DNA of 64,000 bases from Eledone cirrhosa (taxonomy: Eukaryota), in assembly GCA_964016885.1 (NCBI GenBank), contig OZ024744.1, positions 119,226,001-119,290,000 on the forward strand. Direction: 5' to 3'. This document shows positions 1-64,000 of this stretch, one piece after another (positions within the stretch are counted from its first letter, which is position 1; each line of letters begins with the position of its first letter). The position numbers were made by a program, and so were the translations under genes. Under the pieces are notes generated by a model. That model ran no database searches and was not told the DNA's origin. It was given only the letters and a program-made list of their open reading frames with translations.

Positions 1-3000
1 ACTAACATTATTACTGTGACAACTGACAAATGTTACTAACATTATTACTGTAACAACTGACTTGGTGTTACTAACATTATTACTGTGATAACTGACTAAT
101 GTTACTAACATTATTACTGTAACAACTGACTTGATGTTACTAACATTATTACTGTGACAACTGACTAATGTTACTAACATTATTACTGTAACAACTGACT
201 TGGTGTTACTAATATTATTACTGTGACAACTGACTAATGTTACTAACATTATTACTGTAACAACTGACTTGGTGTTACTAACATTATTACTGTGACAACT
301 GACTAATGGTACTAACATTATTACTGTAACAACTGACTTGGTGTTACTAACGTTATTACTGTAACAACTGACTTGGTGTTACTAACATTATTACTGTGAC
401 AACTGACTAATGTTACTAACATTATTACTGTAACAACTGACTTGGTGTTACTAACATTATTACTGTAACAACTGACTTGGTGTTACTAACATTATTACTT
501 TAACAACTGACTTGGTGTTACTAACATTATTACTGTAACAACTGACTTGGTGTTACTAACATTATTACTGTAACAACTGACTTGGTGTTACTAACATTAT
601 TACTGTAACAACTGACTTGGTGTTACTAACATTATTACTGTAACAACTTACTTGGTGTTACTAACATTATTACTGTAACAACTGACTTGGTGTTACTAAC
701 ATTATTACTGTAACAACTGACTTGGTGTTACTAACATTATTACTGTAACAACTGACTTGGTGTTACTAACATTATTACTGTAACAACTGACTTGGTGTTA
801 CTAACATTATTACTGTAACAACTGACTTGGTGTTACTAACATTATTACTGTAACAACTGACTTGGTGTTACTAACATTATTACTGTAACAACTGACTTGG
901 TGTTACTAACATTATTACTGTAACAACTGACTTGGTGTTACTAACATTATTACTGTAACAACTGACTTGGTGTTACTAACATTATTACTGTAACAACTGA
1001 CTAATGTTACTAACATTATTACTGTAACAACTGACTTGGTGTTACTAACATTATTACTGTAACAACTGACTAATGTTACTAACATTATTACTGTAACAAC
1101 TGACTTGGTGTTACTAACATTATTACTGTAACAAATGACTAATGTTACTAACATTATTACTGTAACAACTGACTAATGTTACTAACGTTATTACTGTAAC
1201 AACTGACTAGGTGTTACTAACATTATTACTGTAACAACTGACTTGGTGTTACTAACATTATTACTGTAACAGCTGACTAATGTTACTAACATTATTACTG
1301 TAACAACTGACTTGGTGTTACTAACATTATTACTGTAACAAATGACTAATGTTACTAACATTATTACTGTAACAACTGACTAATGTTACTAACATTATTA
1401 CTGTAACAACTGACTAATGGTACTAACATTATTACTGTAACAACTGACTTGGTGTTACTAACATTATTACTGTAACAACTGACTTGGTGTTACTAACATT
1501 ATTACTGTAACAACTGACTAATGTTACTAACATTATTACTGTAACAACTGACTAATGTTACTAACATTATTACTGTAACAATTGACTTGGTGTTACTAAC
1601 ATTATTACTGTAACAACTGACTTGGTGTTACTAACATTATCACTGTAACAACTGACTAATGGTACTAACATTATTACTGTAACAACTGACTAATGGTACT
1701 AACATTATTACTGTAACAACTGACTTGGTGTTACTAACGTTATTACTGTAACAACTGACTTGGTGTTACTAACATTATTACTGTGACAACTGACTAATGT
1801 TACTAACATTATTACTGTAACAACTGACTTGGTGTTACTAACATTATTACTGTGACAACTGACTAATGTTACTAACATTATTACTGTAACAACTGACTTG
1901 GTGTTACTAACATTATTACTGTGACAACTGACTAATGTTACTAACATTATTACTGTAACAACTGACTTGGTGTTACTAACATTATTACTGTGACAACTGA
2001 CTAATGTTACTAACATTATTACTGTAACAACTCACTAATGTTACTAACATTATTACTGTAACAATTGACTTGGTGTTACTAACATTATTACTGTAACAAC
2101 TGACTTGGTGTTACTAACATTATTACTGTAACAACTGACTTGGTGTTACTAACTTTATTACTGTAACAACTGACTTGGTGTTACTAACATTATTACTGTA
2201 ACAACTGGCTAATGGTACTAACATTATTACTGTAACAACTGACTAATGGTACTAACATTATTACTGTAACAACTGACTTGGTGTTACTAACGTTATTACT
2301 GTAACAACTGACTTGGTGTTACTAACATTATTACTGTGACAACTGACTAATGTTACTAACATTATTACTGTAACAACTGACTTGGTGTTACTTACATTAT
2401 TACTGTAACAACTGACTTGGTGTTACTAACATTATTACTGTAACAACTGACTTGGTGTTACTAACATTATTACTGTAACAACGGACTTGGTGTTACTAAC
2501 ATTATTACTGTAATAACTGACTTGGTGTTACTAACATTATTACTGTAACAACTGACTTGGCGTTACTAACATTATTACTGTAACAACTGACTTGGTGTTA
2601 CTAACATTATTACTGTAACAACTGACTTGGTGTTACTAACATTATTACTGTAACAACTGACGTGGTGTTACTAACATTATTACTGTAACAACTGACTTGG
2701 TGTTACTAACATTATTACTGTAACAACTGACTTGGTGTTACTAACATTATTACTGTAACAACTGACTTGGTGTTACTAACATTATTACTGTAACAACTGA
2801 CTTGGTGTTACTAACATTATTACTGTAACAACTGACTTGGTGTTACTAACATTATTACTGTAACAACTGACTTGGTGTTACTAACATTATTACTGTAACA
2901 ACTGACTAATGTTACTAACATTATTACTGTAACAACTGACTTGGTGTTACTAACATTATTACTGTAACAACTGACTAATGTTACTAACATTATTACTGTA

Positions 3001-6000
3001 ACAACTGACTTGGTGTTACTAACATTATTACTGTAACAAATGACTAATGTTACTAACATTATTACTGTAACAACTGACTAATGTTACTAACGTTATTACT
3101 GTAACAACTGACTAGGTGTTACTAACATTATTACTGTAACAACTGACTTGGTGTTACTAACATTATTACTGTAACAACTGACTAATGTTACTAACATTAT
3201 TACTGTAACAACTGACTTGGTGTTACTAACATTATTACTGTAACAAATGACTAATGTTACTAACATTATTACTGTAACAACTGACTAATGTTACTAACAT
3301 TATTACTGTAACAACTGACTTGGCGTTACTAACATTATTACTGTAACAACTGACTTGGTGTTACTAACATTATTACTGTAACAACTGACTTGGTGTTACT
3401 AACATTATTACTGTAACAACTGACTTGGTGTTACTAACATTATTACTGTAACAACTGACTTGGTGTTACTAACATTATTACTGTAACAACTGACTTGGTG
3501 TTACTAACATTATTACTGTAACAACTGACTTGGTGTTACTAACATTATTACTGTAACAACTGACTTGGTGTTACTAACATTATTACTGTAACAACTGACT
3601 TGGTGTTACTAACATTATTACTGTAACAACTGACTTGGTGTTACTAACATTATTACTGTAACAACTGACTTGGTGTTACTAACATTATTACTGTAACAAC
3701 TGACTAATGTTACTAACATTATTACTGTAACAACTGACTTGGTGTTACTAACATTATTACTGTAACAACTGACTAATGTTACTAACATTATTACTGTAAC
3801 AACTGACTTGGTGTTACTAACATTATTACTGTAACAAATGACTTGGTGTTACTAACATTATTACTGTAACAACTGACTAATGTTACTAACGTTATTACTG
3901 TAACAACTGACTAGGTGTTACTAACATTATTACTGTAACAACTGACTTGGTGTTACTAACATTATTACTGTAACAGCTGACTAATGTTACTAACATTATT
4001 ACTGTAACAACTGACTTGGTGTTACTAACATTATTACTGTAACAAATGACTAATGTTACTAACATTATTACTGTAACAACTGACTAATGTTACTAACATT
4101 ATTACTGTAACAACTGACTAATGGTACTAACATTATTACTGTAACAACTGACTTGGTGTTACTAACATTATTACTGTAACAACTGACTTGGTGTTACTAA
4201 CATTATTACTGTAACAACTGACTAATGTTACTAACATTATTACTGTAACAACTGACTAATGTTACTAACATTATTACTGTAACAATTGACTTGGTGTTAC
4301 TAACATTATTACTGTAACAACTGACTTGGTGTTACTAACATTATCACTGTAACAACTGACTAATGGTACTAACATTATTACTGTAACAACTGACTAATGG
4401 TACTAACATTATTACTGTAACAACTGACTTGGTGTTACTAACGTTATTACTGTAACAACTGACTTGGTGTTACTAACATTATTACTGTGACAACTGACTA
4501 ATGTTACTAACATTATTACTGTAACAACTGACTTGGTGTTACTAACATTATTACTGTGACAACTGACTAATGTTACTAACATTATTACTGTAACAACTGA
4601 CTTGGTGTTACTAACATTATTACTGTGACAACTGACAAATGTTACTAACATTATTACTGTAACAACTGACTTGGTGTTACTAACATTATTACTGTGACAA
4701 CTGACTAATGTTACTAACATTATTACTGTAACAACTGACTTGGTGTTACTAACATTATTACTGTAACAACTGACTTGGTGTTACTAACATTATTAATGTA
4801 ACAACTGGCTAATGTTACTAACATTATTACTGTAACAACTGACTTGGTGTTACTAACATTATTACTGTAACAACTGACTAATGTTACTAACGTTATTACT
4901 GTAACAACTGACTAGGTGTTACTAACATTATTACTGTAACAACTGACTTGGTGTTACTAACATTATTACTGTAACAACTGACTAATGTTACTAACATTAT
5001 TACTGTAACAACTGACTTGGCGTTACTAACATTATTACTGTAACAAATGACTAATGTTACTAACATTATTACTGTAACAACTGACTAATGTTACTAACAT
5101 TATTACTGTAACAACTGACTAATGGTACTAACATTATTACTGTAACAACTGACTTGGTGTTACTAACATTATTACTGTAACAACTGACTTGGTGTTACTA
5201 ACATTATTACTGTAACAACTGACTAATGTTACTAACATTATTACTGTAACAACTCACTAATTTTACTAACATTATTACTGTAACAATTGACTTGGTGTTA
5301 CTAACATTATTACTGTAACAACTGACTTGGTGTTACTAACATTATTACTGTAACAACTGACTTGGTGTTACTAACTTTATTACTGTAACAACTGACTTGG
5401 TGTTACTAACATTATTACTGTAACAACTGACTTGGCGTTACTAACATTATTACTGTAACAACTGACTTGGTGTTACTAACATTATTACTGTAACAACTGA
5501 CTTGGTGTTACTAACATTATTACTGTAACAACTGACTTGGTGTTACTAACATTATTACTGTAACAACTGACTTGGTGTTACTAACATTATTACTGTAACA
5601 ACTGACTTGGTGTTACTAACATTATTACTGTAACAACTGACTTGGTGTTACTAACATTATTACTGTAACAACTGACTTGGTGTTACTAACATTATTACTG
5701 TAACAACTGACTTGGTGTTACTAACATTATTACTGTAACAACTGACTTGGTGTTACTAACATTATTACTGTAACAACTGACTAATGTTACTAACATTATT
5801 ACTGTAACAACTGACTTGGTGTTACTAACATTATTACTGTAACAACTGACTAATGTTACTAACATTATTACTGTAACAACTGACTTGGTGTTACTAACAT
5901 TATTACTGTAACAAATGACTAATGTTACTAACATTATTACTGTAACAACTGACTAATGTTACTAACGTTATTACTGTAACAACTGACTAGGTGTTACTAA

Positions 6001-9000
6001 CATTATTACTGTAACAACTGACTAATGTTACTAACATTATTACTGTAACAACTGACTTGGTGTTACTAACATTATTACTGTAACAAATGACTAATGTTAC
6101 TAACATTATTACTGTAACAACTGACTAATGTTACTAACATTATTACTGTAACAACTGACTAATGGTACTAACATTATTACTGTAACAACTGACTTGGTGT
6201 TACTAACATTATTACTGTAACAACTGACTTGGTGTTACTAACATTATTACTGTAACAACTGACTAATGTTACTAACATTATTACTGTAACAACTGACTAA
6301 TGTTACTAACATTATTACTGTAACAATTGACTTGGTGTTACTAACATTATTACTGTAACAACTGACTTGGTGTTACTAACATTATCACTGTAACAACTGA
6401 CTAATGGTACTAACATTATTACTGTAACAACTGACTAATGGTACTAACATTATTACTGTAACAACTGACTTGGTGTTACTAACGTTATTACTGTAACAAC
6501 TGACTTGGTGTTACTAACATTATTACTGTGACAACTGACTAATGTTACTAACATTATTACTGTAACAACTGACTTGGTGTTACTAACATTATTACTGTGA
6601 CAACTGACTAATGTTACTAACATTATTACTGTAACAACTGACTTGGTGTTACTAACATTATTACTGTGACAACTGACAAATGTTACTAACATTATTACTG
6701 TAACAACTGACTTGGTGTTACTAACATTATTACTGTGATAACTGACTAATGTTACTAACATTATTACTGTAACAACTGACTTGATGTTACTAACATTATT
6801 ACTGTGACAACTGACTAATGTTACTAACATTATTACTGTAACAACTGACTTGGTGTTACTAATATTATTACTGTGACAACTGACTAATGTTACTAACATT
6901 ATTACTGTAACAACTGACTTGGTGTTACTAACATTATTACTGTGACAACTGACTAATGGTACTAACATTATTACTGTAACAACTGACTTGGTGTTACTAA
7001 CGTTATTACTGTAACAACTGACTTGGTGTTACTAACATTATTACTGTGACAACTGACTAATGTTACTAACATTATTACTGTAACAACTGACTTGGTGTTA
7101 CTAACATTATTACTGTAACAACTGACTTGGTGTTACTAACATTATTACTTTAACAACTGACTTGGTGTTACTAACATTATTACTGTAACAACTGACTTGG
7201 TGTTACTAACATTATTACTGTAACAACTGACTTGGTGTTACTAACATTATTACTGTAACAACTGACTTGGTGTTACTAACATTATTACTGTAACAACTTA
7301 CTTGGTGTTACTAACATTATTACTGTAACAACTGACTTGGTGTTACTAACATTATTACTGTAACAACTGACTTGGTGTTACTAACATTATTACTGTAACA
7401 ACTGACTTGGTGTTACTAACATTATTACTGTAACAACTGACTTGGTGTTACTAACATTATTACTGTAACAACTGACTTGGTGTTACTAACATTATTACTG
7501 TAACAACTGACTTGGTGTTACTAACATTATTACTGTAACAACTGACTTGGTGTTACTAACATTATTACTGTAACAACTGACTTGGTGTTACTAACATTAT
7601 TACTGTAACAACTGACTTGGTGTTACTAACATTATTACTGTAACAACTGACTAATGTTACTAACATTATTACTGTAACAACTGACTTGGTGTTACTAACA
7701 TTATTACTGTAACAACTGACTAATGTTACTAACATTATTACTGTAACAACTGACTTGGTGTTACTAACATTATTACTGTAACAAATGACTAATGTTACTA
7801 ACATTATTACTGTAACAACTGACTAATGTTACTAACGTTATTACTGTAACAACTGACTAGGTGTTACTAACATTATTACTGTAACAACTGACTTGGTGTT
7901 ACTAACATTATTACTGTAACAGCTGACTAATGTTACTAACATTATTACTGTAACAACTGACTTGGTGTTACTAACATTATTACTGTAACAAATGACTAAT
8001 GTTACTAACATTATTACTGTAACAACTGACTAATGTTACTAACATTATTACTGTAACAACTGACTAATGGTACTAACATTATTACTGTAACAACTGACTT
8101 GGTGTTACTAACATTATTACTGTAACAACTGACTTGGTGTTACTAACATTATTACTGTAACAACTGACTAATGTTACTAACATTATTACTGTAACAACTG
8201 ACTAATGTTACTAACATTATTACTGTAACAATTGACTTGGTGTTACTAACATTATTACTGTAACAACTGACTTGGTGTTACTAACATTATCACTGTAACA
8301 ACTGACTAATGGTACTAACATTATTACTGTAACAACTGACTAATGGTACTAACATTATTACTGTAACAACTGACTTGGTGTTACTAACGTTATTACTGTA
8401 ACAACTGACTTGGTGTTACTAACATTATTACTGTGACAACTGACTAATGTTACTAACATTATTACTGTAACAACTGACTTGGTGTTACTAACATTATTAC
8501 TGTGACAACTGACTAATGTTACTAACATTATTACTGTAACAACTGACTTGGTGTTACTAACATTATTACTGTGACAACTGACAAATGTTACTAACATTAT
8601 TACTGTAACAACTGACTTGGTGTTACTAACATTATTACTGTGACAACTGACTAATGTTACTAACATTATTACTGTAACAACTGACTTGGTGTTACTAACA
8701 TTATTACTGTAACAACTGACTTGGTGTTACTAACATTATTAATGTAACAACTGGCTAATGTTACTAACATTATTACTGTAACAACTGACTTGGTGTTACT
8801 AATATTATTACTGTAACAACTGACTAATGTTACTAACGTTATTACTGTAACAACTGACTAGGTGTTACTAACATTATTACTGTAACAACTGACTTGGTGT
8901 TACTAACATTATTACTGTAACAACTGACTAATGTTACTAACATTATTACTGTAACAACTGACTTGGCGTTACTAACATTATTACTGTAACAAATGACTAA

Positions 9001-12000
9001 TGTTACTAACATTATTACTGTAACAACTGACTAATGTTACTAACATTATTACTGTAACAACTGACTAATGGTACTAACATTATTACTGTAACAACTGACT
9101 TGGTGTTACTAACATTATTACTGTAACAACTGACTTGGTGTTACTAACATTATTACTGTAACAACTGACTAATGTTACTAACATTATTACTGTAACAACT
9201 CACTAATGTTACTAACATTATTACTGTAACAATTGACTTGGTGTTACTAACATTATTACTGTAACAACTGACTAATGTTACTAACATTATTACTGTAACA
9301 ACTGACTAATGTTACTAACATTATTACTGTAACAATTGACTTGGTGTTACTAACATTATTACTGTAACAACTGACTTGGTGTTACTAACATTATCACTGT
9401 AACAACTGACTAATGGTACTAACATTATTACTGTAACAACTGACTAATGGTACTAACATTATTACTGTAACAACTGACTTGGTGTTACTAACGTTATTAC
9501 TGTAACAACTGACTTGGTGTTACTAACATTATTACTGTGACAACTGACTAATGTTACTAACATTATTACTGTAACAACTGACTTGGTGTTACTAACATTA
9601 TTACTGTGACAACTGACTAATGTTACTAACATTATTACTGTAACAACTGACTTGGTGTTACTAACATTATTACTGTGACAACTGACAAATGTTACTAACA
9701 TTATTACTGTAACAACTGACTTGGTGTTACTAACATTATTACTGTGACAACTGACTAATGTTACTAACATTATTACTGTAACAACTGACTTGGTGTTACT
9801 AACATTATTACTGTAACAACTGACTTGGTGTTACTAACATTATTAATGTAACAACTGGATAATGTTACTAACATTATTACTGTAACAACTGACTTGGTGT
9901 TACTAATATTATTACTGTAACAACTGACTAATGTTACTAACGTTATTACTGTAACAACTGACTAGGTGTTACTAACATTATTACTGTAACAACTGACTTG
10001 GTGTTACTAACATTATTACTGTAACAACTGACTAATGTTACTAACATTATTACTGTAACAACTGACTTGGCGTTACTAACATTATTACTGTAACAAATGA
10101 CTAATGTTACTAACATTATTACTGTAACAACTGACTAATGTTACTAACATTATTACTGTAACAACTGACTAATGGTACTAACATTATTACTGTAACAACT
10201 GACTTGGTGTTACTAACATTATTACTGTAACAACTGACTTGGTGTTACTAACATTATTACTGTAACAACTGACTTGGTGTTACTAACATTATTACTGTAA
10301 CAACTGACTTGGTGTTACTAACATTATTACTGTAACAACTGACTTGGTGTTACTAACATTATTACTGTAACAACTGACTAATGTTACTAACATTATTACT
10401 GTAACAACTGACTTGGTGTTACTAACATTATTACTGTAACAACTGACTAATGTTACTAACATTATTACTGTAACAACTGACTTGGTGTTACTAACATTAT
10501 TACTGTAACAAATGACTAATGTTACTAACGTTATTACTGTAACAACTGACTAGGTGTTACTAACATTATTACTGTAACAACTGACTAATGTTACTAACAT
10601 TATTACTGTAACAACTGACTTGGTGTTACTAACATTATTACTGTAACAAATGACTAATGTTACTAACATTATTACTGTAACAACTGACTAATGTTACTAA
10701 CATTATTACTGTAACAACTGACTAATGGTACTAACATTATTACTGTAACAACTGACTTGGTGTTACTAACATTATTACTGTAACAACTGACTTGGTGTTA
10801 CTAACATTATTACTGTAACAACTGACTAATGTTACTAACATTATTACTGTAACAACTGACTAATGTTACTAACATTATTACTGTAACAATTGACTTGGTG
10901 TTACTAACATTATTACTGTAACAACTGACTTGGTGTTACTAACATTATCACTGTAACAACTGACTAATGGTACTAACATTATTACTGTAACAACTGACTA
11001 ATGGTACTAACATTATTACTGTAACAACTGACTTGGTGTTACTAACGTTATTACTGTAACAACTGACTTGGTGTTACTAACATTATTACTGTGACAACTG
11101 ACTAATGTTACTAACATTATTACTGTAACAACTGACTTGGTGTTACTAACATTATTACTGTGACAACTGACTAATGTTACTAACATTATTACTGTAACAA
11201 CTGACTTGGTGTTACTAACATTATTACTGTGACAACTGACAAATGTTACTAACATTATTACTGTAACAACTGACTTGGTGTTACTAACATTATTACTGTG
11301 ATAACTGACTAATGTTACTAACATTATTACTGTAACAACTGACTTGATGTTACTAACATTATTACCGTGACAACTGACTAATGTTACTAACATTATTACT
11401 GTAACAACTGACTTGGTGTTACTAATATTATTACTGTGACAACTGACTAATGTTACTAACATTATTACTGTAACAACTGACTTGGTGTTACTAACATTAT
11501 TACTGTGACAACTGACTAATGGTACTAACATTATTACTGTAACAACTGACTTGGTGTTACTAACGTTATTACTGTAACAACTGACTTGGTGTTACTAACA
11601 TTATTACTGTGACAACTGACTAATGTTACTAACATTATTACTGTAACAACTGACTTGGTGTTACTAACATTATTACTGTAACAACTGACTTGGTGTTACT
11701 AACATTATTACTTTAACAACTGACTTGGTGTTACTAACATTATTACTGTAACAACTGACTTGGTGTTACTAACATTATTACTGTAACAACTGACTTGGTG
11801 TTACTAACATTATTACTGTAACAACTGACTTGGTGTTACTAACATTATTACTGTAACAACTTACTTGGTGTTACTAACATTATTACTGTAACAACTGACT
11901 TGGTGTTACTAACATTATTACTGTAACAACTGACTTGGTGTTACTAACATTATTACTGTAACAACTGACTTGGTGTTACTAACATTATTACTGTAACAAC

Positions 12001-15000
12001 TGACTTGGTGTTACTAACATTATTACTGTAACAACTGACTTGGTGTTACTAACATTATTACTGTAACAACTGACTTGGTGTTACTAACATTATTACTGTA
12101 ACAACTGACTTGGTGTTACTAACATTATTACTGTAACAACTGACTTGGTGTTACTAACATTATTACTGTAACAACTGACTTGGTGTTACTAACATTATTA
12201 CTGTAACAACTGACTAATGTTACTAACATTATTACTGTAACAACTGACTTGGTGTTACTAACATTATTACTGTAACAACTGACTAATGTTACTAACATTA
12301 TTACTGTAACAACTGACTTGGTGTTACTAACATTATTACTGTAACAAATGACTAATGTTACTAACATTATTACTGTAACAACTGACTAATGTTACTAACG
12401 TTATTACTGTAACAACTGACTAGGTGTTACTAACATTATTACTGTAACAACTGACTTGGTGTTACTAACATTATTACTGTAACAGCTGACTAATGTTACT
12501 AACATTATTACTGTAACAACTGACTTGGTGTTACTAACATTATTACTGTAACAAATGACTAATGTTACTAACATTATTACTGTAACAACTGACTAATGTT
12601 ACTAACATTATTACTGTAACAACTGACTAATGGTACTAACATTATTACTGTAACAACTGACTTGGTGTTACTAACATTATTACTGTAACAACTGACTTGG
12701 TGTTACTAACATTATTACTGTAACAACTGACTAATGTTACTAACATTATTACTGTAACAACTGACTAATGTTACTAACATTATTACTGTAACAATTGACT
12801 TGGTGTTACTAACATTATTACTGTAACAACTGACTTGGTGTTACTAACATTATCACTGTAACAACTGACTAATGGTACTAACATTATTACTGTAACAACT
12901 GACTAATGGTACTAACATTATTACTGTAACAACTGACTTGGTGTTACTAACGTTATTACTGTAACAACTGACTTGGTGTTACTAACATTATTACTGTGAC
13001 AACTGACTAATGTTACTAACATTATTACTGTAACAACTGACTTGGTGTTACTAACATTATTACTGTGACAACTGACTAATGTTACTAACATTATTACTGT
13101 AACAACTGACTTGGTGTTACTAACATTATTACTGTGACAACTGACAAATGTTACTAACATTATTACTGTAACAACTGACTTGGTGTTACTAACATTATTA
13201 CTGTGACAACTGACTAATGTTACTAACATTATTACTGTAACAACTGACTTGGTGTTACTAACATTATTACTGTAACAACTGACTTGGTGTTACTAACATT
13301 ATTAATGTAACAACTGGCTAATGTTACTAACATTATTACTGTAACAACTGACTTGGTGTTACTAATATTATTACTGTAACAACTGACTAATGTTACTAAC
13401 GTTATTACTGTAACAACTGACTAGGTGTTACTAACATTATTACTGTAACAACTGACTTGGTGTTACTAACATTATTACTGTAACAACTGACTAATGTTAC
13501 TAACATTATTACTGTAACAACTGACTTGGCGTTACTAACATTATTACTGTAACAAATGACTAATGTTACTAACATTATTACTGTAACAACTGACTAATGT
13601 TACTAACATTATTACTGTAACAACTGACTAATGGTACTAACATTATTACTGTAACAACTGACTTGGTGTTACTAACATTATTACTGTAACAACTGACTTG
13701 GTGTTACTAACATTATTACTGTAACAACTGACTAATGTTACTAACATTATTACTGTAACAACTCACTAATGTTACTAACATTATTACTGTAACAATTGAC
13801 TTGGTGTTACTAACATTATTACTGTAACAACTGACTTGGTGTTACTAACATTATTACTGTAACAACTGACTTGGTGTTACTAACTTTATTACTGTAACAA
13901 CTGACTTGGTGTTACTAACATTATTACTGTAACAACTGACTAATGGTACTAACATTATTACTGTAACAACTGACTAATGGTACTAACATTATTACTGTAA
14001 CAACTGACTTGGTGTTACTAACGTTATTACTGTAACAACTGACTTGGTGTTACTAACATTATTACTGTGACAACTGACTAATGTTACTAACATTATTACT
14101 GTAACAACTGACTTGGTGTTACTTACATTATTACTGTAACAACTGACTTGGTGTTACTAACATTATTACTGTAACAACTGACTTGGTGTTACTAACATTA
14201 TTACTGTAACAACGGACTTGGTGTTACTAACATTATTACTGTAATAACTGACTTGGTGTTACTAACATTATTACTGTAACAACTGACTTGGCGTTACTAA
14301 CATTATTACTGTAACAACTGACTTGGTGTTACTAACATTATTACTGTAACAACTGACTTGGTGTTACTAACATTATTACTGTAACAACTGACTTGGTGTT
14401 ACTAACATTATTACTGTAACAACTGACTTGGTGTTACTAACATTATTACTGTAACAACTGACTTGGTGTTACTAACATTATTACTGTAACAACTGACTTG
14501 GTGTTACTAACATTATTACTGTAACAACTGACTTGGTGTTACTAACATTATTACTGTAACAACTGACTTGGTGTTACTAACATTATTACTGTAACAACTG
14601 ACTTGGTGTTACTAACATTATTACTGTAACAACTGACTTGGTGTTACTAACATTATTACTGTAACAACTGACTAATGTTACTAACATTATTACTGTAACA
14701 ACTGACTTGGTGTTACTAACATTATTACTGTAACAACTGACTAATGTTACTAACATTATTACTGTAACAACTGACTTGGTGTTACTAACATTATTACTGT
14801 AACAAATGACTAATGTTACTAACATTATTACTGTAACAACTGACTAATGTTACTAACGTTATTACTGTAACAACTGACTAGGTGTTACTAACATTATTAC
14901 TGTAACAACTGACTAATGTTACTAACATTATTACTGTAACAACTGACTTGGTGTTACTAACATTATTACTGTAACAAATGACTAATGTTACTAACATTAT

Positions 15001-17431
15001 TACTGTAACAACTGACTAATGTTACTAACATTATTACTGTAACAATTGACTTGGTGTTACTAACATTATTACTGTAACAACTGACTTGGTGTTACTAACA
15101 TTATCACTGTAACAACTGACTAATGGTACTAACATTATTACTGTAACAACTGACTAATGGTACTAACATTATTACTGTAACAACTGACTTGGTGTTACTA
15201 ACGTTATTACTGTAACAACTGACTTGGTGTTACTAACATTATTACTGTGACAACTGACTAATGTTACTAACATTATTACTGTAACAACTGACTTGGTGTT
15301 ACTAACATTATTACTGTGACAACTGACTAATGTTACTAACATTATTACTGTAACAACTGACTTGGTGTTACTAACATTATTACTGTGACAACTGACAAAT
15401 GTTACTAACATTATTACTGTAACAACTGACTTGGTGTTACTAACATTATTACTGTGACAACTGACTAATGTTACTAACATTATTACTGTAACAACTGACT
15501 TGATGTTACTAACATTATTACTGTGACAACTGACTAATGTTACTAACATTATTACTGTAACAACTGACTTGGTGTTACTAATATTATTACTGTGACAACT
15601 GACTAATGTTACTAACATTATTACTGTAACAACTGACTTGGTGTTACTAACATTATTACTGTGACAACTGACTAATGGTACTAACATTATTACTGTAACA
15701 ACTGACTTGGTGTTACTAACGTTATTACTGTAACAACTGACTTGGTGTTACTAACATTATTACTGTGACAACTGACTAATGTTACTAACATTATTACTGT
15801 AACAACTGACTTGGTGTTACTAACATTATTACTGTAACAACTGACTTGGTGTTACTAACATTATTACTTTAACAACTGACTTGGTGTTACTAACATTATT
15901 ACTGTAACAACTGACTTGGTGTTACTAACATTATTACTGTAACAACTGACTTGGTGTTACTAACATTATTACTGTAACAACTGACTTGGTGTTACTAACA
16001 TTATTACTGTAACAACTTACTTGGTGTTACTAACATTATTACTGTAACAACTGACTTGGTGTTACTAACATTATTACTGTAACAACAGACTTGGTGTTAC
16101 TAACATTATTACTGTAACAACTGACTTGGTGTTACTAACATTATTACTGTAACAACTGACTTGGTGTTACTAACATTATTTCTGTAACAACTGACTTGGT
16201 GTTACTAACATTATTACTGTAACAACTGACTTGGTGTTACTAACATTATTACTGTAACAACTGACTTGGTGTTACTAACATTATTACTTTAACAACTGAC
16301 TTGGTGTTACTAACATTATTACTGTAACAACTGACTTGGTGTTACTAACATTATTACTGTAACAATTGACTTGGTGTTACTAACATTATTACTGTAACAA
16401 CTGACTTGGTGTTACTAACATTATTACTGTAACAATTGACTTGCTGTTACTAACATTATTACTGTAACAACTGACTTGCTGTTACTAACATTATTACTGT
16501 AACAACTGACTAATGTTACTAACATTATTACTGTAACAACTGACTTGGTGTTACTAACATTATTACTTTAACAACTGACTTGGTGTTCCTCACATTATTA
16601 CTGTAACAACTGACTTGGTGTTACTAACATTATTACTTTAACAACTGACTTGGTGTTACTAACATTATTACTGTAACAACTGACTTGGTGTTACTAACAT
16701 TATTACTGTAACAACTGACTAATGTTACTAACATTATTACTGTAACAACTGACTTGGTGTTACTAACATTATTACTTTAACAACTGACTTGGTGTTACTA
16801 ACATTATTACTGTAACAACTGACTTGGTGTTACTAACATTATTACTGTAACAACTGACTTGGTGTTACTAACATTATTACTGTAACAACTGACTTGGTGT
16901 TACTAACATTATTACTGTAACAACTGACTAATGTTACTAACATTATTACTGTAACAACTGACTTGGTATTACTAACATTATTACTGTAACAACTGACTTG
17001 GTGTTACTAACATTATTACTGTAACAACTGACTAATGTTACTAACATTATTTCTGTAACAACTGACTTGGTGTTACTAACATTATTACTGTAACAACTGA
17101 CTTGGTGTTACTAACATTATTACTGTAACAACTGACTAATGTTACTAACATTATTACTGTAACAATTGACTTGGTGTTACTAACATTATTACTGTAACAA
17201 CTGACTAATGTTACTAACATTATTACTGTAACAACTGACTTGGTGTTACTAACATTATTACTGTAACAACTGACTTGGTGTTACTAACATTATTACTGTA
17301 ACAACTGCCTTGGTGTTACTAACATTATTACTGTAACAACTGACTTGGTGTTACTAACATTATTACTGTAACAACTGACTTGGTGTTACTAACATTATTA
17401 CTGTAACAACTAACTTATGTTACTAACATTA
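1..17431. repeat. Satellite array of 35-bp (ACTAACATTATTACTGTAACAACTGACTTGGTGTT) and 34-bp (…ACTGACTAATGTT) monomers, ~500 copies, with higher-order structure; runs off the left edge
   Basis: Continuous tandem repetition seen directly; ends abruptly at …TACTAACATTA|ATTGACATGG (~17431). Confidence 0.99.
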
Positions 17432-17807
17432 ATTGACATGGAAATAAGGAAGACATTCTTCAGTTTTAGACAATGACTGTTTCACTTGTTTCCTCAACAG
17501 AGCAGCCTATTTGTTAAATTAATGTCAAGTTGCCGAGCATTCTGCACACATATGTAGCTTTAAAATTATAATTCTTAGAAAGAATCAGCATGATACAGTG
17601 TGTGACAAGGCAAACACCACTGAATTACTGGTACACTCTATCTCATCTGATGGGCTTCTCAGCAATTTCTTCTGCATAGTTTCCTTCACATGGTTTTATT
17701 TGGCCTGGCACTATTATAAAGGACACTTGACCAAGTGGTGTTCAACCCTGGACCTTATGATTGTTAACCATGCATACATATAGTATGTTCCTGTAAGATA
17801 TGTGTAT

Positions 17808-18028
17808 AGTACAGTGACCTAGTGGTAAGCGTGTTCGACTTGCAACCATAATGTCATAGGTTCAATTGCTGGACCAGGTTGTGTGTTGGCTTTCGAGCAA
17901 AACACCTCATTTCACAATGTTTCAGAGTGCTAAGCTGAAAATGAGTACCAGCTGGGGGTTTAACCCTGTGATGGACTAGCATCCTGTCTTGGAGGAAGTC
18001 TTGTACTCAATCACTTCATGCCATGCGT
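17808..18028 (+). mobile_element. Degenerate tRNA-derived SINE
   Basis: A-box-like TGACCTAGTGGTAAG, B-box-like GGTTCAATTGC; central GAGCAAAACACCTCATTTCACAATG similar to the SINE at 26447-26756; AACCCTGTGATGGACTAGCATCC block typical of conserved SINE central domains. Boundaries approximate. Confidence 0.7.
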
Positions 18029-18243
18029 TCACCCTCACCCCACCCCAGTAAATATGGCCCTGTGTGAGTGAGTTTACAGAAAATATATTCAGAAGACCAA
18101 AGGCAATGTTTTAATAGAAGACGGAAATAGTTCATTGGTACTTAATATATTAGATAGAGTTTGAAATATTGGATTACCCTGGTGCAGCAGATCTTTGATC
18201 AGATACATAGCTAGGATGGTAGGACAAACATGACAGGTGCCAT

Positions 18244-18358
18244 GGGTCACCACGTGAAGTGGGTCACCACTTGAAGTGGGTCACCACATGAGGTGGGTCG
18301 CCACATGAGGTGGATCACCACATGAGGTGGGTCACCACATGAGGTGGGTCATCACATG
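18244..18358. repeat. 17-bp minisatellite (GGGTCACCACATGAGGT) x ~7
   Basis: Direct tandem copies with single-base variants. Confidence 0.95.
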
Positions 18359-18917
18359 GACTGGAAGACTTTCTATTAAAGTCAGATAAGCTATCGTCAG
18401 AAAGTGAAAAAAAGAAAGTTCTTCAGATGTCTGATCTGTCTTTATCATGGCTGAGAAGAACAACTATGATGGAACATTAAGCCATTTAATATAAATTATT
18501 AGACCTCTATAGGCTGAAAAAACTAACTTTGGCCACATCATGGACAACAAATTTAAATCAGTAAAAGCAAGGAAGATGCAGTTGTAATTTTCATGTATTG
18601 TTTTCAATTAAAAAATTAACATATGTAATTAATTTTTGTGAGTTGACTTTATGGTTATCTGAAAGATGGGTGTCAAATGTTTGGGTTGGGTGTAATTTCA
18701 CTGCTTGTCATAGGGTCTATTTCCCTAGCTATGGTATACAATGATCCAGTTTCTATTTTCTGAAGATTATAATAGTTTGGTGATGAAAGATGTTCTGACT
18801 GGAATGGAAACAATTTTCAGTTGTTCCTGATATGAAATATGTTTATTGTTTATGCAATCTTAAGCAGTTCAAATAGTTGAGAGACAACACAGCAAGGAGA
18901 ATGTTTAAAACGGTGGA

Positions 18918-19200
18918 GATATATATATATAGGGATATATATGCAGTGATATATACATGGATATAAACACAGTGATATATATATAAAGTGATATATATTC
19001 AGAGATATATACATGAATATATACACAGTGATATATATATGTAGAGATATATACATGAATATATAAATATATACAGTGATATATATATATATATATAAAT
19101 ATATACAGTGGTATATACATGAATATAAAACAGTGATATATATATATATATATATATATACAGTGGTATATATATATGAATATATACCACAGTGATATAT
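18918..19200. repeat. AGTG(AT)n / GGG(AT)n compound microsatellite, segment 1
   Basis: CAGTGATATAT units interspersed with (AT)n. Confidence 0.9.
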
Positions 19201-21352
19201 ATCATCATCATCATCATCATCATCAGGTTTAGCGTCCGTGTTCCATGCTTGCATGGGTTTGGACGGGGGTTTTCCCACTTGAGGCAAGAGTGGTTGTCTT
19301 GCTCGCATAGGACTGTCTGGCGGGTTTTCTACAGCTGGATGCCCTTCCTAACACCAACCACATTTACAGTGTGGGGCTGGGAGGTTTTTACCGTGTTGCC
19401 TACACGGCCACATTACAGCGTGGACTGTCTGGCGGGTTTTCTACAGCTGGATGCCCTTCCTAACACCAACCACATTTACAGTGTGGGGCTGGGAGGTTTT
19501 TACCGTGTTGCCTACACGGCCACATTTACAGTGTGGACTGTGTGTTTTTTTGTCGTGACACCTACACGACCTCATTTGTTTCGGCCTGGATGTTGTGGGA
19601 CCAACATAACTTTACATTGAAAGGGGCAGTGAGGATGGGGTGGAGGTGGTGGGACGGGGGGTGATGCCTACTGACTGTAGTAGGTTTTTACTTTGTATTT
19701 ACGTAAGGCGGGTCTTCTCTATTACTGAGTACCGCCAAAGGTCTCGGTCCAGTGACATTGTCTTGGAGAGGTGTAAGCGTGTGAGGTCGGAATTTATCAG
19801 CTCGTCCCAGGTTTTTCTGGGTCTGCCTACTCCATGGCTACCGTCTATCTTTATTGCCCTGCACTTTGTTATACAGCTGTCGTCTTTCATGCGCATCACG
19901 TGACCGTACCAACGTAGCCTTCTCTCGAGTAAACAACATCTGATCCCTCTTATTTCTAATTTTTTCCTTAGTTCGTTTATGCTTAGCCGTTCACGTATAT
20001 TACTATTGCACATCCAGCAGAGCATGCAAGCTTCGTTCCTCTCTAGTCTGCGTATATCCTCTGCACACAATGCCCAGGTCTCACTGCCATGCAGCATTGC
20101 TGTTCGTATGCAGGCATCGTATAACCTGCCTTTCATTTTTAGGGAGAACCCTCTAGTGGCTAATAGTGGTATAAGCTCTCTGAACTTTTTCCATCCAGTT
20201 CTGACTCTAGCTACTGTACTTTCAGAGCACCCTCCCCCACTGCTGATTTTGTCACCCAGGTAACGGAAGCTGTCCACTATTTCTATAGAACCATCTGCGC
20301 AATTGAAAGAGCTAGTATTTAGTGGGCACTTGCTGCTACTTATTGCACCAGAGCACTGGCCACATGTAAAATCTATGTTCTTAGTTAGCTTACCTGTGAT
20401 CCCACTACATCTTTTATGCACCCATACTTTGCATTGGGGACATAAAATGGAGTTTCTACCTACGCCTTTCCTACACACTGAGCATGGCCATTTCCCGGAA
20501 GGGACCGCCGCCTTATTTTCTTTCCTACAAACTAGAACTTTAGTCTTAGCCAGGTTAATTTTAAGGCCTTTTGATTCTAGGCCGTGCTTCCATGTTTGGA
20601 ATTTCTTCTCTAGTTCGGTCATTGATTCAGCTATGAGCGTTAGATCATCTGCGTATAGGAGTTCCCATGGGCAGCCGGTCTTGAACTCCTCTGTTATAGC
20701 CTGAAGGACAATAATAAATAGTAGGGGGCTAAGGACAGAGCCCTGATGGACACCAACTTTTACGCTAAACTCTTCACTATATTCGTTGTTAATTCTAACC
20801 TTACTGACTGTTTCTTTATACATGGCTTGTATAGCTCTCACAAGCCATTCGTCAACACCTAGTTTTCTAAGAGCCCACCAGATAATGGAACGGGGGACTC
20901 TGTCGAAGGCTTTCTCCAGGTCTACAAAAGCTAAGTAGAGGGGTTTACCTTTAGCTAGGTACTTCTCCTGTAGTTGTCGTACAATGAAAAGAGCGTCTGT
21001 GGTACTTTTACCTGATACAAACCCGAACTGCATTTCATCTAGATCAATTCTCTCTCTGATTAGTTGTGCTATTACTTTTTCCGTGACCTTCATGACCTGG
21101 TCGATTAATTTAATGCCTCTATAGTTACTACTATCTAGGGCGTCTCCTTTACCCTTATAACAGTTAACGATGATGCTGCTACGCCAGTCCTTCGGAACAA
21201 CCCCATTCTGTACGACTTGGTTAACTATGCGGGTGACCATGGTGTGTCCCACCGTACCAGATGCCTTCAGCATCTCAGCAACTATTTCCGAAGGCCCAGC
21301 CGCCTTACCCGTCTTCATATCCTTGATTGCCTTACTTATTGTACTACCCTCG
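19201..21352 (-). mobile_element. 5'-truncated RTE-clade LINE with 3' UTR and (GAT)n tail
   Basis: RT ORF on the minus strand; 3' UTR ends …GCATGGAACACGGACGCTAAACC(TGA)n; a 112-bp tandem duplication lies in the 3' UTR (~19311-19533). Confidence 0.93.
19699..21318 (-). CDS. RTE reverse transcriptase (N-terminally truncated, open frame of 539 aa) with Cys/His-rich insert CSVC…CPQC…HKRC…CGQC
   Basis: Motifs KGKGD…NYRGIKL, QFGF, FVDLEKAFDRV, GVHQGSVLSPLLF, YADD, FRYLG, HGSETW, RRLRWYGHV, GRPRKTW. Confidence 0.92.
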   Translation of the reverse strand: MKTGKAAGPSEIVAEMLKASGTVGHTMVTRIVNQVVQNGVVPKDWRSSIIVNCYKGKGDALDSSNYRGIKLIDQVMKVTEKVIAQLIRERIDLDEMQFGFVSGKSTTDALFIVRQLQEKYLAKGKPLYLAFVDLEKAFDRVPRSIIWWALRKLGVDEWLVRAIQAMYKETVSKVRINNEYSEEFSVKVGVHQGSVLSPLLFIIVLQAITEEFKTGCPWELLYADDLTLIAESMTELEKKFQTWKHGLESKGLKINLAKTKVLVCRKENKAAVPSGKWPCSVCRKGVGRNSILCPQCKVWVHKRCSGITGKLTKNIDFTCGQCSGAISSSKCPLNTSSFNCADGSIEIVDSFRYLGDKISSGGGCSESTVARVRTGWKKFRELIPLLATRGFSLKMKGRLYDACIRTAMLHGSETWALCAEDIRRLERNEACMLCWMCNSNIRERLSINELRKKLEIRGIRCCLLERRLRWYGHVMRMKDDSCITKCRAIKIDGSHGVGRPRKTWDELINSDLTRLHLSKTMSLDRDLWRYSVIEKTRLT

Positions 21353-21552
21353 ACAATAAGTAAGGCAATCTTATATATATATTCTTAAATATATATATAT
21401 ATATATATATATGCTTCAATCAATCCCGGTGTATATATATATAGATAGATAGATAGATAGATATATATATATATATAACGAAGGAAATGTGGTAAGGAAC
21501 CAGGTGGACCATAACGCACCAAAGTACTCAATACTTAGGGTAGTAGAGTGGG

Positions 21553-21586
<34 letters not shown>

Positions 21587-21599
21587 TGATATATATAAG

Positions 21600-21855
21600 T
21601 GATAGGGAGAGACCAGACGGTCTTACCCTTTGTCCTTGGGTGAGAGGTAGATGTCTCATCTGGGACTTCACAGTCAGTGACTCTTTTGCTCCCTCCCACA
21701 TCATGGACGCTGTGGTGAATGAGGGGGTCACTGCTTTCGCTGCCGAACGGAATAAAATTTGGAAATACCAGGACTTATCAAACAATTATTTTTTCCAGCC
21801 TGTGGCATTCGAGATTATCGGTGGAGTTGGGTCGCTGACAGCAAAGTTCTTGTCA
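21600..21855 (+). mobile_element. Fragment of CRE-type non-LTR retrotransposon (C-terminal restriction-like endonuclease)
   Basis: RPDGLTLCPWVRGRCLIWDFT…AAERNKIWKYQDL…FQPVAFEIIG matches the PD-(D/E)xK tail of CRE-like elements; probable 3' UTR continues to ~22188. Confidence 0.75.
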
Positions 21856-22188
21856 TCACCATCACCTCAGTGTCTTAGCCTCGCCATCACCTCACATTAG
21901 TGAGGTGTCAAGGGATGCCCATGAGGGTACCTGGTTATTTCAGTGCCTTACCTCACCTTACTGAGGTGTCAGGTGATGTCTGTGAGGGTGCTTGGTTATT
22001 TCAGTACCTTAGCCTCGCCATCACCTATGGTAATGCTGCAAGGGTGTTGGCTTGCCTCAAAGTGTGTAGATAACCCCCAAGTTGTGAGGTGCAGCCAATT
22101 GTCATACTTGGTGGTGCATTGCCCCCCCCCCCCTCCTCCTCCTCTTTCCTTTATCATTTTTGTTCATGAATTTATATTATTGTTATTA

Positions 22189-23496
22189 CTAGCAGTTTAG
22201 CCCGGCGTTGCTCGGGTTTGTTCATTTGCTATGAAAAGTTACATACAGGTAAACGTGGCTTGAAAGCGAATAAGCTTATCAATTAAGTGCATAAAGCAGT
22301 TGAACCGGTTATTCAAAGTTACGAAGCAATTAGCATTTTGGACAATCAATGATGGGTTAATAATCTTCCTATCGCGAATTTAGCAGACCAAAGTTGCAAG
22401 ATGGTGGCCCTGGTGCCGCTGGGTGTCAGATCTGTCTGCCATGGGTGACCCTACCAGGAAATTCTAGACGGCATAGCTCCAACACCTCCAACACCTGCAC
22501 CAACATCTATAGCACCTCTTTGTAGACGATATTGCGTGTCATCCCTTGAGGAGTGTAAGCAAAAAGTTCATTCCTGCTCCCTACGTGGGAACAGGCAACA
22601 TAAAGTTGGCCATGGGAGAAGCTGTCAAATTTTACACCAGGATGTCTTTCAACAGCCTGACCTGACTTTCTTCGCACCCAAGTGTTTTTCGACCATATAA
22701 AGTAGGATGGAACCTGGGGGTACACAATTGTTTGCGCAAATGTATCGAACTGGCAAAGTTTGAAGAAACCCGTCAGAGTGGTCTCTTTCGGATCGGCAGC
22801 CAACTTGGTGGGGGTTTGGTCCGTAAAGTAAACCCTTTGCCCATTTTCCAAATGTACCGCAAGCTGTACCATGGCGGGGTGCCGTTGGTGTAGGGGGAAA
22901 CCAAATAGGCGCCAAAAAGCTTCATTGCTACTGATGTACCGCCCCGCCAGGTATTCTGTGACCTCGTCCCTGCTATTTTCAGCCTGAAATGCGAACATTG
23001 CGATGTCAGAGCCCTTATTTACATATTTGCATATGTATTTTATCAACTTGAGGGAGTTGCAAAACTCAACGTTGATGTGGGCGTTGAACATCTTCAAGAG
23101 AAGCGGGCAGTAAGGGACCACCCATCTATTGTCGACTTGACCTCCCTTTACTATTGTGGTGAAGCCACCGTTCTCGGGCCATCTCCACCTGTACAGGGGG
23201 TACCCGTCGCCACCAGTCTGCGTCTGGTCAACAAATACGGAACGCTCCATTTGATCATACACATTGTTTCTCTCTCTGCAGTGTTTTCATATAGGGAGTG
23301 AAGAGCGACAGAGTGTGTAAAGCAGTTAAATTATAGAGAGGGGGAATGATCATGATCGATTTTTGCCCTTATTGTTCATGGATTTGAAATTGTTTTGCTT
23401 CATGACCTTTTCCTGACCAAAAGCAATAATTGTCCCGACTTTGAATATAATCCCTTACAGACATTAACACACACATCCTCAGATTTATATATATAC
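22189..23496 (-). mobile_element. Internally deleted Helitron
   Basis: Minus-strand 3' end CCCGAGCAACGCCGGG hairpin, then CTAAACTG-CTAG followed by T; probable degenerate 5' end (T)GTATATATATAAATCTGAGG near 23496; contains a RepHel remnant. Confidence 0.9.
22507..23262 (-). pseudogene. Helitron RepHel remnant (Rep C-terminal part fused in frame to Pif1-helicase C-terminus)
   Basis: GYPLYRWR, DNRWVVPY, HINVE, KYICKYVNKG, RYISSNEAFWR, LAVHLENGQ, then directly FSHGQLYVACS…TRNIVYKEVL. Confidence 0.9.
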
Positions 23497-23577
23497 ACGG
23501 TTTAGACATATTTGTCCTTCTCAACTAATTGTGAGTAAATTTATACAACTGTAATAAAATATTTAAAGGATTCAAAG

Positions 23578-24112
23578 TATACAGTGATATATATATATAT
23601 AATGATATATATAGTGATATATATATAATGATATATATACTGTGGTATGTATACATTAATATATATATATATACATATGATATATATATACATTGATACA
23701 TATATACAGTGATATATATAAAGTGATATATATGTAGTGATATATATGTAGTGATATATATATAGTGACATATATATATAGTGATATATATGCAGTGATA
23801 TATATATAGTGATATATATAGTGATAGATATACAGTGATATATAGACTGTGGTATATATGTAGTGATATACATATAGTGATATATATAGTGATATATATA
23901 CAGTGATATATATATATACAGTGATATATATACTGTGGTATATATATATAGTGATATATATATAGTGATATATATAGTGATATATACAGTGATATATATA
24001 GTGATATATACAGTGATATATAGACTGTGGTATATATATATAGTGATATATATATAGTGATATATATAGTGATATAGTGATATATATATAGTGATATAGT
24101 GATATATATAGT
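23578..24112. repeat. AGTG(AT)n compound microsatellite, segment 2
   Basis: Same unit as 18918-19200. Confidence 0.92.
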
Positions 24113-24296
24113 TATACTTGGGGAGGGACATATTTGTGTAATATTGCCAGAATGAATAACAGAACACACTCACTGTTTGGTTGGTTTTCGCTTCTGTGTC
24201 TTTTATATCGGTAATCTAATTTATTCGGTCCTCAATGTTGCCATTGACTGACCAACGGTCAAAAATAATAGATACAATATAGACACAAACATATAT

Positions 24297-24350
24297 ATAG
24301 TTTATCAAAGTTCTTTCGTTGCACATCTGCAACATCGTCAGTGGTGCTAT
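24297..24350 (-). ncRNA. Degenerate minimal type I hammerhead ribozyme in Penelope pseudo-LTR
   Basis: Minus strand: ACCA CTGACGA T GTTGCA gatg TGCAAC GAAA GAAC TT TGAT; CUGANGA and GAAA cores flank a 6-bp stem II; stems I and III imperfect. Confidence 0.65.
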
Positions 24351-24760
24351 TGTTTCCTCCCGTTACATTGTATTTTCTACGCCATCTTTATTTAGTCTGT
24401 TTATATATTTATTTATTTATTTATTTATTTTATTTTGTCTTCTTTGCGCATGCGTTTGCGTGTGTGTATAGTATTTTGTTTGATGTGTGCTCGTGATTGG
24501 GTGACTGTGTATTGGTTAATGTATTCTATCTTTCCTAGTGTGTTTTTATATGTGTTTGTTGTTATTGTGCTTGTGTATGTATTTATTTATTTATTTATAC
24601 TTCTCTTAGGTCAGTGTTGTTTGTTTGGGTGTTGTTATTCCATTCATTCTTTCTGTTTAGCTTTGGTCTTCTAATTTCTATTTCACTGGCCTCTCTGATT
24701 TGCCTATCTGCTGGGTCATTTCTATGTTTAGATATTATTCTAATTTCTATGTTGTCTATG

Positions 24761-25147
24761 TTACCGCCGTGTTGTTGTCTGGCATATTCGTATAGTACTG
24801 ACCCGTTTTTTCGTCCTTTTAGTTCCCCCCCAGTGTTGGTCTATCCTTTCACCTATGCTACGAGCTGTCTCACCTATGTATGTTGTTGTCATGTTTCTGC
24901 AAGTACCCTCTGTACATCTTATGCTATAGACTACGTTTCTAGTTTTACAGTTTATCCGGGGGGTTACCTTACATATGATACATTTCCTATTAGTACAGTG
25001 GGTTTTCTTAAAAGGGTAGGTTTTGCTGATCAGGGATTTTATGGTGGTTCCTGGCTTTTCTATCACCTTAATCTTTAAGTGGGTCTTTCTCAGGGCTTTT
25101 CTACACTGGTTAGCTAATTTCCCTCCAGGGGTAGCGTCCACAAACAT
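24761..25147 (-). pseudogene. Penelope-like GIY-YIG endonuclease with Cys-rich linker
   Basis: CTNRKCIIC…CKTRNVVYSIRC…YIGETARSIGERIDQH. Confidence 0.9.
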
Positions 25148-25174
25148 GACACTCTGGTATCTCTGGTTGTCGTA

Positions 25175-26014
25175 CTATGAGGTGTATTTCCCTATCTTAT
25201 GTCTAGCCCTATCTAAGCTATTCCATGATTTGCTCCTGTATAATGGGCAAATTCCTTTCATGTCCAGTTCTATGAGGGTCTTATACTTCTTCAAGGCTCC
25301 TTCGTATACTCTGACTCTGTCTCTTTGGTTGTAGCCAGAGAACTGCATGCGGTTGATGAAGTGTTGGATGTGTCTTTCCATTTCTGTTGGGTCGCACATG
25401 CGGGACACATTCTTCATCACTCGTACCAAATCTGCGATCAGAATATTAAACTTAGCACTACTGGACATTGCTGAGTTTTTGAGTATCAGGTATTTGGAGG
25501 CCATGGGTTTAGCATAGTGTGAGTGGAGAATTTGGGCTTTCTCGTCTATAGTGTTAATCCAGAGTTCCGTGTCTAATACAGGTAGTCTATTGTTAGGGTG
25601 TTTGGAAGGGTAGTCGATAGTTACAGTTATACTCTGGTGTATGGAATTAGCTATCTGCTGGATGCTTTCCATTGTGCTATGTTCTAAATCAAACTTGTTA
25701 GTGCTCTCTAGTGGGGGTGTTCTTATAACTATATTGATATCGTCTACGTAACGAGAGTACATGATGAGGTCTATGGAGCTCTCATTAAGGAGATCTTTAA
25801 GTTTCCTTTCCCACCATACCATAAAAAGGTTGGCAACATCACCAGCTATGCTGACGCCAATGGTTGCTCCCTCATTTTGGGTGTAGATCTTCTCGTTGAA
25901 CTTGAATATGTGGCCCTTTAGGGTAGTTTTAATACTAGCCCCTATTGCATGTGCGACCATTTTTCTTACCTGATCATTGTTTTGGGGGGGTCCGTATAGC
26001 TTTGGTCCACCCAA
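25175..26014 (-). pseudogene. Penelope-like reverse transcriptase
   Basis: FKFNEKIYTQNEGATIG…ANLFM…RYVDD…LPVLD…HYAKPMAS…FSGY. Confidence 0.9.
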
Positions 26015-26231
26015 TCACCTTCCCATGGGAGTCTTTTTAGCCATTGAGGTTATGGTGGGGGGTCTACCTATTACAGGTCAACTAGGGCAGAAACGTCTAA
26101 GGTCATGGCTGTCTCGGTAGTCAGTGTCGTAGGTAAGTCTAAGTAGGAGGCCCAGTTCGTCTGTGTCTACGTCGCAGAACTCCACCTCACTCTCAATGAT
26201 CATCTCCACACATTTTTCCACAGCACGATTT

Positions 26232-26446
26232 CATATAGTGATATATATATAGTGATATATATATAGTGATATATATAAAGTGATATATATATAGTGATAT
26301 ATACACAGCGAAATATATACAGTGATATATATACAGTGATATATATACAGTGATATATATATAGTGATATATATACAGTGATATATATATATATAGTGAT
26401 ATATATATGATATATATAAAGTGATATATATATAGAGTGATATATA
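26232..26446. repeat. AGTG(AT)n compound microsatellite, segment 3
   Basis: Same unit. Confidence 0.92.
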
Positions 26447-26756
26447 TCATTTTACGTCCGCTTTTGGGACGGGAACTGATCCTGGCTTGATTTCTACAGC
26501 TGGATGCCCTTCCTAACACCAACCTCATTTACAGTGAGTGCTGGGTGCTTTTTTGCTGTGGCACCCCCACGGCCACTTTACAGTGGAATGATATGGACCC
26601 CAGTCCCTATCATCTCATTTCTACAGCTGAGTAAACTGGAGCAATGTGAAATAAAGTGTCTTGCTCAAGGAAACCACACATCACCCGGTCTGAGAATTGA
26701 ATTCACAATCTTTCGATTGCAAGGCCAATGCTCTAGCCACTAAGCCATGTGCCTCC
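26447..26756 (-). mobile_element. tRNA-derived SINE with RTE-derived 3' tail
   Basis: Minus strand begins GGAGGCACATGGCTTAGTGG (A box) … GAATTCAATTC (B-like), central CCTTGAGCAAGACACTTTATTTCAC; shares TTCTACAGCTGGATGCCCTTCCTAACACCAACC (plus strand) with the RTE 3' UTR at ~19327-19359; ends GGACGTAAAATGAT. Confidence 0.88.
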
Positions 26757-26955
26757 ATATATATATAGTGATATACATACAGTGATATATATAGTGATAT
26801 ATATATAGTGATATATATATAGTGATATATATATATAGCGATATATACACAGTGATATATACACAGTGATATATATACAGTGATATATATACAGTGATAT
26901 ATATACAGTGATATATATATACAGTGATATATATATAGTGATATATATATATATC
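26757..26955. repeat. AGTG(AT)n compound microsatellite, segment 4
   Basis: Same unit. Confidence 0.92.
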
Positions 26956-26958
26956 TAT

Positions 26959-27585
26959 TTAGGACGGGTAAAATTCCCGAGATCCATGGACAAGTTCTGT
27001 CCAGTGGTCTCTGTCCCTCATTATTGCTGCCATGTCCTGCGTCTCCAACAGACCAGTGTCTGTCCTTAGGGCATCAACATACGTTAACCCTGGTCTTCCT
27101 CTTCCAGTGTATCCATGCAGGGGCTCCCACAGGAGCACTGAGTGCAGTGTCAACTCTGGATGTCGGTGAGCATGTCCAGCTAACCTCAGTCTCCTCTGTG
27201 TCACTTTTGAGCTGACTTTTGGGATGCTCCCATACAGCTCTGAGTTCTTCATCCTCAGTGTATACTGATTAATGTTCAGAGCCATCCTCAGCATTCTCGT
27301 GTAGCACCCATCCACCATCTGAGTGAGTTTCTTGGTCAGTGTCCAAGTCTCAGACCCGTACAGCAGCACAGACCGTACAGCAATGTCTGGTAGAGAATGT
27401 TGAGAAGCCAGAGGGGATCCCTAATGTATGCGGGAAGCCACTGGAATTAGTTGAGGACTTCCGGTATTTGGGAGCAAAGATTAGGAATACGGAAGATGAT
27501 GTGGTTGAGAGGAAGAGCAAGGCCTGGGCAGCTTGCCACAGCTTGAGATCGGTGTGGAAGTCGGACCTTCGTGAAGACCTGAAGA
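26959..27585 (-). mobile_element. Short RTE-clade LINE copy with inverted 5' segment
   Basis: Minus 27372-26959 encodes SVLLYGSETW…RRLRLAGH…GRGRP; plus ~27383-27585 encodes the preceding region LELVEDFRYLG…KAWAACHSLRSVWKS…LKI. Confidence 0.85.
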
Positions 27586-27728
27586 TATATATATATATAT
27601 AGTGTTATATAAATATAGTGATATATATATATATATAGAGTGATATATATAGAGTGATATATATCAGATGATATATATATATAGTGATATATATATAGTC
27701 ATATATATATATAGTGATATATATATAG

Positions 27729-27762
<34 letters not shown>

Positions 27763-27955
27763 TGATATATATATAGTGATATATATGCAGTGATATATAT
27801 ATAGTGATATATATATATACTGATATATATACAGTGATATATATATACAGTGATATATATATGTAGTGATATATATATACTGATATATATATACAGTAAT
27901 ATATATATAATGTTGAGGATTTATACATTGATATATATATACAGTGATATAGGTA
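27586..27955. repeat. AGTG(AT)n compound microsatellite, segment 5
   Basis: Same unit. Confidence 0.9.
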
Positions 27956-29622
27956 CAATTGTTGTCCTTAAATGCACGTAGTCTGTGCAATAAGATACAT
28001 CTTTTTGACTCCTACGTCAAAAGTATTGACCCTGACTTCATTACAGTCACAGAAACATGGGCACATTCCTTACTCTGTGATGGGGTTTTCAGCATAACTG
28101 GCTACAACTTGTTTCATAAAGACCACATTAATCGTGGTGGTGGCGTAATGGTCTACGTTCAGTCAAATTTTTCAGCAATTCCTTGTGTTGATTTGAACCA
28201 ATCGCAGCAAGAGGTATTTTTCTGTGATATACGTATGACCATGTCAACACTGTTATTTGGGGTTGTTTACCGTCCCCCAAATTACCATCAGGACACTCAA
28301 CTTTGTGATATCCTCAGAGCTGCTGCCAGGTAAAACAGCCTCTTATGTTTTTATTGCAGGGGACTTCAATTACTCTGAGATTGACTGGGAAACCTTTCAT
28401 TAGCCGCAAAGAGCAAATGATTTCCTTGAGCTAGTACTGGACTCGAGTTGGTCCCAAGTAGACACCTCCCCAATAAGAGGTGACAACACTTTAAACCTAC
28501 TCTTCACCACTACTCCTGAAACGGTTATTAGTGTTACTACTGAGGAACCTTTAGGTAACTCTGATCATGATATGATCATTGCCAATCCATCCCTCATGGG
28601 CAGTAACAAGAACCACAACCATCTCCAAACTGTTCACTTTGGCTGGAATAAAGCAGACGAACTGCTACTGACCGAGCTGCAACGTCCAAACTGGCTTGAG
28701 TTTTACGACTCTGGAGATCAACACTGTACTCCAGAACATCCTGAGCTCAATATGGACAGCATGTGCAGCATCGGTGCCACGTAAGCAAAACATCCCAAAA
28801 GTGCAATTTGGGAGACTGCAGCAGTCCGTCTTGCCAGGAAGGAATGTCATAATGCTGAACGTGAGTACAAACTGCATAAATCAGATATCAATAGGAAAAA
28901 GCGAAATAAATCATCCAACCATCTCAAGCAGGTAACAAAAAATGCAGTTCTTGAATTTTAACAGCTCATAGCAACCAGCCCTGACAGTAAGGTGTTCTGG
29001 AAATATGTACACTCAAAGCAGAGGCCTCACTCTCCAGTTGGTCCTCTTCGCAATCCCCACACAAGCCAGGTTACTGACGAGCCAAGGAATGCGCAGAACT
29101 CATTGCTGAATGCTATGCAGGCATTTTTACTGTTGATGACCAAAATGTACCATCTCCACCACCTCTGACATTGGATTCTATTATAACCATGGAATTTACA
29201 CCTGTAAAATAAATGCACCCATACCTCTCCTGTGGTGGGTACTTCCTTCTGCACCAGCTATCACTCTTCTTTCAATTCTGTCTGAACAACAGTGCTACTC
29301 CAGAGCAGTGGAAAACTGCCAGTGTCATTCCTCTGTTCAAAAAGGGTGACCGCACATCACCTGTGAATTATCGTCCAGTCAGTTTTACTAGCTGCATTGC
29401 CAAACTGATGGAATCCTGTGTCAGAGTAACACTTTGGAACTTCTGGAGCTCTCACAGACTTATCCGGCCCTCACAATTTGGATTTATTCCTAACTCCAAC
29501 TGCTGTGATCAACTTATCGAGTTTCTTGAAGACATCACCCGGATCACTGATGGCGGCTCATGGGTGGATGTTGTTTACCTTGACTTTGCTAAAGCTTTCA
29601 AATCTGTGCCACACAAAAGACT
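27956..29622 (+). mobile_element. CR1-group LINE, 5' part (APE endonuclease and N-terminal RT), decayed
   Basis: LNARSLCNK…ITVTETW…GGGVMVY…VVYRPP…GDFN; WKTASVIPLFKKGD…NYRPVS…QFGF…YLDFAKAF…HKRL; stops, frameshifts and internal deletions. Confidence 0.9.
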
Positions 29623-29890
29623 TGTAGTGCTCTCTAGACAAGGGAAGTAGCTAGAGGTACTTGCCGTTGAAATTCCAGAACCTTCCTTAAACTTCCGTTC
29701 AAAGGATTATAAAAGATGGAACTGAAAGTCATCTTCCTCTCTTTGCCGGTTAACCCTGGAAGTGATCACATCGAGTGCAAACATGCTAACTTTTTCCAAC
29801 CACATCTTATGGTTCAGGATTATACCTTGCCATGATACGAGGTACATTTTCTTACCACCTTTGTAATACATGGACTACAATAAACGCGTC
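29623..29890 (+). repeat. Partial LTR (U3/R-like portion), more diverged copy
   Basis: Starts TGTAGTGCTCTCTAGACAAGGG; homologous to the first part of the other LTRs; stops just after AATAAA. Confidence 0.9.
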
Positions 29891-29904
29891 TGAGAGGGGA
29901 GTCT

Positions 29905-30333
29905 TGTAGCGTTCTCTAGACAAGGGAAGTAGCTAGAGTTACTTCCTGTTGAAATTCTAGAACCTTCTTTGAACTTCCGTTCAAAGGCTTATAAAAGAGT
30001 GAACTGAAATTCATCTCTCTCTCTTTTGCCGATCAACCCTGGAAGTGATCACATCGAGTGCAAACATGCTAACCTTTTTCCAACCACATCTTATGGTTCA
30101 GGACATTTGTTTACCACCTTTGTAACATGGACTACAATAAATGCAAGTTATTTTGATACTCGTCTTGAGAAACTTATTATGCTTCAGTCATTACTTCTAA
30201 TGTAGTGAGAGATAATTCTCACATGAAATGAAATTGTATGAAAAATTCTCCTATCTCTTATTTCTATTAAATTTAGTAGTTGGGATCCAGTGGTACTTAC
30301 TGGAGTAAGTAACCCTGGGACCAACTCACTAAA
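29905..30333 (+). repeat. Complete 5' LTR (preceded by a PPT copy at 29891-29904)
   Basis: TGTAGCG…CCAACTCACTAAA; closely similar to the 3' LTR apart from a ~24-bp deletion and substitutions. Confidence 0.93.
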
Positions 30334-30335
30334 AA

Positions 30336-30347
30336 TGGTGACCCCGA
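30336..30347 (+). promoter_or_regulatory. Primer binding site, tRNA-Trp
   Basis: TGGTGACCCCGA is complementary to the tRNA-Trp 3' end (…TCGGGGTCACCA), 2-3 nt after the LTR. Confidence 0.85.
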
Positions 30348-30684
30348 ACTCGCAGCAAAACAAATTCATTTATTCAACAGCGTATAAAAGTAGTGACAAA
30401 TATTTTCATACACCATTACAACTTATTGCTACACAAATATTGCTAAACAACTCCACTAAAATGGTAAACCCAACAACTACACAGAAAAGAAAAATTATTC
30501 ACGAATCCAGGAAATTCGTTTTATTTCAGGCAGTTCGTGTGGGGTGAACCAAATAGGAAACAAAAAATGTTTGTCCCTCGTGTTGTCGGTTCAACCAAGC
30601 TTTCGTTTTTTTGAAGTCGCCATCTTACTTGCTCGGTGCTACATTTTACTTCAGCTATTCATGGTACTACCACGTGTGCGGTAG

Positions 30685-31314
30685 TTGAGAAAAATGTTTT
30701 GCTCAGCAGCTACTGTGTTCATCATGAGCAATTTTTCGTTACCGACATATTCTGGTGATGCAAAGTTGTGGTTTGCACAACTGGACTCGTATTTTGCTGC
30801 CCACGGCGTTCAAGCGGCACAACAAAGATTACACGTGCTCATTAGTGGAATTCCTGCGGCGCTCGCAACCTCAGTAAAAGACATAATCACAGATCCTCCA
30901 CAAGGCACATCTTACGAAACCCTAAAAGCAGAAGTGCTCAGACGGAACATCCGTTCGTCTGAGAGCAGATTTCGTTCCTTGTTGGAGGAGGAAAACCTGG
31001 GAGATAGAACCCCGTCTCAGTTTTTATGGCGCATCCGGGAACTGAGTGACACAACAGCAGAGGACAACTCTTTCGTGAAACAATTATTCTTCTCTCGTTT
31101 GCCAACAAATGTACAGACCATATTGGCAAATATGGTCGACACCAGTTCTCTGGAACAAATCGCAGCCTCGGCGGATCGCATAATGGAATTTTCTCGTGTG
31201 CCTACTTCGGCAGATTCAGTCGTCGCTTCTTCTGCTTTTAAAACACAGCCTGTTTCACCTCGTGAGGACTCAATGTTGAGAGCCATTGACGCGTTAACTC
31301 GTCAAGTGGCTTAA
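30685..31314 (+). pseudogene. Gypsy Gag
   Basis: WFAQLDSYF…YETLKAEVL…LGDRTPSQFL…LFFSRLP…IAASADRIME; first ORF after the PBS. Confidence 0.85.
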
Positions 31315-31549
31315 CTGTGTCGGGAGCGAGCGCCATCCAGGTGGCATTCACGGAATCGGTCTCCTTCTCTTCATCGTTGCGTCACCACCAGGTCTACTGC
31401 TACTGTCATAAGTCCCGCGTGTTTTATAGCTGCCTCTGGAAACCAGTTTCATTCACTTCTTGCCTCGTTTCCCGAGTTAACTGACATTTCATTTAAACCG
31501 AATTAAGTAGTCCACTCGACTCGACACTTTATTACAACAACTGCTCCGC

Positions 31550-34500
31550 CTGTTTTTTCTCGTCCACGTAGGTTGGCTCCGGCCAGGCTAAAGAAAGCCA
31601 AGGATGAGTTCGAACACATGCTTCAGTTTGGTCTTATTCGACCTTCCAGCAGCCCATGGGCATCTCCGCTTCACTTGGCTCGTGAGGGTGAAGCGGATTT
31701 TAGACCTGTGGGAGATTATAGACGACTTAATGCCATCACTACACCTGATCGTTATCATTTACCGAATTTACAGGATTTTTTCATCCGTTCTGCATGGATG
31801 CAAGATATTTTCTAAAATATATCTGGTAGGAGCTTACCATCAAATACCCATGCATCCGGAAGACATACCAAAAACAGTTGTGACCATCCCTTTTGGTTCG
31901 TTTGAATTTCTGTCCATGCCTTTTGGTTTGCAGAATGCCTCTAGCACGTTCCAACGTTTTATCGATGAAGTCAGGCGTGGATTGCATTTCGTGTTTGCTT
32001 ACGTGGATGATCTCCTGATAGCCAGTGATTCAGCTGAGCACCATCATCAACATCTATCCCAGTTATTTCAACGTCTTCGATCCTACTAAGTCAGAATCAA
32101 CCCAGCTAAATGTGTTTTTGGTACAGCTTCACTGGAATTCCTTGGACACCTTATAGATTCGGAAGGCATTCGACCATTGCCATCTAAGGTAGAAGCGATT
32201 CAGTATATCGCACCACCAACATCCTTGAAACAATTACGTCATTTCTTGGGATTAATTAACTTTTATCGTCATTTCATTCCTAACTGTGCGGACAAGTTGT
32301 TCCCCTTGACACAGTTTTTAAAGGCTGCAAAAAAGAAAGATGCTCCTATTTCACTATGCTTTGCAGTCTTTTGAATCCATCAAGTCTGAGCTAGCTGAAG
32401 TTTCCTTCCTCGCCCATCCATTGCAAACGCAAGACTTTCCTTATCTGTTGATGCATCCGATCGTGCTGTTGGAGCAGTTTTGCAACATGCGATCGATCAC
32501 CAGGTTCAACCACTGGTGTTCTTCTCATGCCAACTAAAAGCAGCAGAGCAACGATACAGTACTTTTGACAGAGAGCTTTTAGCAATTTATCTTGCTGTGA
32601 GACATCTCCACAATCTTCTTGAAGGTCGGGAGTTCACGGTTTTCACAGACCATAAACCACTCACATTCGCTCTTCAAACCAAGTCCGACAGGTACTCTCC
32701 GAGAGCGTATAGGCATCTGGATCTCATCTTCCAGTGCACCAGTGACATTCGTCATATAGCTGGAACTGCCAACATACCCGCGGACACACTATCTCGACTT
32801 TCTGTGTGTTCTCTTACGTCCCCTGCACACATCGATTTGGAAATATTATTTGCGATATTTCTACTGGATCACCCAGACCACTTGTTCCAGATTGCCATCA
32901 ATGTACCGTTTTTGATGCACTTCATTCCTTGTCGCATCCCGGCATAGCTGCCACGGTGAAGCTTAGTACGGCTCGATTTTTCTGGCCTAATATGCGTCGT
33001 TTAATCACCAGTTGGACACGTTCTTGTTTGAAGTGTCAGCGCTCCAAGATTTATCGGCATATCCACGCTCTTCTTGGGAAATTCAGCCCGCCAGACGCAC
33101 GTTCCCGTCATATTCATATGTGTAGTGACCTACATTCCGCGGACTCATACACATTCTCCGTGCGTTATTTGGCTCAGCCCAGCCAATGACCGCCAGCGGA
33201 GGAGAATGTATTTCTACGCGCCCTACAGGAAAAATTCCCGCGTCAGCTCAAAAAAATCTCTCTCTCTTGCAGCTCGACCACGCTAAAGTAAACAACTACT
33301 TCTCTTTCGCCGTGAAATCACTAGCCAATATGTAACACAAAAAATGTAACCACGGCCTGGGAACACTTCAGCCAGTAGACCGTGCCTTCTGAAATCTTAA
33401 TTAGTTTGTTTCATTTGTTTGGCAGCCAGCTCTACTCACCTCTACTCAGCTATACTCAGCTATACTCAGCTCAACCTTTGTTAATAAATAATGTAAAACA
33501 TGCTAAAGTCGTTGTCGATATTCCTATCATATCTTTCTACCAAACTGGTTACTCGTGGCGCCATTACTACTTCTATAACTCTGCTGCTAAACTAGTGATT
33601 ATAATAGGACTACTACATCTATATAATTCTGCTAAGACGGAGGAGTATTTAAGTATAAAATGCTCCCTTTAAAATATATATATATACATCAACCATTCTT
33701 CCTGTTAAATATGGATATTGTTGGTCCGTGGCCCGTTAGTTGTGGGTTCACATATATATTGACTTGTATCGATCGTTTCTCTCGGTGGCCTGAAGCTATA
33801 CCCCTAGTGGACATAACAGCAGAGTCCGTTGCCCGAGCTTTCATTTCCAATTGGATTGCTCGTTTCGGTGTTCCTGCTATAACTACGGATCCTGCTATAA
33901 CTACGGATCGTGGACGCCAATTTGAAGCTTCCTTATTTCATGAAATATCACGACTCTTGAGTGCTCATCACATTCATGCGACCAGCTATCACCCAGCCTC
34001 CAATGGAATGGTGGAGAGGTTTCATAGACAGTTGAAAGCTGCACTTCGCGCTACTCCTGATCCGCAACGTTGGACCGAATTTTTGCCAATTGTGTTGTCG
34101 TTCTGCCATTAAGACAGATTTAGGTTTTTCTTCTGCTGAACTTCTTTATGGTACCACATTGTCTCTTCCTGGACAAATGTTAGCATCAGTGGATTCATCA
34201 CATCTTGACCCAGCATCATATGTCACCAGGATTCGTTTGTATTTCTCGGATCTTCCATCAATGAACCCTCGTGACCAGTCTATTTCTTCTGCTGTCCCAT
34301 CAGACATCTCTACGTGGACACATATTTTTATACGGAATGATTCCGTCAAGAGACCTCTTACGTCACCTTATAATGGACCCTTTCGTGTGCTTTCGCACAC
34401 ACCCAAACATTTCACAGTGGCTGTCAATGGTCGAAAAGAGACAATATCCATTGACAGAGAAAAGAAGGCTTTCTCTGAAAGTCTCATTACACTGCCTGAC
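31550..34500 (+). pseudogene. Gypsy Pol (RT, RNase H, integrase), frameshifted; protease apparently deleted; interrupted at 33121-33709
   Basis: [48 protein letters not shown]…[35 protein letters not shown]; 18-bp duplication [12 protein letters not shown]. Confidence 0.93.
33121..33709. mobile_element. Solo-LTR-like insertion (589 bp) in the Gypsy integrase, TSD TATG (or ATATG)
   Basis: Begins TGTAGTGA, ends GTTAAA; removal restores HIHM|DIVGP. Confidence 0.8.
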
Positions 34501-34942
34501 ATACCTCGTACATACACTCCCACACTCACACCTTCACCTCCACCGCAAACACTACATACCACACAACCTGGCCACGAAAACTCTCAAAAACATTATATAC
34601 ATTTAACCCCTAGAGGCATTAACAAAACTTCTTTTTCAGTTTTCAGATAGAACTAGTGTCAGAAAGTCTGTACACTGGTGATGTATGAACTATTTGACTT
34701 TGAAAAACTTTGAACTTACCATTGAGCATTAATTTTCTCTGCTCCCTTATACTGACTTTGAATTATCAGTTTGTTACATTCACATATTTCTTTGTAAAAT
34801 GCATTTACTTGTTTTGTACTTCTTTTGCTATTTGCTTGCTCATGTTTTTTATTCATTCATTTTCTTGTACCTTTTGCTTTGCTCCTCATTTCTTACGGGT
34901 TCTCGCTACAATGACCTTCGATTGGTTATTCGACTTCTCGGC

Positions 34943-34956
34943 TGAGAGGGGAGTCT
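34943..34956 (+). promoter_or_regulatory. Polypurine tract
   Basis: TGAGAGGGGAGTCT immediately before the 3' LTR. Confidence 0.88.
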
Positions 34957-35408
34957 TGTAGCGCTCTCTAGACAAGGGAAGTAGCTAGAGTTACTTTCCG
35001 TTGAAATTCTAGAACCTTCTTTGAACTTCCATTCAAAGGCTTATAAAAGAGTGAACTTAAGTTCATTTCCCTCTCTTTTGCCGATCAACCCTGGAAGTGA
35101 TCACATCGAGTGCAAACATGCTAACTTTTTCCAACCACATCTTATGGTTCAGGATTATATCTCGTCATGCCACGAGGTCATTTGTTTACCACCTTTGTAA
35201 CATGGACTACATTAAATGCAAGTTATTTTGATACTCGTTTTGAGAAACTTATTATGCTTCAGTCATTACTTCTAATGTAGTGAGAGATAATTCTCACATG
35301 AAATGAAATTGTATGAAAAATTCTCCTATCTCTTATTTCTATTAAATTTAGTAGTTGGGATCCGGTGGTACTTACTGGAGTAAGTAACCCTGGGACCAAC
35401 TCACTAAA
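34957..35408 (+). repeat. 3' LTR
   Basis: TGTAGCG…CCAACTCACTAAA followed by the TSD. Confidence 0.94.
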
Positions 35409-36595
35409 GACTTATGGCAAAACTCTCTGCAATGGGTGTGAAGGATGATCTTTTTAACTGGTTGAAGTCCGTCATTCTCAGTCGAAGAGAGGTAGTCACG
35501 GTTCTAGGACAGCATTCCTCACCATATGAGACGTCATCTGGTGTACCACAGGCACCTGTTCTTGGCCCCCTTTTGTTTGTGGCATATATTAATGACATAG
35601 ATGCCATCTTGAAGAATTCCACAGTAGTGAAATATGCAGATGACATCAAGCTGTACCTTGAGATAAAACGGACAGATCCTGAACACTATAGATCTTTCCT
35701 GCAATCAGACCTGGACACAATGCAGCAATGGATCACAGACTGGCAACTGAAGCTGGTTGTGGACAAGTGTACCACCATGCATTTTGGGAGTAAAAACCCA
35801 GTGTCCACATACTCCCTCCACAGCACTAATATCAAGAAGTCTTCTTGTGAACGTGACCTGGGCATTACTGTCAGCAGCGATTTGCGTTGGACGAAGCACG
35901 TCTCTAAAATTGTCAAGAAGGCCGAGTGTGTCTTAGCATCACTCAGCAAGACCTTTGTCAGCCACTCTCTGGCTATCTATTTAAAGCTGTATATAGCTAT
36001 GGTGCAGCCACACTTAGAATTTGCATCACCAGTCTGGAACCCCTATATTGCTCAGAATATTGACCGCCTGGAAACTGTTCAGAGACGTGAAACCAAGCGA
36101 ATACCCTCCATCAGGCATCTACCATACTCTGAACGCCTTGCTTCCCTGGGCATGGATACATTAAAGCTCCGACGTCTGGCAACTGACTTGGTAAACACCC
36201 ACAAAATTAGTAACCATCTTGCCAACAACAACCCTGAGCACATTTTTGATTTCCATGTGTCTAACACACGTGGGCATGGCCACAAAGTCAGAAAACAGCA
36301 CAACTCCCATGACTTTCGGAAATATTTTTTCACGCTCAGAGTTGCTGAATCATGGAACAAACTACCTGCATCAGTTGTTAGCTGTCGAGAGACTGCATCC
36401 TTTAAAACCTCCATACTTCCTGAGATTCGCCAACACTACACCTGATATTCCCCCTCAATACACACGCATGCATGTATTTCATGACTCTTAGACTGCTCAT
36501 TTCCATGACATTTTAACATTATTCTATGTACTATACATACACATTTGATGAGTTATAGTGCACCTGAGCACTGTACACAATAATTTCATCATTAT
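35409..36595 (+). mobile_element. CR1-group LINE, 3' part (RT C-terminus, ORF 35414-36445, and 3' UTR)
   Basis: SGVPQAPVLGPLLF…YINDI…YADD…ERDLG…PHLEFASPVWNP…TRGH…FFTLRV…WNKLP. Confidence 0.93.
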
Positions 36596-36717
36596 ATCAT
36601 ATATAGTAATATATATAGTGGTATATGCATAGTGATATATATTCATTGATATATATATATAGTGATAAATATATAGTGATATATATCTATAATGATATAG
36701 ATACAGTGATATATATA
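36596..36717. repeat. AGTG(AT)n compound microsatellite, segment 6
   Basis: Same unit, more degenerate. Confidence 0.8.
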
Positions 36718-36760
36718 TACAACATAGATAACAATCAAATTTTTGTTTAATGCATTTAAT

Positions 36761-36807
36761 TGCTGAGGATCGTTTCTTCCAGACAAAAGTCTGGAATCAT
36801 CAGAGCA
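36761..36807 (-). ncRNA. Minimal type I hammerhead ribozyme (core intact, stem III mismatch)
   Basis: Minus strand: TGCT CTGATGA TTCCAGAC tttt GTCTGGAA GAAA CGATCC TC AGCA. Confidence 0.85.
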
Positions 36808-36873
36808 TATACAATGTTAAAACAAATAAATAAATTCTAAAGATTAGGAATTTATTTGTTTTAACATAGTATA

Positions 36874-36920
36874 TGCTGTGATGATTCCAGACATTTGTCT
36901 GGAAGAAACGATCGTCAGCA
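36874..36920 (+). ncRNA. Minimal type I hammerhead ribozyme (C3->G core variant)
   Basis: TGCT GTGATGA TTCCAGAC attt GTCTGGAA GAAA CGATCG TC AGCA; palindromic stem-loop III ACGATCGT, GUC cleavage triplet. Confidence 0.85.
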
Positions 36921-37337
36921 ATTAAATGCATTAAACAAAAATTTGATTGTTTTTTATATTGTACTTCTGCTCTGTAGTATATCTGATATTTTACATTGAG
37001 CTAATTATCTTACTGGTAATTGGGTAATACACAATATTACCCTTATCTTATTTATAATTCTATATAGATTATATATATAAGTATAAATATTATTATTAAT
37101 ATTATTATTATTATTATTATTGAATGCTATGGTTGACGGAGGCTCGGCTCTGTAAGGTATTGTAAATTTTGAACGCTATAACAATTGTAAATTGTTTAAA
37201 ACTTTAACCAACTTGTAGACAAAAACACCCTCCTCCTCGTGAGAGGGGTCTTTGTGCCCGTTATTTGGCCCTTCGGGGTTAAATAACTGCTTATTGGGGT
37301 TTAGTGCCCAATATTTATTTTAAAGAAAAAAAACAAC

Positions 37338-38261
37338 ATGGCTACGAAAAAGAATTTTCATAGGTCACTCCCACTCATTCCGTCTTCTTCTTCCTCAATC
37401 GTCACTACAGCAGAGAGAAGATTGTCTCTCTCCCTCCCTTCTTTAAATGTGTCTCTCTCCCTCCCTTCTCTTTCGCAAGCGACGACAGAAAAGAAAAGTC
37501 TCGTGCAAAGCGTGCAAGATTTCTCCACGACGACGACGACGACAACGACGAAACAGGTGTGCGGGAAATACGAAAACCCATTTCATTCGTCTGACGTCAG
37601 GAATAATAGCAGTAGCAGCCGTAATAATAACAGCAACAGTGACAATGAAAACAATAGTAGCAGCCGCAACAGCATCAGCAGCAGCATAAACAACAACAGC
37701 ATTAGCAGCAGCAACAACAACAACAACCACAGCAACAGCGGCGGAGGCAGTAGTCGTAGTACCTGCAGCAACAACAAAAGTAACAGCAGCTCTGACGACA
37801 ACAACAACAACAACAGCAGCAAAGAAAAACCAATCTCGTTTGCAGGTATCGCGAAGAACCTGGAAACAATCCTCATAACAAATGAGGAATTAGAGGAAGC
37901 GAAGAAGATGGTGACAAAGAATGGACACCGAGCAATCTGCAAGGCAGCGGAAAAATTTTTCGAAACCCAACAGCACTGTACGGTCACGTACCGTACAGTA
38001 AGTACAAAATCCCGTAGGGTGGAAAGAGCCACAGAGGCTCAAATACAAAAATCCTTGGGATCTGTGTGGCAGCGGAAAACACACATCACCCGAGGCAAGA
38101 AATATGCCACCGTAGACGTACTTTTTGCCACACCCCAGGAAGCAAAGGCTCAATCCGTAGTGACCCTAAGGAGCGAGGAAATGGTGTTGGTGCCCTCCTA
38201 CTGCGGGAAAAAAATTGTGAGGGTCAAACTGACCCACGTCCCCCCCCCCGTCTACGGGTAA
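37338..38261 (+). pseudogene. Element 1 ORF1 (Asn/Ser-rich N-terminus plus globular domain; zinc knuckle lost by deletion)
   Basis: Homologous to element 3 ORF1 (TVTYRTVS…HITRGKKY…VLVPSYC). Confidence 0.8.
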
Positions 38262-38861
38262 AGTCTACTGCAAAGAGACTCACAGCAGCAACACCACCAA
38301 CACCATCACCACCCACACTAGCACCACCATAACTACCGGCGACAACCCCCACCGCCAACAACAACAACACCTTCAACACCACCACCACAAGCACCAACAT
38401 CGTAAACACAACAACAAAACACACACACCCAGCAAAAACGACAAGAAAATAGCAGAACCACACCCCACCCCCATAAAAACAAATGCACGGCAATAAATAC
38501 ACACAACAAGAAACTAATGACTTACATAATTGAACACACAGACATTTCACAACGCGACTACATAATACCAGCACCAATCAAAACGCCAACTAACATAAGA
38601 CTGCTAAAAATAGCACAGAAACAATACACAAACATTAAAACGAAATTCCCCAACGCAGTTGGTGATTTCAGAGACCTAGGAGGAACTATCAACCGAAGAG
38701 TATATTCGGACATACTCATAGAAGAGCCGATGACCAGCCGAAGGGACGATTCAACGGTCCCTTCACCAGACGATCAAGTGAAAAGGGATGTAAAAAACCA
38801 TCCCTCCTCTACGAAAAGTACGGTAAGTGGTCTTTCCCATCTTTTCCACTCTATTTTAAAC

Positions 38862-41800
38862 ATGACCTCACTCAGAATAGGTAGCATAAATGCGCGTGGC
38901 TTGGGGTCGTCATGGAAGCAGGGTCACCTGCTCAACGACATCAGGTCACTAAACATAGATGTAGTGGCCATCAGCGAGACCAGAATCTCCGAAGCACGGG
39001 CCTTCGCACCGATCTTCGGCGGCTACGATGTGTACGCATCTCCCAGCCGTCCTGGATCGGGGGGAGGAGTTGCTGTGCTTTTTCGGAGAGGTTTGGATCT
39101 CGCCATACGGGCCATCTTCCTGGACCCAGAGGGTAAGTTGGTGGTGCTGGACGTGACCAGCGGAGACGGGCAAGCTTTCAGGCTAGTGGCCGTCTATGCC
39201 CCGACAGGAGCAGGGCGGCCTGATTTCTTCCGGCGTCTGGAGACCTTTCTTGGAACGTCCCGCTCTTTAGTGTTAGTGGGCGACTGGAACGGGATCTTAG
39301 ATGCACGCTGGGACTGTGTGGGATTAGCGGATAGGGGTGGAGGGTGCAAGAGCCTCACCAACCTGCTCAGGCGTTTTGAACTGTCTGACAGGTACCGATT
39401 GGATTTCCCGAATGTGCCAATGTGGACTTGGACAAATCGCATAGGGTCATCCAGATCATATCTAGATAGAGTATTTTGTAGGGAAATAGATAGGTCTAGC
39501 ATAGGCTGTCCACAATTCAAGATAGTCAACTACACGGACCACAAATTCGTGATCTGTGTGCTTGACTTAGATAGGCTTCATAGACGAGGACCCGGCTACT
39601 GGAAGCTAAACGCGTCCTTACCAGCGCGCAAGGCCTACAGAGACCGGATTAGCGAACTAGTTAAGCGGGCGTTGACGGGGGCCATCGTCAACAACAAGTG
39701 GTGGTTTGCTCTGAAAAGAGCGATTAGAATAGAATCCATTAGGTTTAGTAAGGCTTTAGCAATAGAGAAAAATAGAGCAGAGGGAGAACTAGTTAGAAAA
39801 TTAGACGAGGCGCTTAGCAAAGGCATTGCGACCGACGTGCTTGCGGCGAAATTGGCCCTTGACCAATTCTTCAGTGCAAAGCACGAAGGCTGCGTTGTCA
39901 GAGCAAGGGTGCGTGCTCTCAGACACGAGGGGACGAAAGCCGTTCAATGGGCCCGAGTGGCGGAGGCGCGTCGTGGCAACAAAGCCACGATCCGGTCTTT
40001 GGTGGACCACGACGGGCACATGCTACTCGATCCCGGGCAAATGTGTGAAGCTTTTCAGCGACACTTCGCTCAGCTGTTCGGGGGTAGCGGTGGGCCGGGT
40101 CGAGGGATGGACTTTAGTGTCTACCTCGACGGACTGCCGCGGCTCTCGGCCACTGAGGCGAAGTGTTGCGAAAAGCCGATAACAGCCGCTGAAGTAAGGG
40201 AGGCAATGACTGGCTGCACATGGGTAAATCGCCTGGATGGTCTGCCCTATGAACTTTACGTACAGATGCCAGACTTGTTCGGAGGCCTCTTGGCAGACGT
40301 CTACTGCAACTGGCAACAGAACGGGAGAATTCCCAGTTCTGTGAGCCGAGGAGCGGTGGCACTGCTGAGAAAGGATCCGAACAAGGGGGATAACATAGAT
40401 AATTTCCGGCCCATAAATCTGCTAAACACAGAGTTCGAGATTTTGGCCAAGGTGCTAGCAAAGAGGTTGGCGCTTGTCGTTGGTGGACTGGTGGGAGAGG
40501 CGCAGACATGTGCCATTCCCGACAGATCCATCCACGACAACTTCCACCTCGTGCGATACATCGTAGAGAGGGTAGCTAGGGAACCTGGCACGGGTGGGTC
40601 CTTGATCAATTTAGATCAGTCGAAAGCTTTCGATAGGGTCGACCATCGTTACCTAGCGGCAGTCCTGAGGGCGGCTGGCTTTGGGCCCGTCTTCAGAGGC
40701 TGGATCGCTGCCATGCACAGCGACATCTGCTCTGTGGTGAGAGTGAACGGTCACCTGTCGGAACCGTTCAACATCATGCGCTCGGTCCGCCAAGGATGTC
40801 CCCTCTCGTCCCTCTTGTACGTATTGACTCTCGAGCCATTACTATACAAACTGGAGACGTTGAGGGGCATCCCGCGCGAACTAGGATGCGGAAGATCCGT
40901 GTCAGCATATGCGGACGATGACACCGTAGTGGTATCAAACGCCAAACACATCGAGGCGATCGGCACTACACTAAGAGAATACGAAGCGGTGACAGGAGCA
41001 ATGATCAACCAGGAAAAGTCAGTGGGCCTGCAGCTCGGCACCTGGAGAGGCAGGTCCATGCCGTCCAACAGCGTCGTCGGACGCTGGACGGACGGACCGG
41101 TTAAATTGATAGGGGTCTGGTTCGGTCCGGACCTCCAGACGGACAAAAACTGGGACGAGGTGACGAGCAGGGTGGCTTCTCTCACCCAGAAATGGGCGGA
41201 GAGGAAGCTATCCCTGAAAGGTCGAGCGGAGGTGGCTAACGCGTACATCGCGTCTGTCATCTGCTACCGCCTGACCGTCGTACCTTGTCCTAAGCCTCGC
41301 CTGACTGCGCTGGGGCGTTTGCTCTTTCGCTTTTTGTGGAAGGGACGCGCTCCGATGGTCAGGCGGTCCATCTGTTGTCAACACCCGCTACGTGGAGGGC
41401 TGGGCATGCCGTGGCTGATGATGCGCAGGCACGCGCTCAGGTTACGACATCTCCACCTCTTCCTCGACGGTGATCAGGTGTGGTCGCCGTTTGCTAGACG
41501 CGTATTTCCCCAGCTCGTTTCCTTGACGGAGCTGCAGTCCTGGGTCAAGCGAAGACCGAGAGGGAGCGCCTGGAGACTGGAATGTCTTCAGGCGCTCACA
41601 GCCCTCGACTAATCGGGCAATGTGATCGGTGGAAACTCCACCTCGGCGTTCTATAGAGGATTAGGGGAGGGGAAGAGCGACGACGTACTTGGGGAAACTC
41701 TAGGCGTCGACGAAAATCAACTAGCCAATCTCTTCGGAAGAACTTTCGGGCCACGGCCTATGGACAACTTCCAGAAATCTCTGGCCTGGCAGTGCTACCG

Positions 41801-42275
41801 AGGAGCCTTGCCAGTTCGGGATAAACTCTACAGGCATGGATGTGCCGTCAGCCGGGCATGTCCGAGATGCGCGCAGGGCGACGAAACCGTCCTGCACGCA
41901 CTCGTCCAGTGTCCGAAAATTGCTGACTTGTGGGTTTATGTCGAACACCTGCTGTCGCGTTTAGGACGGATCCGGCTATCATCTGAGTCCATCGTGAGGA
42001 TTGCCCCGCCCTCCTCCTTTAGCCGGGAAGGGCAGGCAGTTTTTATCTGTCTGGTGGCCATGGCGAAAGAGATAGTATGGTGGACACGTTTGAAAGGGCT
42101 GAAGACGAGCACTTACCTCTTCGGTGATGCTCTGATTGACTTTTTCAAATTTCATTTGAAAAGGAAAATCAGAGTAGAGAAGGAAGTGCTCTCTTCCCAG
42201 CATTTTGTTGAAAGATGGGTGAGAGAAGCAAGAATGGCCCGAGTGAATGGGCCTACTCTGAGTATATATCTGTAA
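38862..42275 (+). pseudogene. Element 1 ORF2 (APE endonuclease, RT, CCHC finger); one in-frame stop at 41610-41612
   Basis: IGSINARGL, ISETR, GDWN, SYLDR, TDHK, GPGYWKLN, DQSKAFDRV, RQGCPLS, YADD, GGLGMP, CPRC…ETVLHALVQC; ORF 41622-42275 continues in the same frame. Confidence 0.93.
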
Positions 42276-42549
42276 ATTAAAGGTGGAAAACTGGGAGAGG
42301 GCACTTGCCTTGGTGGTCAGGGTCATTGTGGCTTTTTACTGGGCTTTCTCCACAAATGTCCCTCCGAAGTCTCCCCCCTATTGGGGAATTTTTCAATGTT
42401 ATTTTTTGTTACATCCTCTGTTTTTGTTTTTTACACGCAGAAATGCCCATTTGTACCGTCCTGTATTGTCCTGCACTGTCCTTAATGTCTACTTTATGTA
42501 AACCCTTGTGGTTAATAAAGAAATCATTATTATTATTATTATTATTATT

Positions 42550-45500
42550 GGTCGTTGAAGCGAATGGACGTACTATCGTGAGCTGGTAAGTTTGTTTTGT
42601 TCAACGGTTTGAAATACGTTTGTCATTAATATTTTTGTTTCAAACGGGAAATAAGACTTTAGTCTTTGCCCCCAAGAAAGGACTCCCCATAATATTTAAA
42701 CTTTGTGTGTTTAAAAGAAAATGTTTCTAAAAAAACAAAAAAAAACATGGCGGAGGCACGCCCCCCCCCCCCCCACACACACACACACACAACTTTGAGT
42801 TTGCAGTCTTGCAACAGCGAGTCAAACTTTGAGGTTAATAACGCTGCCCCTCCCACAACAATTTTAAAATGTAACAACACATCAGTGAGAACAAAAATGA
42901 CAACAGCAGCACCAGCGACATTACCAAAGACAGTAAAAAAAACAGTCGTGAACAAGAACGACAACAGCACCAGCAACAACGACAGCAAAACCATCAACAA
43001 CTGCAATAATGACAACAACACCAACAACAGAAAGAACGACAACAAAGACAACAATATCAACAACAGTGTCAACCACAACAACAGCAACAATAACAATAAC
43101 AATAGCAGCAGCAACAATATCAACGAAAACAACAACGAAATTAACACCACTAACCAGAACATAAACAGCGACAACACCAACAGCAACAATACCAACTGCA
43201 CCGAAATCAACAACAATGGCGGCACCAAAGATATAACCAACTGCAACAATGATAACAGCAACTACACCAACAAAAACAACGACAACAACAACATCACCAA
43301 CGACAAGAAGAAGAACACTTTCGCTGTGGCAGCAGCCAAAAAGAGGCCATGTTTCAGCATGGACCTCTCGAATAAAGATGAAAAGTTGGCCCAGGCCTGG
43401 AAGCTCATCAAGCAAGAGCAAACCTGGGCCAACTTAACTGTCCCAGTAGAAGCTATTGAAGCAGTGGAGCGTAGAACGGTGCATTACAGATGCATCTCAG
43501 CAGAAACCAAGAGGGCAGCTTTAATTGCACAGGCAGATGTTGAAGCTGCGCTGAGGTGCATCAGGGATGACACCGACTACATAGCGAGAGGCAGACAATA
43601 CAGCATCATTTTGGTGCTGTTTAAGTCAGAAACCATCGCTATGAAACATGCTATAACCTCTTGCAAAACCAGCAACGTCATAATCTACCCCTCCCACGTG
43701 GGAAAACAAACAGCTCATCTCCGCATTCCCGGGATCCCACCAGAACTTGACATGTGGTGGCTTCTGGGATGTGTGATTGTGGAGAGGACGGGTACCGTCC
43801 CGAGAGAAGTAACAAGAACTGCCAGAAAGGTCTGGTCCGGGGTTGACCTGGAGATACTTCTCCAGATCAGGCCGGAGAATGTCAAAACAATCCCGGACCA
43901 CATCTGTCTTCAGAACGGGACAGTAATACACATCATGACTGACGGTAAAAGGCCGCATTGTTTCATTTGTGGGGAAAAAAACCATTTGCGAGCCTTCTTC
44001 CCTTAACTGCTGAAAGATGCAAGGGGTCGACGGGCTCCACTGCTGTCCATGCAGAGACGAGGACCACAACCAACACCAGCACTGGCAAAATCTCCAGTAG
44101 AAAGACCACCCAGGGGGAAACGAGGAAAGTTGTCAAATTCCCCCTCCCCCCAAAATACACACATCAATAAAAACATAAACACACACAGAGACACACTCAG
44201 AGGCACAGACCCCTCATCTACCAGCAGTGAAGATGAGGGAAAACCAAAATCCCCAAAAATACAAAAAAGGAAACACAAAAAGAAAAAAAAGTCAACAAAG
44301 CACAAAACCACCACCCACGCAAACATCTCCCCAACAACAACATCAACACCACCATCACCATCACCAGAATCACCCAAACACAAACAACCTAAACAGACGC
44401 AAGAACAAATACACACACAAACATCTGAAACCACAGACACCACACTCACAACAAACACAGACACAACTGAAACAACACCATCAAAACCATCACCACCACA
44501 ACCACAAATAAAACCACCCCAACAAAACATACAAAACTTTGTGCTCGTCAGGAGGGCCAACAAGGAATTGATGGCCCTCATAGCACGAAGTGAAGAAATA
44601 CAAAAAGAGGGCGGAATTTTTAAATCAAACACATTTGCTTCTGGTGCGAATGTCACTCGATTTCTACAAAAGGATACGAGACAGCTTTCCTCGGGACGTA
44701 GGAACCCCAAACGTAAAACCCACTTCAAGACTTTTAAAGGGGTTCCCAAAAGAAACCCCACCAACTATAGAGGTCGAACCACCCGACCTTCACAAGAGCC
44801 CAGAAGGTAAGTAAACCCTTCATCTTTCTTTTAGCCTGCCAACATGGCCATATTAAGAGTAGGAAGTTTAAATGTTCGAGGCGTGGGATCACCCTGGAAG
44901 CAGGGTCACCTGCTCAACGACCTCAGGTCTCTAGAAATGGATGTAATTGCCGTCAGTGAGACCAGGATTTCCGACACGCACACACTAGCCCCCATTTTCG
45001 ACGACTATCAGATCTTCACATCTGTTAGTCGACAGGGAATGGAAGGTGGGGTGGCATTGCTGTTTAGGAAAGGCCTGGATCCAGAGTTAAGGTCGATCTT
45101 CCGGGACCCGGACGGTTAAGTTGGTGGTCCTGGACGTGAACAATAATGAAGGTGGTGCCTTTAGACTGGTGGCCATCTACGCCCCTACTGGAACAGGACG
45201 GCGGACTTCTTTAGATGCCTGGAAGCCTTTCTGGGTAGGTCTCACCCTTTACTGGAACGGCATCTTAGATGCACGCTGGGACTGTGTGGGAGTATCCGAT
45301 AGGAGCGGGGGGGGTGCAAAAGCCAGTTCCAACTGTCTGACAGGTACCGACTAGATTTCCCTAATGCGCCAGTGTGAACCTGGGCTAACCGCATATATAG
45401 ACAGAATATTCATTAGGAAAATAGACAGAAATAGTGTAAGCTGTCCACGTTTTATAACGGTCGCCTATTCAGATCACAAGTTTGTGATCTGTACGGTCGA

Positions 45501-47999
45501 CCTAGATAAAACGTGTCGGTTAGGACCTAGTTACTGGAAACTGAACATGTCATTTCCGGTACGTAAGGCTTACAGGGATCAGGGTCAACAATTTAGTTAA
45601 GCAAAAGTTGACAGGGGGGATCATCAACAACAGATGGTGGGGGGGGGGGGCTCTCAAAAGAGAGATTAGAGTAACTTCGATAGAGTTCAGCAAAGAAGTA
45701 GCGTTAGAGAAAAATAGAAAGGAGGGGGAGCTGGTAGATAAGTTAGACGAGGATATTTGTAGTGGCATTGCAACTGACGTGCTAGCGGCGAGAATTGCAT
45801 TAGACCATTTCTTCAATGTGAAACACGAAGGTTGCATTGTCAGAGCTAAGGTGCTAGCTCTGAGAAATGAGGGAACCAAATCTGTTCGATGGACCTGCAT
45901 GGCGGAGGCGCAGCGTGATAATAAAACCACAATTCGGTCTTTGGCGGACCGAGACGGACACGAGCTGAGCGATTCCAAGCGGATGTGTGAGGCCTTTCGC
46001 CAACATTTTGCTCGGTTGTTCGGGGGAAGTGGCGGATCAGAGACATTAGCGGACTTCAGTCCCTACCTTGGCGACTTGCCGAAACTCTCGACGGTTGAAC
46101 GCTGCGAAAGGCCGATTACTTCAGCCGAGATTTAGGACGCCCCTGTCGGCTGCATGAGGCGCAAGTCACCCGGTTTGGATGGTCTGCCCTACAAGCTTTA
46201 CGTAAATATGCCAGACTTGTTCTCCGATCTCCTGCAACTGGCAGCAGAATCGGAGTATTCCCAGTTCTGTGAGCAGGGGAGTGGTGACGCTGATTAGGAA
46301 AGACGAGAACAAGAGGGATACATTAGACAACTTCAGGCCCATAACTCTGCTCAGCACAGAGTTTAATATTTTGGCCAAGGTGTTAGCGAAGAGGTTGGGT
46401 GCTTGTCGTCGAGGATTTGGTTGGGGAGGCGCAAACTTATGCAATCCCAACCAGTCCATACGCGACAACCTCCACCTCATGCGATACATCATAGAGAGGG
46501 TTGGGTGTAAACCTGGCTTCGGTGGGGCTCTGATCAATTTAGATCAATCGAAAGCATTCGATAGGGTCGACCATCGGTACCTGGAGGCTGTCCTCCAAAG
46601 CTGGATCGCTGCAATGCACAGCAGCATCTGCTTGATAGTCAAGGTTAATGGCCACCCCTCGGAACCGTTTCAGGTCTCCCGATCGATCCGTCAAGAGTGC
46701 CCTCTCTCCTCCCTTCTGTACGCATTGACTCTCGAGCCTTTACTGCAGAAGCTGGAGCTGTTGCAGGGCATCCCGCTTGAACCGGAACGCGGAAAGGCTG
46801 TGTCGGCTTGTGCGGACGACATCACCGTGACGGTGTCGGACACCTCAGAAATCGAGGTGGTCGGTACCTTATTGAAGGAATATGAAAGGTTGACAGGAGC
46901 CAAACTTAACCCGGAAAAGTCGGTGGGCTTGCAACGCAGCACGTGGAGAGGAAAGCCCATGCTGTCCAACAGCATCGTGGGGCGCTGGACGGACGGATCG
47001 GTAAAGTTGCTCGGGGTTTGGTTCGGACCAGACATCCAGGTGGAAAAGAATTGGGATTGGAATTCGACCCGGGGACGATGGATAATTTCCAAAAATCCCT
47101 CGCTTGGCAGTGCTACCGGGGGACACTGCCGGTTTGAGATAAACTCTACAGGCACGGAAGTGCTGTCAGACGGACCTGCCCAAGATGCGCGCAGAGCGAC
47201 GAAACTGTTCTGCACGCACTCGTCCAGTGTCCGTGCATTACTGACTTGTGGAGTTATGTTGAACAGCTGTTGTCGCGTGTAGAACGGATCCGGCTATCGG
47301 CCGAGTCCATAGTGAAGATTGACCCGCCGCCTTCTTTTGGCCAGGAAGGGCAGGCAATTTTCCTCTGTCTGGTGGCAGTAGCGAAAGAGGTTGTATGGTG
47401 GACGAGGTTGAAAGGACTGAAGACAGACACTTTTCTCTTCGGCCAATGCCTCATCAACTTATTCAAGTTTCATTTGGAAAGGAAGGTGAGGGTGGAGAGA
47501 GAAGTCCAACAGCTGCGCACGGTAACTTACCGCACCGTAAGCAAAATGTCACATCAGGTGGAGAGAGCCTCAGAGGCTCAAATCAAAAAGGCCTTGCGGT
47601 GCGTCTGGGTGCGAAAAACCCACATCACTCGAGGCAAAAAGTACACCCCAGTACATTTGCTGAAAGGTGGGTGAATGTGGTTAGAATGGCCCGTGTGAGT
47701 GGATCTACGCTGATCATGCTCCTGTAGGTGGGTGAAGTTGAGGAAGAGAGGGGTGCCCTTCCCAGGTGCTCTCGAAACGTTGGGTCGTTCAAGATTGGTG
47801 GGGTACCTGAGCGAACCCTGGGTGGTCATCCCCCCCCCTATTGTGGAATTTTTCTTGTATTTTTCTTGTTACTTTGTTATTGTTATTTATACTGTTTACA
47901 TGTTGTATATGTAAACCCCCACTGTCCCTGTCTATTGTGTTGTCCCCTATATGTCGGCCTTTGTGGCCAATAAATGAAATCATTATTATTATTATTATC
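42550..47999 (+). mobile_element. Tx1/L1-type LINE, element 2 (distinct subfamily), decayed, ends in (ATT)n
   Basis: ORF1 from ATG 42747 with Asn-rich tract and CFICGEKNH knuckle; frameshifted ORF2 from 44844 with deletion near 47060; 3' UTR with AATAAA. Confidence 0.9.
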
Positions 48000-50900
48000 G
48001 GTCTGTTCGGACGCTTTTTGCTCGCTCCCAGTAAGTCGCTTTATTTGCCTGTTAAAATTATTTGTTGTTAAATATTTCTTGTTGTGTAAGGGATATAAGC
48101 CCTTAGACTTTGCCCTGTGAAGAGGAAAGTATAATATTTGGGCCTTTTGGCCCAAATATTTGAACATTTTACTTTTAAAAATGATTTGAAAAAAATAAAC
48201 ATGGCTGAAATATAGAGACAGTGCTAGTCACGAAGGAGGAGATGGCAGTCGCAAGAGCCATGGTGTCGAGAAACGGCAATAGAGTTTCCCTGAAACCTCC
48301 ACCCGATTTCTTCAAAGACCAACAGCTGCGCACGGTAACTTACCGCACCGTAAGCAAAATGTCACATCGGGTGGAGAGAGCCTCAGAGGCTCAAATCAAA
48401 AAGGCCTTGGGGTGCGTCTGGGTGCGAAAAACCCACATCACTCGAGGCAAAAAGTACACCACAGTAGACGTACTCCCCCCCCCCCCCCCCCAAGAGGCGA
48501 AGTCTCACTCTTTGGAAACCCTAAAGAGTGAGGAGATAGTCTTAGTGCCCTCCTACTGCAGGCAGAAAATTGTGAGGGTCAAAGTGACCCAGGTCCCGCC
48601 CGACGTGCCCATACCTTGGCTGGCCGCATCTGTACTGGCTGGAATCGAGGAGAAGACCACCATACTGCAAATATAGAGAATGGGAAGAGAGAACTGGTCA
48701 GGAATAGGCATGCAAATGCTAATACAGATTGATCAGGAGTGTATCGAGGCCATCCCAGACATCAAGAAGACCTCGAAGAAGGGCTCCAACTCCCTATAAG
48801 CGTGGTAGGAATGCACCAAAAGTGCTATCTCTGTGGGCAGAAGGGTCACCTCAGGGCCTTCTGCCCGCAGAAGACAGCCAAGAAAAGAGCCCCCCCCCCC
48901 CTCCTTCCGACGCCTGATCTGCTACTGCCAACAGCAGGGCAGGCAACAGAGGCAGAAGACCCTTCCATGGTGAGTAGGAGGTAAACGTCCGTGGCACCCA
49001 TACCAAGGCCATGGACAACTAAAGCAGCAGCAACAGTGGCGGCAACACCAACAGTCGCAGTAGCTACACCAGCGGCAAAATCGCCGGAGCGGGCTCCGCT
49101 ACCACCACCAACAGCAGTGGAGCTCATACCCCTCCCAGACGCCATGGAATCTGACATGGAGTATGAGGCGGGAGGGAAGTGGCAAACAGTCCGCCACAAA
49201 AAACAAAAGAGGAAAAACCCCTTAGCTTCACCCTCCAAAAGTGAAGGCAGACAAAGAGGGGTATAGGCTGCAAGGAGACTTGTAGCAACACCGCCACCAC
49301 AAGCATCACCACCAACAACAACTACACCACCACCAGGATCACCAAAAACACCAACATCCAAACACAACAAGACACACACCAAACAGCAACAAGAAGAAAA
49401 CAGCAACAAAATCACCCCTCCCCCAAAAAGTACACAGCCATAAACATGGCAAAAAAAGAACTCATACAATATATAAAGCAGCACACAGACATTACAGAAA
49501 AAAACTACTACACCCCACCAACACCAAGAACTCTCCCGACAAACATAAGCATCATTGAAATCTTAATAGAAGAGTACAAACCTTTAAAACAAAAATTCCC
49601 CAACGCAGTTGGAGACTTCAGAGGGTCAGTTACCAAGAGGATATACACTGACATCCTCTTGGAAACATCCATGACCAGCCAAAGGGCCGGTTCTACTGTC
49701 CCTTCACCACACGATCAAGGTAAGTGATCCTTTCTCACTTTCCCCGTTTCTCATTCAACATGGCCGTACTCAGAATAGGTAGTATAAATGTACGTGGCCT
49801 GAGGTCATCTTGGAAGCAGGGTCACCTGCTCAACGACCTCAGGTCACTAAACATAGATGTGGTGGCCATCAGCGAGACCAGAATCTCCGAAGCACGAACC
49901 TTCGCACCGATCTTCGGCAGCTACGATGTATACGCATCTCCCAGCCGTCCAGGATCAGGGGGAGGGGTGGCAGTGCTTTTTCAGAAAGGCTTGGACCGAG
50001 AAGTTAAGTTGGTGGTACTGGACGTGACCGGCAGCGGAGGCAATGCTTTCGGGCTAGTAGCCGTCTACGCCCCAACAGGACAGCCAGATTTCTTCAGACG
50101 TCTAGAGACCTTTCTGGGAACGTGCCGCTCTTTAGTGTTAGTGGGTGACTGGAACGGTATCTTGGATGCACACTGGGATTGTGTGGGGCTAGTGGATAGG
50201 CGAGGAGGGTGCAAGAGCCCACCAACCTGCTCAGACGTTTTGAACTGTCTGACAGGTATCGACTTGATCACCCGAATGTACCAATGTGGACATGGACAAA
50301 CCGCATCGTGTCATCCAGATCGTTCTCGATAGGGTATTCTGATAAAGCTAGTATAAGTTGTCCACAATTTAAAATAGTCGACTACACAGACCACAAATTC
50401 GTGATCTGTGAGATCGACATAGACAGACTTCATAGACAAGGACCTGGTTACTGGAAGCTGAACACGTCTTTCCCGGTGCGCAAAGCCTACAGAGACTGGA
50501 TTAGCGTATTAGTTAAGCGGGCGTTGACGCGAGCGATCGTCAACAACAGGTGGTGGTTCGCCCTGAAAAGGGCAATTAAAGTAGAGTCGATTAGGTTTAG
50601 CAAAGGACTAGTGAAGAGGAAAATAGAGTAAAGGGAGGGCTAGTCAGAAATCTAGAAGAGGCGTTTAGGACAGGCATCGCAACCGACGTGCTTGCGGCGA
50701 GATTGGCACTCGACCAATTCTTCAACGCAAAACACGAAGGCTGCCTTGTCAGAGCTAGAGCGCGTGCTCTGAAACACAAGGGGACGAAAGCCGTCCAATG
50801 GGCCCTGGTGGCAGAGGCGCACGTGGCAACAAAGCCACAATTCGGTCTTTGTCTGACCAAAACAGGTGCGTGATGCTCGAACCCGAGCGGATGAGTGAAG

Positions 50901-52600
50901 ATTTTCAGCAGCACTTTGCTGAACTGTTCAGAAGCGGCGGCGGGCCGGATCGGGGTTTGGACTTCAGTGCATACCTCGACGGACTGCCTCGGCTCTCGAC
51001 GACCGCAGCACAGTGTTGCGAAAAGCCGATAACAGCGATGGCTAACTGCACAAGGGGTAAATCGCCAGGTTTGGATGGTCTGTCCTACGAGCTTCATGCA
51101 TTTATGCCAGACTTGTTCGGTGACCTCTTGGTAGACGTCTACTGCAACTGGCAGCAGAACGGGAGCATTCCCAGTTTTGTGAGCCGGGGAGCAGTGGCGC
51201 TGCTGAGAAAAGACCCGAACAAGGGGAATGTTATCGATAACTTCAGGCCCATAACTCTGCTAAACGCAGAGTTCAAGATTTTGGCCAAGGTGTTAGCAAC
51301 GAGGTTTCCGCTTGTCGTCGAGAGGTGGGAGAGGCGCAGACATGCGCCATTCCGGACAGATCCATACACGACAACCTCCACCTCATGCGATATATCGTAT
51401 AAAGGTGGTTAAGGAACCTGGCACGGGTGGGATCCTGATCAACTTGGATCAATCCAAAGCATTCGATAGGGTCGACCATCGGTACCTGGTGGCGGTCCTC
51501 GAGGCAACCAGTTTCGGACTCGTTTTCGGGGGTTGGATCGCTGCGATGTACAGCGACATCTGCTCAGTTGTGAGGGTGAACGGTCACCTGTCGCAGCCGT
51601 TCAGCATCATGCGCTCAGTCCGCCAGGGTTGTCCCCTCTCGTCCCTCTTGTACGTATTGGCTCTCGAGCCGTTACTGCACAAACTGGGGGCGATGAGGGG
51701 CGTCCCACGCGAACTAGGATGCGGGAAATCCGAGTCGGCTTACGCCGACGACGTCACCGTGGTGGTGTCGAACACCAGACACGTCCAGATGCTCGGCACC
51801 GCTCTCGAGGAATACGAAGCGGTGACAGGAGCAAAGATAAACCAGGAAAAGTCGGTGGGCTTGCAGCTCGGCACCTGGAGAGGCAAGTCCATACCGTCCG
51901 ACAGCGTCGTAGAGTGTTGGACGGACGGACCGGTTAAATTGCTCGGGGTCTGGTTCGGACCGGGCCTCCAGATGGAGAAAAACTGGAACGAGGTGACGAG
52001 CAAGGTGGCCTCCGTCTCCCAGAAATGGGCCGAGAGGAAGCTGTCCCTGAAAGGCCGGGCGGAGGTGGCGAATGCGTACATCGCATCCATCATCTGCTAC
52101 CGCCTCACCGTCGTCCCTTGCCCCAGCCCAACTCTCACCAAAATGGAGCGCCTCTTCTTCCGCTTTTTGTGGAAGAGACGCGCTCCCATGGTCAGACGAT
52201 CCATCTGCTGTCAACACCCGTTGCGTGGAGGACTGGGCATGCCATGGCTGATGATGCGCGACATCTCTGGTGCTTCCTTTACGGTGAACAGGTGTGGTCG
52301 CCGTTCGCCAGGCACGTATTTCCACAGCTCATCTCCTTGACGGAACTGCAGTCCTGGGTCAGGAAAAGACCAAGGGATAGCGCTTGGAAAATGGAATGTC
52401 TCCAGGCGCTCACTGCCCTCTGCCAGCTGGGCACCAGTTTCGGTGGAACATCCACCTCGGCGTTCTATAGAGGACTAGTGGAGGGGGAGAGCGACGACGT
52501 TCTCGGAGAGATCCTGGGCGTTGAAAAAAATCAGCTGTTTGCTCTCTTCCGAAGAACTTTCAGCCCAGTGCCTATGGATAACTTCCAGAAATCCCTGGCC
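48000..52600 (+). mobile_element. Tx1/L1-type LINE, element 3, 3'-truncated, decayed
   Basis: ORF1 from ATG 48201 with CYLCGQKGHLRAFC knuckle; ORF2 from 49760 closely similar to element 1; cut off at …FQKSLA. Confidence 0.9.
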
Positions 52601-52840
52601 TATATAAAATTATAAATAAGATAAGGGCAATATTGTGTATTACCCAATTACCAGTAAGATAATTAGCTCAATGTAAAATATCAGATATATTACAGAGCAG
52701 AAATACAACATAGTTAACAATCATATAATGGCTAATGCCTTTAATTGCTGACGATCGTTTCTTCCAGAACATACATAGTGTTAAAACAAATAAATAAGTT
52801 CCTAATCTTTAAAATTTATTTATTTGTTTTAATATTGAAT
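52601..52840 (-). mobile_element. Second, inverted copy (B) of the hammerhead-bearing repeat; ribozyme 5' half deleted
   Basis: Reverse complement matches ~36810-37068, including the palindrome centre TAAAGATTAGGAA and TCTGGAAGAAACGATCGTCAGCA. Confidence 0.85.
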
Positions 52841-52844
52841 AATG

Positions 52845-53026
52845 TCGATGATACATATATAGGGATATTGATGATATATATATATATAGGGATATATATA
52901 TTGATATATAATGTTGATGATATATATATATAGGGATATATATACATTGATATATGATGTTGATGATATATATATATAGGGATATATATACATTGATATA
53001 TAATGTCGATGATATATATATATATA

Positions 53027-53102
<76 letters not shown>

Positions 53103-53135
53103 ATATATATACATTGATATATATATATAGTGATA
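52845..53135. repeat. GGG(AT)n / (AT)n compound microsatellite
   Basis: AGGGATATAT…CATTGATATAT units; ends ATATAGTGATA. Confidence 0.9.
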
Positions 53136-54324
53136 AGTAGCCAGATAAATCCCCCCATTTTTTATATATTTTTTGCAATATTGATGAAAGTTAAAACAAA
53201 ACCATTAAGTGAGTGAATATTGTAAATTGTCTGAAAAGTTGAATTGGAAAAGACAAGGTGAAAGACAAGGATAAAGGAAGTTCTTCTCATTCTAACAAAT
53301 GAAATAGATTTGAATAAATAAAGTAGTCAGATTTGTAAATCATAAAAGAATACGTGAATATATAATGAACTAAAGAGGGTTTGTGTTGGGTGACTATAAT
53401 GAAAACTTTCTCTGAATTCTCAGCCTTCTTGGGAATAAAAACATTTCACACTTACTCACACGGCTTTTCAATACTGATCTATTAAACTCAGAAATTAAAA
53501 GAAGATTAACCTGTTTTTTTCCTAAAATATGTTATGGTTATAAATACAAGTGACATTACTTAGGGGTATGTATGTGTGTGTATTGACACATAGATAAAAA
53601 TGTTGGTAGAAAGGAAGAGATATAGACATACAAGTATTTAAATCAACATCTATCGACACAAATTGACATATATGAGTAAAACTGTGCATTTATGAATATG
53701 TATGCAATATATGTGCGTATGATGGGCGTAGGTATGAAGAAATTGTTAAGAAATTTACTCCGCAAACATAAGATCTTGAGTTCAATCTCATTGAACATCA
53801 ATGTTACATCATAGTTACCTTTGAATACCAGTTGAAGAATTGTCAGTGAAATTGTATACTCTCTGGTCTCAAATATCCCACAATTATTATTTTTTTCAGA
53901 TTTTTTTCCATTTTTTTCACCACCTCACTTATTAAATTTTACTAATCTATCTCTTGTGAAATGTTATTTTAAGTGGTAACATTCCTGTGACAATTAATTT
54001 TCTTTAGACAGTACAAACGTTATACATGACAAACAAGTATATTACTAAAAATCCTATACGTTATAAAATAAATAGGATGGGTTAGGGTCTCAATATGTAA
54101 ACTAAACAACTAATTCTGGTTTTTAATAAAAATAAAGATACAACCTAGCAAAATTACCTCCCCACTTATTTGTTGACCAAGAGTAGATGGAAATTATCGA
54201 AGTCCGTTGGATTATCTCTAGATAATTCCAACTGGACAACTGGATGACTGGACAACTGGAGTAGTTGTTGTCAAAACTAATGGAGGATCCATATCTCTTT
54301 CGCTTTTAGTTTTCTCCTTCTAAA

Positions 54325-54566
54325 TACACAGACACACATATACACCCATACACAAACACACATATACACACATAAACATACACACATGCACACATGCACA
54401 CACATACACACACACATACACACACACATAAACACACACACATACATTCACATACACATACACACACACATATATATACACACTCATACACATACGTATA
54501 TACACACACATATATGTGCATACACCCATACACACACACAAACGCATGCATATATACACACATAGT

Positions 54567-54602
<36 letters not shown>

Positions 54603-54790
54603 TATATACACACATACACACACACAAATACACAGAGAAAAACATATATACATACATATATATACTCACACACATACATACACATATATACATACATATA
54701 CACTGACACACACATGAACACACATAAATACATCCACACACAAACACACATATACATACACATGCATTCATTCATATACATATACATTCA
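54325..54790. repeat. Degenerate (CA)n/(CATA)n microsatellite
   Basis: Seen directly. Confidence 0.95.
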
Positions 54791-54941
54791 TTCACTGAAA
54801 GCTACACAAAAAATACTTAACCCTACAAACATTGAATAGATAGTTATATCACGTGTGTTTTGGTTGGATTGTTACATCGTATCATGGCTCTGGTGCGGTG
54901 TCGTCTCTACTGGAAAGTCTCTCGTCCTTAAAGGACATTTT

Positions 54942-55641
54942 GGTCATCTCTCAATGTCACACTACCCCAGAGGTCATCTCTCAATGTCACACTACCCCAG
55001 AGGTCATCTATCAGTCACACTACCCCAGAGGTCATCTGTCAGTCACACTACCCCAGAGGTCATCTGTCAGTCACACTACCCCAGAGGTCATCTGTCAGTC
55101 ACACTACTCCAGAGGTCATCTGTCAGTCACACTACTCCAGAGGTCATCTCTCAATGTCACACTACTCCAGAGGTCATCTCACAATGTCACACTACCCCAG
55201 AGATCATCTGTCAGTCACACTACCCTAGAGGTCATCTATCAGTCACACTACCCCAGAGGTCATCTCTCAATGTCACACTACCCCAGAGGTCATCTATCAG
55301 TCACACTACCCCAGAGGTCATCTGTCAGTCACACTACCCCAGAGGTCATCTATCAGTCACACTACCCCAGAGGTCATCTCTCAATGTCACACTACTCCAG
55401 AGGTCATCTGTCAGTCACACTACTCCAGAGGTCATCTCTCAATGTCACACTACTCCAGAGGTCATCTCACAATGTCACACTACCCCAGAGATCATCTGTC
55501 AGTCACACTACCCTAGAGGTCATCTATCAGTCACACTACCCCAGAGGTCATCTCTCAATGTCACACTACCCCAGAGGTCATCTCTCAATGTCTCACTACT
55601 CCAGAGGTCATCCCTCAATGTTACACTACCCTAGAGGTCAC
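54942..55641. repeat. 30/28-bp minisatellite (TCACACTACCCCAGAGGTCATCTCTCAATG / …CTGTCAG)
   Basis: About 24 tandem units of two lengths. Confidence 0.97.
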
Positions 55642-55642
55642 C

Positions 55643-55915
55643 TGTTGTGATATTTTCCCTTGTTAATTGTTCCTTGTTACAAATTCCAACATAGGATATG
55701 TCCTCACCTATCCCTAGGTATCTGTAGCAGTCCTCATCAGATATCGGTGAAACAGTTAGACCATTGATACAAATGTTGCTAGATTGGGTTGTTGTTTTTC
55801 CCCGCTTTACAGTCATGTATGAGCATTTATCTTGGCCAAACTCCATTCCTATATCCTTTGAGAACGTTGTAACCAGGTCAAGATTTTTCTTCATCCCATC
55901 CATGTTCTTGGCATA
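55643..55915 (-). pseudogene. R4/Dong-type RT fragment
   Basis: YAKN…VTTFSKDIGMEFGQDKC…YRYLGI. Confidence 0.8.
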
Positions 55916-57174
55916 ACTCACAACTGACCACTAGTATCTCACAACTGACTACTAGTAATTGACAACTGACCACTAGCATCTCACAACTGACCACTAGTAT
56001 CTCACAACTGACCACTAGTATCTCACATCTGACCACTAGTAAGTGACAACTGACCACTAATAACTGACAACTGAGCACTAGTATCTCACAACTGACCACT
56101 AGGAACTGACAACTGACCACTAGCATCTCACAACTGACCACTAGTAAGTGACAACTGACCACTAGTAACTGATAACTGACCACTAGTAACTGACAACTGA
56201 GCACTAGTAACTGACAACTGACCACTAATATCTCACAACTGACCACTAGGAACTGACAACTGACCACTAGTATCTCACAACTGACCACTAGTAACTGACA
56301 ACTGACCACTAGTAACTGACAACTGACCACTAGTAAGTGACAACTGGCCACTAGTAACTGACAACTGACCACTAGTAACTCACAACTGACCACTAGTAAC
56401 TGACAACTGAGCACTAGTATCTGACAACTGAGCACTAGTATCTCACAACTGACCACTAGGAACTGACAACTGATCACTAGCAGCTCACAACTGACCACTA
56501 GGAACTGACAACTGACCACTAGCATCTCACAACTGACCACTAGGAACTCACAACTGACCACTAGTAACTGGCAACTGACCACTAATAACTGACAACTGAG
56601 CACTAGTATCTCACAACTGACCACTAGGAACTGACAACTGACCACTAGCATCTCACAACTGACCACTAGTAACTCACAACTGACCACTAGTAACTGACAA
56701 CTGACCACTAATAACTGACAACTGAGCACTAGTATCTCACAACTGACCACTAGGAACTGACAACTGACCACTAGCATCTCACAACTGACCACTAGTAACT
56801 GACAACTGAGCACTAGTATCTCACAACTGACCACTAGTCAGTGACAACTGACCACTAGTAACTGACAACTGAGCACTAGTATCTCACAACTGACCACTAG
56901 GAACTGACAACTGACCACTAGTATCTCACAACTGACCACTAGTCAGTGACAACTGACCACTAGTAACTGACAACTGAGCACTAGTATCTCACAACTGACC
57001 ACTAGGAACTGACAACTGACCACTAGTATCTCACAACTGACCACTAGTAAGTGACAACTGACCACTAGTAACTGACAACTGAGCACTAGTATCTCACAAC
57101 TGACCACTAGGAACTGACAACTGACCACTAGTATCTCACAACTGACCATTAGTAACTCACAACTGACCACTAAT
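55915..57174. repeat. 21-bp minisatellite (CAACTGACCACTAGTAACTGA and variants), ~60 units
   Basis: Direct tandem repetition with recurring variant order. Confidence 0.97.
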
Positions 57175-57509
57175 ATCTGCATCTATGGTGATTGTGTTGT
57201 TTTCCCAGGGGTCCTGGGGGGATTAGCTTTATACTAGTTGTATATATTTCATACATGTATGTGTGTATGTATGTATATATATATGTATGCATATATGTAT
57301 GTATGTATGTATGTATGTATTTATGTATGTATGTTACATCGTATCATGCCCAACAACAACAGCGGCATCAAAAGATAAAAAAAAAAAAAAAAAAAAACTC
57401 AAAATAACAAAAGACACACACAACAACAACATCAACTGCCACCACCACCACCACCGCCACCACCACCGCCATCACCATCACCAGCGACCGGGCCTTAAGA
57501 AAACAACTT

Positions 57510-57670
57510 TAATAATAATTTTTCTGCTTTTGGCACGGATCCAGCGACTGGCCCAGCGCATTACTGGTACTCTCTTTTGTTGACTCCGTGGAGATGAAGG
57601 GAAAGGTTGACCTCGGCGGGATTTGAGCTCAGAGCGTGGAGAGCCATAACTCTATGCTGTAAAGCAATTA
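57510..57670 (-). mobile_element. tRNA-derived SINE (resembles octopus OK-type), 5'-truncated
   Basis: Minus strand: CTGAGCTCAAATCCCGCCGAGGTCAACCTTT…GTACCAGTAATGCGCTGGG…GTGCCAAAAGCAGAAAAATTATTATT; homologous to 58080-58292. Confidence 0.82.
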
Positions 57671-57767
57671 TAGTAATACTGGACTGTAACACGAACGGCT
57701 TCAACTATACAAACTCTTGAAAGTCAACAGTTGACATAATCTTGTAATCTTGTATCAGTAATGACGG

Positions 57768-57830
<63 letters not shown>

Positions 57831-58079
57831 CGTGTAAGTGAGTAGAGTAGCGTGTGTGTGTGTTTGTTGTATGTATGAGTGTTATGTGTGCGCGCATATG
57901 TATGCGTGTGTGTATATGTCGTACGTATAAGTGTCAATAAGTGATTTTTTTTTTTTTTTTTTTGCGCGGCGACAGAAATAATCGGGCTGGATGCCCGATC
58001 GCGCAGTTAAACCACTGGGAGTGAAGAACCCCTAGCCTTTGTTAGGGTATTCTTCTAGGAGAAGGCATCTCAGGAAACT

Positions 58080-58292
58080 GCGGTGGATTGGCAGTATTGG
58101 TAGAGGGTCGGACGCCATATTTGACGTATAGAGTTACGACCCTTGCCATTCTGAGTTCAAATTCCGCCGAGGTTAACTTTGCCTTTCATCCATACGGGGT
58201 CGATAAAATAAAGTACCAGTAATGCACTGGGTAATTGCTGGCCTTGTGCCAAACGTAGAAACAATTATTATTATTATTATTACTATTATTAT
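58080..58292 (+). mobile_element. tRNA-derived SINE (resembles octopus OK-type) inserted in the RTE 5' UTR, (ATT)n tail
   Basis: A box TGGCAGTATTGG, B box GAGTTCAAATTCC, GCCTTTCATCC…GGGGTCGATAAA…GTACCAG. Confidence 0.85.
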
Positions 58293-58469
58293 CAGTTTTT
58301 TTTTTGTTTTTTTTTTCAATTCAATGATGTTCCAAAACAATATAAAAGAGATAATTGGCAATTTAGGTTCTGGAACAAAAAAGATAATTGGCAATAAGGG
58401 CAGGGGCCCCAGGTTATCACAGCCTGGGCCCGCTCGTCATCGTGCCATTGTAATAGAGCCAAACAAGGC

Positions 58470-61400
58470 ATTTACTCTTGGCTGCTGGAACGTACGGACA
58501 CTGCTTGACAGGGATTCCATGGAGCGTCCTGAACGAAGGACCGCTCTTGTTGCAAAGGAGCTTCGACGTTACGATCTTGACATCGTGGCTTTATCTGAGA
58601 CGAGGTTAGCTGGAGATGGTCATCTTACGGAATTTTGTGGAGAATATACATTCTTCTGGAAAGGAAGAGATGAAGGAACCAAAAGAGAGGCTGGGGTAGG
58701 ATTTGCTGTTAAGACTGTACTTGTGAATAAATTAGAAGAATTCCCAGTAGGGATTAGTGAGCGTCTTATGTCCATGAGAGTTCCGCTGGACAAAGGAAGA
58801 TATGCTACCCTGGTGAGTGTGTATGCTCCAACTATGAATTCTGTCGATGAAGAAAAAGTGTCCTTTTACCATGCCTTGAAAGGTGTTTTAAGAAATATCC
58901 CTCAGGCAGACAAAGTCATCGTGCTTGGTGACTTTAATGCTAGAGTGGGTAGGGATTTTAACACATGGAATGTAATCGGAAGGCATGGGGTGGGAAAGTG
59001 TAACAACAATGGTATGCTCCTGCTGCAGATGTGTGAGGAGCTGGATCTGTGTGTTACCAACACCATGTTCCGACAAAAGAACAAATTCAAGACCACATGG
59101 ATGCATCCTGCATCTAAGGAATGCCATCTTTTGGACTACGTCCTAGTCAGGATGCGTGACAGACAGGATGTGCAGTGTGTTCGTGCTCTTCGTGGAGCTG
59201 AGTGCTGGACGGACCACCGCCTGGTACGCACAAAAGTGAAACTAATCACTAAACGTAAAATCCGGGCTCCTGGTGTTGCCCTGCCCAAAAGATTGAATGC
59301 TGCTCGTCTTAAGGATAAAAATGTGAAGAGGACATTGGAAGAAGAGATGCAGGCTGCAGATCTTGGTGAGGATTGGCCGACACTTAAAAAAGGGTTTATG
59401 ATGTAGGCAGGGGTGTTCAAGTAGTTGGTGCAGAGAAAACATCAAGACTGGTTTAATGAGAATGATGTACATATAGAAGACTTGTTGGCTGATAAGAGGC
59501 GTGCTCTGTCACGCTACTTGACGGCAAAACCACAGGAGAGGAATACGTTGGATGAGGAACTCAGGGATGTAAAATCACGTGTTAGGCGGAGTCTTTCTCA
59601 GATGAAGGATCAGTGGTGGAGTGAGAAGGCTGGTGAAATACAAACTGCGTCAGATTCCAATAACACAAAGCTGTTGTACAGTCTCTTGCGTGAGGTTTAT
59701 GGACCGTCTTCTTCTCTGGTGACACCGCTTCGCAGCAAGGATGGCAAAGAACTTCTTCGTGACTCACAAGGAATTCTACGAAGGTGGCGAGAGTACTTTG
59801 ATGATCTTTTGAATCAGCCGTCTGTCGTCAGTGAAGATTTCCTCAATCTCATTCCAGGAAGTCCTGTGAAAGTAGCTCTCGCAGAACCTCCGACGCTTGT
59901 GGAGGTTGCAGTGGCTATTTCGAAGCTGAACAGTGGAAAATCTCCAGGTATGGATGGCATACATGCTGAGCTCCTACAATATGGTGGTGAGAGACTCCTG
60001 CAACATCTTCACTCTTTGTTTGGCAGGATATGGGCTAATGAATCCGTACCTGAGGACTAGAGAGATGCAGTAATGGTGGTCTTGTACAAGGGAAAGGGTA
60101 ACAGGAATGATTGTGGGAACTACAGAGGTATATCATTGCTTTCTGTCGTAGGGAAAGTTTTATGTAGGGTGCTTCTGGACCGTCTGCTGACACACATTGC
60201 AGATTGTGTTCTTCCTGAAAGTCAATCTGGTTTTCGTGCTGGACGCGGCACTACTGATATGATCTTCTCAGCTAGACAGCTCCAGGAGAAGTGCATGGAA
60301 CAAGGCTTGGATCTGTATCAGGTTTTTGTCGATCTGACAAAAGCTTTCGATACTGTTAACAGAGATGCATTATGGAAGGTTCTCCAGAAACTTGGTTGCC
60401 CTGATAAGTTCCTTGCTTTAGTTAGGTCTTTCCATGACGACATGAAGGCTTGGGTTAATATCGGAGCCTATCTCAGTAAAAAATGGAGTGAAACGGGGAT
60501 ATTCCAGCACCGACCCTGTTTGCCATATACTTTGCAATGGTTTTCTGTATTACATTCAGGAATTGCGAACATGGTGTTTACATCCGATATCGAACCTCAG
60601 GCAGCATATTTAACATCAGGCGCTTTGCTGCGAAGACAAAAGTATTTACATCAGTCATAAGAGACCTCTTGTATGCAGATGATTGCGATCTTGTAGCGCA
60701 CACAGAGAGTGATATGCAGCACATTTTGAATGCATTTTCTGACGCTTGCACTGCCCTAGGATTGACTGTCAGTCTCAAGAAAACCGTTGTCATGTACCAA
60801 CCTGCCCCTGGTAAGCAGTACTCTGAACCAAACATCTATGTGTATGGCAAACGACTTGGAGTGGTTGATCAGTTTGTCTACCTGGGAAGCACTGTCAATC
60901 GATACGGCAACCTTGACAGTGAAATCTCACTTAGGATTAGGAAAGCAAGTGATGCTTTCGGAAAGCTAGAAAGGCGACTCTGGGGTCGGCGAGACATATG
61001 CAGGAGGACAAAGGTAAAGGTGTACAGGGCATGTGTGCTCTCTTGTCTTCTTTATGCCTGCGAGACCTGGGTCACATATCGACGCCACCTTAAGCAATTG
61101 GAGCGTTTCCATCAGATGTGTCTCAGACGGATCCATGGCGTTCACTGGAGGGACCACATCAGTGATGTCGAGATTTTGGAAAGCTCTATGTGTGACAGTA
61201 TAGAAGCTCTTGTGCTTAAGCAACGACTCCGTTGGAGTGGTCACCTTGCCAGGATGAAGGATTCTAGAATACCAAAACAACTCTTTTATGGAGAGTTGGT
61301 TAAAGGAAAACGACCGCCACATAAACCAAAAAAGAGGTATAAGGATTCCTTGAAAGCCTCTCTGAAAGACGCTAACATCTCTGCTGATACATGGGAAAAT

Positions 61401-61851
61401 GTTGCTGGTGATCGTAATAAATTGAGAAAGACTGTATATGAGGGAAAAGTTGCCTTTGAGGCATCTCGAATCGCATACGAGAAAGTAAAGCGGGATGTGA
61501 GGAAGGGCATTGCTGTTGCACTTCCAGACGGCGAGGGTCCTCCTATGGTGCTGACATGCAGCGTCTGTGCGAGACTGCCTAAGCAAAGCTGGACTCGAAA
61601 GTCATCTTCGCAGTCATAAAGTAAGACCAGTGGTTGACTACCAGGCTGCTGTTGGAGATGCTACTCATCATGCTTGCCAAACATGTGGTAGAGAATGTAA
61701 ATCAGCAGGAGGGCTCAAGCGACATGCAAAAGTACACGAACTCCAACCACAGCCGACTATTCCCAGTGAATGTTTTGGTTGCCGACTCTGTGCAAGACAT
61801 TTTAGATCATTGGCTGGGCTAAAAAGCCACATTCGATCACAGCGCTGTTAG
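58470..61851 (+). pseudogene. RTE ORF: APE endonuclease, RT and three C-terminal C2H2-type zinc fingers; stops and frameshifts
   Basis: GCWNVRTL, ERRTALVA, LSETR, GDFNARVG, WTDH, NYRGISLL, FVDLTKAFD, YADD, YACETW, LRWSGH; CSVC…H…H, CQTC…H…H, CRLC…H…Q. Confidence 0.92.
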
Positions 61852-61958
61852 TTGCTATCGTGTGTGTGTGTGTGTATAGATATGCTTATGTGTGCGCGTG
61901 TATGTGTATATATATATGTATATGTATATAATTATTGTTGTAGTCGTTATTATTATTG

Positions 61959-62005
<47 letters not shown>

Positions 62006-62015
62006 GTTGTTATTA

Positions 62016-62131
<116 letters not shown>

Positions 62132-62239
62132 TTCTTCTTTTTTTTTTATTTATTTATTAATTTTTTTTTTTCTCCTCGTGCAATGGCCATACTCGATAAC
62201 GAGGGGGCAGCCATCATCATGTATGCATGTACATATATA

Positions 62240-62788
62240 TGTCGGGTCACTCTTGAGTGCTACTGGTAACATGTAACCCAGTACAACCTGTCTCATGGTC
62301 GGGTCGTCGGCGACTAAACCAGAAACCTCACCAAGTTTACTTGGTGAGGAGGGTGATTTTGGACACCTTGCAGGACAAAAAACAAAACCTGACAAAAGGA
62401 CGGAAGAACTCATAAGAGTCAACAGCCATCCAAAAGTGTGTAAATATGTATATACATATGTACATATGTATGTATATGTATATGTGTATATACATGGATG
62501 CATGTGTATGAATATGCGCGGGGACATAGAAATAGTCGGGCTGGATACCCGATGGCATGGTTAAACCACTGGGAGTGAAGGACCCCTAGCTTTTGTCAGG
62601 GCATTCTTCTAGGAGAAGGCAACTCAGGAAACTGTCGCTCAGAGAGTAGGATTGGCTCAGTGCACTGTCTTTCCTTATTTTAGAAAATATCTTCACGCAC
62701 AGGCATTGCATGATAGAATTAATTAATAATGTTTAATAATGGTATAACGTGCAATGGCCATACTCGATAACGAGGGGGCAGCCATCAT
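62240..62788 (+). mobile_element. Non-autonomous bipartite RTE derivative (5' UTR joined to 3' terminus)
   Basis: ~62516-62634 matches the 5' UTR at 57964-58080; 62748-62788 is identical to 62177-62217; no coding sequence between. Confidence 0.78.
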
Positions 62789-62864
62789 ATGTATGTATGT
62801 ATATAAGTATGTTCTTCTGGTTATATAATTTCACAAATTTTTTATGTATGTATATATATATATG

Positions 62865-63962
62865 TTAGTATGTTCTCTCTTTCTCTTAATTTCGAGTATA
62901 TTTTTGACCGGCCACCTTCCTGGTGGCAAGGTTGTAAAAAAAAAGAAATTGAATCGCAAGAATGTTTTGCAAATTTTGAAGGTGCCAGCTATCGAAGTCA
63001 TACTTTGGTCCAAGCGGGTTGGTATATAACCCGTAGCTCCAATAATGATGGGTATGAAGCTAAAGGTGTATCTTGGATACTGGATTTGTAAACTCCTCAT
63101 CAATGGTCCGTAGATGTCCTCCTTATCCTGTATTTTTCTGACAATGTTTACATCAAGTGGGCAGCTGAACAAGTGGCAGCTCCACAACAGAACACGTTTT
63201 CAATGTGTGGTCCCAAACAACAATATCAGGCCGCTTGTGCTTTAATTTGGTGGCAGTTTTTATTTTCAGGTTCCACCAGTATTCCTTAGTGCCATCTGTC
63301 TCAATATATTTTTCCTCGTTTGTTTTTAATTTTGTTTTCCGAAGTGCGTTCCAGATAGTTCTAGCTATCCCATCGCGTCTCATGGGGAGGTAGTAGCGAG
63401 ATGACATTCTTTCGCAGCTGGCAACAATGTGGCTTACATCTTCGATCTTTGTTTTACATAGCCTGCATTTATTGTCAGCTGATGGCCCTCCTCTTTTATG
63501 CAGCAGATATTTGGTAGGGAGTTCTTGTTCCTGTATTGCATAGAGATATCCCTCAAGGTGTGATGTCATAAACTTGTCGGAACTCCATGCCAGGCGTTTT
63601 AAGTGGTTTATCCCCTCTATGGTCTGTGTGTTACGCCTCAAGTATCCATGCACAACTTTTTCTGTAAATTGGTCAATTTTTTCATCTTGTTTGAACATTG
63701 AATAGGATCTTCCGATTTCTCTGGGTGAGAGATTTATATCAGGCTTTATTCCATATCTCTCCTCCAGATCAGTCGCTATTCTAATGATATTTTTTTTCAT
63801 GCTCATAAACCTGGGCAAAATGGTTGCCAACCTTTTTCCTCTGTTGAAGGTGTTGCTTCAGTGTTACTATCCGGGTGTCATATGATGTTAATATGGATTT
63901 TAGACCCCGGCCACGTTCCTTGCGTGAGAAGTATAGCATATCCACATCGCCATTGATGTTAA
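62865..63962 (-). mobile_element. 5'-truncated R4/Dong-type LINE (CCHC finger + restriction-like endonuclease) in (TATG)n
   Basis: DVDMLYFSRKERGRGL; AIQEQ…CRLC…EDVSHIVASC…KRPDIVVWD…PIIIGATG; 3' UTR hairpin GCCACC-AGGAA-GGTGGC; flanked by TATG/TA repeats. Confidence 0.88.
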
Positions 63963-64000
63963 AGTATGTATGTATGTATGTATGTATGTATGTATGTATG

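Follow-up and report, generated by a model that had tools for sequence, protein, structure and literature searches.

The question raised by this locus is why LINEs should keep a splice donor at the boundary between ORF1 and ORF2. The window, a 64,000-nucleotide stretch of Eledone cirrhosa contig OZ024744.1, contains three elements, members of three separate multicopy families, and all of them carry GTAAGT, preceded by G, at this boundary on the plus strand (38823..38828, 44807..44812 and 49720..49725). As the original prediction had stated, each motif precedes a pyrimidine-rich spacer and AACATG, and the ORF2 start codon (38862, 44844 and 49760) lies 39, 37 and 40 nt from the start of the donor. 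In element 1 the donor contains the ORF1 stop codon TAA (38824-38826), read in the R-stop phase in intact copies; in the family of element 2 and in element 3 the phase is GK-stop.

Element 1, an L1/Tx1-type LINE of family 1 flanked by (ATT)n runs (37122..42549, plus strand, as are all features below), has an ORF1 beginning at 37338, a spacer ending in AAC (38829..38861) and an ORF2 (38862..42275) with AP endonuclease, reverse transcriptase and a C-terminal zinc region. ORF1 is shortened by a 640-nt deletion in this copy, which also has one additional A near 38792 and an ORF2 interrupted by an in-frame stop at 41610. Its ORF2 matches Pfam PF03372 and PF00078, and the nearest solved protein is L1 ORF2p (E 2e-45); a zf-RVT match is weak and below the cut-off, and is listed for a 78% relative, P0001. 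ORF1 is separate and upstream, matched no family in Pfam, and in one locus (L114) stays open for 726 codons, with its end in the donor. Both ends of the elements abut (ATT)n or (TATC)n and copies form nested arrays; such a preference for microsatellite targets accounts for the head-to-tail arrangement. The Tx1 clade label, taken over from the original prediction, rests on resemblance. The Tx1-clade elements Kibi and Koshi (PMC4494074) likewise have two ORFs, an AP endonuclease with reverse transcriptase and microsatellite targeting, and differ in their targets from the present elements, which use (ATT)n and (TATC)n.

To assess conservation, we scored donors by U1 match, our own match count against the consensus CAG|GTAAGT, and took at least 7/9 within 75 nt upstream of ORF2 as strong. 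By this measure 13 of 18 ORF2-start clusters have a strong 5′ splice site across the ORF1 stop, compared with a mean of 0.8 clusters and a maximum of 4 in 500 rounds of dinucleotide shuffling. Since the clusters share a common ancestry (median identity 64% over the first 200 nt of ORF2), the 13 reflect conservation and not 13 separate origins. The remaining five are all single copies; by eye, a decayed donor can be seen at the corresponding position in four of them, and in L151 this part is missing. Following AG, the variants GTAAGT, GTGAGT, GTAGGT, GTATGT, GTAAGC and GTAATT are found, with the ORF2 ATG 25-54 nt downstream. The phase is R-stop in families 1, B, 4, 5 and 6 and GK-stop in families 2, 3 and A. 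Two reading phases combined with GT-retaining variants indicate that the codons do not explain the donor. The original prediction, which called for a check of donor and acceptor conservation in subfamily consensuses and named GK-stop codons as the rival account of the motif, is upheld as regards the donor, since family 1 uses the other phase. We consider the ORF1-end donor very probably functional. The motif was found in none of 13 distant L1/Tx1 relatives, which counts against the explanation that we favour below.

Comparison among families revealed that family 1 is itself a chimera, with the 5′ UTR and ORF1 of family A up to exactly A's donor and the remainder from family B, beginning immediately after a CAG. 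In element 1 the A-derived part (37122..38778) ends at the position of the family A donor and is followed by a B-derived ORF1 tail (38779..38822; 44 nt here, 43 nt in family 1 and 42 nt in B). Family 1 is 89.8% identical to A up to A's donor and 93.6-94.9% identical to B from the AG onward, and in trees its left part groups with A and its right part with B. Parent A persists in the genome (82 pattern matches; 24 of 30 fetched loci were A), and A followed by a B 5′ end was seen in 4 of 18 arrays read. The joining is out of register, as B's CAG sits 42 nt before B's own donor. In the right part, within-family identity is 98% for family 1 and 93% for A and B, making family 1 the youngest. Exact motif matches number 736 and 1,225, and its roughly 2,000 copies are 97-98% identical; it is also the most abundant family seen, families 2, 3, 4, 5 and B being uncounted. 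The boundary at 38778/38779 is thus likely to be a fossil donor-to-AG junction, even though the B acceptor is poor by a score with approximate weights (-12.8, which places it 101st among the 140 AGs of B's 5′ part). Three matches beginning 45 nt before the donor, considered as a sign of an internal ORF2 promoter, proved to be family B and not ORF2-only copies.

This event was noticed after the fact; a second was sought by the same anatomy. The flank of the family C donor has 486 matches and, among 100 listed, four continue into family 5 right after TTGTGCAG, as does locus L199. This independent chimera joins the C donor to a family-5 CAG located 23 nt before family 5's own donor, again out of register, so that in both chimeras the ORF1 tail is doubled. 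The family-5 AG follows an AG-free zone of 94-158 nt with a CTAAT/CTCAT branch-like motif, and its acceptor scores are modest (-4.5 and -2.9). In two of the five copies the base immediately following the junction is a different one, and the family-5 acceptor was found downstream of C in none of 16 arrays read. Among 212 junction loci, these two are the only out-of-register junctions with a multicopy parent, and both lie at the donor. A third event (L454), involving another ORF1 subtype, is possible, with weak tree support. The exact joining of hybrid families at the donor points to RNA splicing between neighbouring copies as the likely source, and we consider it probable that the chimeras were made through a spliceosomal cut.

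The explanation that we favour as a whole, with a probability of roughly 55%, is that the ORF1-stop donor is mostly bound by U1 and left unspliced, and has been used at least twice to found hybrid families. In head-to-tail arrays, transcription would read through the first poly(A) signal, and the upstream donor would be spliced to an AG just before the donor of the next element, a weak AG being chosen because that next donor defines a tiny exon. The ORF1 of one element would thus be joined to the ORF1 tail, spacer and ORF2 of its neighbour; as ORF2 is retained, the product could be copied in cis, and its retrotransposition would found a hybrid family. Products lacking ORF2 would leave few fossils. 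Day to day, and this is the least certain part, the donor and a second one about 35 nt from the 5′ end may serve as U1 landing sites that protect the 6-kb intronless transcript from early termination.

The second donor is found in the non-coding 5′ UTR of other families as GTAAGT, about 35 nt from the 5′ end, including elements 2 (42586..42591, about +37) and 3 (48031..48036, about +35). The aligned site in element 1 is TCT|GTAAGG (37152..37157, about +31), and an acceptor-like TTGTAG ends at 37218. No genomic copy spliced at the 5′ UTR donor was found against 2,513 5′ ends. We count the unspliced state of this donor in genomic copies for the U1 view, since RNAs spliced there would keep both ORFs. 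Poly(A) hexamers before the donor occur at chance (23 seen, 23.3 expected) and their depletion in ORF2 is not significant, so no U1-protected site was identified. U1 is known to act without splicing in other systems (PMC12211998 and PMC5580714). The ORF1-end donor itself is likely to be bound by U1 and unspliced in most genomic RNA, and the fallback of the original prediction, U1 binding with little splicing, suits the data at least equally well; that protection by U1 is the main selected role of the donor seems to us not quite an even bet.

The original prediction proper was that ORF2 is a facultative intron, spliced from 38822 to 42441 to give an ORF1-only mRNA and HAL1-like copies. The conserved donor, probably cut with ORF2 skipped in the ancestry of two chimeric families, sustains part of this idea; the proposed 3′ UTR acceptor (predicted, 42418..42440, AG at 42439-42440 after a T-rich tract) does not generalise. 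It occurs in 3 of 11 aligned families (1, B and 11, all of one 3′ UTR type) and is absent from eight, element 2 lacking the AG at the aligned place and element 3, which terminates near 52601, having no 3′ UTR, both as the original prediction had noted. No strong acceptor is common to all 11 families, and the candidates for a conserved acceptor inside ORF2 were just weak sites in coding motifs. Copies with ORF2 excised between the donor and 42441 were absent from about 1,960 family-1 copies, and ORF1-only copies with the parental 3′ end from 40 sampled family-1 5′ ends. Filter searches of the genome, each pattern of which detects only junctions differing at the tested positions, returned no within-element splice at either donor; the family-3 filter is blind to two predicted junctions, one of them of the ORF1-only type, and the family-5 filter to family-5 to family-5 splices. 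The half-L1 HAL1 (PMC5753468), ORF1 plus 3′ tail, is the product that had been foreseen, yet the families searched yielded none with a junction at the donor. RNA without ORF2 would rarely be copied into the genome, and these absences are therefore compatible with an ORF1-only mRNA in family 1. No GT..AG joint was present among the 15 listed of 118 joints in Logan contigs of X1, X5, X6 and X7, or among 9 joints of X6 contigs on a full-length family-1 copy, and one X6 contig reads through the donor; we let all of these contig observations count neither way.

Regulated splicing of the Copia type therefore deserves consideration as a tentative alternative: the donor would be kept for an ORF1-only mRNA made with family-specific acceptors, at 42440 in families of the 1/B/11 type and at CTGTAG|GT of the ORF2 stop elsewhere, and the chimeras would be by-products. 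A cut at the donor would always spare the whole of ORF1, the acceptor at 42440 outscores all others downstream of the donor in its three families, and the eight families without it have an AG at the ORF2 stop (CCTGTAG|GT, predicted, at 47721..47729 in element 2), the three with it having TAA; this complementarity, however, rests on a single evolutionary change, and the ORF2-stop acceptors are weak (-2.3 to 5.9) and lie within coding sequence. The filter searches, with the blind spots given above, returned no ORF1-only genomic copy, which also speaks against this alternative. They found no family-1 to family-1 splice chimera despite many tandem copies, as expected if family 1's own acceptor took the donor; this absence weighs against the explanation favoured above. 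In the precedent, Ty1/Copia shGAG (PMC5580714), a conserved U1 site at the same structural/enzymatic boundary has both splicing and anti-termination roles. Those are LTR elements whose acceptor is conserved and whose RNAs have been mapped, whereas here, across the 11 aligned families, the donor is conserved and the acceptor is not, and the evidence is genomic sequence. The donor offers a sharp test, for an intronless LINE, of U1 transcript protection versus the setting of an ORF1:ORF2 ratio as in copia elements.

Replacement of the 5′ module recurs in L1-type evolution and is usually ascribed to template switching or recombination. Here both parents, the tandem layout and the junction are preserved, and in both events they indicate a break at the element's own conserved donor. 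A change of template by the reverse transcriptase, or DNA recombination at AG microhomology, without completed splicing, nevertheless fits several observations: both junctions share a 2-nt AG microhomology, the acceptor of the first event is poor, family-1 copies contain 32 internal deletion junctions, most with short microhomology (one is GT-AG, and a further GC-AG event was seen twice), L347 breaks 2 nt inside the donor, and the switch points of other family mosaics are in register and not at the donor. A donor-dependent version would have the enzyme jump onto the free 5′ exon from the first splicing step. We regard this alternative as unlikely, because two independent family-level junctions fall exactly at the left parent's donor (a coincidence with a rough chance of a few in 200 per event) and both are out of register despite the parents' homology there. 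The strongest claim appears doubtful: that this LINE radiation has made the host spliceosome part of its life cycle, a selected donor yielding ORF1-only mRNA and repeatedly swapping promoter-plus-ORF1 modules onto new ORF2s in the arrays created by microsatellite targeting, with splicing rather than template switching as a main source of its new families, the dominant young family among them.

That the motif merely spells GK-stop codons, or is a DNA-binding site, is improbable: families 2, 3 and A do end in GK-stop, and the human L1 donor, lying inside a RUNX3 site, was kept for another reason (PMC5860796), but GT is retained across two phases and three stop codons, bases beyond the stop are conserved, variation tracks the donor consensus, the same motif stands in non-coding 5′ UTR and the chimeras break at it. 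Improbable too is a fusion of ORF1 to ORF2 by a short intron that would run from the donor to an AG close to where ORF2 begins, for despite an AG-poor pyrimidine spacer, an in-frame first AG 53 nt on in family 1 and, by eye, a GT...CAG spacer of 37-39 nt in family C that would fuse in frame, phases are inconsistent among families, most of which have a poorly scoring first AG in the wrong frame 41-61 nt away, ORF2 retains its own AAC-ATG context, and the cis-copied products to be expected are absent from family 1 and from 100 listed family-C rows.

The literature searched, which lay outside subscription journals and Repbase Reports, listed no paper describing either donor conservation at the ORF1 stop of Tx1 elements or LINE-to-LINE splice chimeras. 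An SVA subfamily with a MAST2 first exon (PMC5753468) acquired a new 5′ module by splicing and then propagated, and mRNA/L1 chimeras in which the exons end at a donor (bioRxiv 10.1101/2025.02.02.635956) also have a splicing-borne 5′ module; in both the donor belongs to the host exon, whereas here it is the element's own and the swap moves a promoter and ORF1 between LINE families. Human SpIREs (PMC5860796) share a conserved, mostly unspliced donor in an L1-type element and splicing fossilised in the genome, but those splices lie inside one 5′ UTR/ORF1 and the products are mostly dead on arrival. In our case the precise donor-acceptor junctions link two elements of different families, and one chimeric product, far from being a dead copy, is the young and abundant family of element 1.

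All three elements in the window are LINEs, with an ORF2 that encodes an endonuclease-reverse transcriptase and has L1 ORF2p as its nearest solved protein. They lie head to tail with (ATT)n runs between them and represent three separate multicopy families of this 3.0-Gb genome; for family 1, that of element 1, a genome pattern search returned 736 and 1,225 exact copies for two donor-flank variants. The GTAAGT motifs (38823, 44807 and 49720), the ORF2 start codons (38862, 44844 and 49760) and the element 1 AG (42439-42440) all match the sequence. This confirms the observation behind the original prediction; its interpretation, that ORF2 may lie in a facultative intron, is partly supported. Family 1 5′ ends (2,513 exact matches genome-wide) are no rarer than its ORF1 ends, truncation at the 5′ end is slight for a LINE, and many copies lie in 6.05-kb tandem arrays.

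The donor could have reflected nothing but the terminal GK-stop codons of ORF1. This is not the case, as the families differ in phase. Of 30 family 1 loci, 28 have a longest frame that terminates R-stop, its stop codon lying within the donor; one-base indels (window copy and L012) and a mutated donor (L020) explain the remaining loci only in part, because in several copies the frame is cut short by other lesions. A different phase, GK-stop, is used by families 2 and 3 (longest frame; 15 of 23 and 22 of 24 intact-donor loci, respectively), and when the frame is set by a common ORF1 C-terminal motif both phases are present among families 2, 4, 5 and 6. When other ORF2 starts were sought by pattern, 157 matches came back, and among the 100 listed many further families carry donors 25-54 nt 5′ of the ATG. 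Clustering of 74 distinct loci produced 18 ORF2-start clusters, 13 of which score at least 7 of 9 against the donor consensus, versus 0.8 for shuffles. The variants are GTAAGT, GTGAGT, GTAGGT, GTATGT, GTAAGC and GTAATT, mostly preceded by AG. Of 80 metagenome loci fetched, 21 were examined; none of the 13 with a clear ORF2 start reached a score of 7, and the motif therefore marks this radiation rather than the whole clade. The radiation comprises (ATT)n- and (TATC)n-flanked families (L163-L202, L452-L471), all with a CCTATTG(G/A)GG element in the 3′ UTR, which closes with TGGY-AATAAA.

Conservation of the proposed donor-acceptor pair held for the donor, across families and in both phases, but not for the 3′ UTR acceptor. 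The AG at 42439-42440 is kept in family 1 copies and reads CAC in the family 3 type; when 17 copies representing 11 families are aligned, it ranks first among acceptors in families 1, B and 11, whose 3′ UTRs are of one type, and is absent from the other eight, where a weak CTGTAG|GT coincides with the ORF2 stop. Filters able to catch a donor-to-42441 junction gave 2, 5, 2 and 0 matches for family 1, none of them spliced: the loci read carry small indels or substitutions, apart from one with a microhomology deletion. Likewise, no spliced copy was found among 18, 4, 1, 6 and 3 matches for families B, 2, 3, 4 and 5. Forty family 1 5′ ends picked for absence of the first donor-flank variant nearby proved to be 23 end-to-end copies, the remainder being deleted, truncated or rearranged, and none of 32 deletion junctions, from these and earlier loci, joins the donor to an AG. 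In L347 an internal deletion runs from element position 2308, 2 nt within the donor, to 3996, after an ORF2 CAG; it is not a canonical splice. The predicted HAL1-like copies with ORF2 precisely excised are thus missing from the genome filters for these six families. Since ORF2-less RNA would need ORF2 in trans, as established for L1 (PMC5860796), the missing copies argue that a HAL1-like family is ruled out, but not an ORF1-only RNA.

The donor does coincide with junctions between families. Family A has the 5′ UTR and ORF1 of family 1, its own donor and a family 3-type ORF2 (82 pattern matches; the 30 loci read were 24 A, 5 family 1 point variants and 1 family 3 copy). Family B differs from family 1 in ORF1 except for the final 42 coding nt, which the two have in common together with the donor, the spacer and ORF2. 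Family 1 tracks A through ...GATCAAG, whose last base directly precedes A's GTAAGT, and tracks B from the base after ...AGCAG (38778/38779 in the window). In trees with five copies per family, the left part groups with A, the right part with B, family 1 being the youngest of the three. Its protein carries a doubled ORF1 tail, which sets the direction of the event.

A second chimera, L199, shows the same doubling. A search with its left flank identified family C (486 matches; GTAAGT and GTGAGT subfamilies), and 4 of the 100 matches listed run from C's donor position into the family 5 sequence located after TTGTGCAG, 23 nt upstream of the family 5 donor. The junction is exact in three of five copies and differs at the first base in two; one copy with a different ORF1 subtype may weakly hint at a third event. 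Among 212 junction loci, not a random sample because many were fetched through donor flanks, these two chimeras are the only out-of-register junctions with a multicopy parent. The parents of each chimera have one same target type, (ATT)n or (TATC)n. The family C spacer (L429, L434, L456-L471) reads GT...TTCAG over 37-39 nt and stops 7 nt short of the ORF2 ATG. Excising it would make ORF1 and ORF2 one continuous frame; all 100 matches listed retain it. A strong AG 5-9 nt 5′ of the ORF2 ATG also occurs in families 2, 10 and 11.

Given the donor motif, arrays, parents and junctions, all directly observed, we infer that a transcript would read through one element into the next, and that the first donor would be joined by splicing to an AG shortly before the second one, an AG choice perhaps due to tiny-exon definition. 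The second donor would remain unspliced, and the spliced RNA could be copied because it has an ORF2. The 5′ end of B comes next after A in 4 of 18 arrays read, but C lies upstream of an intact family 5 acceptor in 0 of 16, which counts against the array route for chimera 2; trans-splicing is a possible alternative to read-through. Against a splice origin stand the poor family B acceptor and AG microhomology at both junctions, and an identical junction would be expected from a template jump onto RNA whose donor had already been cut. Precedents include SpIREs (PMC5860796), the MAST2-SVA subfamily and HAL1 (PMC5753468), mRNA/L1 splice chimeras (bioRxiv 10.1101/2025.02.02.635956), copia shGAG (PMC5580714), read-through in TART arrays (PMC1636488) and Tx1 targeting (PMC4494074). 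No account of this ORF1-end donor or of LINE-to-LINE splice chimeras was found in the open-access literature searched.

As the reason for keeping the donor, our tentative first choice is U1 binding with little splicing, close to the fallback of the original prediction, because a donor in the 5′ UTR is conserved although genomic copies do not lose it by splicing, and because in other systems U1 sites prevent premature termination with no splicing involved (PMC12211998 and PMC5580714). Poly(A) signals, neither in excess nor lacking, count against it. A copia-like ORF1 mRNA comes second. Several 5′ UTRs that look unrelated have the UTR donor ~31-37 nt from the 5′ end; another type has it near +62. 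No genomic copy spliced there was found in family 1, against 2,513 5′ ends, or in the other families searched, and here absence is the stronger argument because the spliced RNA would keep both ORFs. In several 5′ UTRs (window 37152-37218, L166, L168 and L201) a donor ~33 nt from the 5′ end is followed some 60-67 nt on by TTGTAG, a pair that, in both ATT- and TATC-targeting families, looks like a short intron.

Elsewhere in the window, the 5′ UTR of element 2 (42550-42740) differs from fetched family 2 copies, so this element may itself be mosaic, and a ~150-nt family 3-type ORF1 piece (47506-47653) lies within the 3′ end of its ORF2. On the minus strand, 19699-21384 has a PHD finger after a reverse transcriptase frame, an unusual order. 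The AT-rich first part (1-17000; 30% GC), with short minus-strand frames that recur every ~4.2-4.6 kb, is probably a large tandem repeat.
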